Position numbers and translations under genes: made by a program. A DNA stretch of 64,000 nt, taken from positions 51,512 to 115,511 of the forward strand of contig DF237228.1 in assembly GCA_000708835.1 (NCBI GenBank), given 5' to 3'. The notes beneath the pieces were generated by a model. The model worked only from the letters and a program-made list of their open reading frames with translations, had not been told where the DNA came from and made no database searches. Shown piece by piece: positions 1-64,000 of the stretch; positions within the stretch are counted from its first letter, which is position 1, and each line of letters starts with the position of its first letter. This DNA comes from Klebsormidium nitens. Taxonomy: Eukaryota; Plantae; Klebsormidiophyceae.

Positions 1-1264
1 CATTTTCAACTTTGCACGCTGTCCCCTACTTTGTTCTTTGGGCTTACTTCCTTCAGTGAGACTATGCATCCGGGCCGCATGATCAGAATGCAAGAGGGGG
101 TAGCTTGGAGCACATGTTTGGATCACGTCCCTACATTCTTCTCAAGGCGACGTACAACAAAAGATTGCATTTGCGCACATCCAGGCGGTTACACGTTGTA
201 CTTGACGGTCGACTCGACGATCCGAGCCATGCAGTTCAAGCTGCATGTATACGTATACAAGTTAACACGGAATACATATATACAGCTCCCTTGTCCGATC
301 GCTGACCGTTGCTAATTGCCATGCATGCAAGCTAGCGGGATTGACCAAAATATCCAATTATACGTCTATACGAACTCCAATTATTGCGAGCGCGTGCGGG
401 CGTGAGTATATCTTTGATAATATTGGGCAATTCTAGGATCTTAAGTAGAAGCTAGCATCTGTCGAAGCTTAGTACTAAGCAGGCCATGGACTTGCCGTCG
501 GCTGGCACCGATGCTATTCTTTTGTGGCCTGCATGTGTGTGCGGCCGAGGTCTAATTTCTGGATCCGTGGCCGCCCAGATCTGGGCTTGGAGAAAATTTG
601 ATGTGGGACATTGGCGACCCGCAGTGTAATCTGTGCGCATCATTTGCCCGTACAATGCTCAACAGAAGCGTTCGGATTGTCCCCACTCTAAGCTCAACAA
701 TGCATGCACTTGGACAACGGGATCGGCAACCATAGCTCGACGGTTGAGTGAACATTCGATTCCATGCTTAAAGTATCCCAAACTGTCTGTTAACTGTAGC
801 CATGGACCACCCAGTTCGCGACTTACCTCAAAACCCTACATATAAGCATCACAAGCGTTGTCGATCCTTCCGAGTGTCCCGTAGAGGGAGCTGACGTGCA
901 CCCTGATCAGTGGATACACTGGCCCTTTGACAGCGGATCTTACATGGGCAGACTAGTCCCTGTCCTCGACATTTATGCTGTCCGTATAGGTATACAGTAC
1001 AATGGTTGTGGCCACCAGATTCATCACGGCACAACCGCTCAGCAAAGCTACAGCTAGTACCGCGTTCGGCACATCTCTTCCAGGCTGTTGCCTATCATTA
1101 TGCAAATCCTCTTCGAAGCTGCAGGCGACACAGGTCGCGAAAGACCAGGCTCGTCGCTATGACTGATTGGTCTTCCCTTGGCTGTTATAAACGCGTGCAC
1201 ACCGACCGTTCAATCTGACGGTCGAGCTCAGTTGAGGCTGTCAGTGTTCCGCTTGCGCGCCGGC

Positions 1265-4117
1265 CTATTGCCGGCTGGCCGGCGGCCCCTCGTTGTCGGG
1301 GCTGTCGTTGAAGAGGCCGCCGAACGCCCCTCCTTCGCATTTGGGGCTGACCAGTAAGCTCGCCAGAGTGGGGCTTTCGAGGCCGTGGAAGCGGCCGTAG
1401 GCGGGGTCCGGCGGGAGGCTCAGGGAGCGCGGGAGGGACATGAAGGGGGCGGGCGAGGGCGAGTACGACGTGGCCGGCTTCTTGGCGGGGACGCTGGACG
1501 CGCCCGCGAAGTGGTCGGCCGGGCTGAGCTTGTTGGACTCGAACGTCCCCGTGGGGCTGGCCTCGAAGCGGGGGGACATGTCGAAGCGCGGGCTCAGGTC
1601 GAACTTGAAGCCCGAGCCATAGCGCGGGCTGGCGTCGAAGCGCGGGCTGAACGCGGAGCCGCTGCCGTCAAAGCGCGGGCTGGGGGCCGGGTTGGGGAAC
1701 TGGGAGAAGCCGCCGATGGGCTTGGTGGCGAAGTGGTGCGCGAGGCTGGTGGGGCTGGTGAGGTACTGGAAGGGATTGGGCGGGCCCGCGCCGCCCAGCG
1801 GGCTCACCGTGTTGCTCTGCATGCCCTCCTCCATGCTCTCCAGCTTGGGCATGTGCGGGCTCGGCCACCCCGGCTCGAACCCCGCGAACCCCCCCACCCT
1901 GCGGGCCGGGCGCGGGCCCCGTGGGGCTGGGGTCGCCGTACCAGGGCACGAGGCCGCTGCCGCTGCCGCTGCTGGGCAGGCCGTACAGGCTGGCGTCCTG
2001 CATCATCTTGGAGAAGCTCGGCGGCCCGCCCGCAGGCGTGAGCTGCCGCGGCGCTCCCGGGTGCTGTGGCGCCAGCAGGGCCTGCGGGTGGCCCGCCTGC
2101 CCGGGGTGGCCCCGAGCGCCGCCCGCAAGCGGTGCGTGCCCGTTCTTGCGCTGCAGCTGGCTGGGCCCCATGAGCGGGCCCCCCGCTGCGCCACCATCGG
2201 TGGCTCCCGCAATGCTCAACCGCGACGGCCGCAGCTGCCGCATGTGCATCTGCTGGTGTTGTGGCAGGGGGCCGCCCCCTCCCCTCATCTGGCCCAGCCG
2301 TGACCCCCCCAGCCCCGGGCCTTGTTGCCACCCCCCTGGCGCCATCCCGTGGGGCGGCATGCCCGGGCTTTTCGTGCCCCCCATGTGGTACATCTGGTGG
2401 GGCATGCGCGGGGCGTGGCCGTGCGCCCCGGCCATGCGCATGCGCTGCGTGTCCCCCGAGCTGGCGCTGCTGGAGGCCTCCTCGTAGGGCCCCCCCGGCA
2501 GCGCGTCCAGGTAGCTGCTGCCGTACTGGCCCGTGTCGCCCTCGCTCTCGCCCTCCTCCTCCGTGCTTCCCAGCTGGCTGCCCCCCATGTGGCTGCTGTC
2601 GCGCAGCGTGCCCTCGCTGTCGTACCCCTCGTAGCCTGGCAGCATGGCCACGTCGTAGGCCAGCCCCTGCGCCTTGGCACGCGCAGCCGCCTCGCGAGCA
2701 GCCTGCAACCGAAGGAAGCAAGGTGATTACGAGGTGGCAAGCGAGGGGGTAAACACGGAGTGAGAAGGCGACAACGTGAAGTGGGGGCCTGGAGGTGCAA
2801 TAAGTTGAGACGTTAGACACAGCTGAAAGTGAGAAGCTGCTGCTGCAGCTCATCTCTCAGCGACCTTCACGAGGGTTTGCAGAGGTGCCAGGAACACGAC
2901 TACACGACTTCAAATTCTGTATTTGTTTGCTTTGATTAGAAGGCTAAAGCTTTTGACTGCAATCTCACGATTGTATCGGAGAAGCGAGTTTCTCAGCGGT
3001 TTCAATAGGGACTTGCAACAAGCTCGAAGCTTTGCATCTAGCATGGACCGGGAACAAACAGTGAAAGGAAAGGACTGGAGCTGTTTGTTTGTTAACAGAC
3101 AAACAGCTAGAGATGCAAGAGACGAATGTGCCAGATAGCTGGATGCATGTAAAGCAGACTCAGATAGCATGCCAATCGATTCGTGACCCTTACTTCCCCA
3201 AGAAGCTAGAGGCAGATCATGCTCACCCGCCGAGCTAGACGTTTGCGGTGGGAGTTCCAGAAGTTTTTGATGGTGTTGTCTGATCTGCCTGGCAGGAACT
3301 GCGCGATGTGGCTCCACTTGTTGCCGTGCACCTTTTGCAGTTCAATCACTTTGCGCTGCTCCTCCTCCGTCAGTGGGCCGCTGCGCACGTGCGGGCTCAG
3401 GTGCTTCACCCACCGCAGCCGGCAACTCTTCCCGCTCCTGCACGCGCAGAACCAATACATCAGGCACCGCGTCCCCTGAAGCAGTTCAGGGGACTCAGTC
3501 AAACAGCTCATTGTGCCTGGGGCTCGTACTTCTGTAGCAACCTGGGTCGGTGAAGATGCTGCAAAATCCTCTCAGACTCCTCCTTACGTCTCCAGACACT
3601 TCATGGAATGCCCTGCTTGTCACAGGCAAAGCTATATTGCTGGTCAAGAACGAGTCTGGGGCTAGCAGCTTGTTGTCTGTAGATTCATTTCATCAAACCC
3701 TCCTCATGTTTCACATACTTGTACATTGACAAGTTACTGATAGGAGTTCTCAAGCATGCATTACCAGGATGAGCGTCTGCAGGAGACAGAGGGCCTCTAC
3801 AAGAGCTTCACATGTTCCGCCTGCTTCGGCAGAGGGACAAGCGTGGCAGGCTGGATCACTCTGCTGGAAGGGAGCCACATGATGAGGCACCATGGATGGC
3901 GCTGTCAGAGGGAGCACTTTGGAGAGCTGGACCCTGGCAACCCTGGTGTTTATGCTCACCTCTGCAGCCCGCACTTCATGGCGATTGTGCTCCAGTTGCC
4001 CTCTTTGAACCTCTGCACACACAGCGCCAGCGTGTTGTCCTCTTCCTGCGTCCATAGCCCCTTCTTGAAGTCCTGGCCCTTGCGATCCTTTGAGCCGTCC
4101 TCACTGTCCTCGCTCAT
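1265..4117 (-). CDS. R2R3-MYB transcription factor, 3 exons (4117-3960, 3437-3227, 2702-1265), with a 1-nt frameshift in a G run near 1889-1895
   Basis: Spliced translation gives MSEDSEDGSKDRKGQDFKKGLWTQEEDNTLALCVQRFKEGNWSTIAMKCGLQR|SGKSCRLRWVKHLSPHVRSGPLTEEEQRKVIELQKVHGNKWSHIAQFLPGRSDNTIKNFWNSH, i.e. canonical R2 and R3 repeats. GT-AG sites are phase-compatible. The C-terminus is low-complexity G/P/S-rich. Confidence 0.9.
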
Positions 4118-6226
4118 CTTGATTCACGCCAAGCAGGTGGGACGCATAAGCTCAGCAGCCACGCGCCTGTCCTTAAGGGAGGCTGTCTTGGCTTTGCTTC
4201 CTATCAGCTGCACTCTGCGGGGGCCCGCCTGCAGAGTGATACAGCATGCTCAGTCATGCAAGGCAGGCATTCATTGAAGAGTTTGCTCTCAAGACCTCAC
4301 AACTCAATACAAACCTGGTGAACGGGGCTTGTTGGTCATTCTCAGTGGAGCGGACAGGAAACAAGGAGGAACCGAGGTGCTAGATCAAGTGGCTACAAAA
4401 GCATGGACCGTGAGCTCGTCTTTGGGGAAGGCGGCTCAAGTGAAAAACTTTGTTCAGATCCTGACAAACTTTGTGCACCACAATATTGACTTAATCGCCA
4501 GCTCTTGCCATCAGCGGTGCAAAGAAATCTGACGTACCTCCGTGCTTCAAGAGCGTGCTGCAGCACAAACAACGGAAAGCTGAGCCATTCGATTCCCGGG
4601 CCACCAATTCTCCACAGATAAGCTGCTCCTACCCCCAAGTTGCCTGGAAGGTCCGCCAGCTCCAATTCTTTGCTTGTAACATCAAAGACTAGCTACGAGA
4701 GGCTGAGACTAGCTGGCATCCTGTGCTCTCTGCGGAAGCTGGTTGAACCCCCAGCAACCAGACTACCACCAAGCGGTAATCTCAGGCCACAACGAGCTGG
4801 AGCGGCTCGCTGCCAACCCGGCCGCTGCAAGCTAGACTACAAACCCTGTGTGTGCTTTTTTCTGCTGCCGCTGCCGCGACAGGAACAAAGCTGTAGTCAC
4901 CACTCTAAAAGCCCAGGCCTGACACATTAGTGTCTCACAATGTGCAGACCTCAGAGGGCTGTCATGACTCTGTGCTATAGTTTTCACGTGGTAACCACCT
5001 ATTCTGTGGATCACCTTCACCTTGAAAGGTCGCTTGGCTAGCTGGCTGCCAAAATATCTGTTCCAGAAGGCTTCTCTGTAGCCCTTACAGGACAGCTCCC
5101 TGCATCCCTGCGTCCGCAACGGTAACGAGCAGATTCGTGTTCCTGGCCAAAATTGGCGACTACAGCGCTGACCAAATAACTGTATCCCGTCTCCCACCGC
5201 ACCTCCTGCCGGCCACAGATGGCGGGTCAGTCCTCTGGCCAACTACTAGTACCACTGCCACTGCAAGTGCAGCACACCCACCTGGACTCTGGAGGAGGTG
5301 TCGCCTTCGAGACGTCTCGATGTTAACACGCAACGGTTTCCCTGACTTCCAAGAGAACATGGAATTGCCCGAGCAAAGCAAGTTGTCTGGCGCCATGAAA
5401 ATCTTATCGACGGCTCTCGGGCAAGCCCTAGACTTTATCGACGTTTCGGAGTCTGGTTACTGCTCGCGCACACCATTTTGGCGACCACCCGACGTGTATG
5501 GTATAGCATGAGGAGACGGTGACCATATCTCTGATGCAATGATCGCGCGCAAAGGTCATGGAAACTGGATGCAGCTCTCCGCGCATGAGGTCCAGGATTC
5601 GGGGTTAGATCTCCTTCGGACACCAGGATGCCTGAATTTCCTCCATGGCTGACGTTCGAGAAAGTAGAATGAGTTGCTTCAGTTGCTAAGTGTTTCAAAG
5701 TTCTCGACGCACGATGCTGAGATGCAATGTTGTTGAAATCTGGCTGCAGCCGTAGACGTAACTTTCACAAGCTCATCGACACGATCTGCTAGAATCAGCT
5801 CATTAAACATATAGCTCGAGAAAGTCCGGCGCGTGTGCAGCTAGCATCGAATATTCGCCTATGATACCCCATGCGGAGCCTTCAAAGTGGATTGTTCTGC
5901 GTATGTCTACGAGGATGATGTCTGTTTACAAACGTCTGCTTTGGGGCCGCAAGAATCTGTAAACTCGATGCATGGATTGATACGAAGCACCGTAAAGTGA
6001 CAAGAAGTCTGTTATACACTAAGCTGTTCGCATTTGCGTCATGCATATCATAACATCGTTCTAGCGCTGGTTTGCATACATATAGGGCATGCCAAAGAAC
6101 CCCATGCAAATAATCCAGTGACAGAGATCGCGCCTAACATTGTGCTCAACTCGCAAGAAGCATGCGCAACCGGGTTGTAAAAAGCAATTCGCTGCTTAGC
6201 ACAAAAGCTCAAACAGTCGAGTCTTC

Positions 6227-6466
6227 TTGAAGGTGCAAGACAGAATATATGTGGCGAGGAGCTCTGCCGGCTCCACAACCCCGGCAATGGAAGAAAAAAC
6301 GTCTTTTTTAGATTTGATTCGCAAAGCATACTGCGATGCGTTGATTAACTTCCGTTCCGAACATGCTGATGTCAAGGGCAGAAACGCAGAAACACGACGC
6401 GATGGCATGTGCATCCTCGATGATTTTGACGATTCAATCAGAACCTTCACGCCCAGAAGCAAGTGA
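6227..6466 (+). CDS. Possible terminal exon of an uncharacterised gene
   Basis: Protein-like frame (VQDRIYVARSS...DDFDDSIRTFTPRSK*) after a plausible acceptor (cttcttgaag). Upstream exons were not resolved. Confidence 0.25.
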   Translation: MKVQDRIYVARSSAGSTTPAMEEKTSFLDLIRKAYCDALINFRSEHADVKGRNAETRRDGMCILDDFDDSIRTFTPRSK

Positions 6467-6493
6467 CGCCGCTATGCATGCCCCCTTTCGAGA

Positions 6494-9400
6494 CTACCCA
6501 GCCATTCCCGCATCATAGCTTGCCTTTTTCCTTGGATCTCGGAGGACCTGGTAAGCTTGCGAAATCTTCTTAAATTTCTCCTCTGCTTTAGCTTTTCCTT
6601 TTGGATCCTGCAAGAAGAAAACTTGAGAGGCAGTCAGGTACATGTGGCAGCAGCAAAAACCTCCGGTCTTAAGGCTGCTTACCTTCGTAACGGAGACAAT
6701 GGACGGGATTGCAGTCGATGGCTCGCTTCAAAGTGCATCCGGGAATGGCAGAAGTTCTTTAGAAAGAGAGATGCAGAGACACTGGTCCTCGTCGATGCAC
6801 CAAAAGTCCGCAAAACTACGCAGACACCTCGAAAAAAGACCGACTCTTGACTCGTCCGGCGCCGACAGAGAGCCGCACCTGGCCGTGCCGGTCTGGATGC
6901 CACTCGAGGGCGAGACGCCGGAAGGCGGCCTTGATCTCTTCTTCGGACGAGCGCGGGCCCTTGGCCAGGCCCAGCTCCTTGTAGTACCCGAGCGGGTCAC
7001 CAGGCGGCGACCCGGGCTGGCGCGCCTGGCCAACCACGACCAAACAGCGCGTCATTGCAAGGATCCGAAAATCCCAATTCTGTGACTTCTTTTGGGACGG
7101 GCCTTGCGCACACGGGATACCCGCCAGGGGTGCTGGACTGGAATGTAACAGAGCTTCCCAAGCAAGTCGTTCAGCGAGACTGCCACCGCAGTGCAGAAAA
7201 GCGGGTCGAGTCCCCTTGGGCCGCCTTGCTGGGCAGCTGCCCGCGTTCTCCTACTGATGGGCCCGGATCGTCTGGGTGACCTGTCCTCTTGTTTCGCCCA
7301 ATCGACTCGACTTTCCGCAGTGAACAACCAACAACTATGATTGCCACTCGAACATTGCTGCTTCTCAAAACGTGTCCCAGTGGGTTCGGTCGGTTGCGGC
7401 TCACCTGGTACTGCGCCCCGCCCCGCCCCCTGCGCGCCTGCTCCTCGTACGCCTGCTGCTGCTGCCGCTGCCGCTCGCCCTGGCGCCGCGCATCGAAGCC
7501 GCTGCGGTCGTACTGCTGCTCCCACTGCGGGGGCACCCCGAAGGGGCCGAAACCGGGGCCGCCTTGTCGCCGGAACTGCTCCTCGAACTCGCGCAGGATG
7601 CGCTCAAACTGCGCGTTCATAGCCCCACCCCTGCACACATGTCCTGCCGCGTCAATTGATTGGGGCCAATGGGCTCGGGACTACTCCCACACAACCGCGG
7701 GCCAAAGTAGCGGACTGAAATGAGCACGATTTGCCGAGAGTCCAATTTAAAGACAGCAAGGCTACTGGCGCCTAAAGGAGCAGCTATACCTCCAACCGTC
7801 TCTGGTGATTGCCAATCTGAGTACGCACTTCTTCAAATAGATCCTTTGAAGCAGCAGCAGCGATGCCCGCGCCGTGCTGGCGATGCAGTGGCCCTCACCC
7901 GAAGTGTTGCCACTGCTGGTAGCGCGCCTGGCGCTGCCAGTGCTCGCGGCGCTCGCGCTCGTCATCGTCGTCGCCGAGGCCCGCCTCCTCCGCTCCGTGC
8001 CCGCGAGCAGCGCGCGCAGTGTCCTCAACCACGTCCCTGCCACACCCAACAGACACCGTCAGCAGACGAAGCTGGGCTACTGGCAAGGCCCGCAACAACC
8101 CGGGGCGAAAATGCGGCGCAGCGAGCAGTGTTCTATGCAACCGTTGAGGTCGGTCAAGGAGGGCACCAAGACGGGGCAACATTATTCGTTAGGCACACGC
8201 CATGTCATGTGCTCTGTCGGATTTGTCCAAAGATTCTGGGGAAACGAATGGTGCAGCGCAAAGCGTCTCCCCTTTCTTGGAACCATCTTAAGCGATCAGC
8301 GGGTCTCGCGTCCATTACAGGAGATAATGGCCGGTGTAAGGTCGGCGATTGAGATCCTCCGACCTGAATATGAATCCTATCTGCAGGTCAAGCATCGCTC
8401 TACAGGCGCAGTCGAGCGTGTGCGGTATGCGCGCACCTGCCGTGCTGCAGCTCCTTGATGTAGGCGGACACGCGGGGCAGCCAGCGCTCCGCCGCATAGC
8501 CCGCCAGGGCCGCCAGCCCCGCAACAAAGGCTGCGCCCCACACACCGCCAAACAGCGTGCCCCACCCCATATAGTGACTGGCCACGGTGGCAGCTGTCAG
8601 CCCTGTGGCCACCAGACCGCCCACCTGACACGAGCACAAGGGCAGCAACCGATCCGTCGAAGACATAGATACGAAAGTCGTTAGAAACAGCCGTCGGTTT
8701 CATAAGGCGAGCAAGCCCGGCAGGCCGATACGAACAGGGGCAGTCTTCCGACTTCGAACAAGAGATATCATGAGGGCCCTTGAGAAACAGGTAAGCATGA
8801 TCGAGGCCCAGGAGTAAGCTGCGGTAGCGAAAGTAAGGAAGGGACTGGGGGACACGAGGTGGCACAGGGTCTTCGAGATACTGTTGTGTCAGGCCAGAGA
8901 ACCAGCGAGCGGCAAAAGACAGCCGCTTGGACCCAACCAGTGGAACATTCCGCCAGATTTTTTGATGCACGTTGTTGCAGCTTGCTAACCTTGAGCGCAG
9001 AGAGGTGCCGTTCTGCGCCGACCTCCCCAGTCGCGCCGTTGACGACCGCGCGGAAGAACTGGCCAGCATGCTGGTACTCCAGGATGTAGGCCGGCACGTA
9101 GATGGCGCGCGCACGCACCTCGTCGAACTGCATCTGCAGCTGCACGTTCTGCGCCCTGCAAAGCTCCAGCAAGCCCCTCGATCAGCCGCAAGGCAGTGCA
9201 AGCAACAGTCCCGGACTCGGAGAAGGGTCGCTTCTCCGGTCGTGCCAACATGGCGCAAAACGTGCTCATCGACGAAATTGAACAGCTACAGCCTGGTCGA
9301 AGTGCAGCCTGAATTCAGGTCTTCTCGGGCAGTGGTTGCCGGCTGGACAATCTCCTTTCTTTCAATACAAGTCTTGCTCGGAGAACCACCTCACTCGTCA

Positions 9401-11360
9401 ACATGAACATATAGGCAACGAGACGAACGTATTTCCCGTCTTCTGGTACACTGCGTTAGGCACTTCGGCCCACCCTCGACAGAATCGATCACGCATCAGT
9501 TGATCCTGTGACCGTCATGGGCCAAAGCGCTGCGCGAGGGTCGCCCGACTGTCCTCACTGGTCCGCATGGTACGTCGTTTTGAGCAGCTCCTCCGCACGG
9601 CGCACCTCCTGCTTCTGGATATTCTCGCGCACGCGCCGCCACGCAATTTCGCGCTTCATGGTGAACTCGTCCAATTCGCGCCCCTCTGCCAGCATGGCCC
9701 CCGTCAGGGGCTGGTTCTCCGCCACCAGGGACGGGCCTTTCAGGGGCGCCATGTACGCCTTTCGGTACCTGCGCAGAACGCCGCCTGGGGGACTTGACGC
9801 ACGTACCGGACAGGACAATCCAGGTGACACGGAATTCATTCCTTAAGAGACTCCTGCTTGAAGCAGGATACACCAGGACTGCGTATCTTGTGATGACCAA
9901 TTCAGAATCTTTCCAGGGCAAACAGTTCACAGCTCAGGTTGTTGACTTTGCCCTCTAGTGATGATGAGAGCCTTGACTGATGTCCTCCTCGGAGGCTAAT
10001 AAACATGCTCTCTGATGGCGCGAAATAGGGACGTCTGGGGTGATCCCAGTGTGTGTACCTGTAGGATGCGTAGACCTGCATGTCGGGGTTGTCCCCGGGG
10101 TGGTCGTTGGTGAGGCTGTGCGTGTAGGGCGCCTGCCGCCACACGGTGCCGCTGCTAGTCTCATGGCGCTTTGTGGAGCTGTTGTATGTGCTGGTGCTGT
10201 AGTCAAACCCAATTTCGCCAGTGAAGAAGGTCGTGACTGCAGGAGAGGCTCGGCAGAATGGAGAGCGGCAAGAGTTGCCTCATGGCAATAAGTCAACCCA
10301 TTGCCCTACGTATGGATATGTGTATTTTGGCTTGTACTTCTTTCCTGCTTTTAGAGTCAACCATAAACTTGCCTTCAGACTGCCCTGCTGACTTTTTTAG
10401 GTTGTCAAGAGCCATTGTGCGCGCCCAAACGCAGCGTCAATTGAGCTTGAGAGTGAGCTTACCTTTGGCATCAAACACCCAGAATGGCTGGTATGCTGCC
10501 CTGATACTCGTGAAGGCGGCTCTGCCGGCGTGGTCCTCCAGCCCACTGATGGGACCCAGCCAGTGGCCCGCTGACCAGTCCTGCACCCCACCGCACAGTC
10601 AAGCCACACCACCACGGCATCGTGAACTTTGGCCCTGTACTCACATGTACAATAGAATTTGTAATCATCCCAAGCCATGAGATGGTGGTGATCACCATGA
10701 ATTATCAAAACCAAGTGCTGCCTTCCAAGATCCAACAATCAACAGTGTGAGCGAGTGGCAGCTGGAGCGAGCCAGAGTATAGCTGTGTGGCATACCTGGA
10801 AGCGGTGGATGGCATCGTCAGCAGTAATCTTGTACTGTAGAGCAGTGGCCCTCCTGGCACTAGCTTCCCCAATGTTCTCAAAGCTGGCGGCATTACGCCC
10901 CGAGGTGGAGTGCAGGCCGCGTGGCGACCCACCGCCGAGGCACCAGGCAGGATCCCAATTGTGGACTAGGCGCGTCAGAATCCCTGGTTCTAAGGCAGAA
11001 AAAGAAAGAGCACAGCCGCCAGACCTATGTGGAAACACACTGGAGTGATAGGAACCAGAGTGATAAGACTTGAAGGAGGCTAGTTCCAACACACTTGCTC
11101 TCCTACCAAATCCTGCTGATGCAGATTCTGCACACATCGGTGCACATAAATGAGCATCGTGGCGTGGGCCAGTAAGATCATACATGCAGGGTTTACGGGT
11201 CAGAGCCTCCGGTGTCAGCACTGTTTTTGTCTGCCACCAGTCCTGTGCTCTAGCTCTACCTGCAGCACGATATGTGGCAACCCTGTCAGAAGGACATTCC
11301 TGGACTGGACAATGCTGACTAGACACAGTACTTTGCTGCAGTGCTCTTGAACACCTCATC
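6494..11360 (-). CDS. Multi-exon DnaJ/J-domain protein with the J domain at the C-terminus and an internal hydrophobic segment; 5' end uncertain
   Basis: Exons join in phase: ALQYKITADDAIHRFQ|DWSAGHWLGP...AAYQPFWVFDAK|VTTFFTGEIG...VYASYR|YRKAYMAP...|...IYVPAYILEYQHAGQFFRAVVNGATGEVGAER...|hydrophobic exon|...DPLGYYKELGL...IKAAFRRLALEWHPDRHGQ|DPKGKAKAEEKFKKISQAYQVLRDPRKKASYD. The HPD motif is present and the last exon is 6607-6494. Confidence 0.85.
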
Positions 11361-12763
11361 AGGAGGTGCTGCACACGCGGCTGGCATCTCCGCACAACTA
11401 CCGCCAGCGCGCTCACCAGCGCAGGGTCTTTAGGAATGAAAGACTCAAGAACCATAGACAGCGTCATCGTTTTCCAAACCCTTCATCTACTAGCATTATA
11501 GACTGTGCAGCTAACCGACTACCTACAATGAACTTTTGAGCTTGAACACCATTCCATGAATCCTCGTACATGCTGCTGCATGCTGCTCCCCATTTGGTCT
11601 AGAGTCTAGAGATGTGGGCTTTGCACATACCGTAGGACGCTCATGCTGGGTTCAAGTGGTGTCAGGTGGCTCTCCATCAAGCGCCGCCCATTTCCGGACA
11701 GAATACTGACACCAGTGAACTCATGAGTCAATCAGATTGTAGCAGAATCCACATGCCATGCATGCAAGTCGTGCCCTTTCCTGTTTCCAGGTTCCCATGC
11801 CGGACTGAGCTTCGTTCAAAGTGACCAGCTTTGCTCGTCTGCTTGTGTTCATTAAGCCGGGGCATGCAGATGATCCGGCCCAAACGTAGTGCACTGGATC
11901 TGAGGTTTGCCGCCAGCGCTCTGCAAAGGTCTTAGCTGCATGCCTAGGATCGGTAGGATGTCTAGGCTTATGTTATACCTGGCCGGATGATGCGTAGAGG
12001 AAAGAATTTGAATTTGTTTCACTGGCAGCGGCATGGCCCGAAGCTAGAGATCAGAGGATGGTTACAAGATATATCTAGGATGGAACCTGAAATCATCTTC
12101 TAGATGCATTTTCTTGCATATAATGTACGATTTTGGCGGCTCGATCACGTATCAATCTCCGCTAACCATGTTCCAGTTGCCTGGTCAACATACTATTATG
12201 AGCCTGCCAGGGGATTTGTGCCCCTAAGTCAAAGCCACGCACCAGTCCACAATTTTGTCAATGAAACTATACAACATAGGTCAAGCCGTGGAGTCAAAAA
12301 TCGCGCATGTTGAAACCTGTCCTGGTAACTAACTTTGCATTGGTTTACTTAGGATAGCTTTCGTCAAACTAGTAAGTCGCGACTTCGATCTTAGCGAATG
12401 TTTGTAACGCCATCTCCTGCAACAGTCCGCAATCGAAGTACAAATTCAAGTACCTTTTGAAGCCAATTAGTATCTTTCCAGTTCTTCAATAAGGTTCGAT
12501 CAAAAAACAAATCATGGTTAGAAACGTTGTCTTTGTTGAGCCCAATACTCAGTTCCATTGAAGGAAACAACAACACGAGATTTATTTTGCACGTGTCTAT
12601 GGCTACTTTAACGAGGAACCCCAAATTACGACCTGACTAAGTGCAAGCCTTACATGGCTCGTTCGCTGACTCTTGCTGATGAACCCTTGTTGACGATTAT
12701 AACCCAACTCGTAAATGACATGGAACGCCTGTTGAAACGACCCTTCAGCGCCGCACCCCTCTG

Positions 12764-15700
12764 TCATTGTGCGCTCTGCGGCTCCACCTCCGCCAGGCCG
12801 GCAATCTTCTCCGCTTCCTCCCACAGTTCCTTGGCCAGCGCTCTGTCCCGGGAAGTGGGGGCGGGCCGCACCTCGCGGACCTGCACCCACAGCCGGCCAA
12901 GCTCAAGTCCAAATGACACGCTTTCCGGTCATGTAACCCGCAGTGACTGCGTATATGGCATTGAAGATGTAACTCTCCGATTCATGCACATTGCGACTGA
13001 ATGCCTCGTACTTTCGACCCGCGACTTTTCTCCCTACAATAAACCGAGCGGTGGCAAACAACAACCTTCGGACTTCAAGTTCAGCCACTCTCCATGCTGC
13101 ACAAACCCTCTCTCACCCGGTCTGGACTGCTGTTCTCTACTTCAGGATGTGCGGCTCTGCAACGCGAGCGTTGTCGTGCACATCCCCGTCGCCTGCGCTA
13201 CAGCACGCCGAGCTCGTGGCTCACCTCGCCGTTGAAGCGACCTCGCGATATCCACCGCACGGGCCAGTCAAGACTGGACAACACCAGGGCAATGGGCGCC
13301 GTCAGAACCGCGCGCTCCAGCGGCGCCAGGCCGGGGAAGCTGCTGCTCAGGGGGTGGGCCGTCAACTGCGGAGAACGAGGGCCGGGGCAGAGTCAGCCCC
13401 GACGGATTGCTCAGGGCCGGCCAGCCCCTGTTGCCAACCGGGCCTCCTGAAGGTCACCCATGCACGACGCTGCCAGTCACTGAACCAGCTCCTATGTTCC
13501 AAGGGGGGGCGGGTGTGGAGAATGGCGTACAAAGTTCCTAACCTCAAAGAACTTCCCAATCTCGGGACAGACGACACCTGTGGGACTCCGCCCGGCGCGA
13601 ATGCAGAATCTGACCCCTTAGAATCGCGTCGAACGGATCCAATCGTATGATGACTTTCACTGGGAGCTCGCGTAAAAGACGCCGACATTGTAACAGGGGT
13701 TCCAACCTAGGGCAGAATTGAGGCCCCTACGGGTGTTTCCTGAGATCGGGAATGTGTCGAGATCCGAAACCTCAGATCGAGTTTCGTACGCTATTCTCCG
13801 AACCCGCCCTCCAAGGGTACCCATTTCCCCGGTGATGTGCCGTTCAAAAGAGACGACGAATCACTGCTAGCCTTCGGGGCCACCTGCGGAAGGAGCGTGG
13901 TGACATCTGTGCCCATGCATCGAGGAAGTGGGTATCCGCCCCCGAGAGCCGCCGTCCCTCACCAGCTTGGAAGCGAAGAAGCCTTTGGCAAAGAAGCGCC
14001 CCTCGGCGTCCGGGCCCCCCAGGCTCGGCTTCCAGGGCCGAACTTTCCGATTGGGCGCCACGGCGGCATGGTTCACCGCGATCGCCCCGTCCTCCGGAGG
14101 CCCGTAGATCGACTGCAACGCGCATGTCTCTGACTCGGTTCAAAAAGACCTACGGCGTTCTTGCGATCCAACATAAGGAGAGCAGAGCCGGGTTACTCTG
14201 CAGGTCGATGCCTAAGACCGATTGCTGCAACCAATCCGGGACAAGTCTCAGGTGCACGAACTGCACACTCTCTGAGCCAGCGGAAACAAACTCGCGCTTT
14301 GTCAAGGTTGAGCAACAGTTGAAGCAGGGGAGTGGGCCGAGCTAGCTGTGGGCAACGAGCAGCGGTGGTGGGCTTGCCTTGAGGAGCCAGGAGCCAGGGG
14401 GGCGATCCCAGACGGAGCCGCGCCAGACCCGGGTGTACACGGAGCCTGAGAGAGCAGGCGGCCGGCTTAAATCATAGGGGCGGACTCATTATGACGAAAG
14501 GCCTGCGCAGAGCACGAGAACTCTTCGCAACCAGCCCGCAGACCACGTCAACGACGTGCCTCGAACCAGCATGCTACAGTGCTGCCCCTAGCCGAGTGGG
14601 CTGGTCGAAGACTGTGCACTTGAGCCACAGCGACATGGAGGGCGGTGCTCACCTGGGTCGACCGCGGAGCTTTCGATGGCCTTGCCTGCAACCAACGAGG
14701 CCCATACAACGGGTCAATCTCGCGGACATAAGCACATTGATGCCAGGAGCACGGGACCACTTGTGCTGGTGCGAGGAAGACGGGACCGGGCATGCATAGC
14801 AACATCTGGAACGAAGGCTCGGCCTGTCAATCGGAGAATTGAGGACACCAGGTGTAAGCACGCGCGCTGAGTAGCATGCGAATAACACCCTCAGCACCCC
14901 AGCCCATCAATGAGAGCAGGCAGAGGAACAATTTCGACAGCTCGGCAGACGCCATGTGGCCCCTATCTTTGGCGGGGTGCTCACCGCCCCAGCGTCGCTG
15001 CAGCTCGTGCGTGAAGAGCACGTTGGCCAGCTTCGTGTTGGTGTAGTTCCCGTGCTTGAAGTCGCGCAGAAACTTGTCCTGCACCATATGGACGCTATTC
15101 GAATTAAGCACAACGCTGACATCCCGTCTGGAGCGCCCCTCCCACGAGCGGTGACCGAGCCCGTCGATACTGTTCACGCAGGATAATTGTTAGCCTTGGT
15201 CTGGCTCCCACTCAAGAGTATGAAGAAAAGTCAGGCGGGCGACTCAAGCCTCTCAAAATGCTCTGCGACGATGATGACGCTCCTCTTCTGCCAGAAAGCT
15301 TCACAGTGCGCTGGCAAGCCGTCTTGCTACCGACTTCAAGATCTGGTCGCACTCCAATCAGGATTTAAGCAAATGTTGTTCGGCAACCGACAGACGCTTT
15401 CGAACGTGAAAGTGGTCATCCAATGCCTCAAGACTTCTCGCTCACCGCGCTTGTGATGCTCGCCATTCGATGCATCACTGAGCTCACGTTCACAACCTGC
15501 ATGGTGGGAATGTTTGTGCGGTTCGGGTTAGCGGCAGGGACGAGCTGGCAAAACATTGACGAAGGAGGGTGATCGACCTAGCAACTTAGCAATTTCCAAT
15601 CCTTGGAACACAGCCATCGATTTCGAGGGCTGATTGGACGGCCCTGGCGAACTCTGTCCACTGAAAGGCTTCTCGAATGTCAAGAGGTCCCATTACATCT

Positions 15701-17304
15701 CACGACTACTTCTGCTGATGTGTCTTCAACAAATCTTGGAGGTGTGCCAGGTTCGCGCCACTTGGAGCCTCAACGACCTCCTACAATCGAATGTGACCAG
15801 ATCTTGCCTGACATACTGCCCTGTGCGACATGAACAAGCAAATAGGCCCCTCCAATCAGGCGCACCGCATACTCGCAGATGGTCACTCACTTTCGAGGGG
15901 GCCCCCTGTGTAAGCTCGTCCTCCAGGAGGCGGGTCAGCATGTAGGGCCCTAGAAAGTTGACCTGGGCGGAGCCCCCCACACCTTGCTCCGTGTACCACT
16001 CACGGCTCAGGACCGCTCCAGCGTTGTTGACCTGCGGGGGACAGACTAGGTAGTGTCGGAGTGCGCGGCATGGGCTCGACCTGATGAAAGCTAGATCCAC
16101 AGCTGGCCATGACTTTGAAAAAGGCACATTGCTGCAGCTTGAGAACAGATCTGGTTTCCACCAACCGGCAGATAGGGCAGAAAGCAAATCAACCGTTTTG
16201 CGAGGCACCTCACTAGGATGTGCAAGGGCCGCTTCTTCTCCTTGAATTTGGTTGCAAAATCGCGTATCGAGGCCAGCGTTCGCAGGTCCAGCAGCATCGC
16301 TTCCACGTCCGCACCGGGCACTGCCTGCACAAGGGTACCAGGCAACACGTTAGCAACCACTGGCAGCTAAGGAGGTTTGCCCTTCAAGTTGTAGCCACCA
16401 TTTCTGCAAGACATTTCTCATCAAGGTGCTAGCCATTAACTGATACTGGTCTTGAGCAGAGATGACAAAATTGTCAACCGAATATGGAACACTGGGGGCA
16501 CAGGCGATGGCGCTGACCTCCCGGATGTCTGCGGCGGCCTCGAGGCCCCTGTCTGCGCTGCGGCACCCCAAGATGACAGATGCGCCCTCACCCGCCAGGA
16601 ATTTGGCAGTCTCTCTGAACATGACATCAACAGGGATTTGGACATGACGACACCAGGAAGATGCATGAAAGGAAAGCAAGAATAACCAAGGACATACAAG
16701 CAGAGGGGATTAGGCAGCAAGGGCTGTGTACACGCAGGCTGGAACAAATGTAGAGGGTGATTGGTGATGCAGAGACCAGATCAACAAAAGCCTTGAACAC
16801 TCAGTTAATTGCAAGAAATAATCACAAGAAACCCCCTGCACCATATAAACTTACTTGCCCAGCCCCGAGTTTGCACCTGCACAGATGCGTCACACGGGCA
16901 GTTGCTTAGCGGGCATGTATAGTGTAAGCTGTGTCTTGATGCATGGGTGGTGGAAGGTTCATTGGGCAGCTGCACAATTGTGATGGGGTTGCCCCTGTAG
17001 CGCATCATTGCTGATCAGCATTACTGGTGTTTTCTTAATGCCCCATGCTCCAGTGGGAAAAATCAGAGGGCCAATGTTGCCGCAACTTCCTCATCCCGCT
17101 GATTATGCATTCTTTGTCAGGGACCTTCGTGAGCAGCAGGCAATGCTGGCAGACGCTGTTTAATAATGTCTGAGACGTCAATTACAATGCCACGCGCATG
17201 GCGGGCAGCCCTTGCACCCGAAGCGCACCTGTCACAATTGCCACCTTCCCATCCAATCGTTTCTTCAGGTTCACCAGCTGCTCCTTATCCTCAGACGAAC
17301 CCAT
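12764..17304 (-). CDS. Short-chain dehydrogenase/reductase (RDH12/WWOX-like), multi-exon
   Basis: KVAIVTG|ANSGLGK (22-nt micro-exon 16876-16855)|ETAKFLA...LGCRS; LDLRTLASIRDF; VNNAG; VNFLGPYMLTRLL; VVNVSS; catalytic YTNTK; SAVDPG|SVYT; C-terminal ALAKELWEEAEKIAG. Confidence 0.92.
13503..13811. mobile_element. MITE-like insertion (~310 bp) in an SDR intron
   Basis: Imperfect terminal inverted repeats, GGGGGCGGGTGTGGAGAATGGCGTACAAA versus GAGGGCGGGTTCGGAGAATAGCGTACGAA (24/29 matches). CAA lies on both flanks (13500-13502, 13812-13814) as a candidate 3-bp TSD. No coding capacity. Confidence 0.55.
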
Positions 17305-17738
17305 CGTGCTTCTGCCAACGACCTCGAAACGACCTCGAGATGGCCCCTGACACCAGCTGGGACGCAGCAATACCTGACGGTGATGGCTGGAACTTGAACT
17401 TGAAGAGCTGTGCGTCCTGCGCTTCTGAACGACCTCAGGCAAGGCTCGCCCAGACTCGGACTCGGAGTCTTCTTCGAAACTTCCAAGCATTGCATGCCTC
17501 ACTCATTCTGCTCCCTCGGAATTGTTGTCAAAAAGCTGGGACAACCGGTATGGCGGCGGTCGGAGCAACTGTGGTTCCGATCCCAGTGAAGCTTCGTATA
17601 TACTTGTGCCAGAGTGTTGCGAACACCGGCATTCCGCCGGGAAACAACGGCAGTGGTTCTGGCGCCAAGGAAGCGGGAAACCTTCAAATTTCTTCGTCAT
17701 CAGGCCCAGCCGCCAGCGCTGTGGCAGCCCATGCCATT

Positions 17739-18434
17739 GCAACCCAGACTCACGGTCCGTATCGAGAAAAACCCTCGTAAAGCCATTTTGGTTTTACGAG
17801 CAAATCGTTCGATGTCCGTAGATCCGTATTGGTCAAATTTATCGTATTCGCTAGGGCCATATTGGAGGATTTGCTCGATACGCAGAATGCCCTATCGAGC
17901 AATTTGCTCGATTTTTGGACCGAGGCGCCTAGATCTCCGGTACTTTCAGGGGTCGGTCCGGACGATCTCCGCCGTCGATCCAGGTGACCGCCGCGACCCA
18001 CAACATCGGTCCACACGACCGCCAGGATCGCGGTACATAAAGGACGGTACCCCTATGGATGGTTGGTCGGGGCGGCGGGCGGCTGCAACTCCCCGGGGAC
18101 ACCGGACCCTTCCCCTCTAGACTGGTAGTTTAGGGACCGTGGCACCCGAGAATCAACCGGGCCCTCCCTGTGACATTAGGGTCTCGCGGGCAACCGGCGA
18201 ACAACCGAGCAACTACCTGGGGCAGCCGGGCATTCCCGCCTTAGGGTTACACCACTGCGAGTGACAACCGGGCAAGTACTTTTTGTTTTAGTGTGTGCCC
18301 GGGGCTTTTCAAAAATCGAGACTTTTTCCCAATAGGCGCTACCAGAAAACGAGCAATTTGATCGATACACGGCCGGCCGTATCGAGCAATTTGTTCAATA
18401 TGCTTCCGATGGCTTTACGAGAGGTCTGGGTTGC
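17739..18434. repeat. Long imperfect inverted repeat (possible MITE) in the divergent SDR/MUS81 intergenic region
   Basis: Perfect inverted 13-mer CTCGTAAAGCCAT (17774-17786 / 18409-18421) and inverted GCAACCCAGAC (17739-17749 / 18424-18434). About 110 bp of weaker inverted similarity lies inward, built from repeated (T)CGAGCAA(A/T)TTG motifs. Confidence 0.6.
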
Positions 18435-19415
18435 CATTGCCATTGGCCCATTGCCGAATGGGCAGGTTGAGGTTGAACTTGAAGCGGCGCCCAGGCTGCG
18501 GCACCATCATTTGACGTCGAGGTTTGGAAGTGACGATCGGTGCTCCGCTTGTGCTTGTCGTTCTGGCCCGCTCCTCTTTCGGGCACATTCGGAGCAAGTG
18601 ACCTTGGCAGGGTGGCAGCTTCAAGGCTGGGACATGGATCGCTGTGCACGCAGCAGCCACAGATGATATTCTGGGCCTATTCTGGGGCAGTTGTCTGCCT
18701 TTATGCAATACAGCAGGGTGTTCCCGAAGCGTGAAGATTCAAGGAAGACCGCAAGGCGCACATGTGAACTTCAACAAATTTTATCACTGTTCACAATCTG
18801 ACAGGTAAATACATATCTCCTTGCATTAGAAATTCTGTTGGCCATAGCGGCTGCAGACACCACCACGACCCAGTACATGTGGTACCAAGGTCATTCTGCA
18901 AGCCGATTGTAGAATTATTGCTGGCAAGCGGTCAAGGACGTTTGCAGATGACTGCCAGTTGAGTCTGTCCAAGCACGAGCTGTAGAGAGGTTCATAGGGC
19001 CATGGTCCACGGTGCACTCCTCTTTGTATCTAAGAAAAAAGCAAAGCCCCATGTTCAGGGACTTTTGCACCACAACTACCTCAACAGGAAAGTTTTCTGA
19101 TATTCTATGCTTTCAAGACTGTGGATTGTCTGGAACCGCATGGACTCCAAACCGCGTGAAGGTTTTGGCCGCCTGCCTCACCTGATCGTGACATGGACCT
19201 GCCGTCAAGCAGACGGAAGCAAGAGAATGCGATGAATCAACTAGGGCTTTACAAGCGTCACACAATTGGGCCTTTTGCCAATCTACCTGCTCCTGACTAT
19301 ACCTGTTACGGCTGGTGTGATTCAAGATGGCATTCTGGACAAAAAGTGAGTAGACATCCTTCTGTCACCCATGCTTTCTTGCTGCAGGCCTGGCAGTGGG
19401 ACAGGGTAGGCCAGG

Positions 19416-22400
19416 ATGCAGGCAGCAGCTGCGCGCACGTACACGTACAAGGTGAAGTGCCAGGAGAACAGCACCCTGCACGACCTGCTCCAGGAGAAAA
19501 GGCAGGAGTACGAGGAGGAGGGCAAGGAGAACCTGGTCAGGGCTTTTGCAAATGCAGCAAAGTCCATCCGCAACCATCCCGTGCCAATCACAACCAAGGG
19601 GCAATTTGCAGAGGTTAAGTGAGTGTCATTCTTGTTTGCGTCGAGAAACGTTGAGAGGGCCGTGCATTAGCAGCTCAACAAACATGCAACAGAACAGCCG
19701 CGCTTCACTGTTCCTGGAGTTTGCTCTTCTTCTGAGAAGAGTGCCAGAATTGTACGTCAGTCAGGGGATGACAGTTGGGGTTACCCTCTATTTAACCGGA
19801 CATGGAGAAGCAAAAGTAGGCAAGGACTTGCACTGCAAGTTTGGAACAAGTTTGTAGACTCCCCACGTTTGTGAGGTCACCCTTTTTAGTTGCCAACATC
19901 TTTTCGCCCAAAAACGGGCTAAAACCTCATCACTCACATGTTTTGTTATGTGTAAAATTGAGCCTACTTGCTCTGGTTGCTTGAGTTTTCGCCCGGCCTC
20001 AAGTCGCTCTTTGCGCACTGTCAGTGTGCCTAAAACCACTCGAAAGCTTGACAACCCTTGGCTGCCTACCATCCGCAGGCATGTTGGACCCTTCGTCCTG
20101 AAGAAGGTTGGAGGCCACTTTGCACAAGGAGCAGAGGCCGGCAATGGCCAAGGGCATGGCCCAGAAGAAGGACCTCCTGGTCAGCCAATGCTCCTTCTCT
20201 GAACCTAGACTGATGCGTGCTTGCGCTCCAAGATCCCAAGAGGAGCTCACCACTTAGAAATTGAGCTAGCAGGTTTTGCATCTCTGGAGAAACAGTGCAC
20301 TTTTAATGTGCACTTTCGAGAACTTGTCTGAAAAGGCCTGCCATGTTTTCACTCATACTTTGTCTGCTGCAAAGTGGGCATAGGATCATCCTCAGCCTTA
20401 TGTCTAGAACCGTCCCCTCCCCTTCTGTGCAGCAAAAAAGCGAAAAACAGCACCATATGTGCCGAAACTCAACTCGGCCCCTTACGCCCTTCTCATCACA
20501 ATGTACAGGTGCGCAGCTATATACTCTTCTCAAGTGTCCAAAAGATTGGTTTATCTTTGCTTATCGAATTTGCGACAGGATGAACAGGCTGGTCCAGTGA
20601 TGTGCGCTTTTGCACACCTCCAGACTTCCATTTGGTCAGCCAACGCAGTGAAGATGCTAAGCTAAACTCCAGAGTTCCTCGTTCTGCAGAGCCTTAGCAG
20701 AGGGAAAGGACGAGTACCGACGAGACGAACTTATACAGGATGCAGACAACAGCGGCCTGTCCGAGAAGACGATTGCGTATGTGCCCCTAACTTTCTCCAT
20801 CTTAAGGTGTCGAGCTGCGTGGATAGCTTGCATCCGTTAGTCAAGATCCTGGCCACTGTGGTCATCGAATCCTCATCAATGATTATCGCAAGTGCCCTGG
20901 ACGAAGTAGGATTCTCAACCGTTCCGACTTCTAGGATTCGCAGGAAGTAGAACTCTCCGAATGTTGATGGGCAAACGGAGGCTCGAGCAGGCGAGAAAAG
21001 TGGCAGCAGCAGTGGCTTATACGCTCTGCAAAGTCCGGTTGTCCGAGATGCTGGCAGCAAAGATGAGCGATTCGCCTAGATCCCCTGTACAGAATGTCGT
21101 TTGGTTCGCATACAGGAATGAAGTCTAAGTCAGCCCGCTAGACATTCCACCCTTCCCCTCTCAGCCTGGACCCGCTCAATGGTCAAGCGGGGCGGAGGAC
21201 GACCCACACCAACCAGGACTACTACTCTGGGTGGACGTCCATGAGCAAGCAACTGATCGCTAAAGGACTCGTCCTGAAGCAAGGGAACCCCCCCAAGTGA
21301 GTGCACAAATGTGCCCAGCGAGCCAGAGACCAGAAGGAATTCATGAGAGCTGCAAAAGCAGTTATTGAGTAGCATGTCCGAGGTGGACTGAAGGTCGAGG
21401 GCGTGCCCTCTTCCCTTCCCAGCTTTGCAACGGTGCTGCTTTGCATACAGATTCAGATGTTAACCTCGTCCTTTCAAGTCCGAGACTATTACTCTTTTTG
21501 CCCGATCATGCCCACTGAACAGTCACACCTGCAGAATCCTTTTCTGCCGGCGACGGCTATGCCATGCAAGTTACTGGCCCATGCCTGCAGGTACATTCTC
21601 ACGGAGTACGGCGAAGAGACGGCCCGGGAGTGCCTCCAGCGATCCAACCTGGCTGACCCGCTCCCCGCCGGTCCTGCTGGAGCCGCTCCCCGTCCCACTC
21701 CTGCCCCTGGCCCCCGCCCTCCTGCCGGCCCGCCTCCTCCCGCTGCCCCTAAGAACGCCCGTGCCGCGGCTGCTGCAGCTGCTGAGGCGCGCATGGCCAG
21801 GAACGCCGACGCTGGTGGCGCAGGGCCGTCGACTGCCGCGGCCGGCGGTTCTCGGCCGGACCGACGACGAGATGCAGTGGACACTGCGGGGAACCGGCAG
21901 CAAAAGGGTGGAGCGGCGGGAGCAGGAGGGGCTGGGGCGGCGGGGTTCCGGGGCCTGGTGGCGGAAAGGCCGGACCTGCAGAGAATGGGGGCGGAGCGGG
22001 AGCCGAACGAAGCTGACGGGGGGCACGAGGAGGAAGGAGGCACCGAGTCAGACTTCGAGGAGCTGGACGGCTGGCCCGCAGCAAGTCCCACAGACGCTGT
22101 GCCAGTGATTGGAGATGACGTTGTGCAAAAGGTGAGGCCTTCTTGCAAGGAGAGTGCTGCTTCCTGACTTGAGCTCATGCCCGTCCGGTACGCTCGTCAA
22201 TTGCCTATCCGCTCCTCACAGGACCTCACCAATGTTGAGCAGAAGCTCGTTCGTTCGGGACGTCACCAAAGCTATGTAAGACTGAGCCGCCAAAAGCGTC
22301 CATGTCTCAGATCGTTTGCCGTCTTTCCTGGGATGCTGTGGCTTTCCGACTTCCTCGGGCGGTGGGATGAAATTGTCTTCCTACCCTTAGGATCTAAAAG

Positions 22401-25045
22401 AAAGACGAAGCCCATCATTCTAGTCAACCACGAGCCGACTGCCCCGCTCACCCCCGGCCTCTACGTGCAGCTGGTCAGCCTGGGCTTCTCGCCCGGCCAG
22501 GCCCGCACGGCACTGCACGCAACCCACGTTGCGGACCTGCCGGATAGCCCCTTGGTGGAGCAGGCCGCCAACTGGCTCCTTGAGAACGACAGCACCGACC
22601 GGCCCGCGCAACCTCAGTCCCCGGTGCGCCCCTCCTTCCAGGCGCGAATGGCCACAGCCGAGCCCCGGGAGAAGCGCACCGGGACAGTCAATGGTGCGGC
22701 AGCTCCGAGGGCCGCGGTCAGGGAACGGCAAGGAAGGCCGGGAAGCGCAGCTGGCGGGCAGGGCGCGGCCCGAGCTCCGGGGAGACCGCCCACTGCGCCC
22801 ACGCAGCGAGCGGCACCAGCCCGCACCGCGGGGCAGTCTGGAGCGGGACCGTCGGGCACCGCAGACAGGCGAGATGCAGGTAGGCCGGTGACTCTTCGGC
22901 GCGGAGGAGTCCAGCCACGTAGTAGCGACGACTGTCGTCAGTCGAAGCTCCTAAAAGAGCGTCGTTTTTCTCTAAAACGTCAGCCTTCACCGACGAAAAC
23001 CTCCGTGCTTGCATTGGATGCACGACGCGCTTTTCCAGTAGTAGTACCGTGGGTGACTGTAATTGGGCCATCGCTTCTTGCACGTCGCCGCCCACAAGTT
23101 AGCGCGTTCCCGAGGTTGTTGATCTCGAGCGCCATGCCTTCTTGCCAGATAAAACACTCTCCCGTGGCATTGTTTGGACGTGTTTCCATGATTCTGCTCG
23201 TCAATCTTCCCCAACCACTGCCATTCAATGCCGTCCTGCAATGAGGAGCTTTTGCTGCTTGAGCAGCAGGATGGAGGAGGCGCCTGCTATGCAACCAGTC
23301 AGGGCAGCTCAGCTAGTCAGACCTTGAGGCCTTCGACACGAAAGCCAGTTTTTCCTCCGTTTCCCACCTGCTATTTTTCATTTACGACCAGCAATCCATG
23401 TCTACCACGCAAAGAATCCATCAACAGGCAAAATCGTCCATTCGAGCTTGGCCCTCTGAAGCAGGCACATTTTGCCTCCCTATGTCAACCCCGCTGGACC
23501 GTGTCCTCATCCCGCCGCCCTTTGCTTTGTCCATTCCTTGACAGGCGGCCCCTCCAAGCCTGCTGCACCCCTGGCGGGCGGCGCCGTGCCGCTGGCGGTG
23601 CGCGTGCCCCCCCTCGCGGCGGGCGAGCGGTTCGATGCGCGGTACATGGTGGTGTGCCTGGTGGACCACCGCGAGTTCCTGGTCCGCAAGCTGAGCTCCG
23701 GGGACGTGCTGGCCGCCTTTGCTGCGCACGGCCTGCACGCGGACGTGCGCAACCTGGAGCTGGGCGACTTCCTGTGGGTCGCCAAGGAGCGCGACGGCCC
23801 GGGCGAGTACGTGCTGGACTACGTGTGCGAGCGCAAGCGCGTGGACGACCTGAGTCTTAGCATACAAAGCAGCAGGTGCGCGACGCGCGCTTGTACACTG
23901 GTACCGGCCATGTCCGACTGGGGGCTCCTACTGTTACAGACAGTTCTCCGAGCTGTAAGGGCTGGCCGCATGGTCCTTAGCAATGCTGGCTTCCTTGCAG
24001 TGCGTAGTTCAACAAGGGATTTGGGGAGCCCGCTCTTGCACCCCGCTTCGAGAGACGGCTTTTGCCCGCTCGCAATTTTCGGAGCCCCACGTGCCCCGCC
24101 CCTCTGTGTGCGCAGGTACCAGCGGCAGAAACACTTTCTGGACACGTGCGGGCTGCGGCGGCGCATCTACCTGCTGGAGGACGACGCGGACAAGATGGAC
24201 GACCACGTGCGCATCAAGACGGCGTGCATCAACACGGAGCTCGTCAACGGCTTCGACGTGCAGCGCACCGCCGACTCGCGCGACACGCTGCGCCGCCTGG
24301 TCACGCTCACGGCCGCCATCCGGGACAAGCTGCAGCACCGTACCGGGGAAGCGCCGAACTCCCGGAAGGAGCCGCTGCCCACCTTCGCGGACTTCGACCG
24401 GCGGGCCAAGGCGTCGAGGCGGCGCACCGTGAAGGACCTGTGGGGGCTCATGCTGACGCAGGTCGGCGGCATTGGGAGCGACAGCGCAAATGTCATCATG
24501 CAGCAGTACCCCACCGCCGGCCAGCTGTATGAAGCATACCGCAAACTGGTGAGGCCTACAAAAGGGTGTCAGCCTGACCACAGCCACTCCTTGGAACAAC
24601 GCATATGCTCACTTCTCTGCTCTTGTCTCTGCCTCCGGTTCGGCCCATTAGGTTTGCCGAAACTTTTTGATACTTGCTGGTACTTACACTGACGTAGGCT
24701 ATCTCGGACAGATAGTGCGGACACCACTATCTGCGCCCTTCGTTACGCCCTAGGTACTGCGATCTATTGTCGGCTCAGTTTCACACCTCCCAACTGTTTG
24801 ACCACAAGGGTTCCATTTTTACCTCCGCAGCAGAAAAGTTTGATTTGTTGAGAAGCTCTCTTATCCAGAATTACCGTCGTATTTCAATACAGGACGGGAA
24901 GCCGCAAGTGATGTCACAACAGCTCGTGGCCAAATTTGTTCGAAACGCAGGCGGTTTGAAAGTTGGGAATAAGGCGAGTGAGAATCTGTTCAAATTCATG
25001 TTCGATCCAACTCCTCCAGAGGATTCGCCAGAGGATGACAAGTAG
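19416..25045 (+). CDS. MUS81: Crossover junction endonuclease MUS81, multi-exon, with a UBA-like insertion
   Basis: N-terminal HhH region (AFANAAKSIRNHPVPI...KHVGPFVLKK); winged helix (PKLNSAPYALLITMYR, YSGWTSMSKQLIAKGLV, YILTEYGEETAREC); ERCC4 nuclease (VDHRE, LELGDFLWV, ERKRVDDL, RYQRQK, IYLLED); C-terminal HhH (MLTQVGGIG, YPTAGQLYEAY, KVGNKASENLF). Confidence 0.93.
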
Positions 25046-26015
25046 ATTTGGCAGCTTGGTCAGAGCAGACGTGCGTCCAAAGTAGAGGCTTCATCCAATC
25101 AGCATGTAAGAAGAGAGCAAATGCACAGAGAATCGTGACGGCAGTTCGCCGAAGTCTGTTGCTTAACGGAAGCCTGTGTCTTGCTTACGTACCCAAGAAG
25201 GGCGAGTTTTCTAGTAAACGTTAAAATCGAACAGAAAAGGATATGCAAATTCGTGTAAAGTGGGTGATCGGGAAGTGTTCAGGCAGAGTCAGACCAGATG
25301 CTATATAAGCTTGTGTTGTTGATTGATTTCGGACTTCCAAAGGACCTATCGTTATGTCTGGTGAAAGCTAGCATTCTTTTTTCGAGCTTCTAAGAAACTC
25401 GTACCAGGACATATGACGTTATACGATTGAATGGCCATCTTATCCCTGCCAACGTCACAGCAGCTGCAGTCTTTCCAAAAAGTGAAATACTTTTCGTGAG
25501 AACAATGTACAGGAATGTTTTTACAGTGCAGACACAGCGGCTTTGCGGAATTGGAACGGTGTCATTTCAATCGCTTGCCGCCCAGGACTCCATATGGAGA
25601 CAAGGAATGCATGTGCACATGCAATCGGACATACATATGGATTCGACGAAATCTATTCACTCATGCGAAGCCCACCTAGGCAATTTGGATGTAGATTTAA
25701 GTTGATCGAGTTGGAGTGCTTTTTTTCTAGCTTTCAATCTGCAGCTACCTAACTGTATGATTATAGTGTATTGCCACAATGGCGTGCTTTACTCGTTCAA
25801 ATAAGACCATGACTGCACATACATATGTGTTTGGCCAACTCTCTCAGGCAGATCATCGGATGCATGTGCATTAGAGTTGCGACTCTGTCGCATTGGGCAT
25901 GCATGGCACGACAAACATCCACACATGCTATGGCACCTCTGTGCCTTACAAATGTTCGGCCTGCAATTGCTCAATGTATATCCATGGTGGCAAATGCGGT
26001 AATCCGTGCCTACAT

Positions 26016-28583
26016 TCATGTAGAGTCGTACAAGGTGACCAGAAGCCAAAGTCGTCTGACATCAATCAAACTTGAAGCAATGTGGCCTGGAAGCAAGCGC
26101 TGAGATACATGAGCAAATTTCGCCCGCAAGGAGGATACCGAAGAGAGGGAAACAGAGAAAACAGAAAGCTAACCCGCTCAAGAATCGTGTCCCATGGCGG
26201 TGCCTGCTTCAATGTGAGCCGTGAAAGAACCTTGAAAACTTTCTTCCCCTCAACAAGAGCTTTGATGAGACAGAGTTAAAGCCTTCAAGACAAGGACCCA
26301 AGGCAAGCAGATTACCCACTCTCAACAACAAATGTTTGGTGACTGTACAAAGGGCGAAGCGACCATCCCGGTCTCAAGAAATTGGAGCAGGCATATTGGC
26401 GTGCATCTGGCCCAGCAGCTCCGTCAGTCGCATGTGGCAAGGTTCGTCACTCCTCCTGCCTGGCCGCCTGTACCGAACCCTGGTCACATGCTCACCGCCG
26501 CAAACGGAGGTCGTAGCCACCAACTCGTAATACTGCACAGAAAGAACGAAAATCTTGCCTGAGAATGCAGGGAAGCACAAAACCGCTGAGACAATACGTC
26601 TGAGGATTGCAGGGCACTTGCTATGCTGCAAAAGAAGACTTTATTTGCAGGTGACAGATGTATACAAGACGCAACCACAGGGTAGAGCGTGAGTTAAGAC
26701 ATTCAGGCCAGCCACAGTGGGCCCAGGAGACCCTAAATGCTCAATAACAAAACACGCCCGTCGGTAGCTCCTTCTTCCCAAATTCTACAACCGTTCTTTG
26801 ATAGACAATCTTCTGTAATGTAATGGCCAATCTTTATTTGTTACGTCCAGGCCCGTACTACGGTACACCCAGGCCTGTCAGGCGAGCAAAGGGACCTTCC
26901 TCAAACCTCCAGATCAGTTCCTGGCCTGTTCCAGCGAGGCTGCGACAGGAGTCTCGCCGGTCCCCCTCACCTGGCACACCCCATGCAGCATGAGCCGGTG
27001 GAACGCATCGTCCAGCTGCATTTCCAGGTCGTCGCAGGCGCCTGCTCCCTCTTCCAGGCCCGCGTCTGCGTACGCGCCCACTGCCGCATCCATCTCGTGC
27101 AGGAGTGGCCAGTCCGCCCCTCGACGCAGGGCCTCCCGCAGCCGCCGCTCCACCGCCTTCCACCGCCGCTGAGCCACAGCCAACGAAGTGACCAGCTTGG
27201 CTGCAGAGGGGGGGGCAGCACCCCGGAGGAAGGAGTCCTGACAAGAAGAGGATGAGTCATCGAGCTTCCGAGACAAAAGATGTCAAGATTTGTAAAATGC
27301 CTCCAAGGCTTGTATTAAAGCCAGCGCCTTTTCTCAAGTCAACACCAAGAAAGCTGCAGACCATTAAAATCAACCCTTGGATTTTAATGGTGACAACTGC
27401 TAGGTCGAAAGCCTTTGAACTGGGGCTGAGTTGTCTGACTAATTGTGGCTGCATGGTAAGTCTCAACAGAGACGACCAGACGGGCAACAGGTTTCTGCCT
27501 GCGAGACTTCCCAATCATGTTTCTCAACCTTTCAATAAATACGGAGAGTCCCTTTCTTCAGAGGCTCTCCAAGAGTCATGCAGTGATGAAGTCTGCCATG
27601 TGCTACCTACGAAGGGATAATGACAGCGGCAGCGACAGCGAGCTCCCAGAGCAACGAGGAGGCCAACTTGACCACCTCTCACTTTAGCGACGTAGTACTA
27701 ATTCCTTCACTGGGCACAACCACTGACGAGGACGCGCAAGTGGGGAGGAGACTGCGAACTGAATCTTTCCTATACATATGAATGTTCCAAGTTCGTACCC
27801 CTCACAAGCAAAACCAGCATTCTACCTCACCTCGTAGCCCTATGCGGGCCTGTGCATGCCACCCTATCAGCATCCAAACAACGGTTAGCCCTGCTGATCC
27901 TAGCCTTTCCGCACCTGCATGTCCATGTCCACTTGGCGGAATGGCTCCCATGCTCTGGCCGCCTCATTGTCCGCGGTGGCCTCCGTGATCCTGGCCAGGA
28001 CGGTGGCCTGCACCTCCCCAAAGGGCGGGGGCGCATACAGCATGGCCATCTGGTCCGCATCCAGGGGCCCTGCCAAGTCCTGCAGCAGCTTCTCGTTTGC
28101 ATACCGCCGGAAGGCCCGCTTGCCAAGCTGCATCACAAAACCGCCCAACACTCAGCGCCACAAAGCAAGGTTCTGAAACCTCAACAATCATTAGAAGCAA
28201 CCTTCTTGGACGGTGGATCATAGCTTCTCAAATGACTTAGCAGACATGAGCCAGCTTGATCTCCTCCCTTCCTACACAAGGACCAGCCTCTCTAACTGCA
28301 TAACAACCAAAGGTTTTGTGCCCAATCTCCAAATCATGCGCCCGATCGTCTGCAAAGCGGGCGCAACCAGCCCTACGTTGTTTACAAGCAACCCGGGTGA
28401 CCTTACCAGGAAGTCCAACCTCCTCTCCTCCTCCGCTTCCGCCCTTGCAGCCATGCTGGTCGACCCAGACGCCCCTTTGCGCTTGTGCCCCTTCCTTCGC
28501 CGGCCTTCTTGTGGATCCACATCTGCCGCCCAAAGCTGCGCCAGGCTCGACGTCATCAGGAAGGGGCCGCGCATTTCCTCCAT
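26016..28583 (-). CDS. Hypothetical multi-exon protein; boundaries approximate
   Basis: GC-rich coding-like segments with splice sites: MEEMRGPFL...RRLDFL|, AFRRYANEKLLQDL...DMDMQ|, DSFLRGAAPP...LHGVCQ|AWVYRSTGLD, and a possible last exon RLLPGH...LYDST*. No family recognised. Confidence 0.5.
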
Positions 28584-28628
28584 GCTGAACAGAGACCGAC
28601 CTGCGTCCAGGAAGCACTCAAATCTGAA

Positions 28629-28855
28629 CAACTAACCATCTGATGAACGGCATAAAAAGAGCCAAGCACAAAGCGCCACGTGTCCCCCCCTTCCGGCAAG
28701 GCTCGCTGCCGCGCCGCGCCACGGTCGCCTGAAAGTCCAGCGGGCAGTCGAACCGGGCTATTAACCGAGCGCCATTTCGGGCCGGAGACTCGCTGAGTCA
28801 GTTAAAACCCAGTGAGTTTGCCAGGGTGGCTGGGCCGTCCGATCGTGTTACTGGA
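28629..28855. promoter_or_regulatory. Conserved intergenic block, copy 1, between divergent genes; homologous to 33694-34024
   Basis: 28629-28729 aligns to 33694-33795 at roughly 85% by eye (caactaaccatctg.tgaacggcataaaaa...gctcgctgccgcgc). The ctgagtcag...tgccaggg...cgtgt.actg segment is also shared. Confidence 0.6.
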
Positions 28856-29229
28856 ATCCGGTTAGCCTTAACTATTGACATCAGGCTAGTGATTGCAGGG
28901 ATGGCCACCCCTTCCCTTGCAGCTCCGCGGGGTAGCGGCGCACTTTGAGGGGGGGCGCTGTCCTGGGGGCTTCACCACGCATCCTTCGCCATGACGCCAA
29001 CGTACTCGCCCAGCGTGCACTTTAACATCTGCTTGACGACGCCCTTGCCATTCCCTGTATGAAGAGCATTCACAGAGTGTGGTCAGATGATGAAGCCCTG
29101 GAAGTAATTTGATATGCCAGAGAACACGTAGAGCACTCAAACCAATATCCGCCAACGACTTTCAATGTGACGGATTGTCCGGCGGGTCATGCAGTCAATT
29201 CTCTCCGAGTCCCAGACTGGAGTAGGTAC

Positions 29230-32200
29230 ATGAAAAGAAGCCGTGCAGAAAGGGTGGCAGGAGTGAGAGAGCTGCCTCTGCCACTGAGAAGGATGTCACT
29301 TTTTCCATCGGATTCTGAGGAGGGAGCCGTCAATTCACTATTAAAGCCGAAGGAGAAGCAGCCGATGGCTACAAAGGCGTTACCCAAGGAGGGATCCTTT
29401 TTGTTGTGTGCCAAGGACGAGGTCACAGGGGAGCAGCTCACTGTTCGAGTTAGGGCCGATAGGATTGATGCGGGGCGGGCGGAGGAGTTGTTGGAGTCTG
29501 AGTACAGCGAATTTTACTCAGAACCTGAGGTCGGGGCTCCTTTCTCACTGTCATGCCATTCAGACATCGCATTTGAGATAGTTCAAACTGTGTGCTGTTC
29601 TACCTTCTTTGTCGCACTTTAGCAGATTGCCTTTGTCCTTACTTGCCAGTCACTTTCCAATTCCGCTCATGAAAGTTGTTGATCATACCTGCGCCATTGA
29701 ATCTTGTTGGCATGGCATACTCAATACGGCTCAGCTTCTTGTGTGCAGGAATCGGGCCTGCCAGAAGAGGCTCTGGGTGGCATAGCGGGTGTGGTCGTAC
29801 TCGATGTTGACACATGCTCGTCTGGACTCAAGAACTTTAAGCAGTGGCTGTGGAAGGGCATCAGCTCGCTGACTGGCTTGGATGAGGAGGAAAAGCGTGA
29901 TCTGCGTCGACTTGCGAAAGACCTTGAGGTGGGTGCGTTATGCTTGCACGCAGCTGCACAGTAGAAAGGGTTTGAAATTGTAAGGGGCCTGGTTTGGACA
30001 AGGCGGGGTAAGTTTGATCAATGCTGAGAAGAGCAGCAGGCAAGCAAGCAGTAAAGTTCCACATACTTGTCCACACATGCGGCCAATAGAGGAAGCACTC
30101 AATTGTTTTGAGTCTCTCAAAGTATGCTGAGGCCCTTAGCATGTTTTTAGAGATTGCTGATCTGTTCTGGAGTGGCTGTGTCTGATTTCGTGCAATATCT
30201 GAATCTGAATTCGATTGTGTGCACTGTTACCACCAACCAGCTCGCTAGCAAGCACTTTTTGCAGCTGCAATGCATAACTTAGGGATACAAGACCAGTCTG
30301 GACATTTTAATGCTAGCCCATACCCGTAGTCTGCATGGATGTCTAGAGTTCTGCAGAAATTTGTTTGGTGCCCTGTTGAGCCACTTCATCTCCTTGCAGA
30401 TGGGACAGCTGGAGCGCCAGCTTGCCAACAAGAAAGCGCGAGTCAGTGACGTTCTTCCAGTGCCAGTGCCCGAGGCGGGGGCGGCTGCGAGGGCCTTGTC
30501 TGAGCGCGACAACCATTCAGCCGCTGCTGCTGACGAGCAAGGTCATGACAGTCTGGTCACGGAGAAAATTGCCAAGGACCTGGATGGTGAATATGATTCC
30601 TATACTGCAGGTAAGAAGAGCTTGGAGAGTCATTTTGATAAGGGAGCAAGGGAAACTCATTTTCATAAGGGATCAAGGTTTCTTGTCTTGCTGCAGGCGC
30701 TTCTGACATCATAGAGACTAGTCCCTTGCTCATGTTTCCTTGCACTTTGCAATTTGGTCCAGGTTGTCCATTTCATAGGTTCTCCACTTGGCCAGAAGCG
30801 AAGCATAAGTGATCTACGGAAGGAGTCTGGTTCAAAGGTAACTCCCAACATTGCTCTTCTGCAGGGCTTGAAACAATTGTGCTCGGGTATACGCGTGCAC
30901 TGAGTAAGCTGACCGTGGCGGAACTCCAGAGCTATTGCAAGGCATACAACATCAACCTCCACGTGACCAAGAAGGAGGACTCTAGGCACATCTTTACAAA
31001 GCGCTACTACACCAGCTTCGTCACCGCACCAGAGGCGGTGGAGCACTTTGAGGTTTCCAATGGGCAGCCACTCGTGGCGGGGAAAGAAGTCGAGCAGACG
31101 CTACCAGCTCTCAGGCGCTGGTGGCCGTACATGGAGAAGCATGGTGTGGTGAGATGCGTGCCCTTGAAACTTCAACAAGGGTCATTTCCTTGAGGGGTTC
31201 AAATGGGTTTGATGACTTGTTCCATCAAGGTACGTTAGAGCCAACTCTTTGGGGGAAACAAATAGCTCCGATAAGTTCTTCCATCTAAATGCATCAGAGA
31301 AGGCGGATTCATGGCTGAGATACTTGAAGGAGGCTGCAATATTTGGGAGATGCAGTTGTCTGTTCAGTGGATGTGGCCGATATAGGGACTGCTGCTCGTG
31401 CTCTCCCATGGCCGTTGATGACATGTAGACTGCTGCTTCTGACCAGTAGGCACCAGGACCGCCGATGTCTGCCTTTAGAGGTTTGCTGTCTGTCCTTGTA
31501 TGCTTTCCTTTCTAATCAAGCAGCTCATGTTGTCGGGGTCGAAGCGGGAGACTCATCATCCCCAGCTGATGATGTGTCTGAGCTGTTGTTGGGGTTGATG
31601 TGTCACCTGCTTCTTAGTTCTTTGAAACATTTTATCGCTGCAAAAGCTTTTTGAATCGCTGCTTATTGCAATTCAATTGGAATCTAACAATCTCAGGTGG
31701 CCCTTCGCAGAAATTCTACGAGCCCCAAATCACCTCCCAGACGTCGGGCATTCAACTCCAGTCCGTCTTCCGCGCGAACCAAGGAGTTACGCCGCCTGTC
31801 ACGCTCAGCGGAAGCCCTGACGTGATCTTGTCGGGAAGGCGGCGGGGTGATGATGGGGAGTGGCTGCGGCCGGCCATTTTTGATGATGAGGGCCACCGAA
31901 CACCCCGGGAGGATGGAACACTGACGAACTGGAAGACTGCGCTTACGAAGGAGGAACTGCGGCTCGCGCTGGAGGAGTCGCCTGCTGTCATCGAGGCAAA
32001 ACCAAGCGATTCGGCCCTGGCGGCGGCACAGGTAAGATCTGCTTTCAAGCAAGTGCAAGATCGGTACTTCGATGTCGTTGGTTGCATTTGGAAGGTCTTT
32101 GACATTGGGTAGTGTTTGTGGCAGTGCAGTCAACGGTTTTCGAGTTGGCACTTGTCTGACAATTCTGAGACAACATTTGTCTGACCGTGAACTTAGACTT

Positions 32201-32600
32201 GTTGTCATATGCTTCGAGGTCCTTAGGAGCGTTGCCTATAGTGGACTGGACGGCTTCATCGAACTTGTCGAAGTGAAGGCAGTATCTAATGAGCAACCAG
32301 CTTTCTCAGTTTGCGTACTGGCGTTTGCAGTTGTTTTCGGGAACAATGTGCGCAAACGCGTTCGCATCTGGACCGGTTATCATGGTGAGAACGGACTTCT
32401 TCCGGGAGTACGACATCTGCGCTCCGGAGGACCGCCACCTCACGCTTTACAGGGACTTGCCGGCCAATGTTGCTTTGCCGTTCATCATCAAGTGGCTCAA
32501 GACTCCGAAGCACCTGCTGCCGCATCGGTGCGCAGCGGGAAGGCTGTTCATATGTGGAGCCTTGATCGCGCTCGAACCGAAGCAAAGGAGACGGCATTAG
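29230..32600 (+). CDS. Multi-exon protein with a SAP-like motif and a C-terminal PD-(D/E)xK restriction-endonuclease-like domain (Crinkler/RHS effector-like)
   Basis: Phase-compatible exons. LSKLTVAELQSYCKAYNI is SAP-like. TLSGSPDVIL...PAVIEAK...ALAAAQ|LFSGTMCANAF...VIMVRTDFF has the REase-fold D...ExK...AQ...TD pattern. Confidence 0.6.
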
Positions 32601-32784
32601 TTGAGCAAAACAAGGCCCTAAAAGAGTACCTCAAATGATATTGGAGCCAGTGGTACAACGCGGCTTTTGCTTGGAGCATGTTCAGCGTTTTTGGCACGAT
32701 TTGATTGGGAGCCTAGAAGTGAAACGGCTTGTACAATTGGCCCTCAAGGTCTGGCCATTTGATGTTCATGCCTGGCGGCCGCTT

Positions 32785-33505
32785 AGTCAATGACGTCAAC
32801 AACCAAACACGTATTATGCACTGCGGTTGGTTGCATCAACCCTGTCCAAGTGTCCAGGCTTTGCCATCATTTTTGAACCGGCTTCACCAATAACATCATT
32901 AGTCGATTCAATTTTGATGTAATCCGCTACGATTGATTGCACGAACCCCATCCAAGTGTCCGAGCATTTGGAGGCAGCTTAGTCAATAACGTCAACAAAC
33001 AAACACGTATTATACACTGCGGTTGATTGCACCAACCCTGCTCAAGTGTCCAAGCATTGCCATCATTTTTGAGGCGGCTTCACTACTGACATTGTCGCTC
33101 GATCCGTTTTCAGTGTTATCCGCTATGATTGATTGCATGAACCCCGTCCAAGTGTCCAAGCTTTTGCCGTGATTTTTGAGGCGGCTTCGTCGATGACGTA
33201 AGCAACTAAAACGGCCGGTACTGTGCGCTACGGTTGATTGTACGGACCCCGCCCAAATGTCCAAGCTTTTGCCATTATTTTTCGACCGGGCTTCACTGAT
33301 GACGTCAGCAACCGAGCCAACAATCCATGCCCGGAGTCACCCGCTGCAATTGATTGCATCAACCTGTCCAAGTGTCCAAGCTTTTGCTATGATCTTTGAG
33401 GCGGCTTTGTTGATGACGTCAGCAAAACGTGTAGTATGCGGTACCGCTGACTGCACAGATCATGTCCAATTGTTCAAGCTTTTTGCCACTATTTTTCGAG
33501 CGGGA
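32785..33505. repeat. Degenerate tandem array, 7 units of ~90-115 bp
   Basis: Core gattgca..aaccc.gtccaagtgtccaagcttttgcc.t.atttttgaggcggcttc recurs at about 32846, 32952, 33041, 33148, 33252, 33368 and 33465. Units 1-2 and 3-4 form a dimeric higher-order repeat. Confidence 0.85.
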
Positions 33506-33693
33506 TCAATGACCAGGTTTTGTTCGGCGACTCATTGAAGAAGTAACCGTTGCGAAAACAAGTACATTCATCCTAACAGTATTGGTCTATGTTCTAATTG
33601 TGATTTACTCGTATATATTCGTACTTAAGACCAAGATAACACGGTGTGCGCTTTGACGGGTCCTCGTCAAAGCGGCCTCCTCTCTTCGTCCTA

Positions 33694-34070
33694 CAACTAA
33701 CCATCTGTTGAACGGCATAAAAATCTGCCAGCCACAAAGCGCCGCGTGCCCCCCCTTTTCGGCGAGGCTCGCTGCCGCGCTGCACCAAGGTCGCCCCGAA
33801 CACCTGCAGGGTCAGTGACAAGTTGGCACTGACCCAACTTCGGAACCCGCCACTGACCTGATAGCCTGATAACCCTATAGTTTCGTCGTCCGAACGAGCC
33901 TTTGCCGTCCAATTGCGAGCAGCGCGCGCAGATTCACTGACTGGGTCGTCACTGAGTCAGTGACTCGGACTCTGACTCAGAATCCATTGCCAGGGATGGA
34001 TGGCCTTACGATATCGTGTCACTGAAGGGAAAGGACGACTCACCGTCCGATAAACCTTCAGGTGGTTGCA
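33694..34070. promoter_or_regulatory. Conserved intergenic block, copy 2, upstream of primase-helicase copy A
   Basis: The left part matches 28629-28855. The motifs gccgtcc.at.gcgagcagcgcgcgca and gaagg.aaggac..ctcaccgt..gataaa match 45671-45855. TGAGTCA/TGACTCA occur at 33953 and 33973. Confidence 0.6.
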
Positions 34071-34359
34071 GAATATGAAAAAGGCGGGCCCGACTCGGCA
34101 GTCTCAGCCTGGTTCGACAACTTCTGGAAGCTTTAGTCAGCCATAATCTGAGTCAGCACTCGGAAGCTTCGAAGCTTGGAAGCTTCTGAGTCCAAGCATA
34201 GTCTAGAAAGAAAAGCGGATTCACGTAAGCAGAAGCAGAGCAGGGAGAGGTTCTTCAAGCACAACCTTACGTACGACTGGCCTAGCTGCTTGAAACATGG
34301 GTATTAATGTCGGATCTTTCATTCGAAGATAAGCATTCTCCAGACCTCATTTCAATCGA

Positions 34360-35690
34360 ACGACGGCTCGGACAGTACTTTGGCAAGAGCTCACAATCTC
34401 GAATTCCGCCGTGGACGGGAGTCACGCTGTCCATCTAGAGGAACCCTCATCTACGAATCTGTCTTCGTGGACGGCTCGGACAGCACTTTCGCAGAGAGCT
34501 CGCAATCTCGAATTCCGCCTTGGACGGGAGTGCTGTCCATCTAGAGGAACTCAATCACGAATCTGCCTTGATAGACGGCGTGGACGGCTTGGACAGCACT
34601 TTGAAAGATGTCACAATCTTCATTCTTGATAGTTGTAGACGGGAGTGTTGTCGATCCAGAGAGAGGCTCATCTAGGAAATTGCCTCGATGGACAGCTTGG
34701 ACGGCTCGGACAGCACTTTGGCACGGAGCTCAAAATATCGATTCCCGCCGTGGATGGCAGTGCTGTCCATCTAGAGGAACTCTCATTCACGAATTTGTCT
34801 TCATGGACGGCTCGAACGGCTCGGACAGCACTTTGGAAGAGTAGCTCATTCGTATTCTGTTTCCAGCTTCACCACCATGGAGAGCGATGGCGCAATGCTT
34901 TGGCTTGCAACCTACCAGGCTGTGGACTTTTAGGGTTCGAACGTACACGTGATGACGTTTTGCAATTGGTGCCTGGTATCTTTGGCTCATAGCCTGGATA
35001 TTCCCAAGTCCACCTTGAACATTTGTTGGGATTGGCCGTCTGCTTCACGCACGTCCTGCCTTTCTGCCTAACTGCAAGACTGAAGAAACATTGGCCCTTT
35101 TTTGTGACAAGCCGCCTTGCATATACAACATGCCCTGAATCTACTATCGAATGCAGGGGTCGGAAAACTCTGGAAACCACTCGACATCGTCTGATGGTGA
35201 CGATGCGAAGGTGCTGACGACGAGTCTTCTGAATCGAAGGACGAGGAGACTGCATCGGACAAGGAGATGCTGGACGACCTTTCACAGCCGGTTGATTCCA
35301 CACATGACCATCGCCTTGCGGACCAAGAAAGAGAGATGGGAGCAAGTACGTTGGTGAGCCGGAGCCTACTCGAGTGCAGCTCAATTAGCGTCTCTATTCA
35401 CGTATTTCTCTCTCACTGACAAGACTTTGGAATTAGCTCACGATCTTGACTTGGATCCTTCGATGGATAGTGATGCAGTCCATCTAGCTCATCTACCAAT
35501 TCGTCTTCATTGACAGCTTGGACAGCTGAGCCAGCACTTTGAAAAGAGCTCACGAATCCGATTCTGGCCTCGATACCGGCCAGGAGCGGACGGGACTGCT
35601 GTCCATCTAGAGAAACTCTTAACTACGAACTTATCTTCATGGACAGCTTGGACGGCTCGGACAGCACTTTGGAAGTAGCTCATGATTTCG
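34360..35690 (+). repeat. Arrays of a ~100-120-bp repeat (GGACGGC/GGACAGC triplet + CTGTCCATCTAGAG), forward orientation: 34360-34850 and 35420-35690
   Basis: Unit consensus ...gtgctgtccatctagaggaa.ctc.tctacgaatt.gtcttcatggacggcttggacggctcggacagcacttt...; about 5 plus 2.5 copies. Confidence 0.85.
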
Positions 35691-38600
35691 ATTCGGCTTC
35701 GCCTCCGTCATTGGCCTTCGGAGGTTTAAATTGGACCCTGTGCTGTGGGCTCACAACTAAGTTGCAGACTTGTGTGTTTGATTCTGACGATGTGTGCAAT
35801 TGGTGCAGGGAGCCGCAGCTCGCGACTTGGTTGCCAAAGGCTATGTCGTGTTCACGGCAAGCACCCAGTGGGACCCCAAGGCAAAGAGAGGGAAGGGAGG
35901 AAAGAAAATGATACCCCCACGAGATTGGCCGGCCTCTACCTTAGCAAATTGCCTGAGCGACCGCTTCTTCCAGCCCTATAATACGCTGCTGATCAACACG
36001 GCAGCTTGCTCTCTGAGAGACCGAGCACGGCGCGTTTGATGCTCCTCGAGTGCGCACGGGCAGCGGGGGAGTACACGTCTACTTCTCTTATGGAAGAAGC
36101 CTTGAATCGGGGCTGGGCGTCGAGACGCCGACCCACTTTGCAAAGCTGGAAGCTGAGGGTCCGAGATCCGGTATCAAGAAAGGAAGTTTTGAAGAAGGTG
36201 GGAGTCGACTCGCATGAGGGGCGTCAGTTCGAACGGTATGATCGCTTGCCCGCCTTCATCGTAAGAGCGACTTGGGGAGATAGCCCGGTACACCGTTGAT
36301 GGTGGAGGCGAGCTCCCCCCGGCAGAAGATCTGCCCCCTCTTCCGAAATGGTTGATCGGGATTCTGAACGAGCGAGTGGCGAGGGGCTCTGGGGAGCGCG
36401 CGAGACGGCCATCAGAGGTCCCAAGCAGGGCGGAATCCAGCGCGAGGGCCAGCGCCGTACTCGGGGCGCCGGATCTGACGGATCTTGGATTGCAGCAGGA
36501 AGTGGTCGAGGTGATGCGGGGCATGCTCAGCAGTTTTGGCGACAACTCCTCCGTCTTCTCGAAGGCAGAGTTGAGCACGGTTGCCGGTCTAGGGGTGGTA
36601 ATGTATCACTGGCGGAACGGTGCGGAAGGGCGAGTGTGTCCGTATGCGGAGGATGGGGCGCAGCCGCACAGCAGCAACAACTTTGGGCTCCTCAGGAGAG
36701 GGACGGAAATTACCTACGTGTGTCACAGCCAGCGGTGCAAGACCGGCGACGGCTGCCGCAACAAGAGACTCGGGCGTCTCATGTTTCCGGTGGCCGCATC
36801 TTTCTCGGATGCTTTTCCGCTGAACAGCGACCGCGATCGATTGTACAAGAATCGAGAACTGCTCCCCCTCTGGTTCTTGCGGCAGAACCTCTCGGTTTTG
36901 GCAGGTGAGGCGCGCTTCGAAGACTATCACGACTAGTTGCTATCAAGTAAAAGATTTATAGGTTTGTCCAGATTGGACAGACTTCCAGTTGAAAAAACTT
37001 GACTTCGTCCATTTGGCGGACGAAGTCAAATTCGAGGGACCCTGCCAGTGCGACCCTCGATGCCCCCCAGTCACAAGTGCACAAAGTCAGGTGACTATTA
37101 CCAACCTCTTGCAAGTTCGCTCTCGCAATTTTTGTGGCAGAAACTAACGGGTTTGACAAGTAAGTTGCGCTTCAAACAACACGTCAAAGTTGGATGACCC
37201 TCAGATCGCAAAATCCAGAATTGACTGTATTCCCGGTATACAGCATCCGGAGGTCCGTCCAAATTTGGACGGACTTCAAATTCGAAGGTCCCGGTCAGCG
37301 CCCCAACCCGGTCACCTGAGCACAAGGTTTCCATACATACAACTTCTTGCAAGCCTGTGCTCTTGCGTTTTATGCAGACCGGAGCCAATATCCATTTCTT
37401 GACTTACCTTCTGAGAACAGATTGAAGAAAGTCGGAATCAAGGACCACGTAGGGAGAAAAAGTATCAATTGCAATGGTTTGCAGGGAGCCGTGCACGAAC
37501 TGCTTCTTAGGACAAGTGACTGGCCGCCCGTAAACATATACTGTGGACGTGGGGTCGCCCCTCGCTTGTCAATTGACAAGTCGATGACATTTCGTTTGAG
37601 GTGATGAGGGAGGGGCGCTCATCATCGATCGCTTGCAGACGTACGCGGGCCGCAATCTCGTCTTCTGCAACGAGAAGTGGTTCTACTACAACGGGTCGAT
37701 TTGGGTGGTGGACGTGGCTGGGCGAGTTGCGAGCCAAATCTGCCGCGGGGAGCTCAACAAGATCAGCAAGGCGTACAAGAAAGAGACCGCGTCCGAAGCC
37801 GAAGGCGGAGGTTCGCAAGCGGAGGAGGAGAAAAGGCCCAGGAAGGAGAAGCTCGTGAACTTCAACTTCAACGCCAAGATGAGCCAGATCATGACGACTC
37901 TCAAAGGATATTGCCTGGAGCCTGCGTTCGAGGAGGCGCTCAATACCAACAGAGATGCGCTTCCTCTTCAGAACGGCGTCGTCTTGCTGGAGAGCGGGAT
38001 CCTGGTGGCACACCATCCGAAGGTGGGTATATGGTTCTTTTCACTACCAAGAACACCGAATACTTCATCGACACACGCTTCTCTGAAGTGCTTGCGCTCT
38101 GTCGTCAAGAAGCAGAAAGACGATCTTAATCCAGATAGCGGGCATCTGCCAAGTGGGTTCTCCCAACACCCCTGATTGAGATCTGGTGACTTTACAACGT
38201 TGTTAACATGTTTTGCCTTTGTTTATTTGTGTGATGGTCACCAGCACGTCGTGTACAGATATCTTTGGGGGCTGTCTGATCGATGCAGATCCTCAAAACC
38301 ACTTGCAGAGTTTTGCATTGCGTTGGTATATCACTTGATTCTATCCACTTTTCGTCTTGCAGTATCTCTGGTCTTTCAAGCTTCCCGTCCGGTGGCCGTC
38401 GACCGGGCTTGCCACGCCGCTGGGCAAGACGGGCGACTTCCTCCGTCAGATCACGCACACTCCAGAGGCGCTTGCTTATCTCCAGCGCATCCTCGAATAC
38501 GGTTTCACGGGGCACATATCCAACCAGGTCATGCTGACGATGATCGGGGAAGGCGGAGCGGGAAAAAGCCTTCTGTTGGCTCTGTTGAAGCGAGTGATCG

Positions 38601-40324
38601 GTCCGTTCTACAAGGACGTCTCAAAGGACATGCTCGTTACGTCCAAGGGGCAGCGGCCGCTAGGTAAAGGTGCCGCAAATCCAGCGGAAGCAGGTGAGCA
38701 ATACCCACCATAAGTAGCCAGCTCTAAGAACTTCTTGAAAAGAGGACCTTAGACCAGAATGAGGGCCTTTGTTGATGACGTCTTCTTTCTGATTGAAGCA
38801 TATTATACAACAAATACGGTTGAATCCTTTTGTGCAATTGTAGGACCCGACGTAGAGCGACAGAGGCTGCAAAGGTGCATGCGGAGGTGAGAAGAACTTC
38901 AAATCAAAAGAAACACATTTTGTGTTAGGTTCGAAAACGTCCGCAGCACCCCTCAAAAAACAAATGTGCAAGAGAGACATGCTTTCCGTCAGCTTTGTGT
39001 TAAAAGTACGCTTGTTATCCAGGTTTACGCGGCATTCGGATAGCGGTGTGCGCGGAGTCGGAGGATACAGATGAGTTTTCGGAGGCCAACGTGAAGCGGC
39101 TAACCGGAGAGGCGACTATCACGAGTAGAGCGCTCTACTCAGATTACGTCACGTTTGCCACAACCCAGCTGGTAAGTCTTGCCGAGAAACTTCACGATCA
39201 AATCTAGAATTTAAGAAGTTCTCAACTATGCTGTCCAAGCCGTCTGTGACGTCCATGAAGAGCCTTTTGTAGATGGAAATTCGTCTTGATGGACAGCACG
39301 GCTGTTTGGAGACTCCGATGACGTGGGTCTCAACGTCGGCCGAATGCTATATTTCGAGAGCTTCTAACCGCGTGGTCCGAACCGTCCGTGCCGTCCATGA
39401 GGAGCACTTTGTACATGGAGACTCGTCTTGATGGACAGCACAGCTGTCTCGGGGCCTCTCACGGCAAAATCTTGTCTTGCTAGACAACACAGCAGGCTGA
39501 AGCCTCGAGTTAAGAATCGACAGCTGATTTGGTCGAGCGATTTAGAAGGTTTTTCAACAATGCTATCCAAGCCGTCTGTGCCGTCCGTGAAAAGGGTTTG
39601 TAGAGTGCACCTCCTTTTCATGGACAACATTGGCGTCAACAGCTCTTCACCGGTGATTACCGGCGCTGTATCTAAGTTTCAAGGCCGTGAGAACTGATGC
39701 ATGATTCGATCTTGTCTGCAGCACATTCTCTGCTCGAACTACCCTCCCCGAGTGAAGACCTGGACGATAGCGCTCAAGCGACGCCTCCTGACGCTGGTGT
39801 TTCCGATGCGGTTCTTCTATCCCGACGAAGTAGGCTACAATCCCGACAACCCGTTTCATGGAATCCGTGATCTTGAATTGGAAGACGTCCTGAAGGCCGA
39901 GCCCGAGAAGCTGTTGGTGTTCTTGGTGCAAGGCGCCAAGGACTGGTACGCGAGCAGCAAGAGGCTCCTCGACATGCCGGAGAGCAGCAAGGCGTACATG
40001 CAGTCGTGGGAGCAGGAGCACGATCCGTTTGCAGCCTTCCTTCAGCAGGAGGGAAGAATGAACATCAAGGCTTTTGAGTCCACGCGCAGTCTCATGGAGG
40101 CGTACAACAACCCGGACAGTTTGGTCGACGGCGTCAGATTCGGCGATACAGATGCGCCCCAGATTCGGAATGATCGAAAGTTTGCGGAAGCTTGTAAGAA
40201 GAAGGGACTGGAGAGCCCGGATAAGCCGTCAGCGCTGAGATTTGCTAATCCGGGGCACATGGTCCGGGGTTATCGGGGCTTCCAGCTCAACACGCCGACT
40301 AAAGAGAGCATCTTGGAAAGATAG
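35157..40324 (+). pseudogene. Intron-containing Prim-Pol/Zn-finger/D5-SF3 primase-helicase, copy A (N-terminal half disrupted). Exons 35157-35353, 35809-36904, 37601-38022, 38363-38693, 39023-39171, 39722-40324
   Basis: Colinear with copy B and sharing its intron positions. It has a frameshift in the first exon, a 53-nt deletion at ~36005 removing the catalytic VLDFD motif, further indels, and TAA at 36262 where B has TAT. The helicase exons remain open (GEGGAGKS, CSNYPP, LKRRL). Confidence 0.88.
39215..39620 (-). repeat. Same ~100-bp repeat family, reverse orientation, in the last intron of copy A
   Basis: gctgtccaagccgtc.gtg.cgtccatgaag...ttgtagatgg...gatggacagcac is the reverse complement of the 34360 unit; about 3 copies. 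Confidence 0.75.
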
Positions 40325-40958
40325 CAAGTTCTATAAGATCGGTGACATACACGGCCTGGACGACGCTGGATATAAGTCCGTTCAAAGCTTTCTTATGTTT
40401 AACCCCTCTGAGATACCACGCGAACGAAATTCTCTATGGATTAGAGTACGTTCATCGAGACTTAGTTCGAGATATAGGATTGTACAACGCTTGTATCAAG
40501 TGCTTGTATATAGTGTAGATACAAGTCATTTGCTTTCAATGATCTCTATGTAGCCCCGTTTATTGCCTTTAGTAAACATGTAGTGTGCTATTGTGCTGCA
40601 TTCATGATCCGGTTCGTGTCTTGCATCAATCATCCGGCTTTTCCAGACTTGAATCCAGTTGCAGCCTGAGCATCTAAGAAGATTGTCCAAAGTTGAGCGT
40701 AATTGAGCGAATCTAGGACCGTGCAGCCGCCACATGCTCGGCAACAGGTCCAGCACCGATGACGTCAGCGATGAGCGACCGCAAAACGTTGGTGCCAGAC
40801 CTTGAAACACTTGGACAATTTCTGCACACAACCAAGCAACGGCACATGCGACGGAAGTGATTGCTTGCAAGCATGCGTTGATGCACGATCGATACACGGT
40901 CGATATCAATGCATGTAGCCGCGGTTACAAGGTTATGTTCGCAGTGGCTCGAGCGTCT

Positions 40959-42363
40959 CTAGCTTGTATCTTGCGCTACACATCGATTGTACGCCTTGGA
41001 GTTCTTAAACCTGCGCTCAAGATGCTTTTCAATCCATCTCGTTCGGGATTCTTCTAGCTCTCGGTTTGCGCGCTCTAGTCCCGTCTTATATCCTTCAAAC
41101 TCCAGAGGATATTTGCGGTACTCATTGATGAGTGCGCATTTTTCGTTCATCCATGCCCTCCACGGCATGCCGCCAGACTTTTGGGCAATGAAGCCGGGTT
41201 TAAATCGCCTGTCGTACAAAGGGGCAAAGAGCTCCGTAGCGTAGCGAGCCATTCTCTCATCTCGGTTCAAGCCGCCAAACGTGGAGCACGCAAAATGCTC
41301 GACGAATCGTTGGAGGGTCTTTGCTCTCGCATCCTGGTGCAGAAAATGATGATCATGCTGCAGTTAATGCGAGATACGTACATCCTTGACTTAGCAACCA
41401 AAAATATTGGCAGATGTACACAAAGTGATTAATGTGCACGCCGTTGGTGAATAGAACGTCGCTGGCTATTTGCTCGGCCCCCTTGCTGTGCCCAATCGAT
41501 GCTGCAGTCAATGAGAATGGATGTACACGGCTATCATTTTTTTTTAATTGTCTAAATTATTGAGTGATGTATTTCGATACTAGAAATGTACACGAATCTC
41601 TGTCCAATCTGTCCGAAATATTGAGTGGTGTACATCAAATACTAGAAATGTACACGAATCTCTGTCCAATTTGTCTAAAATACTGAGTGATGTACATTAA
41701 TCAACAAATATGTACACGAATCTTTGTTCAAAGAGGAACATTGTTGGTGCCTATGCGGACATTGGCTGACTTGATGCTAGTATCACCCTCTGTTGTTGTG
41801 TATGACTTGTGCTACGTACCTCAACCTTGTCAGGGTGAAAGTGCAGGGACCAAGTCTTGTGGTGTAATACAATCTCGCCGCGATCAAACATCTCTCGGGC
41901 TTGTTACGGAAGAAGATCCGCATCAGCAATGAGCCACGACAGGGGCGGATTCATATACGGTGGTGCCTTCGGCGTTGGTGGAGCGAGGATTGCATCGCGA
42001 CACATGATGCGGTACCTTGCCATATGCCGGGAGTGGAAGACAGCGCTCCCCGTCAAGAGTGCGTCGGTACTTTGCGACTGCGGCGGTGTTGCTCTGTCGC
42101 TTCAGCTGACGAGAGGCTTCCGGCTCCAAACCGTGATATTGGGACGGCGCACGATCGCTCGGAAGCTTGTACGGTTGGCACCCCATTCGCTTCCGATGAC
42201 CTTCCAAGGCTTGCTTCGACATGAATCTCTTGCTGCAGAGCTCGGACCCATTGGCACAGTGCCGCTCGAGGCAAATGAAGAAACCTCCGTCCCGCTTCCA
42301 AAGCTGTAACGAAGCGGCCGCTGCTAACGATTCGGCGTCATGATTTGATGTAACGGTAGACAT
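40959..42363 (-). CDS. Hypothetical 2-exon protein (42363-42016; ~41333-40959) with a zinc-finger-like motif and a bZIP-like basic motif
   Basis: FICLERHC...CSKRFMSKQALEGHRKRMGC, then KRQSNTAAVAKYR (N-x7-R). A GT donor follows YGK and the second exon reads DARAKTLQRF...RWIEKHLERRFK. Confidence 0.45.
41546..41730. repeat. AT-rich 62-bp tandem repeat, ~3 copies, in the intron of the 40959-42363 gene
   Basis: tagaaatgtacacgaatctctgtccaat at 41581 and 41643, with partial copies on either side. Confidence 0.85.
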
Positions 42364-44000
42364 GATGGACCTTTGGATGGTGACGATTATGGAAAGGGCG
42401 CTCGACGGGTCCTAAGTCAAAGAACGAATGCGCCTTTGAACAGAGAGGGTCCTCGAAAATCTCGAAACCAACAAGCCTTGCTTTCAGAATTCCTATTGAG
42501 ATCAACGTGCTTCAGCATAACAATCTTAGCCTAAGCTCGCCTTGAGCCTCTTAATGCAATAGGTATTCTGATCACAATCGAGCAATTTAATATAGGATAT
42601 CGGAGGGGGTGGGAGCCCGTTCACTCGCTAAAGCTAACGGCAGAGGTACTTCCAGAGCCCTCTATTAGTGCTATCGTCAAACTCCACGGCTCGCTGCAGC
42701 CTCTGCCGTGTTGATGCGATGGAACCTTGCCGGCGGTCGCTAGCACTGCCCGGAGCCGAATGGGACGCTCCACACTATTTGTTAATTGAAGTTCCCCCTC
42801 ACCCCAAACCAATCCTGTCCTGTCTATCCTATCGAAGCGTGCTATCAACCACAATATTCTCACGACATTCTAGGTGTGGTAGAGTATCACTCAAGAGCGG
42901 GACATGATGAGGAACTGTTGTCCGCCCAGTCTCTCCTGTCTGATTGTGCTATCAACAACAATCTTACAAACGTATGAACAAGTATGGTAGAATATCGGAT
43001 AGGATAACCTGCTGTCCGCCCCGTCTCTATTGGATTGGCTCTCTTGACGAATCACGAGGTTCAAAGCACTTCTGGTAACCCGGTATGTTCGAGATTGGAT
43101 GAATCACACAAACAGCTTTTCTGTTCGCCCTATCCGGGCCTTTTCCTCAAGTGGTGTTGATCTTGAAATTGTTTGAAATGCTGCTTAATTTTGCTCTTCT
43201 AGCAGCGCAGAACATGTTGGGAGCTTTGCAAGTTCTACAACTTCCTACCATCAGCAGCACTTGAAAAGCTATGGCATTGTGCTGCAATTGGGTGCACGAG
43301 CGACTAGATGCTGAAAAATTGTGCAATTGAAGATGGCGCACCTCTCTGCACGGATTGATTGGACGAGGCTACAAATCGCAGCCATTTCGGCGCTTATTGT
43401 GCTATCCGATGTTGGCAAGATCTATGGACGTGCTGCAGCCTACGGCCACAATTTCATACAATACGCTCAGTTAACGCTGGCAGGGTGGGCGGATTTTGCG
43501 TTCGTCTGGAACCTCATATATCATAACAGAGAACTTAACAACCATCAACCAACGGCAGCCTGGTTGGTGCTCCTCAGGGACTTGCGTGGTTGCGAAATTC
43601 TATCCTTCTCCATACGTCTTGATTGTATGCATACAACGGCTTGTACTTACAATATCATCAGCATTCTGCAGCTCTAAGTGTGCGGAGGATCGCAAAACAT
43701 GTATTGCATTCATTGAATTTGGCTATTTTCTAGAGTATCACAAATGAGATGGACCTACTCGATGTCATACTACTACAACGTCACGAGACTCGCACAACTC
43801 GCAGATTATGTCCCAACTCCGAGCAGGAAGCTTCAAACCAAACAACACAATCCAATGTCAAAATGCACAATATCTTTCATGATTGCAAGGTTTGCACAAC
43901 TCTCGTGTTTTCTACTGCCAACTCTACTTTTCTCTTGCCTAAACACCTTCAATAAAGACCATACACACAGCGATTTAACGATACTGGATGGTGGGTGTTT

Positions 44001-44807
44001 TCAAGTGCGGGTGGTGACAGTGGTCACAGTTACCACCTCAGCCTGTCCCTTAGAGGATCTCGTAGTGGTCGTGGTTGTGGTAGTTACTTGAGGCTGACGG
44101 TATAGGGTCAGCTCGGGTGGCCCCTGCTCATTTGCCATCAGCTCAGTCGCCCCCAGCTCAGTCGCCCCCAGCTCAGTTGCCCCCAGCTCAGCCGCAGCCA
44201 CCAGGAATGCTTCTGCATGGTATGTCACACTGGCATATGCAATTATCAGAGACTTCTTGTCAATGTCGTCCTTCTTGTAGGGCAGACCAACATATAGGAT
44301 GTACAGATCCATCCTTGTGGACTTCCCTGCCCGCGACTTGCCATAGAAGGTTTGTCCAAATGTCTGCCAGGAAGTAGGAGGATAGGCATAGAATCTCTTG
44401 AGCACAGTGACCAGATCGTCAACAAATGAGTCCACTTGTATCATTTGGGCTATGGCCAGGTTGACGTATTTGGCGTAATCCGCTATTCCCTGCACGTCTT
44501 CAGCACAGTAGGCTGAAATTGAGGAGCCGAAGACTGGAGAATTGGCTTCTCTGTATGGTGGAGTCGATCCGTTTTCCATGTAATTGTACCCATGTTGCTG
44601 GTGAAAGTTCCACTGCACAGTCTTCAGGGCTGCTGCAGACAAGCGGTCTATGTCCTTGCTAAGGTCTCCGTCCGAGCGATTATTGACTTCTGCCAATGGG
44701 TATGATTGAGCCAGTTGGTCAAGCAGATCCTTCAGAGATACCAATGCATAAGGTACCACGTATTTGATGATAATCTCCTTCACCTCCCTCACAACAATAT
44801 TACCCAT
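44001..44807 (-). CDS. Hypothetical protein (268-aa ORF, possibly a terminal exon) with an ELGAT x3 repeat and a Thr-rich tail
   Basis: Long open frame with protein-like composition and an acceptor-like ccctcag just upstream. A 15-bp unit cagctcagtcgcccc repeats ~3.5 times at 44139-44191. It contains FYGKSRAGKST. Confidence 0.55.
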   Translation of the reverse strand: MGNIVVREVKEIIIKYVVPYALVSLKDLLDQLAQSYPLAEVNNRSDGDLSKDIDRLSAAALKTVQWNFHQQHGYNYMENGSTPPYREANSPVFGSSISAYCAEDVQGIADYAKYVNLAIAQMIQVDSFVDDLVTVLKRFYAYPPTSWQTFGQTFYGKSRAGKSTRMDLYILYVGLPYKKDDIDKKSLIIAYASVTYHAEAFLVAAAELGATELGATELGATELMANEQGPPELTLYRQPQVTTTTTTTTRSSKGQAEVVTVTTVTTRT

Positions 44808-45670
44808 CTCGTTGGGCCTGAGGGCGTTAAAACATCAAATTCAACGGGTATGCACAGCTCTTGACCTGCATGGAAAATGACCACATCGTTGGCACCTTGG
44901 CACAATGAGGCATCTTTCAAAAACAGGCAGGCAGTTGAGCTCTTCTGCCAGGGAAAGGACTTCAGGACATCTCATACAATGTGCTCTCAGCATCTCTGCC
45001 CTTCAACAAGGGATTCCTTCAGCCCGATTATGAAGACTTGCCAGAGGAGGCTCATGGAACACTCCTGCAGGATGAGCACAGCGTGACTGCCAATGACACA
45101 AATCGACAAGCTATGCAACAAAACGCGATTTTTACATTCAAATGCACTCACCTGAAGCAGCCAGCAGTGGATGACCTGACGTCCAAGAGACAGCAAAGGG
45201 TGTGTGCGAAAGGAGGACTGTGCAATGAGTCCCTTTGCGCGCCCACAGACGGGCCTGGTTGCACTCTTCACGAGGGCCGTTTCGAAGTCCAGAGCATGAT
45301 ACAATCGACGCGCGTTTAGAGTTGAAGCTTGGCTTGGTCAACTGGCACCTCATCAACTTTTATGAACATGTGGTCGGTGACATCTGCACCTCTCTTCACA
45401 CGATTGGTTCAAAAGATTCTCGCGATGAGGTCCGTAAGGCCGGGGTAAAGTTTTGACCAATCAGGAGGCGCCACATCAGCCCGGAAAGATTGCAGGGGTA
45501 GGGGTCGCTAGCAGGTCCCTAACCGCTGTCGAACACCCACACTGGAGCTGTAGCGGGTTCAACCGGGCACTAACTTCACCGGAGGTAAAACCGCGATTTC
45601 GGGCCGAAAGCCTGCAGGTCCACCACAGACCGGCTAGGTGACCATCACAACCATTTCACAAATTCTGTTC

Positions 45671-45855
45671 TTCCGAACGCCGTCCGATCGCGAGCAGCGC
45701 GCGCAAATTTTAGCCTCAATTGTCAACTGCGTGACAAGATGGACACGTCACTGCCAAAGGAAGCTTCCCGGAAGGAACGGGAAAGACACCTCAACGTCCG
45801 ATCGGTTTGAAGGAAGGACACCTCACCGTTGATAAATGTTCCGGCGGTTGACAGT
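45671..45855. promoter_or_regulatory. Conserved intergenic block, copy 3, upstream of the copy B region
   Basis: tccgaacg...gccgtccgatcgcgagcagcgcgcgcaaatt and gaaggaaggacacctcaccgttgataaatgttccggcggttgacag match 33889-33934 and 34024-34070. Confidence 0.6.
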
Positions 45856-46410
45856 GCACGAAGACAAAGTCCGATCAGTACCGGGCCCGAGCTGACTTGG
45901 CATCCTGACCTTGCAGCCTGCCGCCTCAGTCCGCTGACTCAGCAACCTGACTTTTGACTAGCTTATCAGACTGCCTAGACTCTAGAAGCACACGCCAGTT
46001 CAGCGGTTTTAGAAGGTTACAGAAAGCCTGCCCCGGCCACGTAGCAGGCTGCAGTTTGCCTTCGGATGGTCTGGGCTGGCCGGAAATTGTGGTATAAAAG
46101 CTCAGAAACTCCCATTTCCGTCCTTCCAAAGTTGATCCTTTTCCATACTTCTCTTCGATACTTCTGCCAAGCACTCCAAAGCCCAATCCAGTATGGCTTA
46201 GCAAGATCAAAGCGCCTTCAAGCCCATCGAGATATCGCCCGGCGGGGACGAAGTCGTAATGGGGGTGTAAGAAGTACAAGATTCGGGTCTCATCCTCATC
46301 CTCCTCCTTTCATCCTGGCGCCGGATGAACTCACCCAAAGTCAGGATGAAAGGCCTCATCTTCCTCAATGCATTCCTCATTCTGTTCATCTGCAGGGGCG
46401 CCTCTACCCC

Positions 46411-46764
46411 NNNNNNNNNNNNNNNNNNNNNNNNNNNNNNNNNNNNNNNNNNNNNNNNNNNNNNNNNNNNNNNNNNNNNNNNNNNNNNNNNNNNNNNNNN
46501 NNNNNNNNNNNNNNNNNNNNNNNNNNNNNNNNNNNNNNNNNNNNNNNNNNNNNNNNNNNNNNNNNNNNNNNNNNNNNNNNNNNNNNNNNNNNNNNNNNNN
46601 NNNNNNNNNNNNNNNNNNNNNNNNNNNNNNNNNNNNNNNNNNNNNNNNNNNNNNNNNNNNNNNNNNNNNNNNNNNNNNNNNNNNNNNNNNNNNNNNNNNN
46701 NNNNNNNNNNNNNNNNNNNNNNNNNNNNNNNNNNNNNNNNNNNNNNNNNNNNNNNNNNNNNNNN
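46411..46764. other. Assembly gap (N run)
   Basis: Run of N, flanked on the right by G/A-rich low-complexity sequence. Confidence 1.
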
Positions 46765-49212
46765 GAAAAGGGGGTTAAGGGGGTCCCAGGGAAAGAGGAA
46801 AATGAGGCGGAGGAGGGGGATGAATAGGGGGGTATAGGGGGGAAAGGGGAATGAGAAGAATGAGGCGGAGGAAGGGTGGGTATAGGGGGGGGGTGTAGGG
46901 ATATAATGAGGAGGGAAATCGTGAATACCAGTAATCATGTAATTATTACAAGTCCATTACGACTTTCTCCCGGCGGGCTGCTGGTGTCAGCTAATGCCTC
47001 AGTGCAATCACCGCTGGCCGCCCTGCACGCTGTTTTTGATTCCTTGATCATTGCAAGATTCTTGCATGCACATCAGTTTTCAAGGGGTTTCTAGGTACAG
47101 AAAGCGCCCTTCCTGCTTCAATCATTTGTGCAAGCCTAAAGAGCCCTATGGTTGATGCAGCCCGTGCAATCAGATCAGTGAAAGTCGGGTTCAGGGAGGT
47201 TTTTTCGCTACAGCTGCTGCAGCCTCTGCCTCCGGGAGAGGGCCGGGAGATTTGCAGCGCTTGGGAGGGTTCTGCCTTCCACATCCCTCCCAGCTCCTCG
47301 CTTAGAGTCGCTTGATCGCAACAGTCTGTCTGCAACTTCAAAGACACTAGACGATGGCAAGAGGAGAAGAGAACGGGGTGCTCTTCCAGGAATTCTTGAA
47401 CAGAAGGCGCCTCGAAGTTGAACAGCTGAAGTGTCAGAATAAGACCAAAGTGAGTCACAGTGAGCTGCTCAATGGGTCTGGTCATTCTCCACCCCGAAAC
47501 CCTACGACCTTGCCGATTCTGTGGATGCGAATTGCACGTGAGATTGCGAGGCACCTTAACCAATTACAATGGTCTGCGACGCGGAAGACATACTCAATCA
47601 GCTCACGTCATGCAGGCTGATTCTGAAAGTTGGAGTCTCCTTGGGTTCACACTTTTCTCAGATCTGAGAAGACATACAGTACAAAGTGCATCAGTAGATA
47701 ACGCCATGCAGTGGCTGTTCTCTACGTCGGCGAAAGTGCAGTCAGCATGTCTCAAGCGCCAGAGTGGCCCGCTTTACGGAACACTCTTCTTGCATGGATC
47801 AATCAGTCACAGTGGTCTGAGTCAGCTTGTGTCAGCCGCGTCAAGATGAGCAACTGTGAGCCGACTGCATCACACTATCTTGCACCAGGGGTCCGCTCCG
47901 GAAATGGCCATGAATAGATATGAAGCTAACGCCAGCCGTTCTTCGGACGGACATGAAGACGGCGCGTCTCGGGCAAACGCCACCCTCGATAGCTCCTCGA
48001 GCAACGCCAAGAGACTTGACGGAGCAGAAGCACAGTGCACTGTGGACGTTGATGCCAGGGTCGTCGAGGACAACAGGCTTTTGACCCCGGTAACCTGTCT
48101 ATGACACGTTTCCAGCACTTCGCGAGTTCCCCGTTCAAGACCTGATGACAAACCGTCCAGCTCGCGAGCTTGAACGGCTTACAGGTGCATCGAAAAGAAG
48201 GGCTCTTAAAAGCGCTCGCGTATTGTAGTGAAATCTTGCAAGTGAGGAGACGGAATCTTGCCTTTATATCCCCGGCGTTTCGACCCGACCTGAGGTCACC
48301 GTGGACGTCAACATCAACGCATGTTGGGGGAACGTTTGGCTCCCTCGTTCGGTTTTGGCGAAGGGCGCCGTTGTCGTATATTGTCTCTGTCTCTAGACCT
48401 CCGGGCACGCTTGTACCGTGTCCCAAGGATGGGCCAAGGGCAGCCGTAACGCCATCTTTGCAAGAAAAATCTCTGCAAAAGGCTTTACCAAGCAGATGAT
48501 GGCACGTGGCACTGAGGATTCGTGGCCGGATGTCTTCCGAGGGACTCTGGTTCTCGACGCTGTAAAACCCCTCACTGCCTGCTCGTCCCTGGCCAGGAAC
48601 CTCTGCCAAGGTCGGCGAGTCAGAGGCGTGGCGTCAAGCGCAAGGTGGAGGGTGATGGGGAGTCAGAACGGGTAGGGATTCTCGATGCCGGGTTCTTACA
48701 ATCCTGGGAAGCAAGCGTCATCGTCGGACGGTAATTACCAACGTGCCGACGAAGGAAGTTTCGGGTCAGACGGGAAAAGCATCATAACCTGCCCTTCGAC
48801 TCGATTAAAATGTCCCCACACCTCAGGCCGGCAGAGTGGCGCATCTTGGTTGCTGACATGTGGCCTGACGCTCAGACGCATCTCAATGACCAAGTCTCAC
48901 TCGGACAGCACGCTGTCCATCAAGAGGAATGCCGCTTTACAAACATCCCTCGTAGACAAGGTAGCCGGCCTCGACATCATCTTGAGAGTTGTCTAACATC
49001 TCTCGGTTCCCCCTCTGAACGGGAGTGCTGTCCACGTAAACGAACTATGTGTCCGGATGTGATGTCCGGATGTGATGTCCGGATTGCCTTCATGGACAAC
49101 TAAACCGGCTGAAACAGCCTTTTTAACAAGAGGTCACAATGTCCATTCCAACGAACGAGACCAGAACCATCCATCTAGGCTGCCTCCAGAACACTGTTAC
49201 GAACTGATGCAG

Positions 49213-52200
49213 GGGCCGGACAGTTTCGACTCCGCTTCATCAGACGGTGGTGATCATTGCGAAGGTGCGAACGACGAATCTTCTGAAGCGGACGATGAGG
49301 AGACTGCTTCGGACAAGGAGATGCTGGACGATTGTCCACAGGCGGTTGACACTGTACAGGACCATCGTCTTGCGAACCAAGAAAGAGAGATGGGAGCAAG
49401 CGCAATGGTAAGCTGACACTCACTCGAGTGCACCTTAATGAGCCTCCTCATACACACATCTCCCCTTCATGGTCAGCAATACGGAATTAGCTCGCGAGAT
49501 TGACATGGCCGTCCGCGAACGGGAATGCCGGGCTGTCCAACTACAGAAAGCCTCCGTCACAAATTCGTCTTCGAACTTGGACAGCTAATTGGACGGTTAG
49601 ACAGTACTTTAAAAAGCAGCTCACGATCTTGGATCTGAGAATTCACGGACAGAAGTGCTCTTCATCAAGAGGATTTTCAATTCAAGACTCTCCTTGAGGG
49701 ACAGCATAGACGGCAAGGACGGCCCTTTACAAGTAGCTCACCGTTTTCGATTCTGGATGCGGACGGAACTGCCGTCCATCTAGAGGGACGTTTATCTACG
49801 AAACTTGGTTTATGGACAGCTTGGACGGCTTGGACAGCACTTTCTGACAGTAGCTCACAATGTGATGGAAGTTTGTCACTGTCATTAGCTTTCAAGTGCT
49901 ATTTTTTCCGGGCTCGGGAAGTGTAACCTACCAGGCTTTCGTGCTTCAAAAGTGCAACGCTTTATCGTGGTGACGTGTGCGATGAAAGCGCGACCAATGC
50001 CTCTGGCTCTTAGCCTGGGGATTCTCAGTCCCCCTTTGACCATCTGCCGGAACAACGCTCTGCTTGTTGGGCGGCCTGCTTTTCAAATACTTAGATGGAC
50101 AGTAGTGCTGTCCATCTAGAGAAAGTCTCATTACGAATTTGTCTTCATGGACGGCTTGGACGGCTGGGACAGCACTTTAAACTTTTGCTCACGTTTGATG
50201 TGGCTTCGTCGCCGACGGACAGTACTGCCGTCCATCTAGAGAAAGTCTCATCTACGAATTCGTCTTCATGGACGGCTTGGACGGCTGGGACAGCACTTTG
50301 AAAGTTTGCTCACGTTTGATGTGGCTTCGTCGCTATGAATTGTGGAGGGCTACTGACTTTGTGCATTTTGTTCGTGACCAGGTTGAAGACCTCTAAACTG
50401 ATGACGTGTACGATCGATGCAGGGAGTTGCGGCTCGAGCCTTGGTTGCGAAAGGCTATGTCGTGTTCACGGCAAGCACCCAGTGGAACCCCGACGCAAAG
50501 GGAGGGAAGGGAGGGAAGAAAATGATACCCCCACGAGATTGGCCGGCCTCTACCTTAGCCGATTGTCTGACTGAACGCTTCTTCCAGCCCTACAACAACA
50601 CGCTGCTGATCAACACGGCAGCGTCTGGAATCGTCGTGCTAGACTTTGACCTTGGTGATGGGGGCATGGAGCAGCTTGCTCTCTGGGAGACCGAGCACGA
50701 CGCGTTTGATGCTCCTCGAGTGCGCACGGGCAGCGGGGGGGTGCACATCTACTTCTCTCACCGAAGAAGCGTTGAGTCGGGACTGGGCGTGGAGGCCCCC
50801 ACGCACTTTGCAAAGTTGGAGCTGAGGGTTCGAGATCCGATATCCGGAAAGGAGGTTCTGAAGAAGGTGGGAGTCGATATGAGGGGCGTCAGCTCGAACG
50901 GCATGATCGCTTGCCCGCCGTCATCGTATGAGCGACTCGGTGAGACGGCACGGTATACGGTTGACGGCGGAGGCGAGCTTCCCCCGGCAGAAGATCTGCC
51001 TCCTCTTCCGAAGTGGTTGATCGAGATTCTGAACGAGCGAGTGGCGAGGGGTTCTGGAGAGCGCACGAGACGGCCATCAAAAGTTCGCAGCAGGGCAGGG
51101 CCTAGCGCGAGGGCCAGCGCCGTACTCGGGGCGCCGGACCTGACGGATCTTGGGTTGCAGCAGAAGGTGGTCGAGGTGATGCGGGGCATGCTCAGCAGTT
51201 TCGGCGACAACTCCTCTCTCTTCTCGAAGGCAGAGCCGAGCACGGTTGCTGGTCTAGGGGCGGTGATGTACCACTGGCGGAATGATGGGGGAGGGCGAGT
51301 TTGTCCATATGCGGAGGACGGAGCACAACCGCACAGCAGCAACAACTTTGGTCTTCTCAGAAGAGGGACGGAGATCACCTACGTCTGCCACAGCCAGCGG
51401 TGCAAGACAAGCGACGGCTGCCGGAACAAGAAGCTCGGGTGTCTCATGTTCCCGGTGGCCGCATCTTTTTCGGATGCTTCTCCGCTCAACAGCGACCGGG
51501 ATCGCTTGTACGAGAATCGAGAACTGCTTCCTCTCCCGTTTCTGCGGCAGAACCTCTCGGTTTCAGCAGGTAAGCCGCGCCTTGAGCAGCATCAGTCCTA
51601 AGGCGCTTTCAATATACAAAATTGGGAGGTTATATTTCCGGTATATAACCTCTGAATTTTGACTTCCTCCATTTGGTGGAGGAAGTCAAAAACGAGGGCC
51701 AGGGGCAGCGCGCCCTCTAGTCATTGATGCACGAGGTCTGAAGACCATCATCAATTTTGCAAGTCGTGCTCCCGCGAATGAGTGATTGAAGCTCTCTGTT
51801 TCAGCAAGTAAGCCGCGCTTTGAACAATATCAGTCCTAAAGCGCTATCAATCTACGAGATTTAGAAGTTGTATACTTGGGTATACAACCTCTAAAATTTG
51901 ACTTCGTCCATTTGGCGGACGAAGTCAAATCCGAGCATTCAATCTCAAATATCCAAAGGTTGAACTCGCCTATCTGGTAGGCGAGTTTCCATTTGAGGGC
52001 CAGGGCTTGCGCGCCCAAGTCCCCGTCGCAAAAGGCTTGCTTACATCATCAATCTCTTGCAAGCCTGTGCTCTTGCGATTATGCAGACCTGAATCAAGAT
52101 CCGTTTCTTGTGTTACTTCTGAGCAGATTTCGAGAGATTCGAGACCCAAAGATTGTATTTGAAGTAGAAATATCGAGAAGTAGTTGTGCACGAAGTGCTT

Positions 52201-55103
52201 CTTAGGACAATTGACTAGCCGCTTGTGAACAAAGACGCAAGGTTGCCACTCGACTGTCGATCGCTTTCCACTGACAAGTCGCTGACGTTTCTTCCAGGTG
52301 ATGAAGGAGGGGCGCTCATCATCGACCGCTTGCAGACGTACACGGGCCGCAAGCTCGTCTTCTGTAACGAAAAATGGTTCTACTGGAACGGGTCGATTTG
52401 GGTGGTGGACGTGGCTGGGCGAGTTGCGAGCCAGATCTGCCGCGGGGAGCTCAACAAGATAAGCAAGGCATACAAGAAGGAGAAAGCGTCTGATGCCGAA
52501 GGCGAGGGTTCGCAAGCGGAGGAGGGAGAAAAGCCCAAGAAGGAGAAGCTCGTGAACTTCAACTTCAACGCCAAGATGAGCCAGATCATGACGACTCTCA
52601 GAGGATATTGCCTGGAGCCTGCGTTCGAGAAGGCGCTCAATACCAACAGAGATGCGCTTCCTCTTCAGAACGGCGTCGTCTTGCTGGAGAGCGGGATCCT
52701 GGTGGCACACCATCCGAAGGTGGGTATGAGGTTGCGGATGACTGACAGCTCAACTTCTTGATCAGCAAAGCACTCCTTCTGTCGTTGACATTAGTTTCAT
52801 TGTGCACTGCTGGCCAGCTTTGCAATGTTTTCACTATTGAAGTCCCAGCCACAGCTTTGTTGGCACACACTGCTCTCTCGAGTAATTGCACGCTTTCTGT
52901 CAAGGAGCAGAAAGGCAATCTTAAGCAAGGCAGCGGCATCTGCCACGGAGTACTATTCGTCCCAATATCCTTGATCTGAGTTGAATCTACTTCATTAAGG
53001 GGTGACTTAGTGTAGGGTGAAACTCTCAACGAGATTAGGTGGAAGCTGTCGTATTGAAGTAGCTTGAACAGAGCTCTAATATCTGCATGCTTCTCGGTTA
53101 CCGGTGAAAATTACATGCTGAAGGCTTGAAGATCCTGCTTTTCTTGTGTGATAGTCATCACCACATCGTCAGTGGATCCCTTCGGTTTTTATCTGGTCGA
53201 TGCGACTGCTTGGCAGAAATGCAGAACCTTGCATAGCAATTGTGTGTCACTGAACTCTCTCCATTTACTCTCTTGCAGTATCTTTGGTCTTTCAAGCTTT
53301 CCGTGCGGTGGCCATCGACGGGACTTGCCACGCCGCTGGGCAGGACGGGCGAGTTTCTCCGTCAGATCACGCGCACTCCGGAGGCGCTTGCGTATCTCCA
53401 GCGCATTCTTGGATACGGGATCACAGGTCACATCTCCAATCAGGTCATGCTGACGATGATTGGGGAGGGCGGAGCGGGAAAAAGCCTTCTCTTGGCTCTG
53501 CTGAGGCGTCTGATCGGTCCGTTCTACAAGGACGTCTCGAAGGACATGCTCGTGACGTCCAAGGGACAACGGCCGCTGGGCAAAGGTGCTGCAAATCCAG
53601 CAGAAGTAGGTGAGCACCTTGCAGACACGACTTATGCTTGAAGTTGACATCAATGAGACGCTCTGAACATGATAGAAGGGGGATAGAAGCCTTCAATGAT
53701 AGGGAGTTCGTATGCGCTTGAAGCAAATCACCCAACATGACGGTTAATCAACTTGTGTCGTGTTGATGCTGCTTTTTGTACAAAGGTGATCTCGGCAACG
53801 AGGTCTTTATCAAGTACTAACGGCCGTGCCTTCAGATGAATGAGATTTGTTTGCGTCATAACCAAACATTGTTTACCCAGGTTTACGATACATTCGGATA
53901 GCGGCGTGCACGGAGTCTGAAGAGACGGATGAGATAGCGGAGTCCAACGTGAAGCGGTTGACCGGCGAGGCGACCATCACGAGTAGAGGACTCTACACGG
54001 ATTATGTCACGTTTGCTACGACTCAGCTGGTGAGTTCCTCGTGCCCGATGCTGGCGCAATCATGTCTTCTTTGCGAGAAACTGCTATAGCCATGCTTAAG
54101 TTGCCATAGCTGTCTGTGACGGGTTGTCTTGTTGGACGACAACGCCTTCCAGGGCCCTTTGCATTCTCACGGCCGAAGTAGTTTCATTTAGATGTTTCTT
54201 GTAAGCTGTCCCAGCCGTCCGTGCCGTCCATGAAGAGGATTTTGTAGATGGAACCTCATCTTGATGGACAGCGCACTTGTCCAGGTTCTCGAGGCAAGTC
54301 TTTGCAGCCGAAGTCGGATTCTGAAAGCTTACCAACCATGCTGTCCAAGCCGTCTGTGCCGTCCATGAAGAGCGTGTTACAGATAGAAGCCTCTCTTGAA
54401 GGACAGCATTGCCGTCGACATTCACCACCTTTTCAACGATGCCAAGTCATTTAAAGTCACGCTTGTGTGTGCTCAAAAACGATCTTCATCCATTCTGCAG
54501 CACATCCTCTGCTCAAACTACCCGCCCCGAGTGAAGATCTGGACGATTGCGCTCAAGCGACGCCTCCTAACGCTGGTCTTCCCGATGCGGTTCTTCTATC
54601 CGGACGAAGCGGGCTACAATCCCGACAACCCGTTGCATGGGATCCGAGACCTTGAATTGGAAGACGTCCTGAAGGCCGAGCCCGAGAAGCTACTGGTGTT
54701 CTTGGTGCAAGGCGCCAAGGACTGGTACGCAAGTGGCAAAAGACTCCTCGACATGCCGGAGAGCAGCAAAACGTACATGCAGTCATGGGAGCAGGAGAAC
54801 GATCCGTTTGCAGCCTTCCTTCAGCAGGAGGGACGAATGAACATCAAGGCTTTTGAGTCCACGCGCAGCCTCATGGAGGCGTACAACAACCCGGACAGGC
54901 TGGTCGACGGCGTGAGATTCTGCGAAACCGATGCGCCACAAATCCGAAACGAGCGGAAGTTCGCGGAGGCTTGCAAGAAGAAGGGGCTGGAGGGCCCGGA
55001 TAAGCCGTCAGCGCTGAGGTTCGCTAATCCGGGGCACACGGTCCGGGGTTATCGGGGCTTCCAGCTCAACACGCCGACTAAGGAGAGCATTCTAGAAAAA
55101 TAG
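49213..55103 (+). CDS. Intron-containing Prim-Pol/Zn-finger/D5-SF3 primase-helicase, copy B, apparently intact. Exons 49213-49407, 50423-51569, 52298-52719, 53279-53609, 53881-54029, 54501-55103; further 5' exons possible
   Basis: Prim-Pol motifs SGIVVLDFD, VRTGSGGVHIYF, GVDMRG...IACPPS; Zn module CPY...HSSNN...YVCHSQRC; D5_N (GDEGGALII...WFYWNGSIW, LPLQNGVVLL); Walker A GEGGAGKS; Walker B region IAACTESEE; sensor CSNYPP; Arg finger KRRL. All five introns are GT-AG and phase-consistent. Confidence 0.9.
49560..50330 (+). repeat. ~100-bp repeat family, forward arrays in intron 1 of copy B
   Basis: ctgccgtccatctagag...tctacgaa...ttcatggacggcttggacggctgggacagcacttt at ~49770, ~50105 and ~50225, plus degenerate copies. 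Confidence 0.8.
51563..52090. repeat. Tandem duplication (~238-bp unit) of the exon 2 donor plus hairpin module in intron 2 of copy B; the equivalent in copy A is ~36897-37380
   Basis: tcagca(g/a)gtaagccgcgc at 51563 and 51801. Each unit has two stem-loops, including 14-bp perfect stems at 51657-51691 and 51896-51930. Confidence 0.8.
54170..54420 (-). repeat. ~100-bp repeat family, reverse orientation, in the last intron of copy B
   Basis: gctgtcccagccgtccgtgccgtccatgaagagg.ttttgtagatgg, about 2 copies; orthologous to 39215-39620. Confidence 0.75.
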
Positions 55104-55434
55104 CAAGTTCTATAAGATCAGTGACATACATGAGCTAGACGACCTATCCGTTAAAAAACGCTGGATAGAAGTCCGTTCAAAACTTCCTTATGTTTAACAA
55201 CTCTTAGTTATAATGGGCACGAGATTAGATGCGGATCCGGGTACGTTCACTGAGGATAAGCCTGAAAAATGTAGGAGTGCATTCCTTCACAGTGCTTGTA
55301 AAAAACCCTTGTATGCAGTTGCGGTGTGAATATGGCTGAACTTCTTGCTGTCTCAGTGATCTCTTTATCGTTTGTGCGATGCCTTTGAATCAACTCTCCG
55401 GCTTCTCCATGCGCGGATCCTCTCATCGAGTGCA

Positions 55435-55790
55435 AATGGAGTCATTACGTATGCATTCGAACTCTAAAAGTCTAAAGCCTGGTAGGTTGCAAGCAAAAGC
55501 ATTGCGTCATCGCTCTCCATGGGGATGGAGCTGGGAACATTATACAAATGAGCCACTTTCCAAACTGCTGTCCGAGCCGTCCGCGCTGTCCATGAAGACA
55601 AAATCGTAGATGGAAAGTCTTCTAGATGGACAGCACTCACGTCCACGGCGGAAATCGAGATTGGAAGCTCTCGCTAAAGTGCTGCCCAAGCCGTCCGCGC
55701 TGTCCATGGAAACAAAATCGTAGATGAGAGGTCCTTTAGATGGACAGCACTCCCGTCCACAGCAGAAACTCCATACGTGAACAAAGATCG
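55435..55790 (-). repeat. Inverted copy of 34690-34960 (repeat units plus adjacent unique sequence)
   Basis: The reverse complement reads ...ggacggctcggacagcagtttggaaagtggctcatt...ccatggagagcgatgacgcaatgcttttgcttgcaacctaccaggct..gacttttag.gttcgaa, matching 34805-34945. Confidence 0.85.
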
Positions 55791-55913
55791 TGCATATTGT
55801 CTTGACGTAGAATCTACAGAGGGGTATGAACGCTACCTTCAATCAGTGCGGCGTCATGACCGCTACATGGCTCTATCAATCGGTGGACTCATGACCGGAT
55901 TTCCATGACGCAA

Positions 55914-56411
55914 TCAATCCGAGTCCGAATCAGACTTAGAATCAACCAATTCTGCTTTCTTTGCTGGAGCAGACTTCTTTCCAGCGATCTTATTGTTGGG
56001 CTTCTGAGTGGCTTTAGTCGACTTCGAAACCTTCTTTGAAGAACTCGTACTCTCAATGTCTTCGATTTCCATCTTTGTAGCTATACTCTGAAAGGTGCCC
56101 TCGAATGGCAAACCTGTCGGGCGATTACTTTTCTTTACCGGACCGATTTCGACCGAGTATCCATACTTTTTATTCAATGAACCTCGTGTGGTCTCTTGTA
56201 TGAGAACAACTACCTTCTGTGGAAGAGAAACCTTTTTCCCCTGACATTTTTGCGTCCGAAAGAGTTGGGACCCTGCGCGGGCTCCTGCTTGACAGACGCG
56301 TCCCTTCTTCGCGTCGATCTCAAGTCGCGTATCCTTCAACAGAGCAAGGGCATCATTCCCCTTGGCATCGTAGGCAGCAATCACCCGGAAGCTTCGCTTT
56401 GCGGAATCCAT
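55914..56411 (-). CDS. Small basic intronless protein resembling giant-virus MC1-like DNA-bending proteins
   Basis: KRSFRV...AGARAGSQLFR...LIQETTRGSLNKKYGYSV fits, from recall, the RSF...AAxKAxsxLf...lrETTrGSxkKxYxY pattern of NCLDV MC1-domain proteins. It has a Lys/Ser-rich tail. Not confirmed by search. Confidence 0.6.
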   Translation of the reverse strand: MDSAKRSFRVIAAYDAKGNDALALLKDTRLEIDAKKGRVCQAGARAGSQLFRTQKCQGKKVSLPQKVVVLIQETTRGSLNKKYGYSVEIGPVKKSNRPTGLPFEGTFQSIATKMEIEDIESTSSSKKVSKSTKATQKPNNKIAGKKSAPAKKAELVDSKSDSDSD

Positions 56412-56778
56412 ATCGCTTGGCCTGGTGCACTTCTAATGATAGCTTCGTAGAAAATAATCCCGCTCCCTGAGGCATATTGTACTATGCGGATTCAACAATC
56501 TACGTTGCAAGCGATAATATATAGTGCATATGGTTTGGAACGCACGCGAAGAGATAGTGAAAAAGTGACAGGTGCATTTTAGATAACTAGTTATTCTCCT
56601 GAGAAATCTCGAGTTTTGTAAGCATTTTTCCGCCCCCCGCACGCAGTTTCCAGAAAATAAACGTTTAGGAGAGGATTCGATGTCATTTTATTGTGACCGA
56701 CCTTTTTGAAATAACTTGTTGCGAAACGGAAGACATTATAAAATTATTTTCTTGCATCATCGTAGACGGGTGATAAGT

Positions 56779-57696
56779 ATGGATACTCTACGGAAGGTCT
56801 TAGAGGATGGAATTAGGACCAAGAGTTCCACAGAGCAGTATCTCAAGGGGATTCAGCTTCTATAGAATATGGTTTTCGAGGTTGAAATGCCCGAGGATCC
56901 CTCATGGATAAAGAGCAAGGCTCAGAAGATCGTCGCAGCTGTTCTAGAGCGCTATGATAATCCTGGTTCTAGACGTACTCGCTTAGCCCCTTTTCTTGCT
57001 ATTTGTCGCAAACTCGGTTATGCAGAGGCTTATCAAACCTACTATGAGCCGTTTCGGAAGGAAAACAAAGCTCTGAAGGAGTCCGCTCAACGAAAGATTG
57101 AGAATAAGACCTCGGACACCACATCAGAAATAACAGTTGAAGGGGTCGAAACATTCGGAAAGAAGCTCGCTCGCAAGGTCAGACAGTTGAGTCTCGAGGA
57201 CATGGATCGAGATCTCACTCCTAAGGAGGTGAAGCTCTGTATGTGGCATCTCGTCCTTGAATGGCATATGCTCTTGAGTAAGGAGCATCGTCGTCGGGTA
57301 AAAGTGCACGAGCTTCCAATCATGCCGAAGGGCCAACATATGGAGGATAGAAGCTATTTGCTGCAGACCTCACGATGCAAGGGCGATTATAAACTCGTTT
57401 TTGAAGACGGTGATCGAATCCCTCTAACAAAGATGCTGAGCAAGTATCTTCATCGAACCCTTCGATTGATACCTCGAGATTACTTCTTGACTTCGATCAC
57501 TCAGCCGCAGACGGCTATGTCTGCTAGTAACTGGTCCATGTTCATGAGTAAGATCCAGTACAATGGAAAGCGCTTCAATCCAGATCGACTCTGATACGTT
57601 CGTATCTTATAAAAAATATCTGTGAAGATTAGTAACAACGAGGCAGTTTCACAGCGATGGATTCCAACTTCGAAGCAGAGGTACGCAGAAAACTGA
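56779..57696 (+). pseudogene. Degenerate tyrosine-recombinase-like paralog with three in-frame stops (56863 TAG, 57592 TGA, 57610 TAA)
   Basis: One reading frame from the ATG at 56779 to TGA at 57694. It parallels the adjacent recombinase: SSTEQYLKGI ~ DSTVLVYIRQL; SWIKSK ~ DWIEDH; LIPRDYFL ~ LIPRKYLI; NPDRL*Y ~ SCTLLRH; C-terminal QRY ~ ELY. Confidence 0.6.
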
Positions 57697-58700
57697 AGGT
57701 ACAATCTCCCGAGAAGGTTCTCCGTGGAGCTCCGCCGAACAGATCGGATTCGACGGTGTTGGTGTACATCAGACAACTAAAAACCGTGTATGCGGCTGGA
57801 GACTTTGGACCGAACCTGATGAACAGTCTCGACTGGATCGAGGATCACGAGCAGGTGATTTCGACCATAGAGAGTCTCGCGTCCCGTGATGGCAAGCTTC
57901 TTAAATCATTGACGAAGAGTAACTATGCAGCCCCTTTCGCTATTCTTGCTTCTGGAGAGACGAAATCAGCGTACTCGAAGTACATGCAGAGGATGAAGCC
58001 AACCGAGGAGGAACTCGATCATTCTATGCAGAGGAAGACGCCAAAAGAAGTCGACAATTGGATTCCCTGGTCCGAGCTCTTACAAAAACGATCGGAACTC
58101 GACGATCGGATCAACCGCTATGTTGTGCCGAAGTTCCACAAGAAGGAACGCTTGGATCGCCATGATAAGCAGTTGGTTATGGACCATCTCATTCTTGCAC
58201 TCTATACGATGCCCCTGGGACCTTTGCGGAATGAGTACGCGGAATGCATCTTTTTCGTGAAGGACCACAAAAAGGATTGCGTTGCGGTGAAGCCCGGTGA
58301 CGTCAATGTCGTCGAGTTGAACGAGGATCCCAAAAAGTGTTTCTTTCACATTGGTCGACACAAGACCCTCGAAAAAGATGGCGTTCGTTGCCTTCAGATT
58401 CCCGAAGATCTCGTAAAGGTTATACTCAGATCCTTTAATCTAATTCCGCGAAAATATCTGATCCTCAAGAGGCATTATCTCGTCTGGAACGATGAGCCGA
58501 TATCGAATTTCACTGTAGTTCTCAATGACCTCGGTCAGCGCCATTTCGGTAGGAATCTTAGTTGCACGCTGCTCAGACACGTTTCACATACGGAACGTAC
58601 TCCAAAGCTCATGTCTCGCGGTGAAGTACGAGCAAAGGCGCAGTACATGGGCCACAGTATGAGAACCGCGGATGAACTCTACAACAGACGATACGAATGA
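57657..58700 (+). CDS. Tyrosine recombinase/integrase (NCLDV / Polinton-like-virus type), intronless, 347 aa
   Basis: Catalytic set in the expected order: LALYTMPLGPLRNEY (R), GRHKT (K), CTLLRH (R), YMGHS (H), ADELY (Y). N-terminal TxxxY...DWI and NWIPW motifs are typical of this viral family. Confidence 0.88.
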   Translation: MDSNFEAEVRRKLKVQSPEKVLRGAPPNRSDSTVLVYIRQLKTVYAAGDFGPNLMNSLDWIEDHEQVISTIESLASRDGKLLKSLTKSNYAAPFAILASGETKSAYSKYMQRMKPTEEELDHSMQRKTPKEVDNWIPWSELLQKRSELDDRINRYVVPKFHKKERLDRHDKQLVMDHLILALYTMPLGPLRNEYAECIFFVKDHKKDCVAVKPGDVNVVELNEDPKKCFFHIGRHKTLEKDGVRCLQIPEDLVKVILRSFNLIPRKYLILKRHYLVWNDEPISNFTVVLNDLGQRHFGRNLSCTLLRHVSHTERTPKLMSRGEVRAKAQYMGHSMRTADELYNRRYE

Positions 58701-58796
58701 GTGGGCGATTCCCTCCTTTCTACACTTTGTGTGCGTTTTCGGAGAAGCACTTTTTCTGTGTTAGAATTACTAGGAGGCATCAGTTTCATTCCAGCT

Positions 58797-59042
58797 ATGG
58801 AATCGACGAATCACAATCATGGATCAACTGCCTGTGCTGCTTGTTTAGAGGCGAACATTTATAAGGACGAGCATCAGGCCAAGAAAAGAGAATATTCAAA
58901 GAGCTACTATCAAGTACACAAGGACGAGATTCTCTTGAAGAAGGCTCTAGAACGTATTGCGAAAGGAAGTAGAACAAGCAGACGGACGAGACAACGACTT
59001 TACGAGGCACAGGTCGCTATCCCCTGGATTCGATCGTACTGA
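58797..59042 (+). CDS. Small basic hypothetical protein, virus-like
   Basis: MESTN...CAAC...KKREYSKSYYQVHKDEILLKKALER. The kkxYYxxnKexi-type motif is common in small viral basic proteins. It sits co-oriented between the recombinase and the helicase. Confidence 0.45.
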   Translation: MESTNHNHGSTACAACLEANIYKDEHQAKKREYSKSYYQVHKDEILLKKALERIAKGSRTSRRTRQRLYEAQVAIPWIRSY

Positions 59043-59157
59043 GCAACACGTCTTTCCAAGTGTGGGCTCCGTCGAATGCCGCGTTCCATGTCGAACGAAT
59101 TTTTCTGGGGTTGAAAGTATAAGGGGGCTCCAAACCTCCTTCGGTCTGTGGAAAAGC

Positions 59158-62004
59158 ATGGCAACAAACTCGATCGCGGGCGTGTTGGAAGCGTATGCAC
59201 AAGAAGGACTATACGCTATCCCGGCAAAAGTTAGAGCAACGGACGAAGGATCGAAGGAGATTCTGGCAACGATGCCGCATACAAAAGGCAATCACGCTAT
59301 ACGAACGGTGTCCGATTGGAGAATGGCAAGGGATCGAATCATGGAAAAGTTTGGAAAAGAACGATACAACTTCTTCGCAATTAAGACGGGAGCCATTTCG
59401 GACATCTTCGTGCTCGATGTAGACACACGAGACAAACCAGAGAAAGATCTCCAAGCTGGCATGCCTCTCTGGAATAGATTAATTGCGGAACACGGAGAAC
59501 CAGACACTTTAAAAGCCACTTCTGCCAGCGGAGGCCTCCATTACTACTTCTCGTATGGTGAATCACTCAAAGACGGACTCCAATCAGGAAAGTGTTTTGC
59601 TGGAGTGGACTATGAGGGCCAGTATTATGGAATCGATGGGCGCGGAGATGGAGGCATCGTTCTGGCCCCACCGGGCTCACCTGAGATTGGGTTGAATTAC
59701 ACTTGGTGCGCACAACCTTCAAGGACAAATATCCGACCAGCTCCATTATGGGTGATCCATTTCCTCAACGATTCTGCTGGAAGATCCGCAAACAAGAGTC
59801 TCGCGTCGACTTCGAGCAATCGAATCCAAGAGTTGTCAGCAAACGGTGCTGATTTCGAGCAAGCAAGCGGGCTCGAATCGCCAAACACCAAGGAATACAT
59901 ACAAACGGAAAAGCACACCGAGAGTTTACACGAGACACAATCAATCGAGCACGAAAAAATTGCCGATGCAATGATGGCTTTGTTGCAAAACAACGGACTC
60001 GATACGAATGTTCAATTCTCCGGCAATGTGACCTTCCGTGGTCCATACGGCATGCTCTATTCATTCATCTGTGATGGTCCACGAACGTGCATACACGGCC
60101 ATCAGCACGGCGGTAGCAATAATCTGACGCTTGTAAAGCGAGGTTGGACGGTATTCTATCGATGCCATGGCATCGAATGCACAGAAAAGCCTCTTGCGTT
60201 GCTCGGCAATATCCCTCTTCCAGCATCGTTGCTGGATGCCAATCATGTACGTGTGCATCCCACGCACGATTGGTCTACCTTTCCCAACAATATAAGGACC
60301 CTGTCGGACGCTTCCCTGGAGGCACATATCAACCTCATAAGGCGTAATGTGACGCAGCGCTATCGAGGAATGGCAGCCATTTTCTCGGCTGTGTATCTCG
60401 TTGACGGACGCATTATTGCTGAGGGTAAAACATTTCAATACTGGAACGGTTGCCGATGGATCATCGACGATGCGTTCCATATACAAAGTGTGTTTAGTAG
60501 CCACATGTCTCGTATCATGTCTTGGTATGCGAAGCAGAGACTCAATGCCTTCAAGCAAAAAATCCGCGAATATATGAGAGACGCTACAACATGGCAAAAC
60601 GCACCCCTAACACCGGAATCGTCTCTTCCGGATTGGGCATTGAACCCAACGACTGAGGAAGAGCGAAAAATATGCACCGCCGCATGGAAATCAGTCAATC
60701 AGGCCTACCCATATCCCGAGAAGCGTGACCATGTAGACCTGACGCGGGGATCTGAGGTCCGTGTTTGCCTTGAATTTGTTACGAATGCACTGCAAGCTCC
60801 CCAAGCTCTTAGTGACTTGATGGATATTGCCAATCCGTATCAGTTTGCATGTGCCAACGGAATCATCGACACTGAGACCGGAAAGTTGCTCGCATTTCAT
60901 CCTTCTCATCTATGTTCGCGTGCGTCAAAGGCAGCATTTCGTGGAATGCCACAAGCTGGAAGCCGATTCGAAAAGTTTTTGCTCGATTGCTTCAATGAAG
61001 AGAGAGAAGTGCTCGAATGGTATCAACTCTTCTGCGGCTACTGTATGAGTACAGATACCAGTGAACAATTGTTCTTAATCAAGCAGGGCGCTGGAGCTAA
61101 CGGTAAGTCATTGACAAAGCTAGCTAACTTCGAAGTTTTGGGTAACTACGCTATTGTTATGTCTGAGGACTGCATAATCGAGGCCGGCAAACGTTCGGCT
61201 GGATCAGCATCGAGCCATATTATGGCGCTCCGCAGTGGAAGGCTGGCGGAGACCGACGAATCGGGTGAGAAAGCCGTCTTGAACGAAGCTGCAATGAAAG
61301 CGCTCTCGGGATCTGGCACGACTACAGGGCGCGAGCTGCATACCAAACAAGATACGTTTCAGATCACCGTCAAGACTGTCCTAAATACCAACTATCGACC
61401 TATCCTTCAGAATGTATCCTACTGTGTTACAAGGCGTTTGGCACTCCTCCCGATGTTGGTCACCTTTCTACCACCCGAAAAACTGGATTCTAGCAAACCC
61501 CGCCAAAAACTCATGGATACTACGCTCGAAGCGTATCTGAAAAGCGACCAGGGGCGAGAAGAGGGTCTTTCCTGGTACGCAGAGGGGGCCAAACGGTATC
61601 ACGAGCTGAAGCGTGCAAATCCAGGAAGTCTACCATTGATGCGCCGTCCTCGCGTCATGGAGGAAGCTGTTAAAGTCTACATAAATGATTCGGACATTGC
61701 TAGACGATGGATTGAAGACTGTCTTGATTTCGAAGATATTAGACTGGGTGCGAGGCCGACATGGCACTTAGCCGTCGGCGAACGACTTGGAGAGGCGTTC
61801 CGAGCTTGGTTGAAAGAAGAAGACTTGACTAGCTCTTTGTCGGCAACGGCGCTAAAAAAGCGCATCTTGGATTATGCTGAAGGAAAGAATCGGGTGGTCG
61901 TGGACGGTCGATTCACAGACAGCCAAGTACAATATCGAGGACAGTTTAAAGGCCTTTCGGGGGTTCGACTGAAATCTAGCTATGAATCGCATGCGTTGGA
62001 GTAG
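59158..62004 (+). CDS. Intronless bifunctional Prim-Pol + Zn module + D5-like SF3 primase-helicase (~948 aa from the ATG at 59158)
   Basis: AIKTGAISDIFVLDVD, ATSASGGLHYYF, GIDGRGDGGIVLAPPGS; C..HGHQHGGSNN...YRCHGIEC; FQYWNGCRW, FACANGIIDTETGKL; Walker A GAGANGKS; Walker B RLAETDES; LNTNYRP; TRRL. Confidence 0.95.
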   Translation: MATNSIAGVLEAYAQEGLYAIPAKVRATDEGSKEILATMPHTKGNHAIRTVSDWRMARDRIMEKFGKERYNFFAIKTGAISDIFVLDVDTRDKPEKDLQAGMPLWNRLIAEHGEPDTLKATSASGGLHYYFSYGESLKDGLQSGKCFAGVDYEGQYYGIDGRGDGGIVLAPPGSPEIGLNYTWCAQPSRTNIRPAPLWVIHFLNDSAGRSANKSLASTSSNRIQELSANGADFEQASGLESPNTKEYIQTEKHTESLHETQSIEHEKIADAMMALLQNNGLDTNVQFSGNVTFRGPYGMLYSFICDGPRTCIHGHQHGGSNNLTLVKRGWTVFYRCHGIECTEKPLALLGNIPLPASLLDANHVRVHPTHDWSTFPNNIRTLSDASLEAHINLIRRNVTQRYRGMAAIFSAVYLVDGRIIAEGKTFQYWNGCRWIIDDAFHIQSVFSSHMSRIMSWYAKQRLNAFKQKIREYMRDATTWQNAPLTPESSLPDWALNPTTEEERKICTAAWKSVNQAYPYPEKRDHVDLTRGSEVRVCLEFVTNALQAPQALSDLMDIANPYQFACANGIIDTETGKLLAFHPSHLCSRASKAAFRGMPQAGSRFEKFLLDCFNEEREVLEWYQLFCGYCMSTDTSEQLFLIKQGAGANGKSLTKLANFEVLGNYAIVMSEDCIIEAGKRSAGSASSHIMALRSGRLAETDESGEKAVLNEAAMKALSGSGTTTGRELHTKQDTFQITVKTVLNTNYRPILQNVSYCVTRRLALLPMLVTFLPPEKLDSSKPRQKLMDTTLEAYLKSDQGREEGLSWYAEGAKRYHELKRANPGSLPLMRRPRVMEEAVKVYINDSDIARRWIEDCLDFEDIRLGARPTWHLAVGERLGEAFRAWLKEEDLTSSLSATALKKRILDYAEGKNRVVVDGRFTDSQVQYRGQFKGLSGVRLKSSYESHALE

Positions 62005-62087
62005 GTGACGACGCGTCGAACAAGCGCTTACATGCAAAGGGGAGCTATAGACTTTGCAAGCTTATTGTTATATTTTTCCAGGTCCAA

Positions 62088-62345
62088 GTTCTGGGCTTCT
62101 CCTCTGCAGACCAAAAGTCTATAAGACCACGATTTCAAGTATTTTCGATTTCAGAATTCTCCAGGGGCCATGATTGCTATAATAGAAAAGATACGGATTC
62201 CAGGTCTTTTGGGCTTCTGGTCTGCAGACCAAAAGTCTATAAGACCACGATTTCAGGTATTTTCGATTTCAGAACTCTCCAGAGGCCATGATTGCTATAA
62301 TAGAAAAGATCTGGAATCCGGGTCTTCTGGGCTTCTGGTCTGCGC
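62088..62345. repeat. 118-bp tandem repeat, ~2.2 copies
   Basis: tctgcagaccaaaagtctataagaccacgatttca at 62103 and 62221, with near-identical units. Confidence 0.9.
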
Positions 62346-62534
62346 CCCCATCTAGGCACGATCATGCCACTGGCACACGTACCTTTCTCGTTTGCACCGA
62401 AGTGGTATAGCTTCTTCTAATGATAACGACCATACATTACGCACATCGATGCTGTTGGAACATGCATGCAGCATATGATGAAACGTACAAGTCATGGTAA
62501 GTTTTCGATTGGTGTCTTTGTTTCAACAGCGTCT

Positions 62535-64000
62535 TTAGTACATCAAGAGTCGTTGCCGTACAGACGGTCTCCACGTGTCTGCTCTGCCCGCAATGCGCAG
62601 CTTTGGTTCGTCAACCCGTAGCAAGGCGCTGTTCCTTCCGCTGACTTGGTTAGGAAGGATAATCATGAACGCTACGAGGCTACTATGCCATGCTTGTGTC
62701 TTGAACTTCACGAGGAAGGCGTTGCACGACTCCACTGCCGATGTGTTGACCCATCGCACAGAGTCGTAGTAGTCTGCACGTGATCCATATGGGGATTGAG
62801 TTAGTTCATCATAGAAAAGCTTTGAGACATGGCGTTGTAGGAGAATGCCGCATAGACGTACACTCTTGAAAGGCAGTCAGAACTTGCCTCCCTATTCTAT
62901 AGAAGAGAGAGGGCGTTTTTGACTGAGTCACTCTAAATCCGCTCCTTTGCACACACACTCTGGANNNNNNNNNNNNNNNNNNNNNNNNNNNNNNNNNNNN
63001 NNNNNNNNNNNNNNNNNNNNNNNNNNNNNNNNNNNNNNNNNNNNNNNNNNNNNNNNNNNNNNNNNNNNNNNNNNNNNNNNNNNNNNNNNNNNNNNNNNNN
63101 NNNNNNNNNNNNNNNNNNNNNNNNNNNNNNNNNNNNNNNNNNNNNNNNNNNNNNNNNNNNNNNNNNNNNNNNNNNNNNNNNNNNNNNNNNNNNNNNNNNN
63201 NNNNNNNNNNNNNNNNNNNNNNNNNNNNNNNNNNNNNNNNNNNNNNNNNNNNNNNNNNNNNNNNNNNNNNNNNNNNNNNNNNNNNNNNNNNNNNNNNNNN
63301 NNNNNNNNNNNNNNNNNNNNNNNNNNNNNNNNNNNNNNNNNNNNNNNNNNNNNNNNNNNNNNNNNNNNNNCTGAGTCACTCTAAATCCGCTCCTTTGCAC
63401 ACACACTCTGGATGGGCGGCCCCTTCGAGCAGAGTAGAGCACATGTGCCTTGCAAATGCATCAGGGTCTCACCTGTGTTGTATGATGGACCACACTTGTG
63501 TGCCTCGGCGGTTGTGTGGTGGAAGTGGAATCTGCAAGGATCAAGCACGAATTGAGAACCAAAAATGTACAGCAGTGCACAGCTGAGGAAAGTCGCAATG
63601 CAATATGGCAATGGCACGGAGGATCACAAGAATTGCTCTCAACAAGAGCCGCCCCTTGGCTTGCGCAAATCTTCCGACCTTACCTATCAACCAGGAACCG
63701 AACGTCTGCAAAGAACGCTGGCTCTCTCCGCATCGCGTAGGCGCGCAGCTTGCAGGCGTTGTCGTGGATGAGGTACAGAGGAAGATCTCTCCGATTGAGC
63801 CGCGTGTACAGGACGGTGAAGGGGTCTCGCGGCGACTCCCCGCGGAGCATGACGTGGAAGCCATAGATGACACAATGAGGGCACGAGAAGACGAAGCCGC
63901 CCTTCGTGTGCCGTTGCAGACGCTTATTCTTCTTTATTCCGCTTTCCAGAGCGACCTTGGCATCGAATTCCCCGACGGTGAGCCCGCTTCGACACCGATG
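62535..64000 (-). CDS. KDZ (Kyakuja-Dileera-Zisupton) family transposase, 3' part; exons >64000-63684, 63531-63473, 62773-62535; continues beyond the window
   Basis: Spliced translation RHTKGGFVFSCPHCVIYGFHVMLRGESPRDPFTVLYTRL...LIHDNACKLRAYAMRREPAFF...LVDR|FHFHH...HKCGPSYNT|DYYDSVRWVNTSAVESCNAFL carries the KDZ CxH, ES, DxAC, DxFH..H.C and NTxxxE motifs. Intron phases match. Confidence 0.85.
62965..63370. other. Assembly gap (N run), probably a spurious overlap
   Basis: The 42 bp before the gap (62923-62964) are identical to the 42 bp after it (63371-63412). Confidence 0.9.

Follow-up and report, generated by a model that had tools for sequence, protein, structure and literature searches.

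Two spliced Prim-Pol/D5 primase-helicase genes of Klebsormidium nitens, members of a possible capsid-less replicon family

To our knowledge, the eukaryotic DNA elements that copy themselves use a protein-primed polymerase or HUH nicking, or are still viruses with capsids. Polinton-like viruses are integrated in algal genomes as units of 14-40 kb bounded by terminal inverted repeats and carry fusions of a primase-polymerase with an SF3 helicase. The helicase fold is also found in ASFV C962R, poxvirus D5 and punuivirus proteins, and green algae harbour endogenous giant viruses, some with spliceosomal introns. PriRep5 of SaPI5, the related phage-satellite initiator P4 alpha and ORF904 of pRN1 are further points of comparison. 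Helitrons and Replitrons are algal transposons with intron-bearing replication-type genes, hairpins and short repeats (PMC10288648, in the part available).

The locus described here lies in a window of 64,000 nucleotides (the whole stretch of contig DF237228.1 that was analysed) and comprises two copies, A and B, of a gene which shares the enzyme fusion with Polinton-like viruses, the helicase fold with the viral D5 proteins and the presence of spliceosomal introns with endogenous giant viruses. It differs from Polinton-like viruses in its five apparently old introns and host-shifted codon use, and no capsid gene, packaging gene or clean terminal repeats were found with it in the window. Giant-virus D5-type replicases show only 13-20% identity to it in fold alignments, whereas its own primase is of the Prim-Pol (PF09250) type. 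Unlike giant endogenous viral elements, it has no giant-virus core gene nearby and has multiplied into a family. Helitrons and Replitrons resemble it in their introns, hairpins and short repeats, but it has no HUH endonuclease and its priming would be de novo and not from a nick. No description of this family was found in a literature search that reached few subscription papers; its genes may figure in the D5 tree and context figures of the supplement of PMC5294986. Read from sequence, the family would be an element that copies itself without a capsid, and no element of this type was described in the literature searched.

Gene structure, selection and family

Copy B (49207..55103, plus strand; exons 49207-49407, 50423-51569, 52298-52719, 53279-53609, 53881-54029 and 54501-55103) has a coding sequence of 2853 nt with intron phases 0,1,0,1,0, and encodes 950 aa with zero internal stops. 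Copy A (35151..40324, plus strand; exons 35151-35353, 35809-36904, 37601-38022, 38363-38693, 39023-39171 and 39722-40324) is colinear with it, both having six exons and five introns, all GT-AG, at identical codon positions. An earlier note on this DNA had claimed both the shared intron positions and the open frame of copy B, correctly in each case; the start that it gave for copy A, 35157, has to be moved six bases upstream, to the first ATG in register with copy B (35151). Two stops appear when copy A is read in the frame of copy B, and its breaks are confined to exon 1 (indels) and exon 2 (deletions 3 and 53 nt long, together with 1-nt and 4-nt insertions), exons 3-6 being gap-free relative to copy B. 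The NCBI model KFL_002790170 (P0015) corresponds to copy B and agrees at all five junctions, but begins differently, with 25 codons from an additional upstream exon (48886-48960) in place of the first 2 codons; KFL_002790160 (P0003) corresponds to copy A and has no Prim-Pol domain. A chance origin of the gene structure is excluded by this agreement, by the frame-preserving splice sites and by spliced contigs. The latter were assembled in three of four runs, and derive from relatives (80-99% alike, from three studies) and not demonstrably from copy B, the RNA label being the guess of the tool. In them introns 1, 2, 3 and 5 are gone at exact length and intron 4 is consistent with removal. A screen of RNA runs listed none that contains copy B itself, one run having a share of 0.06.

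The "near-identical helicase exons" of the earlier note were overstated, exons 3, 4, 5 and 6 being 95%, 89%, 83% and 91% identical between the copies. Introns 1, 2 and 5 are 75-78% identical in aligned columns and only 30-63% over their full length (introns 3 and 4 gave no usable global alignment). Homology reaches about 1.3 kb upstream of the copy A start and 250 bp beyond its stop. The proposed purifying selection is confirmed by a dN/dS of 0.15 (bootstrap 0.11-0.19; 923 codons) at a synonymous divergence of 0.36; a value near 1, which would speak against it, was not seen. Nevertheless a low dN/dS is no guide to whether a gene is selfish or domesticated, as the protein is selected in both cases. 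Third-position G+C is 0.69 in these genes, 0.50 in an intronless neighbour, and 0.90 and 0.92 in two host exons, and the region is not set apart by CpG depletion.

At least 13 gene models on 12 scaffolds, nine of which are shorter than 35 kb, belong to the family in K. nitens, which is the dispersed, multi-copy distribution expected of a transposable element. Their identities span 28-94%, with clusters at 89-94% and links down to 28%, and several members are partial. Two models of a 41% subfamily (P0166 and P0167) have no Prim-Pol motifs, an observation that counts against a self-copying element. In the phylogeny all 10 family rows tested fall into a single clade (support 100/99). The named close relatives are all from K. 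nitens; those looked up included no other plant or alga. Environmental gene fragments stop at the intron sites of the family down to about 40% identity, 13 of 19 internal ends (chance about 4%) and 6 of 14 starts (chance about 3%) falling at copy B splice sites, and on this sequence evidence the intron sites are old. Spliced relatives, old intron sites and selection together bear out the earlier proposal that this lineage has long resided in the nucleus and is expressed by way of host splicing.

Phage records gave matches at only 22-26% identity over about half of the protein. Viral contigs searched with the intronless protein, with A1, P0019, A3 and P0023 and with the repeat pattern contained no usable locus, and metagenome contigs searched with A1 and A3 gave nothing usable; of three weak A3 loci, L001 and L002 appear unrelated and of bacterial origin. 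A bacterial contaminant was ruled out by splicing and by host genes that share the scaffold.

The predicted enzyme and its neighbours

Pfam recognized Prim-Pol (PF09250, E 1e-8) in exon 2 and D5_N (PF08706, E 8e-8) in exon 3. Combined with a predicted structure of copy B (mean pLDDT 85.9), this gives a single chain predicted to consist of a pRN1-type Prim-Pol, a zinc finger, D5_N with an SF3 helicase and a winged-helix-like tail, which cover model residues 87-965, residues 1-75 being of low confidence. The acidic pair and catalytic histidine motif of Prim-Pol are intact in copy B and the domain is broken in copy A, while the Walker A, motif C and arginine finger residues of the helicase (K681, N779, R794) are kept in at least 90% of 103 rows. 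The top fold matches are viral D5 proteins, with ASFV C962R at Z 30.1 (rmsd 4.1, 477 aligned). Moreover the helicase and winged-helix tail match SaPI5 PriRep5 (Z 27.5, rmsd 5.1, 401 aligned, reaching residue 965) and the Prim-Pol matches that of pRN1 ORF904 (Z 12.9, rmsd 3.3, 171 aligned). The HUH Rep endonuclease of Helitrons and Replitrons had zero Pfam matches in this protein. The protein-primed polB and RVE integrase of Polintons/Mavericks had none in it or in the other frames scanned, and the model has no room for either. With regard to a host eukaryotic primase, PrimPol or MCM, Pfam gave just Prim-Pol and D5_N, and the look-alikes are viral clusters, so that the placement within a known host gene family that the earlier note had allowed for did not occur.

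An intronless Prim-Pol/D5 gene at 59158..62004 (plus strand, 948 aa) belongs by Pfam and phylogeny to a separate lineage. At 25% identity and in a separate clade, its product is neither a close relative of the family, with which the earlier note had proposed to compare it, nor the direct source of A and B. It is grouped with a frame at 57657..58700 (plus strand) that is likely, from sequence features, to encode a tyrosine recombinase like those of Polinton-like viruses (Preplasmiviricota clusters match it with a feature score of 0.98); the nearest annotated cluster is 16% PF00589, no Pfam or PHROG match was obtained and the single-sequence fold is poor (pLDDT 38.6). This Polinton-like cassette lies 1.8-7 kb from copy B. 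No capsid, packaging ATPase, polB or VLTF3 was found by Pfam among 108 frames (106 of them in 25-64 kb), a scan which divergent capsids can escape, and PHROGs gave no capsid or packaging match among 11 window proteins, the view being bounded by two assembly gaps and the window end. The NCLDV core genes (polB, capsid, A32 ATPase, VLTF3) were likewise absent from frames of at least 80 aa in 25-64 kb of this window. A frame at 63683-64000, without a Pfam match, is presumably transposase-like, with what we take to be a KDZ-type motif. In addition, 103 bp at 28628 are repeated at 33693, before a different gene.

Repeat units and the proposed replicon

Repeat arrays, overlooked in the earlier note, bear most on the mechanism. 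A 96-bp unit is present in 20 copies, some within introns 1 and 5 and others in the flanks on either side. Upstream of A (34342..34956, plus) are four full units and one partial, with about 110 bp in common with the right-hand array; two units lie in intron 1 of A (35465..35682, plus) and three, reversed, in its intron 5 (39212..39637, minus). Two degraded units precede B (48903..49136, plus), five lie in its intron 1 (49522..50312, plus), two, reversed, in its intron 5 (54190..54416, minus), and two with flanking sequence lie downstream (55441..55770, minus). Each unit carries heptamers, recurring every 9 bp, that face apart across a spacer of 35-36 bp (in 12 of the 16 units measured) with an A+T content of only 52-69%. 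The region 34300-55800 contains 59 heptamers, where shuffled sequence has 5.6 on average and 15 at most; the host part (1-28600) contains 8, against 11 in the shuffle. The heptamer period and the spacer length are held while the spacer sequence drifts, and the intron-5 units of A and B cluster with each other (0.874). The units show weak hairpin folding (z -0.6 to -3.1); they could also be an independent small transposon, which would count against the replicon. The association of repeats and family is seen in this window only, with one hint from contig data.

Other non-coding modules lie upstream of A (33846..34223, plus) and B (45619..46002, plus) and are homologous to each other (local score 100, as against at most 40 in shuffles and 43 in the host-window control). 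A strong hairpin, judged by its folding z-score, occurs in intron 2 of A (36996..37032, no strand assigned), with related ones at 37250-37277, 51656-51692 and 51895-51931; three of the four gave z -3.6 to -9.1 on folding. Rfam gave 0 matches on 28000-64000.

In SaPI origins an AT-rich region is flanked by iterons that point in opposite directions and to which the winged helix of the helicase binds (PMC9371898, as far as the excerpt goes). The repeats around A and B are likewise oppositely oriented around an A+T-richer spacer at fixed spacing, and by this analogy they are the likely sites at which the enzyme would begin to copy its own element. In contrast, SaPI origins are sited just downstream of the gene, whereas the candidate units here are many, intronic and flanking, and belong to a eukaryotic, spliced, multi-copy gene. 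The winged-helix tail would bind the heptamers, the helicase ring would load and melt the spacer, and Prim-Pol would then prime and extend the element's own DNA. Extra copies may re-enter chromosomes by host repair or by a recombinase acting in trans, for example that of the neighbouring Polinton-like cassette. The copies so produced would be tandem and dispersed, and would have neither terminal repeats nor target-site duplications.

The state of the ends counts against the replicon reading. The downstream array is an inverted copy (81%, 323 bp) of 34634-34956, and these arms, 21 kb apart at 34.6 and 55.7 kb, have no common outer end; they were rejected as true terminal repeats because they also match intron-1 sequence. 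The shared boundaries and target-site duplications that the earlier note had proposed to define were absent at the five candidate boundary pairs of the A versus B comparison, and no integrase was found within the A/B unit. There is no sign of current mobility, given the synonymous divergence of 0.36 and the lack of a near-identical pair, and no new insertions were found. The interpretation in the earlier note is upheld as to long residence, host splicing and selection, and not as to transposon status.

Origin and meaning of the family

Broken A and intact B could well be members of a multi-copy spliced family that is a long-resident, capsid-less selfish replicon, a reading that we favour tentatively. 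It is doubtful, at present, that they represent a new order of eukaryotic DNA transposon, intron-bearing, capsid-less and self-copying by its own primase-polymerase-helicase from putative iteron origins in introns and flanks, without HUH nicking, protein-primed polymerase or own transposase. Since ends, target-site duplications, an own integrase and new insertions were not found, a virus remnant and a domesticated gene each retain some probability. A and B might encode the replicase of a virus that became endogenous, Polinton-like or giant, or that of some larger composite element, with introns gained in latency and capsid and integrase genes decayed or beyond the window. This is somewhat unlikely, although AEP-SF3 fusions and tyrosine recombinases are described as standard in Polinton-like viruses (PMC11161782 and PMC12220804, in part), several distinct giant-virus insertions are noted for K. 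flaccidum (PMC5294986, in part), and a latent algal giant virus has 61 of 506 genes intron-bearing (10.64898/2026.10.09.758095, in part). The nearby cassette and the viral D5 fold matches point the same way. However, the Pfam scan revealed no viral structural or core gene, gene spacing is loose, third-position G+C is intermediate between the intronless gene and the host exons, the neighbouring replicase falls in a separate clade, and the introns common to members diverged to about 40% imply that spread postdates intron gain.

That the family is a viral enzyme domesticated by the alga, perhaps for repriming or repair or to hold back infecting viruses in a dominant-negative manner, with regulatory or incidental repeats, seems improbable. 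Spliced relatives in three studies, dN/dS, old introns, codon use moved toward the host and subfamilies apparently without a primase domain would fit it, but the many copies on short scaffolds, several of them partial, and a broken A despite low dN/dS indicate a birth-and-death pattern, in a mobile-DNA neighbourhood and with named close relatives (among those looked up) from one species. Less probable again is that A and B are passive cargo of another transposon or segmental duplication, the 96-bp units being an unrelated non-autonomous transposon inserted before the A/B split. The transposase-like frame, the recurring 103-bp block and the lack of an insertion enzyme in the unit can be cited for it, yet it leaves selection on the primase and helicase motifs unexplained, and the drift of spacer sequence at a constant heptamer period and spacer length and the clustering of intron-5 units speak against it.

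What is new here is the 96-bp unit with divergent heptamers, in introns 1 and 5 of A and B and in the flanks, in a SaPI-like layout; the replicon reading turns on one 950-aa protein and a defined candidate site. If domestication were true, the nucleus of this alga would possess an extra virus-derived enzyme for priming and unwinding. If instead the replicon reading is true, a primase-helicase family that is spliced and has origins of its own would show another way in which a virus can turn into a transposon, seen at a stage when the capsid is already lost, in the algal lineage leading to land plants.

Structure and splicing of the two genes

Copy A (35151-40324) and copy B (49207-55103) each comprise six exons and five GT-AG introns, with codon positions identical in the two copies as mapped from splice sites in the window, and the colinearity described in the earlier note is confirmed. 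Copy B is also fully open as claimed, with an uninterrupted frame of 950 aa. In copy A exons 1-2 carry indels and two stops appear when they are read in the frame of B, and exons 3-6 align to B without gaps. Identity between A and B is 83, 89, 95, 89, 83 and 91% for exons 1-6 in order; the helicase exons are therefore conserved, but "near-identical", as they had been called, is too strong for values down to 83%. Pfam matches exon 2 to Prim-Pol and exon 3 to D5_N. The NCBI Klebsormidium nitens models KFL_002790160 and KFL_002790170 correspond to A and B, and the five junctions of B are common to the models. Strong hairpins are found in intron 2 of both copies (36996-37032 and 37250-37277 in A; 51656-51692 and 51895-51931 in B), the one at 51656 differing from the other copies on both sides of one pair. 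Moreover, a 148-bp internal duplication in intron 2 of B duplicates the donor region.

The predicted structure of the copy B protein (P0015; 103-row alignment, mean pLDDT 85.9) aligns at residues 87-299 to the pRN1 Prim-Pol and at about 445-965, tail included, to ASFV C962R, poxvirus D5 and the SaPI5 primase-helicase. Viral-library and Atlas matches were D5-type proteins of giant viruses, phages and one virophage (10-20% identity). Primase and zinc-binding motifs are present in copy B, as are a Walker A motif and an arginine finger.

Four of 24 listed sequencing runs, presumed from their label to be RNA, were compared with 35301-55300, and contigs were obtained in three and none in one. As these data are contigs throughout, depth ranks nothing. 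One contig of run X1 joins 49213-49408 to 50428-50940, removing intron 1, and a second joins 52444-52717 to 53277-53402, removing intron 3. In X2 and X5 the stretches between joints are 15, 62 and 6 letters long, matching to the base the exon sequence predicted at introns 1, 2 and 3; intron 5 is skipped at GT..AG in X2, and a joint across intron 4, of length not given, is consistent with removal. Since the spliced contigs are 80-99% alike to the window, the proposed check of the six-exon junctions establishes splicing for relatives (introns 1, 2, 3 and 5, with intron 4 consistent) and does not demonstrate transcripts of copy B itself. Two further joints (49409 to 50140; 35664 to 50421) would fit an unspliced relative whose intron 1 likewise contains a repeat unit.

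Repeat units and surroundings

An iterated profile over the whole window found 20 full 96-bp units, all of which lie within 34413-55758. Units precede both genes; those within intron 1 are in forward orientation, and those in intron 5 and beyond the end of B are in reverse. The units also fold as weak hairpins. Each has up to five copies of a 7-bp motif, as a rule three tandem copies repeating every 9 bp and, opposed to them, a single inverted copy; the spacer between opposed heptamers is 35-36 bp in 12 of the 16 units measured, and four of the 20 lack an exact motif. In 34300-55800 there are 59 occurrences of this heptamer (shuffle mean 5.6), in 1-28600 eight (11), in 28600-34300 five (1.5) and in 55800-64000 one. 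In SaPI helicases the C-terminal winged helix is reported to bind opposed repeats around an AT-rich region (PMC9371898). The likeness lies in opposed repeats around a spacer, which in K. nitens is only moderately A+T-rich; by this analogy the units are candidate binding sites only.

A and B are homologous from an upstream module (33846-34223 against 45619-46002) to a point about 250 bp beyond the stop. Intron-1 sequence is also matched by the inverted arms, 323 bp long, at 34634 and 55441. A 103-bp block is present at 28628-28729 and 33693-33795 (86% identity), and the copy at 28628, where host-like genes yield to mobile-looking DNA, may mark a left end. The host-like genes are probably of MYB type (1200-4130, minus strand), UBA plus ERCC4, Mus81-like (21373-25045, plus) and R3H-associated (27900-28450, minus). 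An apparent multi-exon gene (29113-32638, plus) with a weak SAP match below the cut-off (E 7e-4) is followed by a degenerate tandem array (32773-33504). Between A and B there are a weak C2H2 zinc-finger frame (40959-42411, minus), a 61-bp tandem repeat (41549-41731) and a 277-aa frame with no family match (44001-44834, minus). Assembly gaps lie at 46411-46764 and 62965-63370, the latter bordered on each side by the same 42 bases. The frame at 63371-64000 (minus), with no Pfam or PHROG match, has a motif resembling that of KDZ-type transposases.

Next to B is a compact intronless cassette (56869-62004, plus) encoding a 241-aa frame, a likely tyrosine recombinase (57657-58700), a 113-aa frame and a 948-aa Prim-Pol/D5 gene (59158-62004), with no capsid gene seen within it; a 122-bp tandem pair follows (62076-62343). 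The recombinase is likely of the Preplasmiviricota type. The Prim-Pol/D5 gene has nine relatives, mostly environmental, and P0010, another K. nitens model, is a fusion of parts of it and of the recombinase, so the cassette recurs.

Family size and relationships

Database look-ups identified at least 13 models from K. nitens in this family, spread over 12 scaffolds, nine of which are shorter than 35 kb; pairwise identities are 28-94%. Intron sharing was assessed on 26 short matches hand-picked from search output (19 internal ends and 14 starts scored), with tolerances for splice-site coincidence chosen after first inspection of the matches. Thirteen of the 19 internal ends fell within -1 to +5 residues of a B donor (chance about 4%) and six of the 14 starts within 2 residues of a B acceptor (about 3%). 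Fragment ends at B splice sites persist at identities down to 38-42%, and intron positions are probably common to diverged relatives. Within the 37-41% subfamily, P0181 keeps the Prim-Pol motifs; P0166 and P0167, which lack them, represent either derivatives with the helicase alone or errors of annotation. At third codon positions the G+C fraction of B (0.69) lies between that of the intronless gene (0.50) and those of two host exons (0.90-0.92).

In the helicase-region tree (FastTree, 94 rows, 10 short rows omitted) ten K. nitens models form one clade, with support of 100/99 in IQ-TREE (LG+G4) on 40 of the same rows; the tree is midpoint-rooted and its root uninformative on direction. The suggested phylogeny with the intronless 59158 protein places its family in a clade separate from the spliced one, and the nearest relatives reported alongside this split are environmental proteins (26-30% identity). 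P0018, a fragment of exon-6 type from the spliced family, and P0008, of the intronless family, each come from a Logan contig 8654 nt long; should these be one contig, the two families would be linked at another place as well.

Nature of the spliced family

The observation of spliced two-copy primase-helicase genes is real. Our favoured reading, held tentatively, is a capsid-less selfish replicon, in which the spliced protein would bind the 96-bp units and then unwind, prime and copy the element DNA, and new copies would re-enter the chromosome via repair or a borrowed recombinase. An endogenous virus that gained introns is a possible but rather doubtful explanation. Published work describes viral insertions in Klebsormidium (PMC5294986), AEP-SF3 replicases in Polinton-like viruses (PMC12220804, PMC11161782) and the presence of spliceosomal introns in mirusviruses and in endogenous giant viruses (PMC12768974, PMC12344493, 10.64898/2026.10.09.758095); among 108 frames searched with Pfam there was no match to capsid, packaging, polB or integrase families.

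A domesticated enzyme is improbable, and passive cargo more improbable still. In the comparison of A and B over 923 codon pairs (dN 0.053, dS 0.356), the ratio of 0.15 (bootstrap 0.11-0.19) is far from 1 and bears out the purifying selection suspected in the earlier note; the ratio is 0.14 in exon 2, despite this exon now being broken in A. That the family is a new transposon order seems unlikely. The search for boundaries shared by A and B found no target-site duplication at five candidate pairs. Algal transposons with intron-bearing replication-type genes have been described (PMC10288648).

As introns are already known in endogenous giant viruses and mirusviruses, their presence in a viral-type gene is not new alone. 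No account of a primase-helicase family combining age, multiple copies and splicing with iteron-like arrays was found in the literature searched.

Follow-up and report, generated by a model that had tools for sequence, protein, structure and literature searches.

A multicopy recombinase and primase-helicase block with an MC1-like gene in Klebsormidium nitens that appears to run on into a KDZ-type transposase gene

Introduction

In elements of the polinton-like virus (PLV) and virophage kind (CBEV_PLV1, AHEV_PLV2 and Gezel-14T) a primase-helicase gene lies between a tyrosine recombinase gene and inverted repeats; the authors proposed a double role for the repeats, as replication origin and as substrate for recombination, and regarded the module as mobile (PMC11296320). 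Surveys of endogenous PLVs begin from capsid genes, as far as the accessible text describes them, and capsid-less derivatives are therefore invisible to them; for K. nitens seven PLV capsid genes were given, on contigs of 12,919-60,623 nt (PMC10120064). Teratorn, which joins a transposon to a virus, was called the first fusion of its kind in the available portion of that report (PMC10175614).

Here we describe a gene block within a window of 64,000 nt, the whole stretch of K. nitens DNA analysed. Its layout of recombinase, helicase and repeats is already known as the PLV end module and is alike in all three components; there the module sits at one end of a capsid-encoding virus (PMC11296320), whereas no capsid gene was found in the window, and the Klebsormidium block differs further in having an MC1-like gene, two recombinases and, after the repeats, a transposase gene with introns. 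New here are the multicopy state of the block, the recurrent linkage of recombinase and helicase down to 55% identity, the palindromic 118-nt repeats and the run-on into a KDZ gene. A literature search, with most subscription papers and preprint supplements outside its reach, found no description of the block in Klebsormidium.

Results

Coding sequence makes up 89% of the block, whose five frames (Table 1) are separated by spacers of 367, 62, 96 and 115 nt. The longest frame has 948 codons, against 225 for the longest in 300 shuffles. The initial annotation had read five packed intronless genes; the frames are real over that span, but the second is a broken recombinase, which had been overlooked. 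Three of the five gene starts are preceded, at a distance of 40-49 nt, by TATA-like words, which suggest that the block genes may be transcribed in the host nucleus.

Table 1. Coordinates of the block, its genes and the neighbouring features in the window
Feature	Position	Strand	Remarks
Left neighbour, outside the block: 115-nt repeat array	55441..55768	.	Inverted copy (81%) of 34634-34956
Gene block	55914..62004		Five intronless frames: MC1-like (-), YR2, YR1, 81-aa gene, Prim-Pol/D5 helicase (all +)
MC1-like DNA-bending protein, giant-virus type	55914..56411	-	165 aa, basic low-complexity tail
YR2, second tyrosine-recombinase paralogue	56779..57594	+	Broken in this copy; profile E 6e-23, stops read as X
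YR1, intact tyrosine recombinase, virophage/PLV family	57657..58700	+	347 aa; R191, K236, R307, H333, Y342
ORF81, basic protein with CxxC	58797..59042	+	81 aa, between recombinase and helicase; conserved
Prim-Pol / His-Cys domain / D5-type SF3 helicase	59158..62004	+	948 aa, uninterrupted; Pfam and motifs
118-nt tandem repeats	62076..62343	.	About 2.2 copies, 90% alike, each an imperfect palindrome; after the helicase
KDZ-type transposase, last exon seen	62535..62773	-	In-phase AG acceptor; no Pfam KDZ match alone
KDZ-type transposase, short exon with F-H...H...C	63473..63531	-	In-phase join
KDZ-type transposase, exon cut by the window edge	63684..64000	-	PF18758 E 0.19, GT donor

The full catalytic set claimed for the recombinase was found in YR1, where all five residues of the R-K-R-H-Y set occupy invariant or near-invariant columns in an alignment of 25 family members. 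The family profile matched two integrases of known structure, 3nkh (E 8e-5) and 4a8e (E 3e-4). A structure model of YR1 was of low confidence (pLDDT 55), and a fold search with it placed Cre and Xer first at E 0.047 or worse. YR2, which clusters with P0052 and apart from YR1, has an in-frame TAG at 56863 and an early TGA at 57592-57594 where the family has the LRH arginine; it lacks the final three catalytic residues, including the final His and Tyr, and in this copy would be dead as an enzyme.

The uninterrupted 948-aa reading of the primase-helicase also stood: a single frame carries a Prim-Pol domain (PF09250, E 1.7e-15) and D5_N (E 3.5e-10), with primase and Walker motifs intact. In a FastTree phylogeny, in which deep support was low, it fell with virophage helicases (support 0.965); 34 of 38 rows were used, with P0023, P0024, P0034 and P0044 left out as too short. 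Over the helicase domain, the neighbouring helicases with introns have 24-26% identity to it and are no nearer than unrelated metagenomic primases; they do have the central His/Cys domain in common with it. The proposal that both are one family caught at two stages of endogenisation was therefore rejected: at about 25% identity and with no common grouping in the tree, the intron-containing helicases are not a later stage of the block family.

The MC1-like gene has 13 homologs at 55-92% identity, one of them in K. nitens. No direct Pfam match (PF05854) was obtained for it and the assignment runs through a viral protein family, so that the MC1-like call is supported indirectly. The protein aligned with 16 motif-selected viral proteins (hhalign, 98.3%), eight of which themselves reach E<=1 against the Pfam MC1 family (8.7e-4 for the strongest), and the region upstream of the search motif alone scored 19.9 bits, a value attained by none of 993 scored shuffles. 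A PDB profile search from the MC1 alignment gave no match, the MC1 profile matched none of the three viral records searched, and the structure model, made from a single sequence, was poor (pLDDT 49). ORF81, which likely binds DNA, has nine homologs of 80 aa (62-65% identity), and the read-through protein P0254 has the same order as the block around it. Its Atlas matches reached only 0.87-0.88, no Atlas lead for the block proteins queried attained 0.9, and a comparison with 777 small frames of viral loci gave no convincing match (best E 0.008).

Attempts to find virion genes gave no match in the window. Capsid, A32 and pPolB had no Pfam match in any of the 114 frames of at least 95 aa between 25.5 and 64 kb, a search of limited sensitivity to PLV capsids: a putative PLV capsid used as control was missed. 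Pox_A32 was detected in two of two controls. Custom capsid, ATPase and pPolB profiles run over all six frames of the window, made without a profile of the Klebsormidium capsid group, gave a best E of 3.8, and no unexplained frame longer than 277 aa lies in 25.5-64 kb. These searches agree with the initial annotation, which saw no major capsid protein, pPolB or clear packaging ATPase in the 28 kb to the left. The same 114 frames held no match to the NCLDV core genes (PolB, MCP, VLTF3, A32). Of the genes by which PLVs and virophages are recognised, both an integrase (YR1) and a replicase (the primase-helicase) are present.

The block is seated in a Klebsormidium-like algal chromosome. A single-copy contig (55084-56085) joins, with zero differences, the 115-nt array, which belongs to the intron-containing helicase elements, to the MC1-like gene; this contig at single depth over the left junction, together with close homologs annotated in K. 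nitens, ruled out co-assembled contaminant DNA. Further copies, suggested as a check on the initial proposal, were found. In run X1 the summed contig depth over the block was 118-416, which is not a copy number, compared with 14.5-19.7 for unique zero-difference flank contigs, and eight variant contigs were seen at 57143 and ten at 57879.

Recombinase and helicase are intact and linked in relatives at 55-88% identity, and gene order is conserved, with full-length frames, across families 45% diverged in protein. Contig sizes, an indirect sign of linkage, point the same way: 13 of 20 listed helicase homologs, eight of nine ORF81 homologs and five of 12 MC1 homologs lie on contigs equal in size to that of a recombinase homolog. 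In the K. nitens protein P0022 recombinase and helicase pieces are fused, and K. nitens records of 13,723 and 12,514 nt carry block genes. The block is thus conserved, multicopy and chromosomal and not a lone decayed fragment. No close locus was found in the prokaryote genomes or phage records searched, nor in metagenome contigs, which gave three matches of 31-33% without DNA match to the window.

The palindromic repeats after the helicase had escaped the initial annotation. The 118-nt unit is the best palindrome with 26-nt arms in the window (20 of 26 positions paired, with a maximum of 17 in 30 shuffles), and a diverged relative (X6 record 17) keeps it in line with its helicase. It is a candidate origin or recombination site. 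A left partner was sought and none was found, the palindromic repeats lying at the right side only. Direct or inverted repeats pairing the left and right flanks did not exceed 11 nt, and att-like repeats bounding the block were accordingly rejected.

To the right of the repeats three exons of a KDZ-type transposase join in phase at GT-AG introns. The N-x-S-x-x-E-x-x-N motif of the first listed exon and the F-H...H...C motif of the short one we take to be KDZ-type. The in-phase exons speak for the KDZ transposase of the initial annotation; the Pfam match, on one exon, is weak and below the cut-off. In run X1 the depth at the sites listed between 61899 and 62858, a stretch that takes in the repeats and the non-coding spacer, was 156-343, so that the spacer toward the KDZ gene is as multicopy as the block. 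One contig (depth 70) has an 11-nt deletion at 62344, and therefore other copies also run from the repeat into the spacer. Another X1 contig joins 58654 in YR1 to 62730 in the KDZ exon, one side of the joint being 42 nt, and an X5 contig from another study spans 62321-62690 (a 374-nt bridge) and may derive from this very locus in a different strain. The KDZ linkage rests on these short-read contigs, one joint and one bridge. In X6 record 17 helicase and repeat are kept and the last 430 nt have no match to the KDZ side at 85%. The multicopy unit appears to continue without visible break into the spliced KDZ-type gene in more than one copy, and this gene would seem to belong to the repeated unit itself and not to be the mere neighbour it had been taken for.

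Discussion

We tentatively read the block as a capsid-less module of PLV/virophage type coupled to a KDZ transposon and copied with it, at a probability of roughly 45%. Counted for this reading were the X1 depth, the continuity from repeat to spacer, the KDZ joints, the linkage counts, P0022, the absence of a capsid gene, the layout of virophage loci L052-L054 and the published parallels; counted against it were the right end lying beyond the window, the short-read basis of the KDZ joints, the lack of a KDZ-side match in X6 record 17, the PLV capsids of K. nitens, the capsid or ATPase genes in 19 of 22 viral loci, the indirectness of contig-size matching and the sub-cut-off KDZ match. On this reading, transposition of the unit from one chromosomal site to another would be the work of the KDZ enzyme, and YR1, acting on the palindromic repeats, would release or resolve a free form. 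At these repeats the primase-helicase could load, priming and unwinding for a host or giant-virus polymerase, which would be needed because the block lacks pPolB. The MC1-like protein may bend and compact the released DNA, perhaps so that it can travel in the particle of a helper.

The alternative that survives best, though on balance unlikely, is that an ordinary PLV or virophage supplied the block as its end for replication and integration; this copy would have lost the capsid module, perhaps at about 55.8 kb, where it meets the intron-containing helicase element, and others would be complete. In arrangement the block matches the published end module (PMC11296320), D5 genes stand beside recombinases in Tetraselmis PLVs, and the block helicase groups with those of virophages. 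A capsid or ATPase gene accompanies a distant relative of the recombinase in 19 of 22 viral loci, but neither MC1 nor a second recombinase occurs in any of the 22, in a collection biased toward capsid-bearing contigs. Also in favour of this alternative are one other copy that extends 1075 nt left of 55853 and the seven capsid genes listed for K. nitens. The contigs of these capsid genes, as given in the accessible text, are longer than the 12,514-nt block record in seven of seven cases and than the 13,723-nt one in six of seven, an argument against truncation that is weak because assembly versions may differ (PMC10120064). A search of 2.9 million viral contigs gave only two matches of 26% and nothing close to either recombinase or helicase. 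If other copies do carry capsid genes, the block would belong to an ordinary PLV in which the MC1 gene is unusual.

Less probable is the initial proposal of a self-standing replicon; it would be excised as a circle and re-integrated by YR1, and on this view KDZ would be a frequent neighbour or preferred target. Support was obtained for a conserved multicopy block of PLV/virophage-type recombinase and primase-helicase with no capsid gene found in the window. An intact YR1 and helicase linked over so wide a range of identity, the repeat kept with the helicase in a relative without a KDZ match (X6 record 17), and a sister family whose members, nearly identical within clusters of 14-16, lie on contigs of 1-83 kb would all agree with it. 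Against it stand the absence of flank-pairing repeats above 11 nt, a spacer toward KDZ as multicopy as the block, and the six best-supported loose ends in X1, none of which fell between helicase and KDZ exon. A passive endogenous giant-virus fragment, amplified by duplication or as inert transposon cargo, is very improbable: the MC1-like gene resembles those of giant viruses, YR2 is broken in this copy and phycodnavirus-like core genes are reported from Klebsormidium in the part of PMC5294986 at hand, but none of the 114 frames holds another giant-virus core gene, and gene order and full-length frames are kept across 45% protein divergence, so that passive decay is not the expected outcome.

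Should the coupling to KDZ hold, a doubtful extension of it would be a composite class in streptophyte algae, a KDZ transposon with a capsid-less virophage replicon that transposes within the chromosome, is excised and amplified through its recombinase and primase-helicase during giant-virus infection and is packed by a captured MC1 into the helper's particle, as a chromosomal counterpart of the transpoviron. Transpovirons, pipolins and P4-type satellites are replicons that lack a capsid and encode a helicase or a primer-independent replicase, the latter two also an integrase; transpovirons have an SF1 helicase, pipolins piPolB, and P4-type satellites are bacterial. To our knowledge none of them carries MC1. 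The Plavaka transposase is of the same class as KDZ.

Among viruses with capsid genes, the Tetraselmis PLVs S2x resemble the block in that D5 helicase-primase adjoins the tyrosine recombinase, and differ from its window in having those genes. In the virophage loci L052-L054 recombinase and helicase follow on one strand about 0.9 kb apart, as in the block, but these loci bear capsids and their helicase is about 19% identical to the block helicase. The mobility of the end module on its own, as proposed in PMC11296320, could be tested on a conserved multicopy example. It could also account for the Plavaka giant repeats of Amoebidium, which are likewise repeated, intron-poor, rich in tyrosine recombinases and flanked by transposases; these are ichthyosporean, reach 50 kb, and are described without mention of primase-helicase or MC1 in the text at hand (PMC11244446). 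Teratorn is alike in combining a cut-and-paste transposase with virus genes for intragenomic spread; as far as the available text goes, it differs as a piggyBac-herpesvirus fusion of 180 kb, a whole virus with capsid, of another transposase and virus class (PMC10175614). A KDZ-virophage fusion, if true, would add a further example of viral genes joined to a cut-and-paste transposon, in a cultured relative of land plants.

Gene content of the block

The window is a eukaryotic chromosome carrying genes with introns, and the block within it is filled by five intronless frames (89% coding), as the initial annotation had claimed. The longest frame over 300 shuffles was 225 codons compared with 948 observed, and coding is thus far above chance. 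The GC content of the five genes is 45-49%, against 58-60% in the exons of the neighbouring helicase. The 948-aa primase-helicase, previously described as uninterrupted, does carry Prim-Pol and D5_N domains (Pfam) with intact motifs. Its named close homolog is K. nitens KFL_011090010 (71%), that of the MC1-like protein is KFL_011770020 (77%), and K. nitens was the sole named source among close homologs of the block proteins, which points to a Klebsormidium-like host. ORF81, located between the intact recombinase and the helicase, is by its conservation a real gene, with nine 80-aa homologs at 62-65% and the same gene order in one read-through protein. TATA-like words, located by eye and without a control, lie 40-49 nt upstream of both recombinase genes and the helicase.

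The intact recombinase, YR1, gave no direct match to Pfam; its profile search collected 880 proteins at E<=0.001. Residues R191, K236, R307, H333 and Y342 coincide with conserved columns of the family, upholding the full catalytic set claimed for it, and the family profile matches two solved integrases. Gene 2, misread initially, is in fact a second recombinase, YR2 (profile E 6e-23, from ATG 56779), broken by a stop at codon 29 and a second early stop at the LRH arginine of the family. YR2 pairs with the homologous protein P0052 and not with YR1, in the same subclade (support 0.936; tree of 58 rows).

The proposed MC1-like identity of the leftmost gene holds indirectly, by way of a viral family. 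Scanning viral sequences for a motif yielded 42 stretches, many of them from giant-virus bins; 16 of the stretches were aligned and matched the MC1-like family of the window at 98.3%; Pfam MC1 was matched weakly by 8 of the 16. Since the stretches had been selected by that motif, the part upstream of it was scored alone, giving 19.9 bits compared with at most 8.0 across 993 scored shuffles.

Positions of features in the window
Feature	Position	Remarks
Tandem array	32773-33504	units of about 100/196 nt, unlike the window's other repeats
Region of intron-containing helicases with 115-nt palindromic arrays	34362-55768	upstream and in last intron of intron-containing helicases
Inverted pair, 81%	34634-34956 and 55441-55761	about 21 kb apart
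Two Prim-Pol/D5 genes with introns	about 35.8-40.3 and 50.4-55.1 kb	
277-aa open frame	44004-44834 (-)	Walker-A-like word, short repeats
Introns skipped or shortened in X1 contigs	52727-53276 and 53598-54570	in one, 159 nt replaces 547
Five-gene block	55914-62004	
118-nt imperfect palindrome	62076-62343	about 2.2 copies, after helicase
52-nt imperfect palindrome	62874-62925	within KDZ intron; 19/26 pairs, above all 30 shuffles
Same 42 nt	62923-62964 and 63371-63412	flank N gap

Copies and limits

Other copies were observed through proteins and short contigs only. In X1, a sequencing run which may be the window's own source, unique zero-difference flank contigs have a depth of 14.5-19.7, compared with a summed 118-416 over the block, and single sites carry 8-10 variant contigs. 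This shows the block to be present in many diverged copies, although the summed depth does not give their number. The left junction is chromosomal, since one single-depth X1 contig spans 55084-56085 without differences. In one other copy the match runs leftward as far as 55853, where 1075 nt of different sequence take over, so that the block's left limit is best placed at this point. Parts of the block are covered by longer contigs of other studies, X6 covering 56026-59847 in one piece. Among the matches listed, and judged indirectly by matching contig sizes, a contig is shared with a recombinase homolog by 13 of 20 helicase, 8 of 9 ORF81 and 5 of 12 MC1 homologs. A sister family at 55% identity is also repeated, as it forms clusters of 14-16 near-identical members among the matches listed. 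In run X8, C>T (567) and G>A (390) differences over 46800-62960 far exceed T>C (117) and A>G (125), as would fit a decay of that sample's copies through methylation; X1 differs.

The 118-nt repeat lies at an unchanged distance from the helicase in a diverged relative (X6 record 17), which suggests a working cis element. A 190-nt spacer separates the repeats from a gene on the minus strand, of which the last exon lies nearest; three of its exons are visible and are in phase across GT-AG introns, the N gap falling inside an intron. Identical 42-nt stretches lie on both sides of this gap, which may thus stand for overlapping sequence or for a repeat that has collapsed. The Pfam KDZ match is weak (E 0.19), and other motifs presumably identify the gene as KDZ-type. 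Depth in X1 is 156-343 throughout 61899-62858 at the sites listed, indels of other copies link the repeat through the spacer to the exon, one X1 contig connects YR1 straight to the KDZ exon, and an X5 contig spans repeat to exon. We tentatively read the block as a multicopy, capsid-less PLV-type module joined to a KDZ transposon and copied with it (probability about 0.45). Directly demonstrated for the block are its gene content, order, multiple copies and repeats. That a recombinase replicon stands by itself here is improbable, even though X6 record 17 has no match beyond the repeat, which counts against the KDZ gene belonging to the unit. Neither the att-like direct repeats sought at the ends nor terminal repeats appeared: no repeat >11 nt is paired between the flanks.

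The capsid question

In line with the reported lack of capsid, pPolB and ATPase, Pfam profiles gave no matches for capsid, A32 or pPolB in 114 frames over 25.5-64 kb; the controls recovered A32 (2/2) and a virophage capsid (1/1) but missed the putative PLV capsid of viral locus L001. Custom capsid, penton and ATPase profiles over all six frames gave best E values of 3.8-7.7. These were built from 22 viral loci with distant recombinase relatives (a seed locus 26% identical to the recombinase, then its relatives) from a collection biased to viruses; 19 of the 22 have a capsid or ATPase, 4 a D5 primase, and none MC1 or a second recombinase. The block could be a truncated PLV with its capsid in other copies, which we consider unlikely but the strongest of the rival readings. 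Seven PLV capsid genes are reported in K. nitens on contigs of 12.9-60.6 kb (PMC10120064). In the same species, block genes occur on two records, one of 13.7 and one of 12.5 kb; these lengths argue weakly against close linkage of block and capsid genes. Klebsormidium holds giant-virus core genes (PMC5294986); a passive giant-virus fragment is nevertheless very improbable.

The neighbouring helicases

The intron-containing helicases had been thought to be the block's family at a second stage of endogenisation. The His/Cys domain is indeed common to all three, but the pair, 92.5% identical mutually, is only 24-26% identical to the block's helicase, which falls into one group (support 0.965; 34 of 38 rows) with virophage helicases and the K. 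nitens protein P0025, the pair lying outside. One family at two stages is not supported on these grounds, and the pair are, by sequence comparison, a separate family. P0025 (KFL_013760010) represents a third K. nitens Prim-Pol/D5 family and shares about 30% identity with the helicase of the block. No recombinase was found near the pair, which is multicopy in X1 (depth about 60-120), and their last exons differ by 39 synonymous and 13 non-synonymous codon changes. Possibly they form a mobile element of their own, not described before, that carries only a helicase, is interrupted by spliceosomal introns and lacks an integrase. Intron length or presence varies among copies. The 277-aa frame gave no Pfam or PHROG match and no convincing PDB match.

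Working model and known systems

In the proposed module joined to a KDZ transposon, the KDZ transposase would copy the unit within the chromosome, while YR1 and the helicase would work on the 118-nt repeats so that a free form is released and amplified, as has been suggested for the end module of PLVs (PMC11296320, section 8). MC1 would compact the free form, by analogy with Mimivirus gp275 (10.1101/2024.02.22.580433) and with the giant-virus MC1 protein that virophage particles are reported to contain (PMC11464507). Zisupton and Kyakuja elements are present in green algae (PMC8226300). The literature search found no description of the block in Klebsormidium. The recombinase-helicase-repeat layout is already published (PMC11296320; 10.1101/2025.10.09.676808; PMC12220804; PMC10120064). 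The block resembles the PLV end module in its presumed working (PMC11296320), but the A32-type ATPase by which PLV membership is judged is absent from the window. Recombinase clusters flanked by transposase are likewise reported in Amoebidium (PMC11244446), and fusion of a transposon with a virus is already known from Teratorn (PMC10175614).
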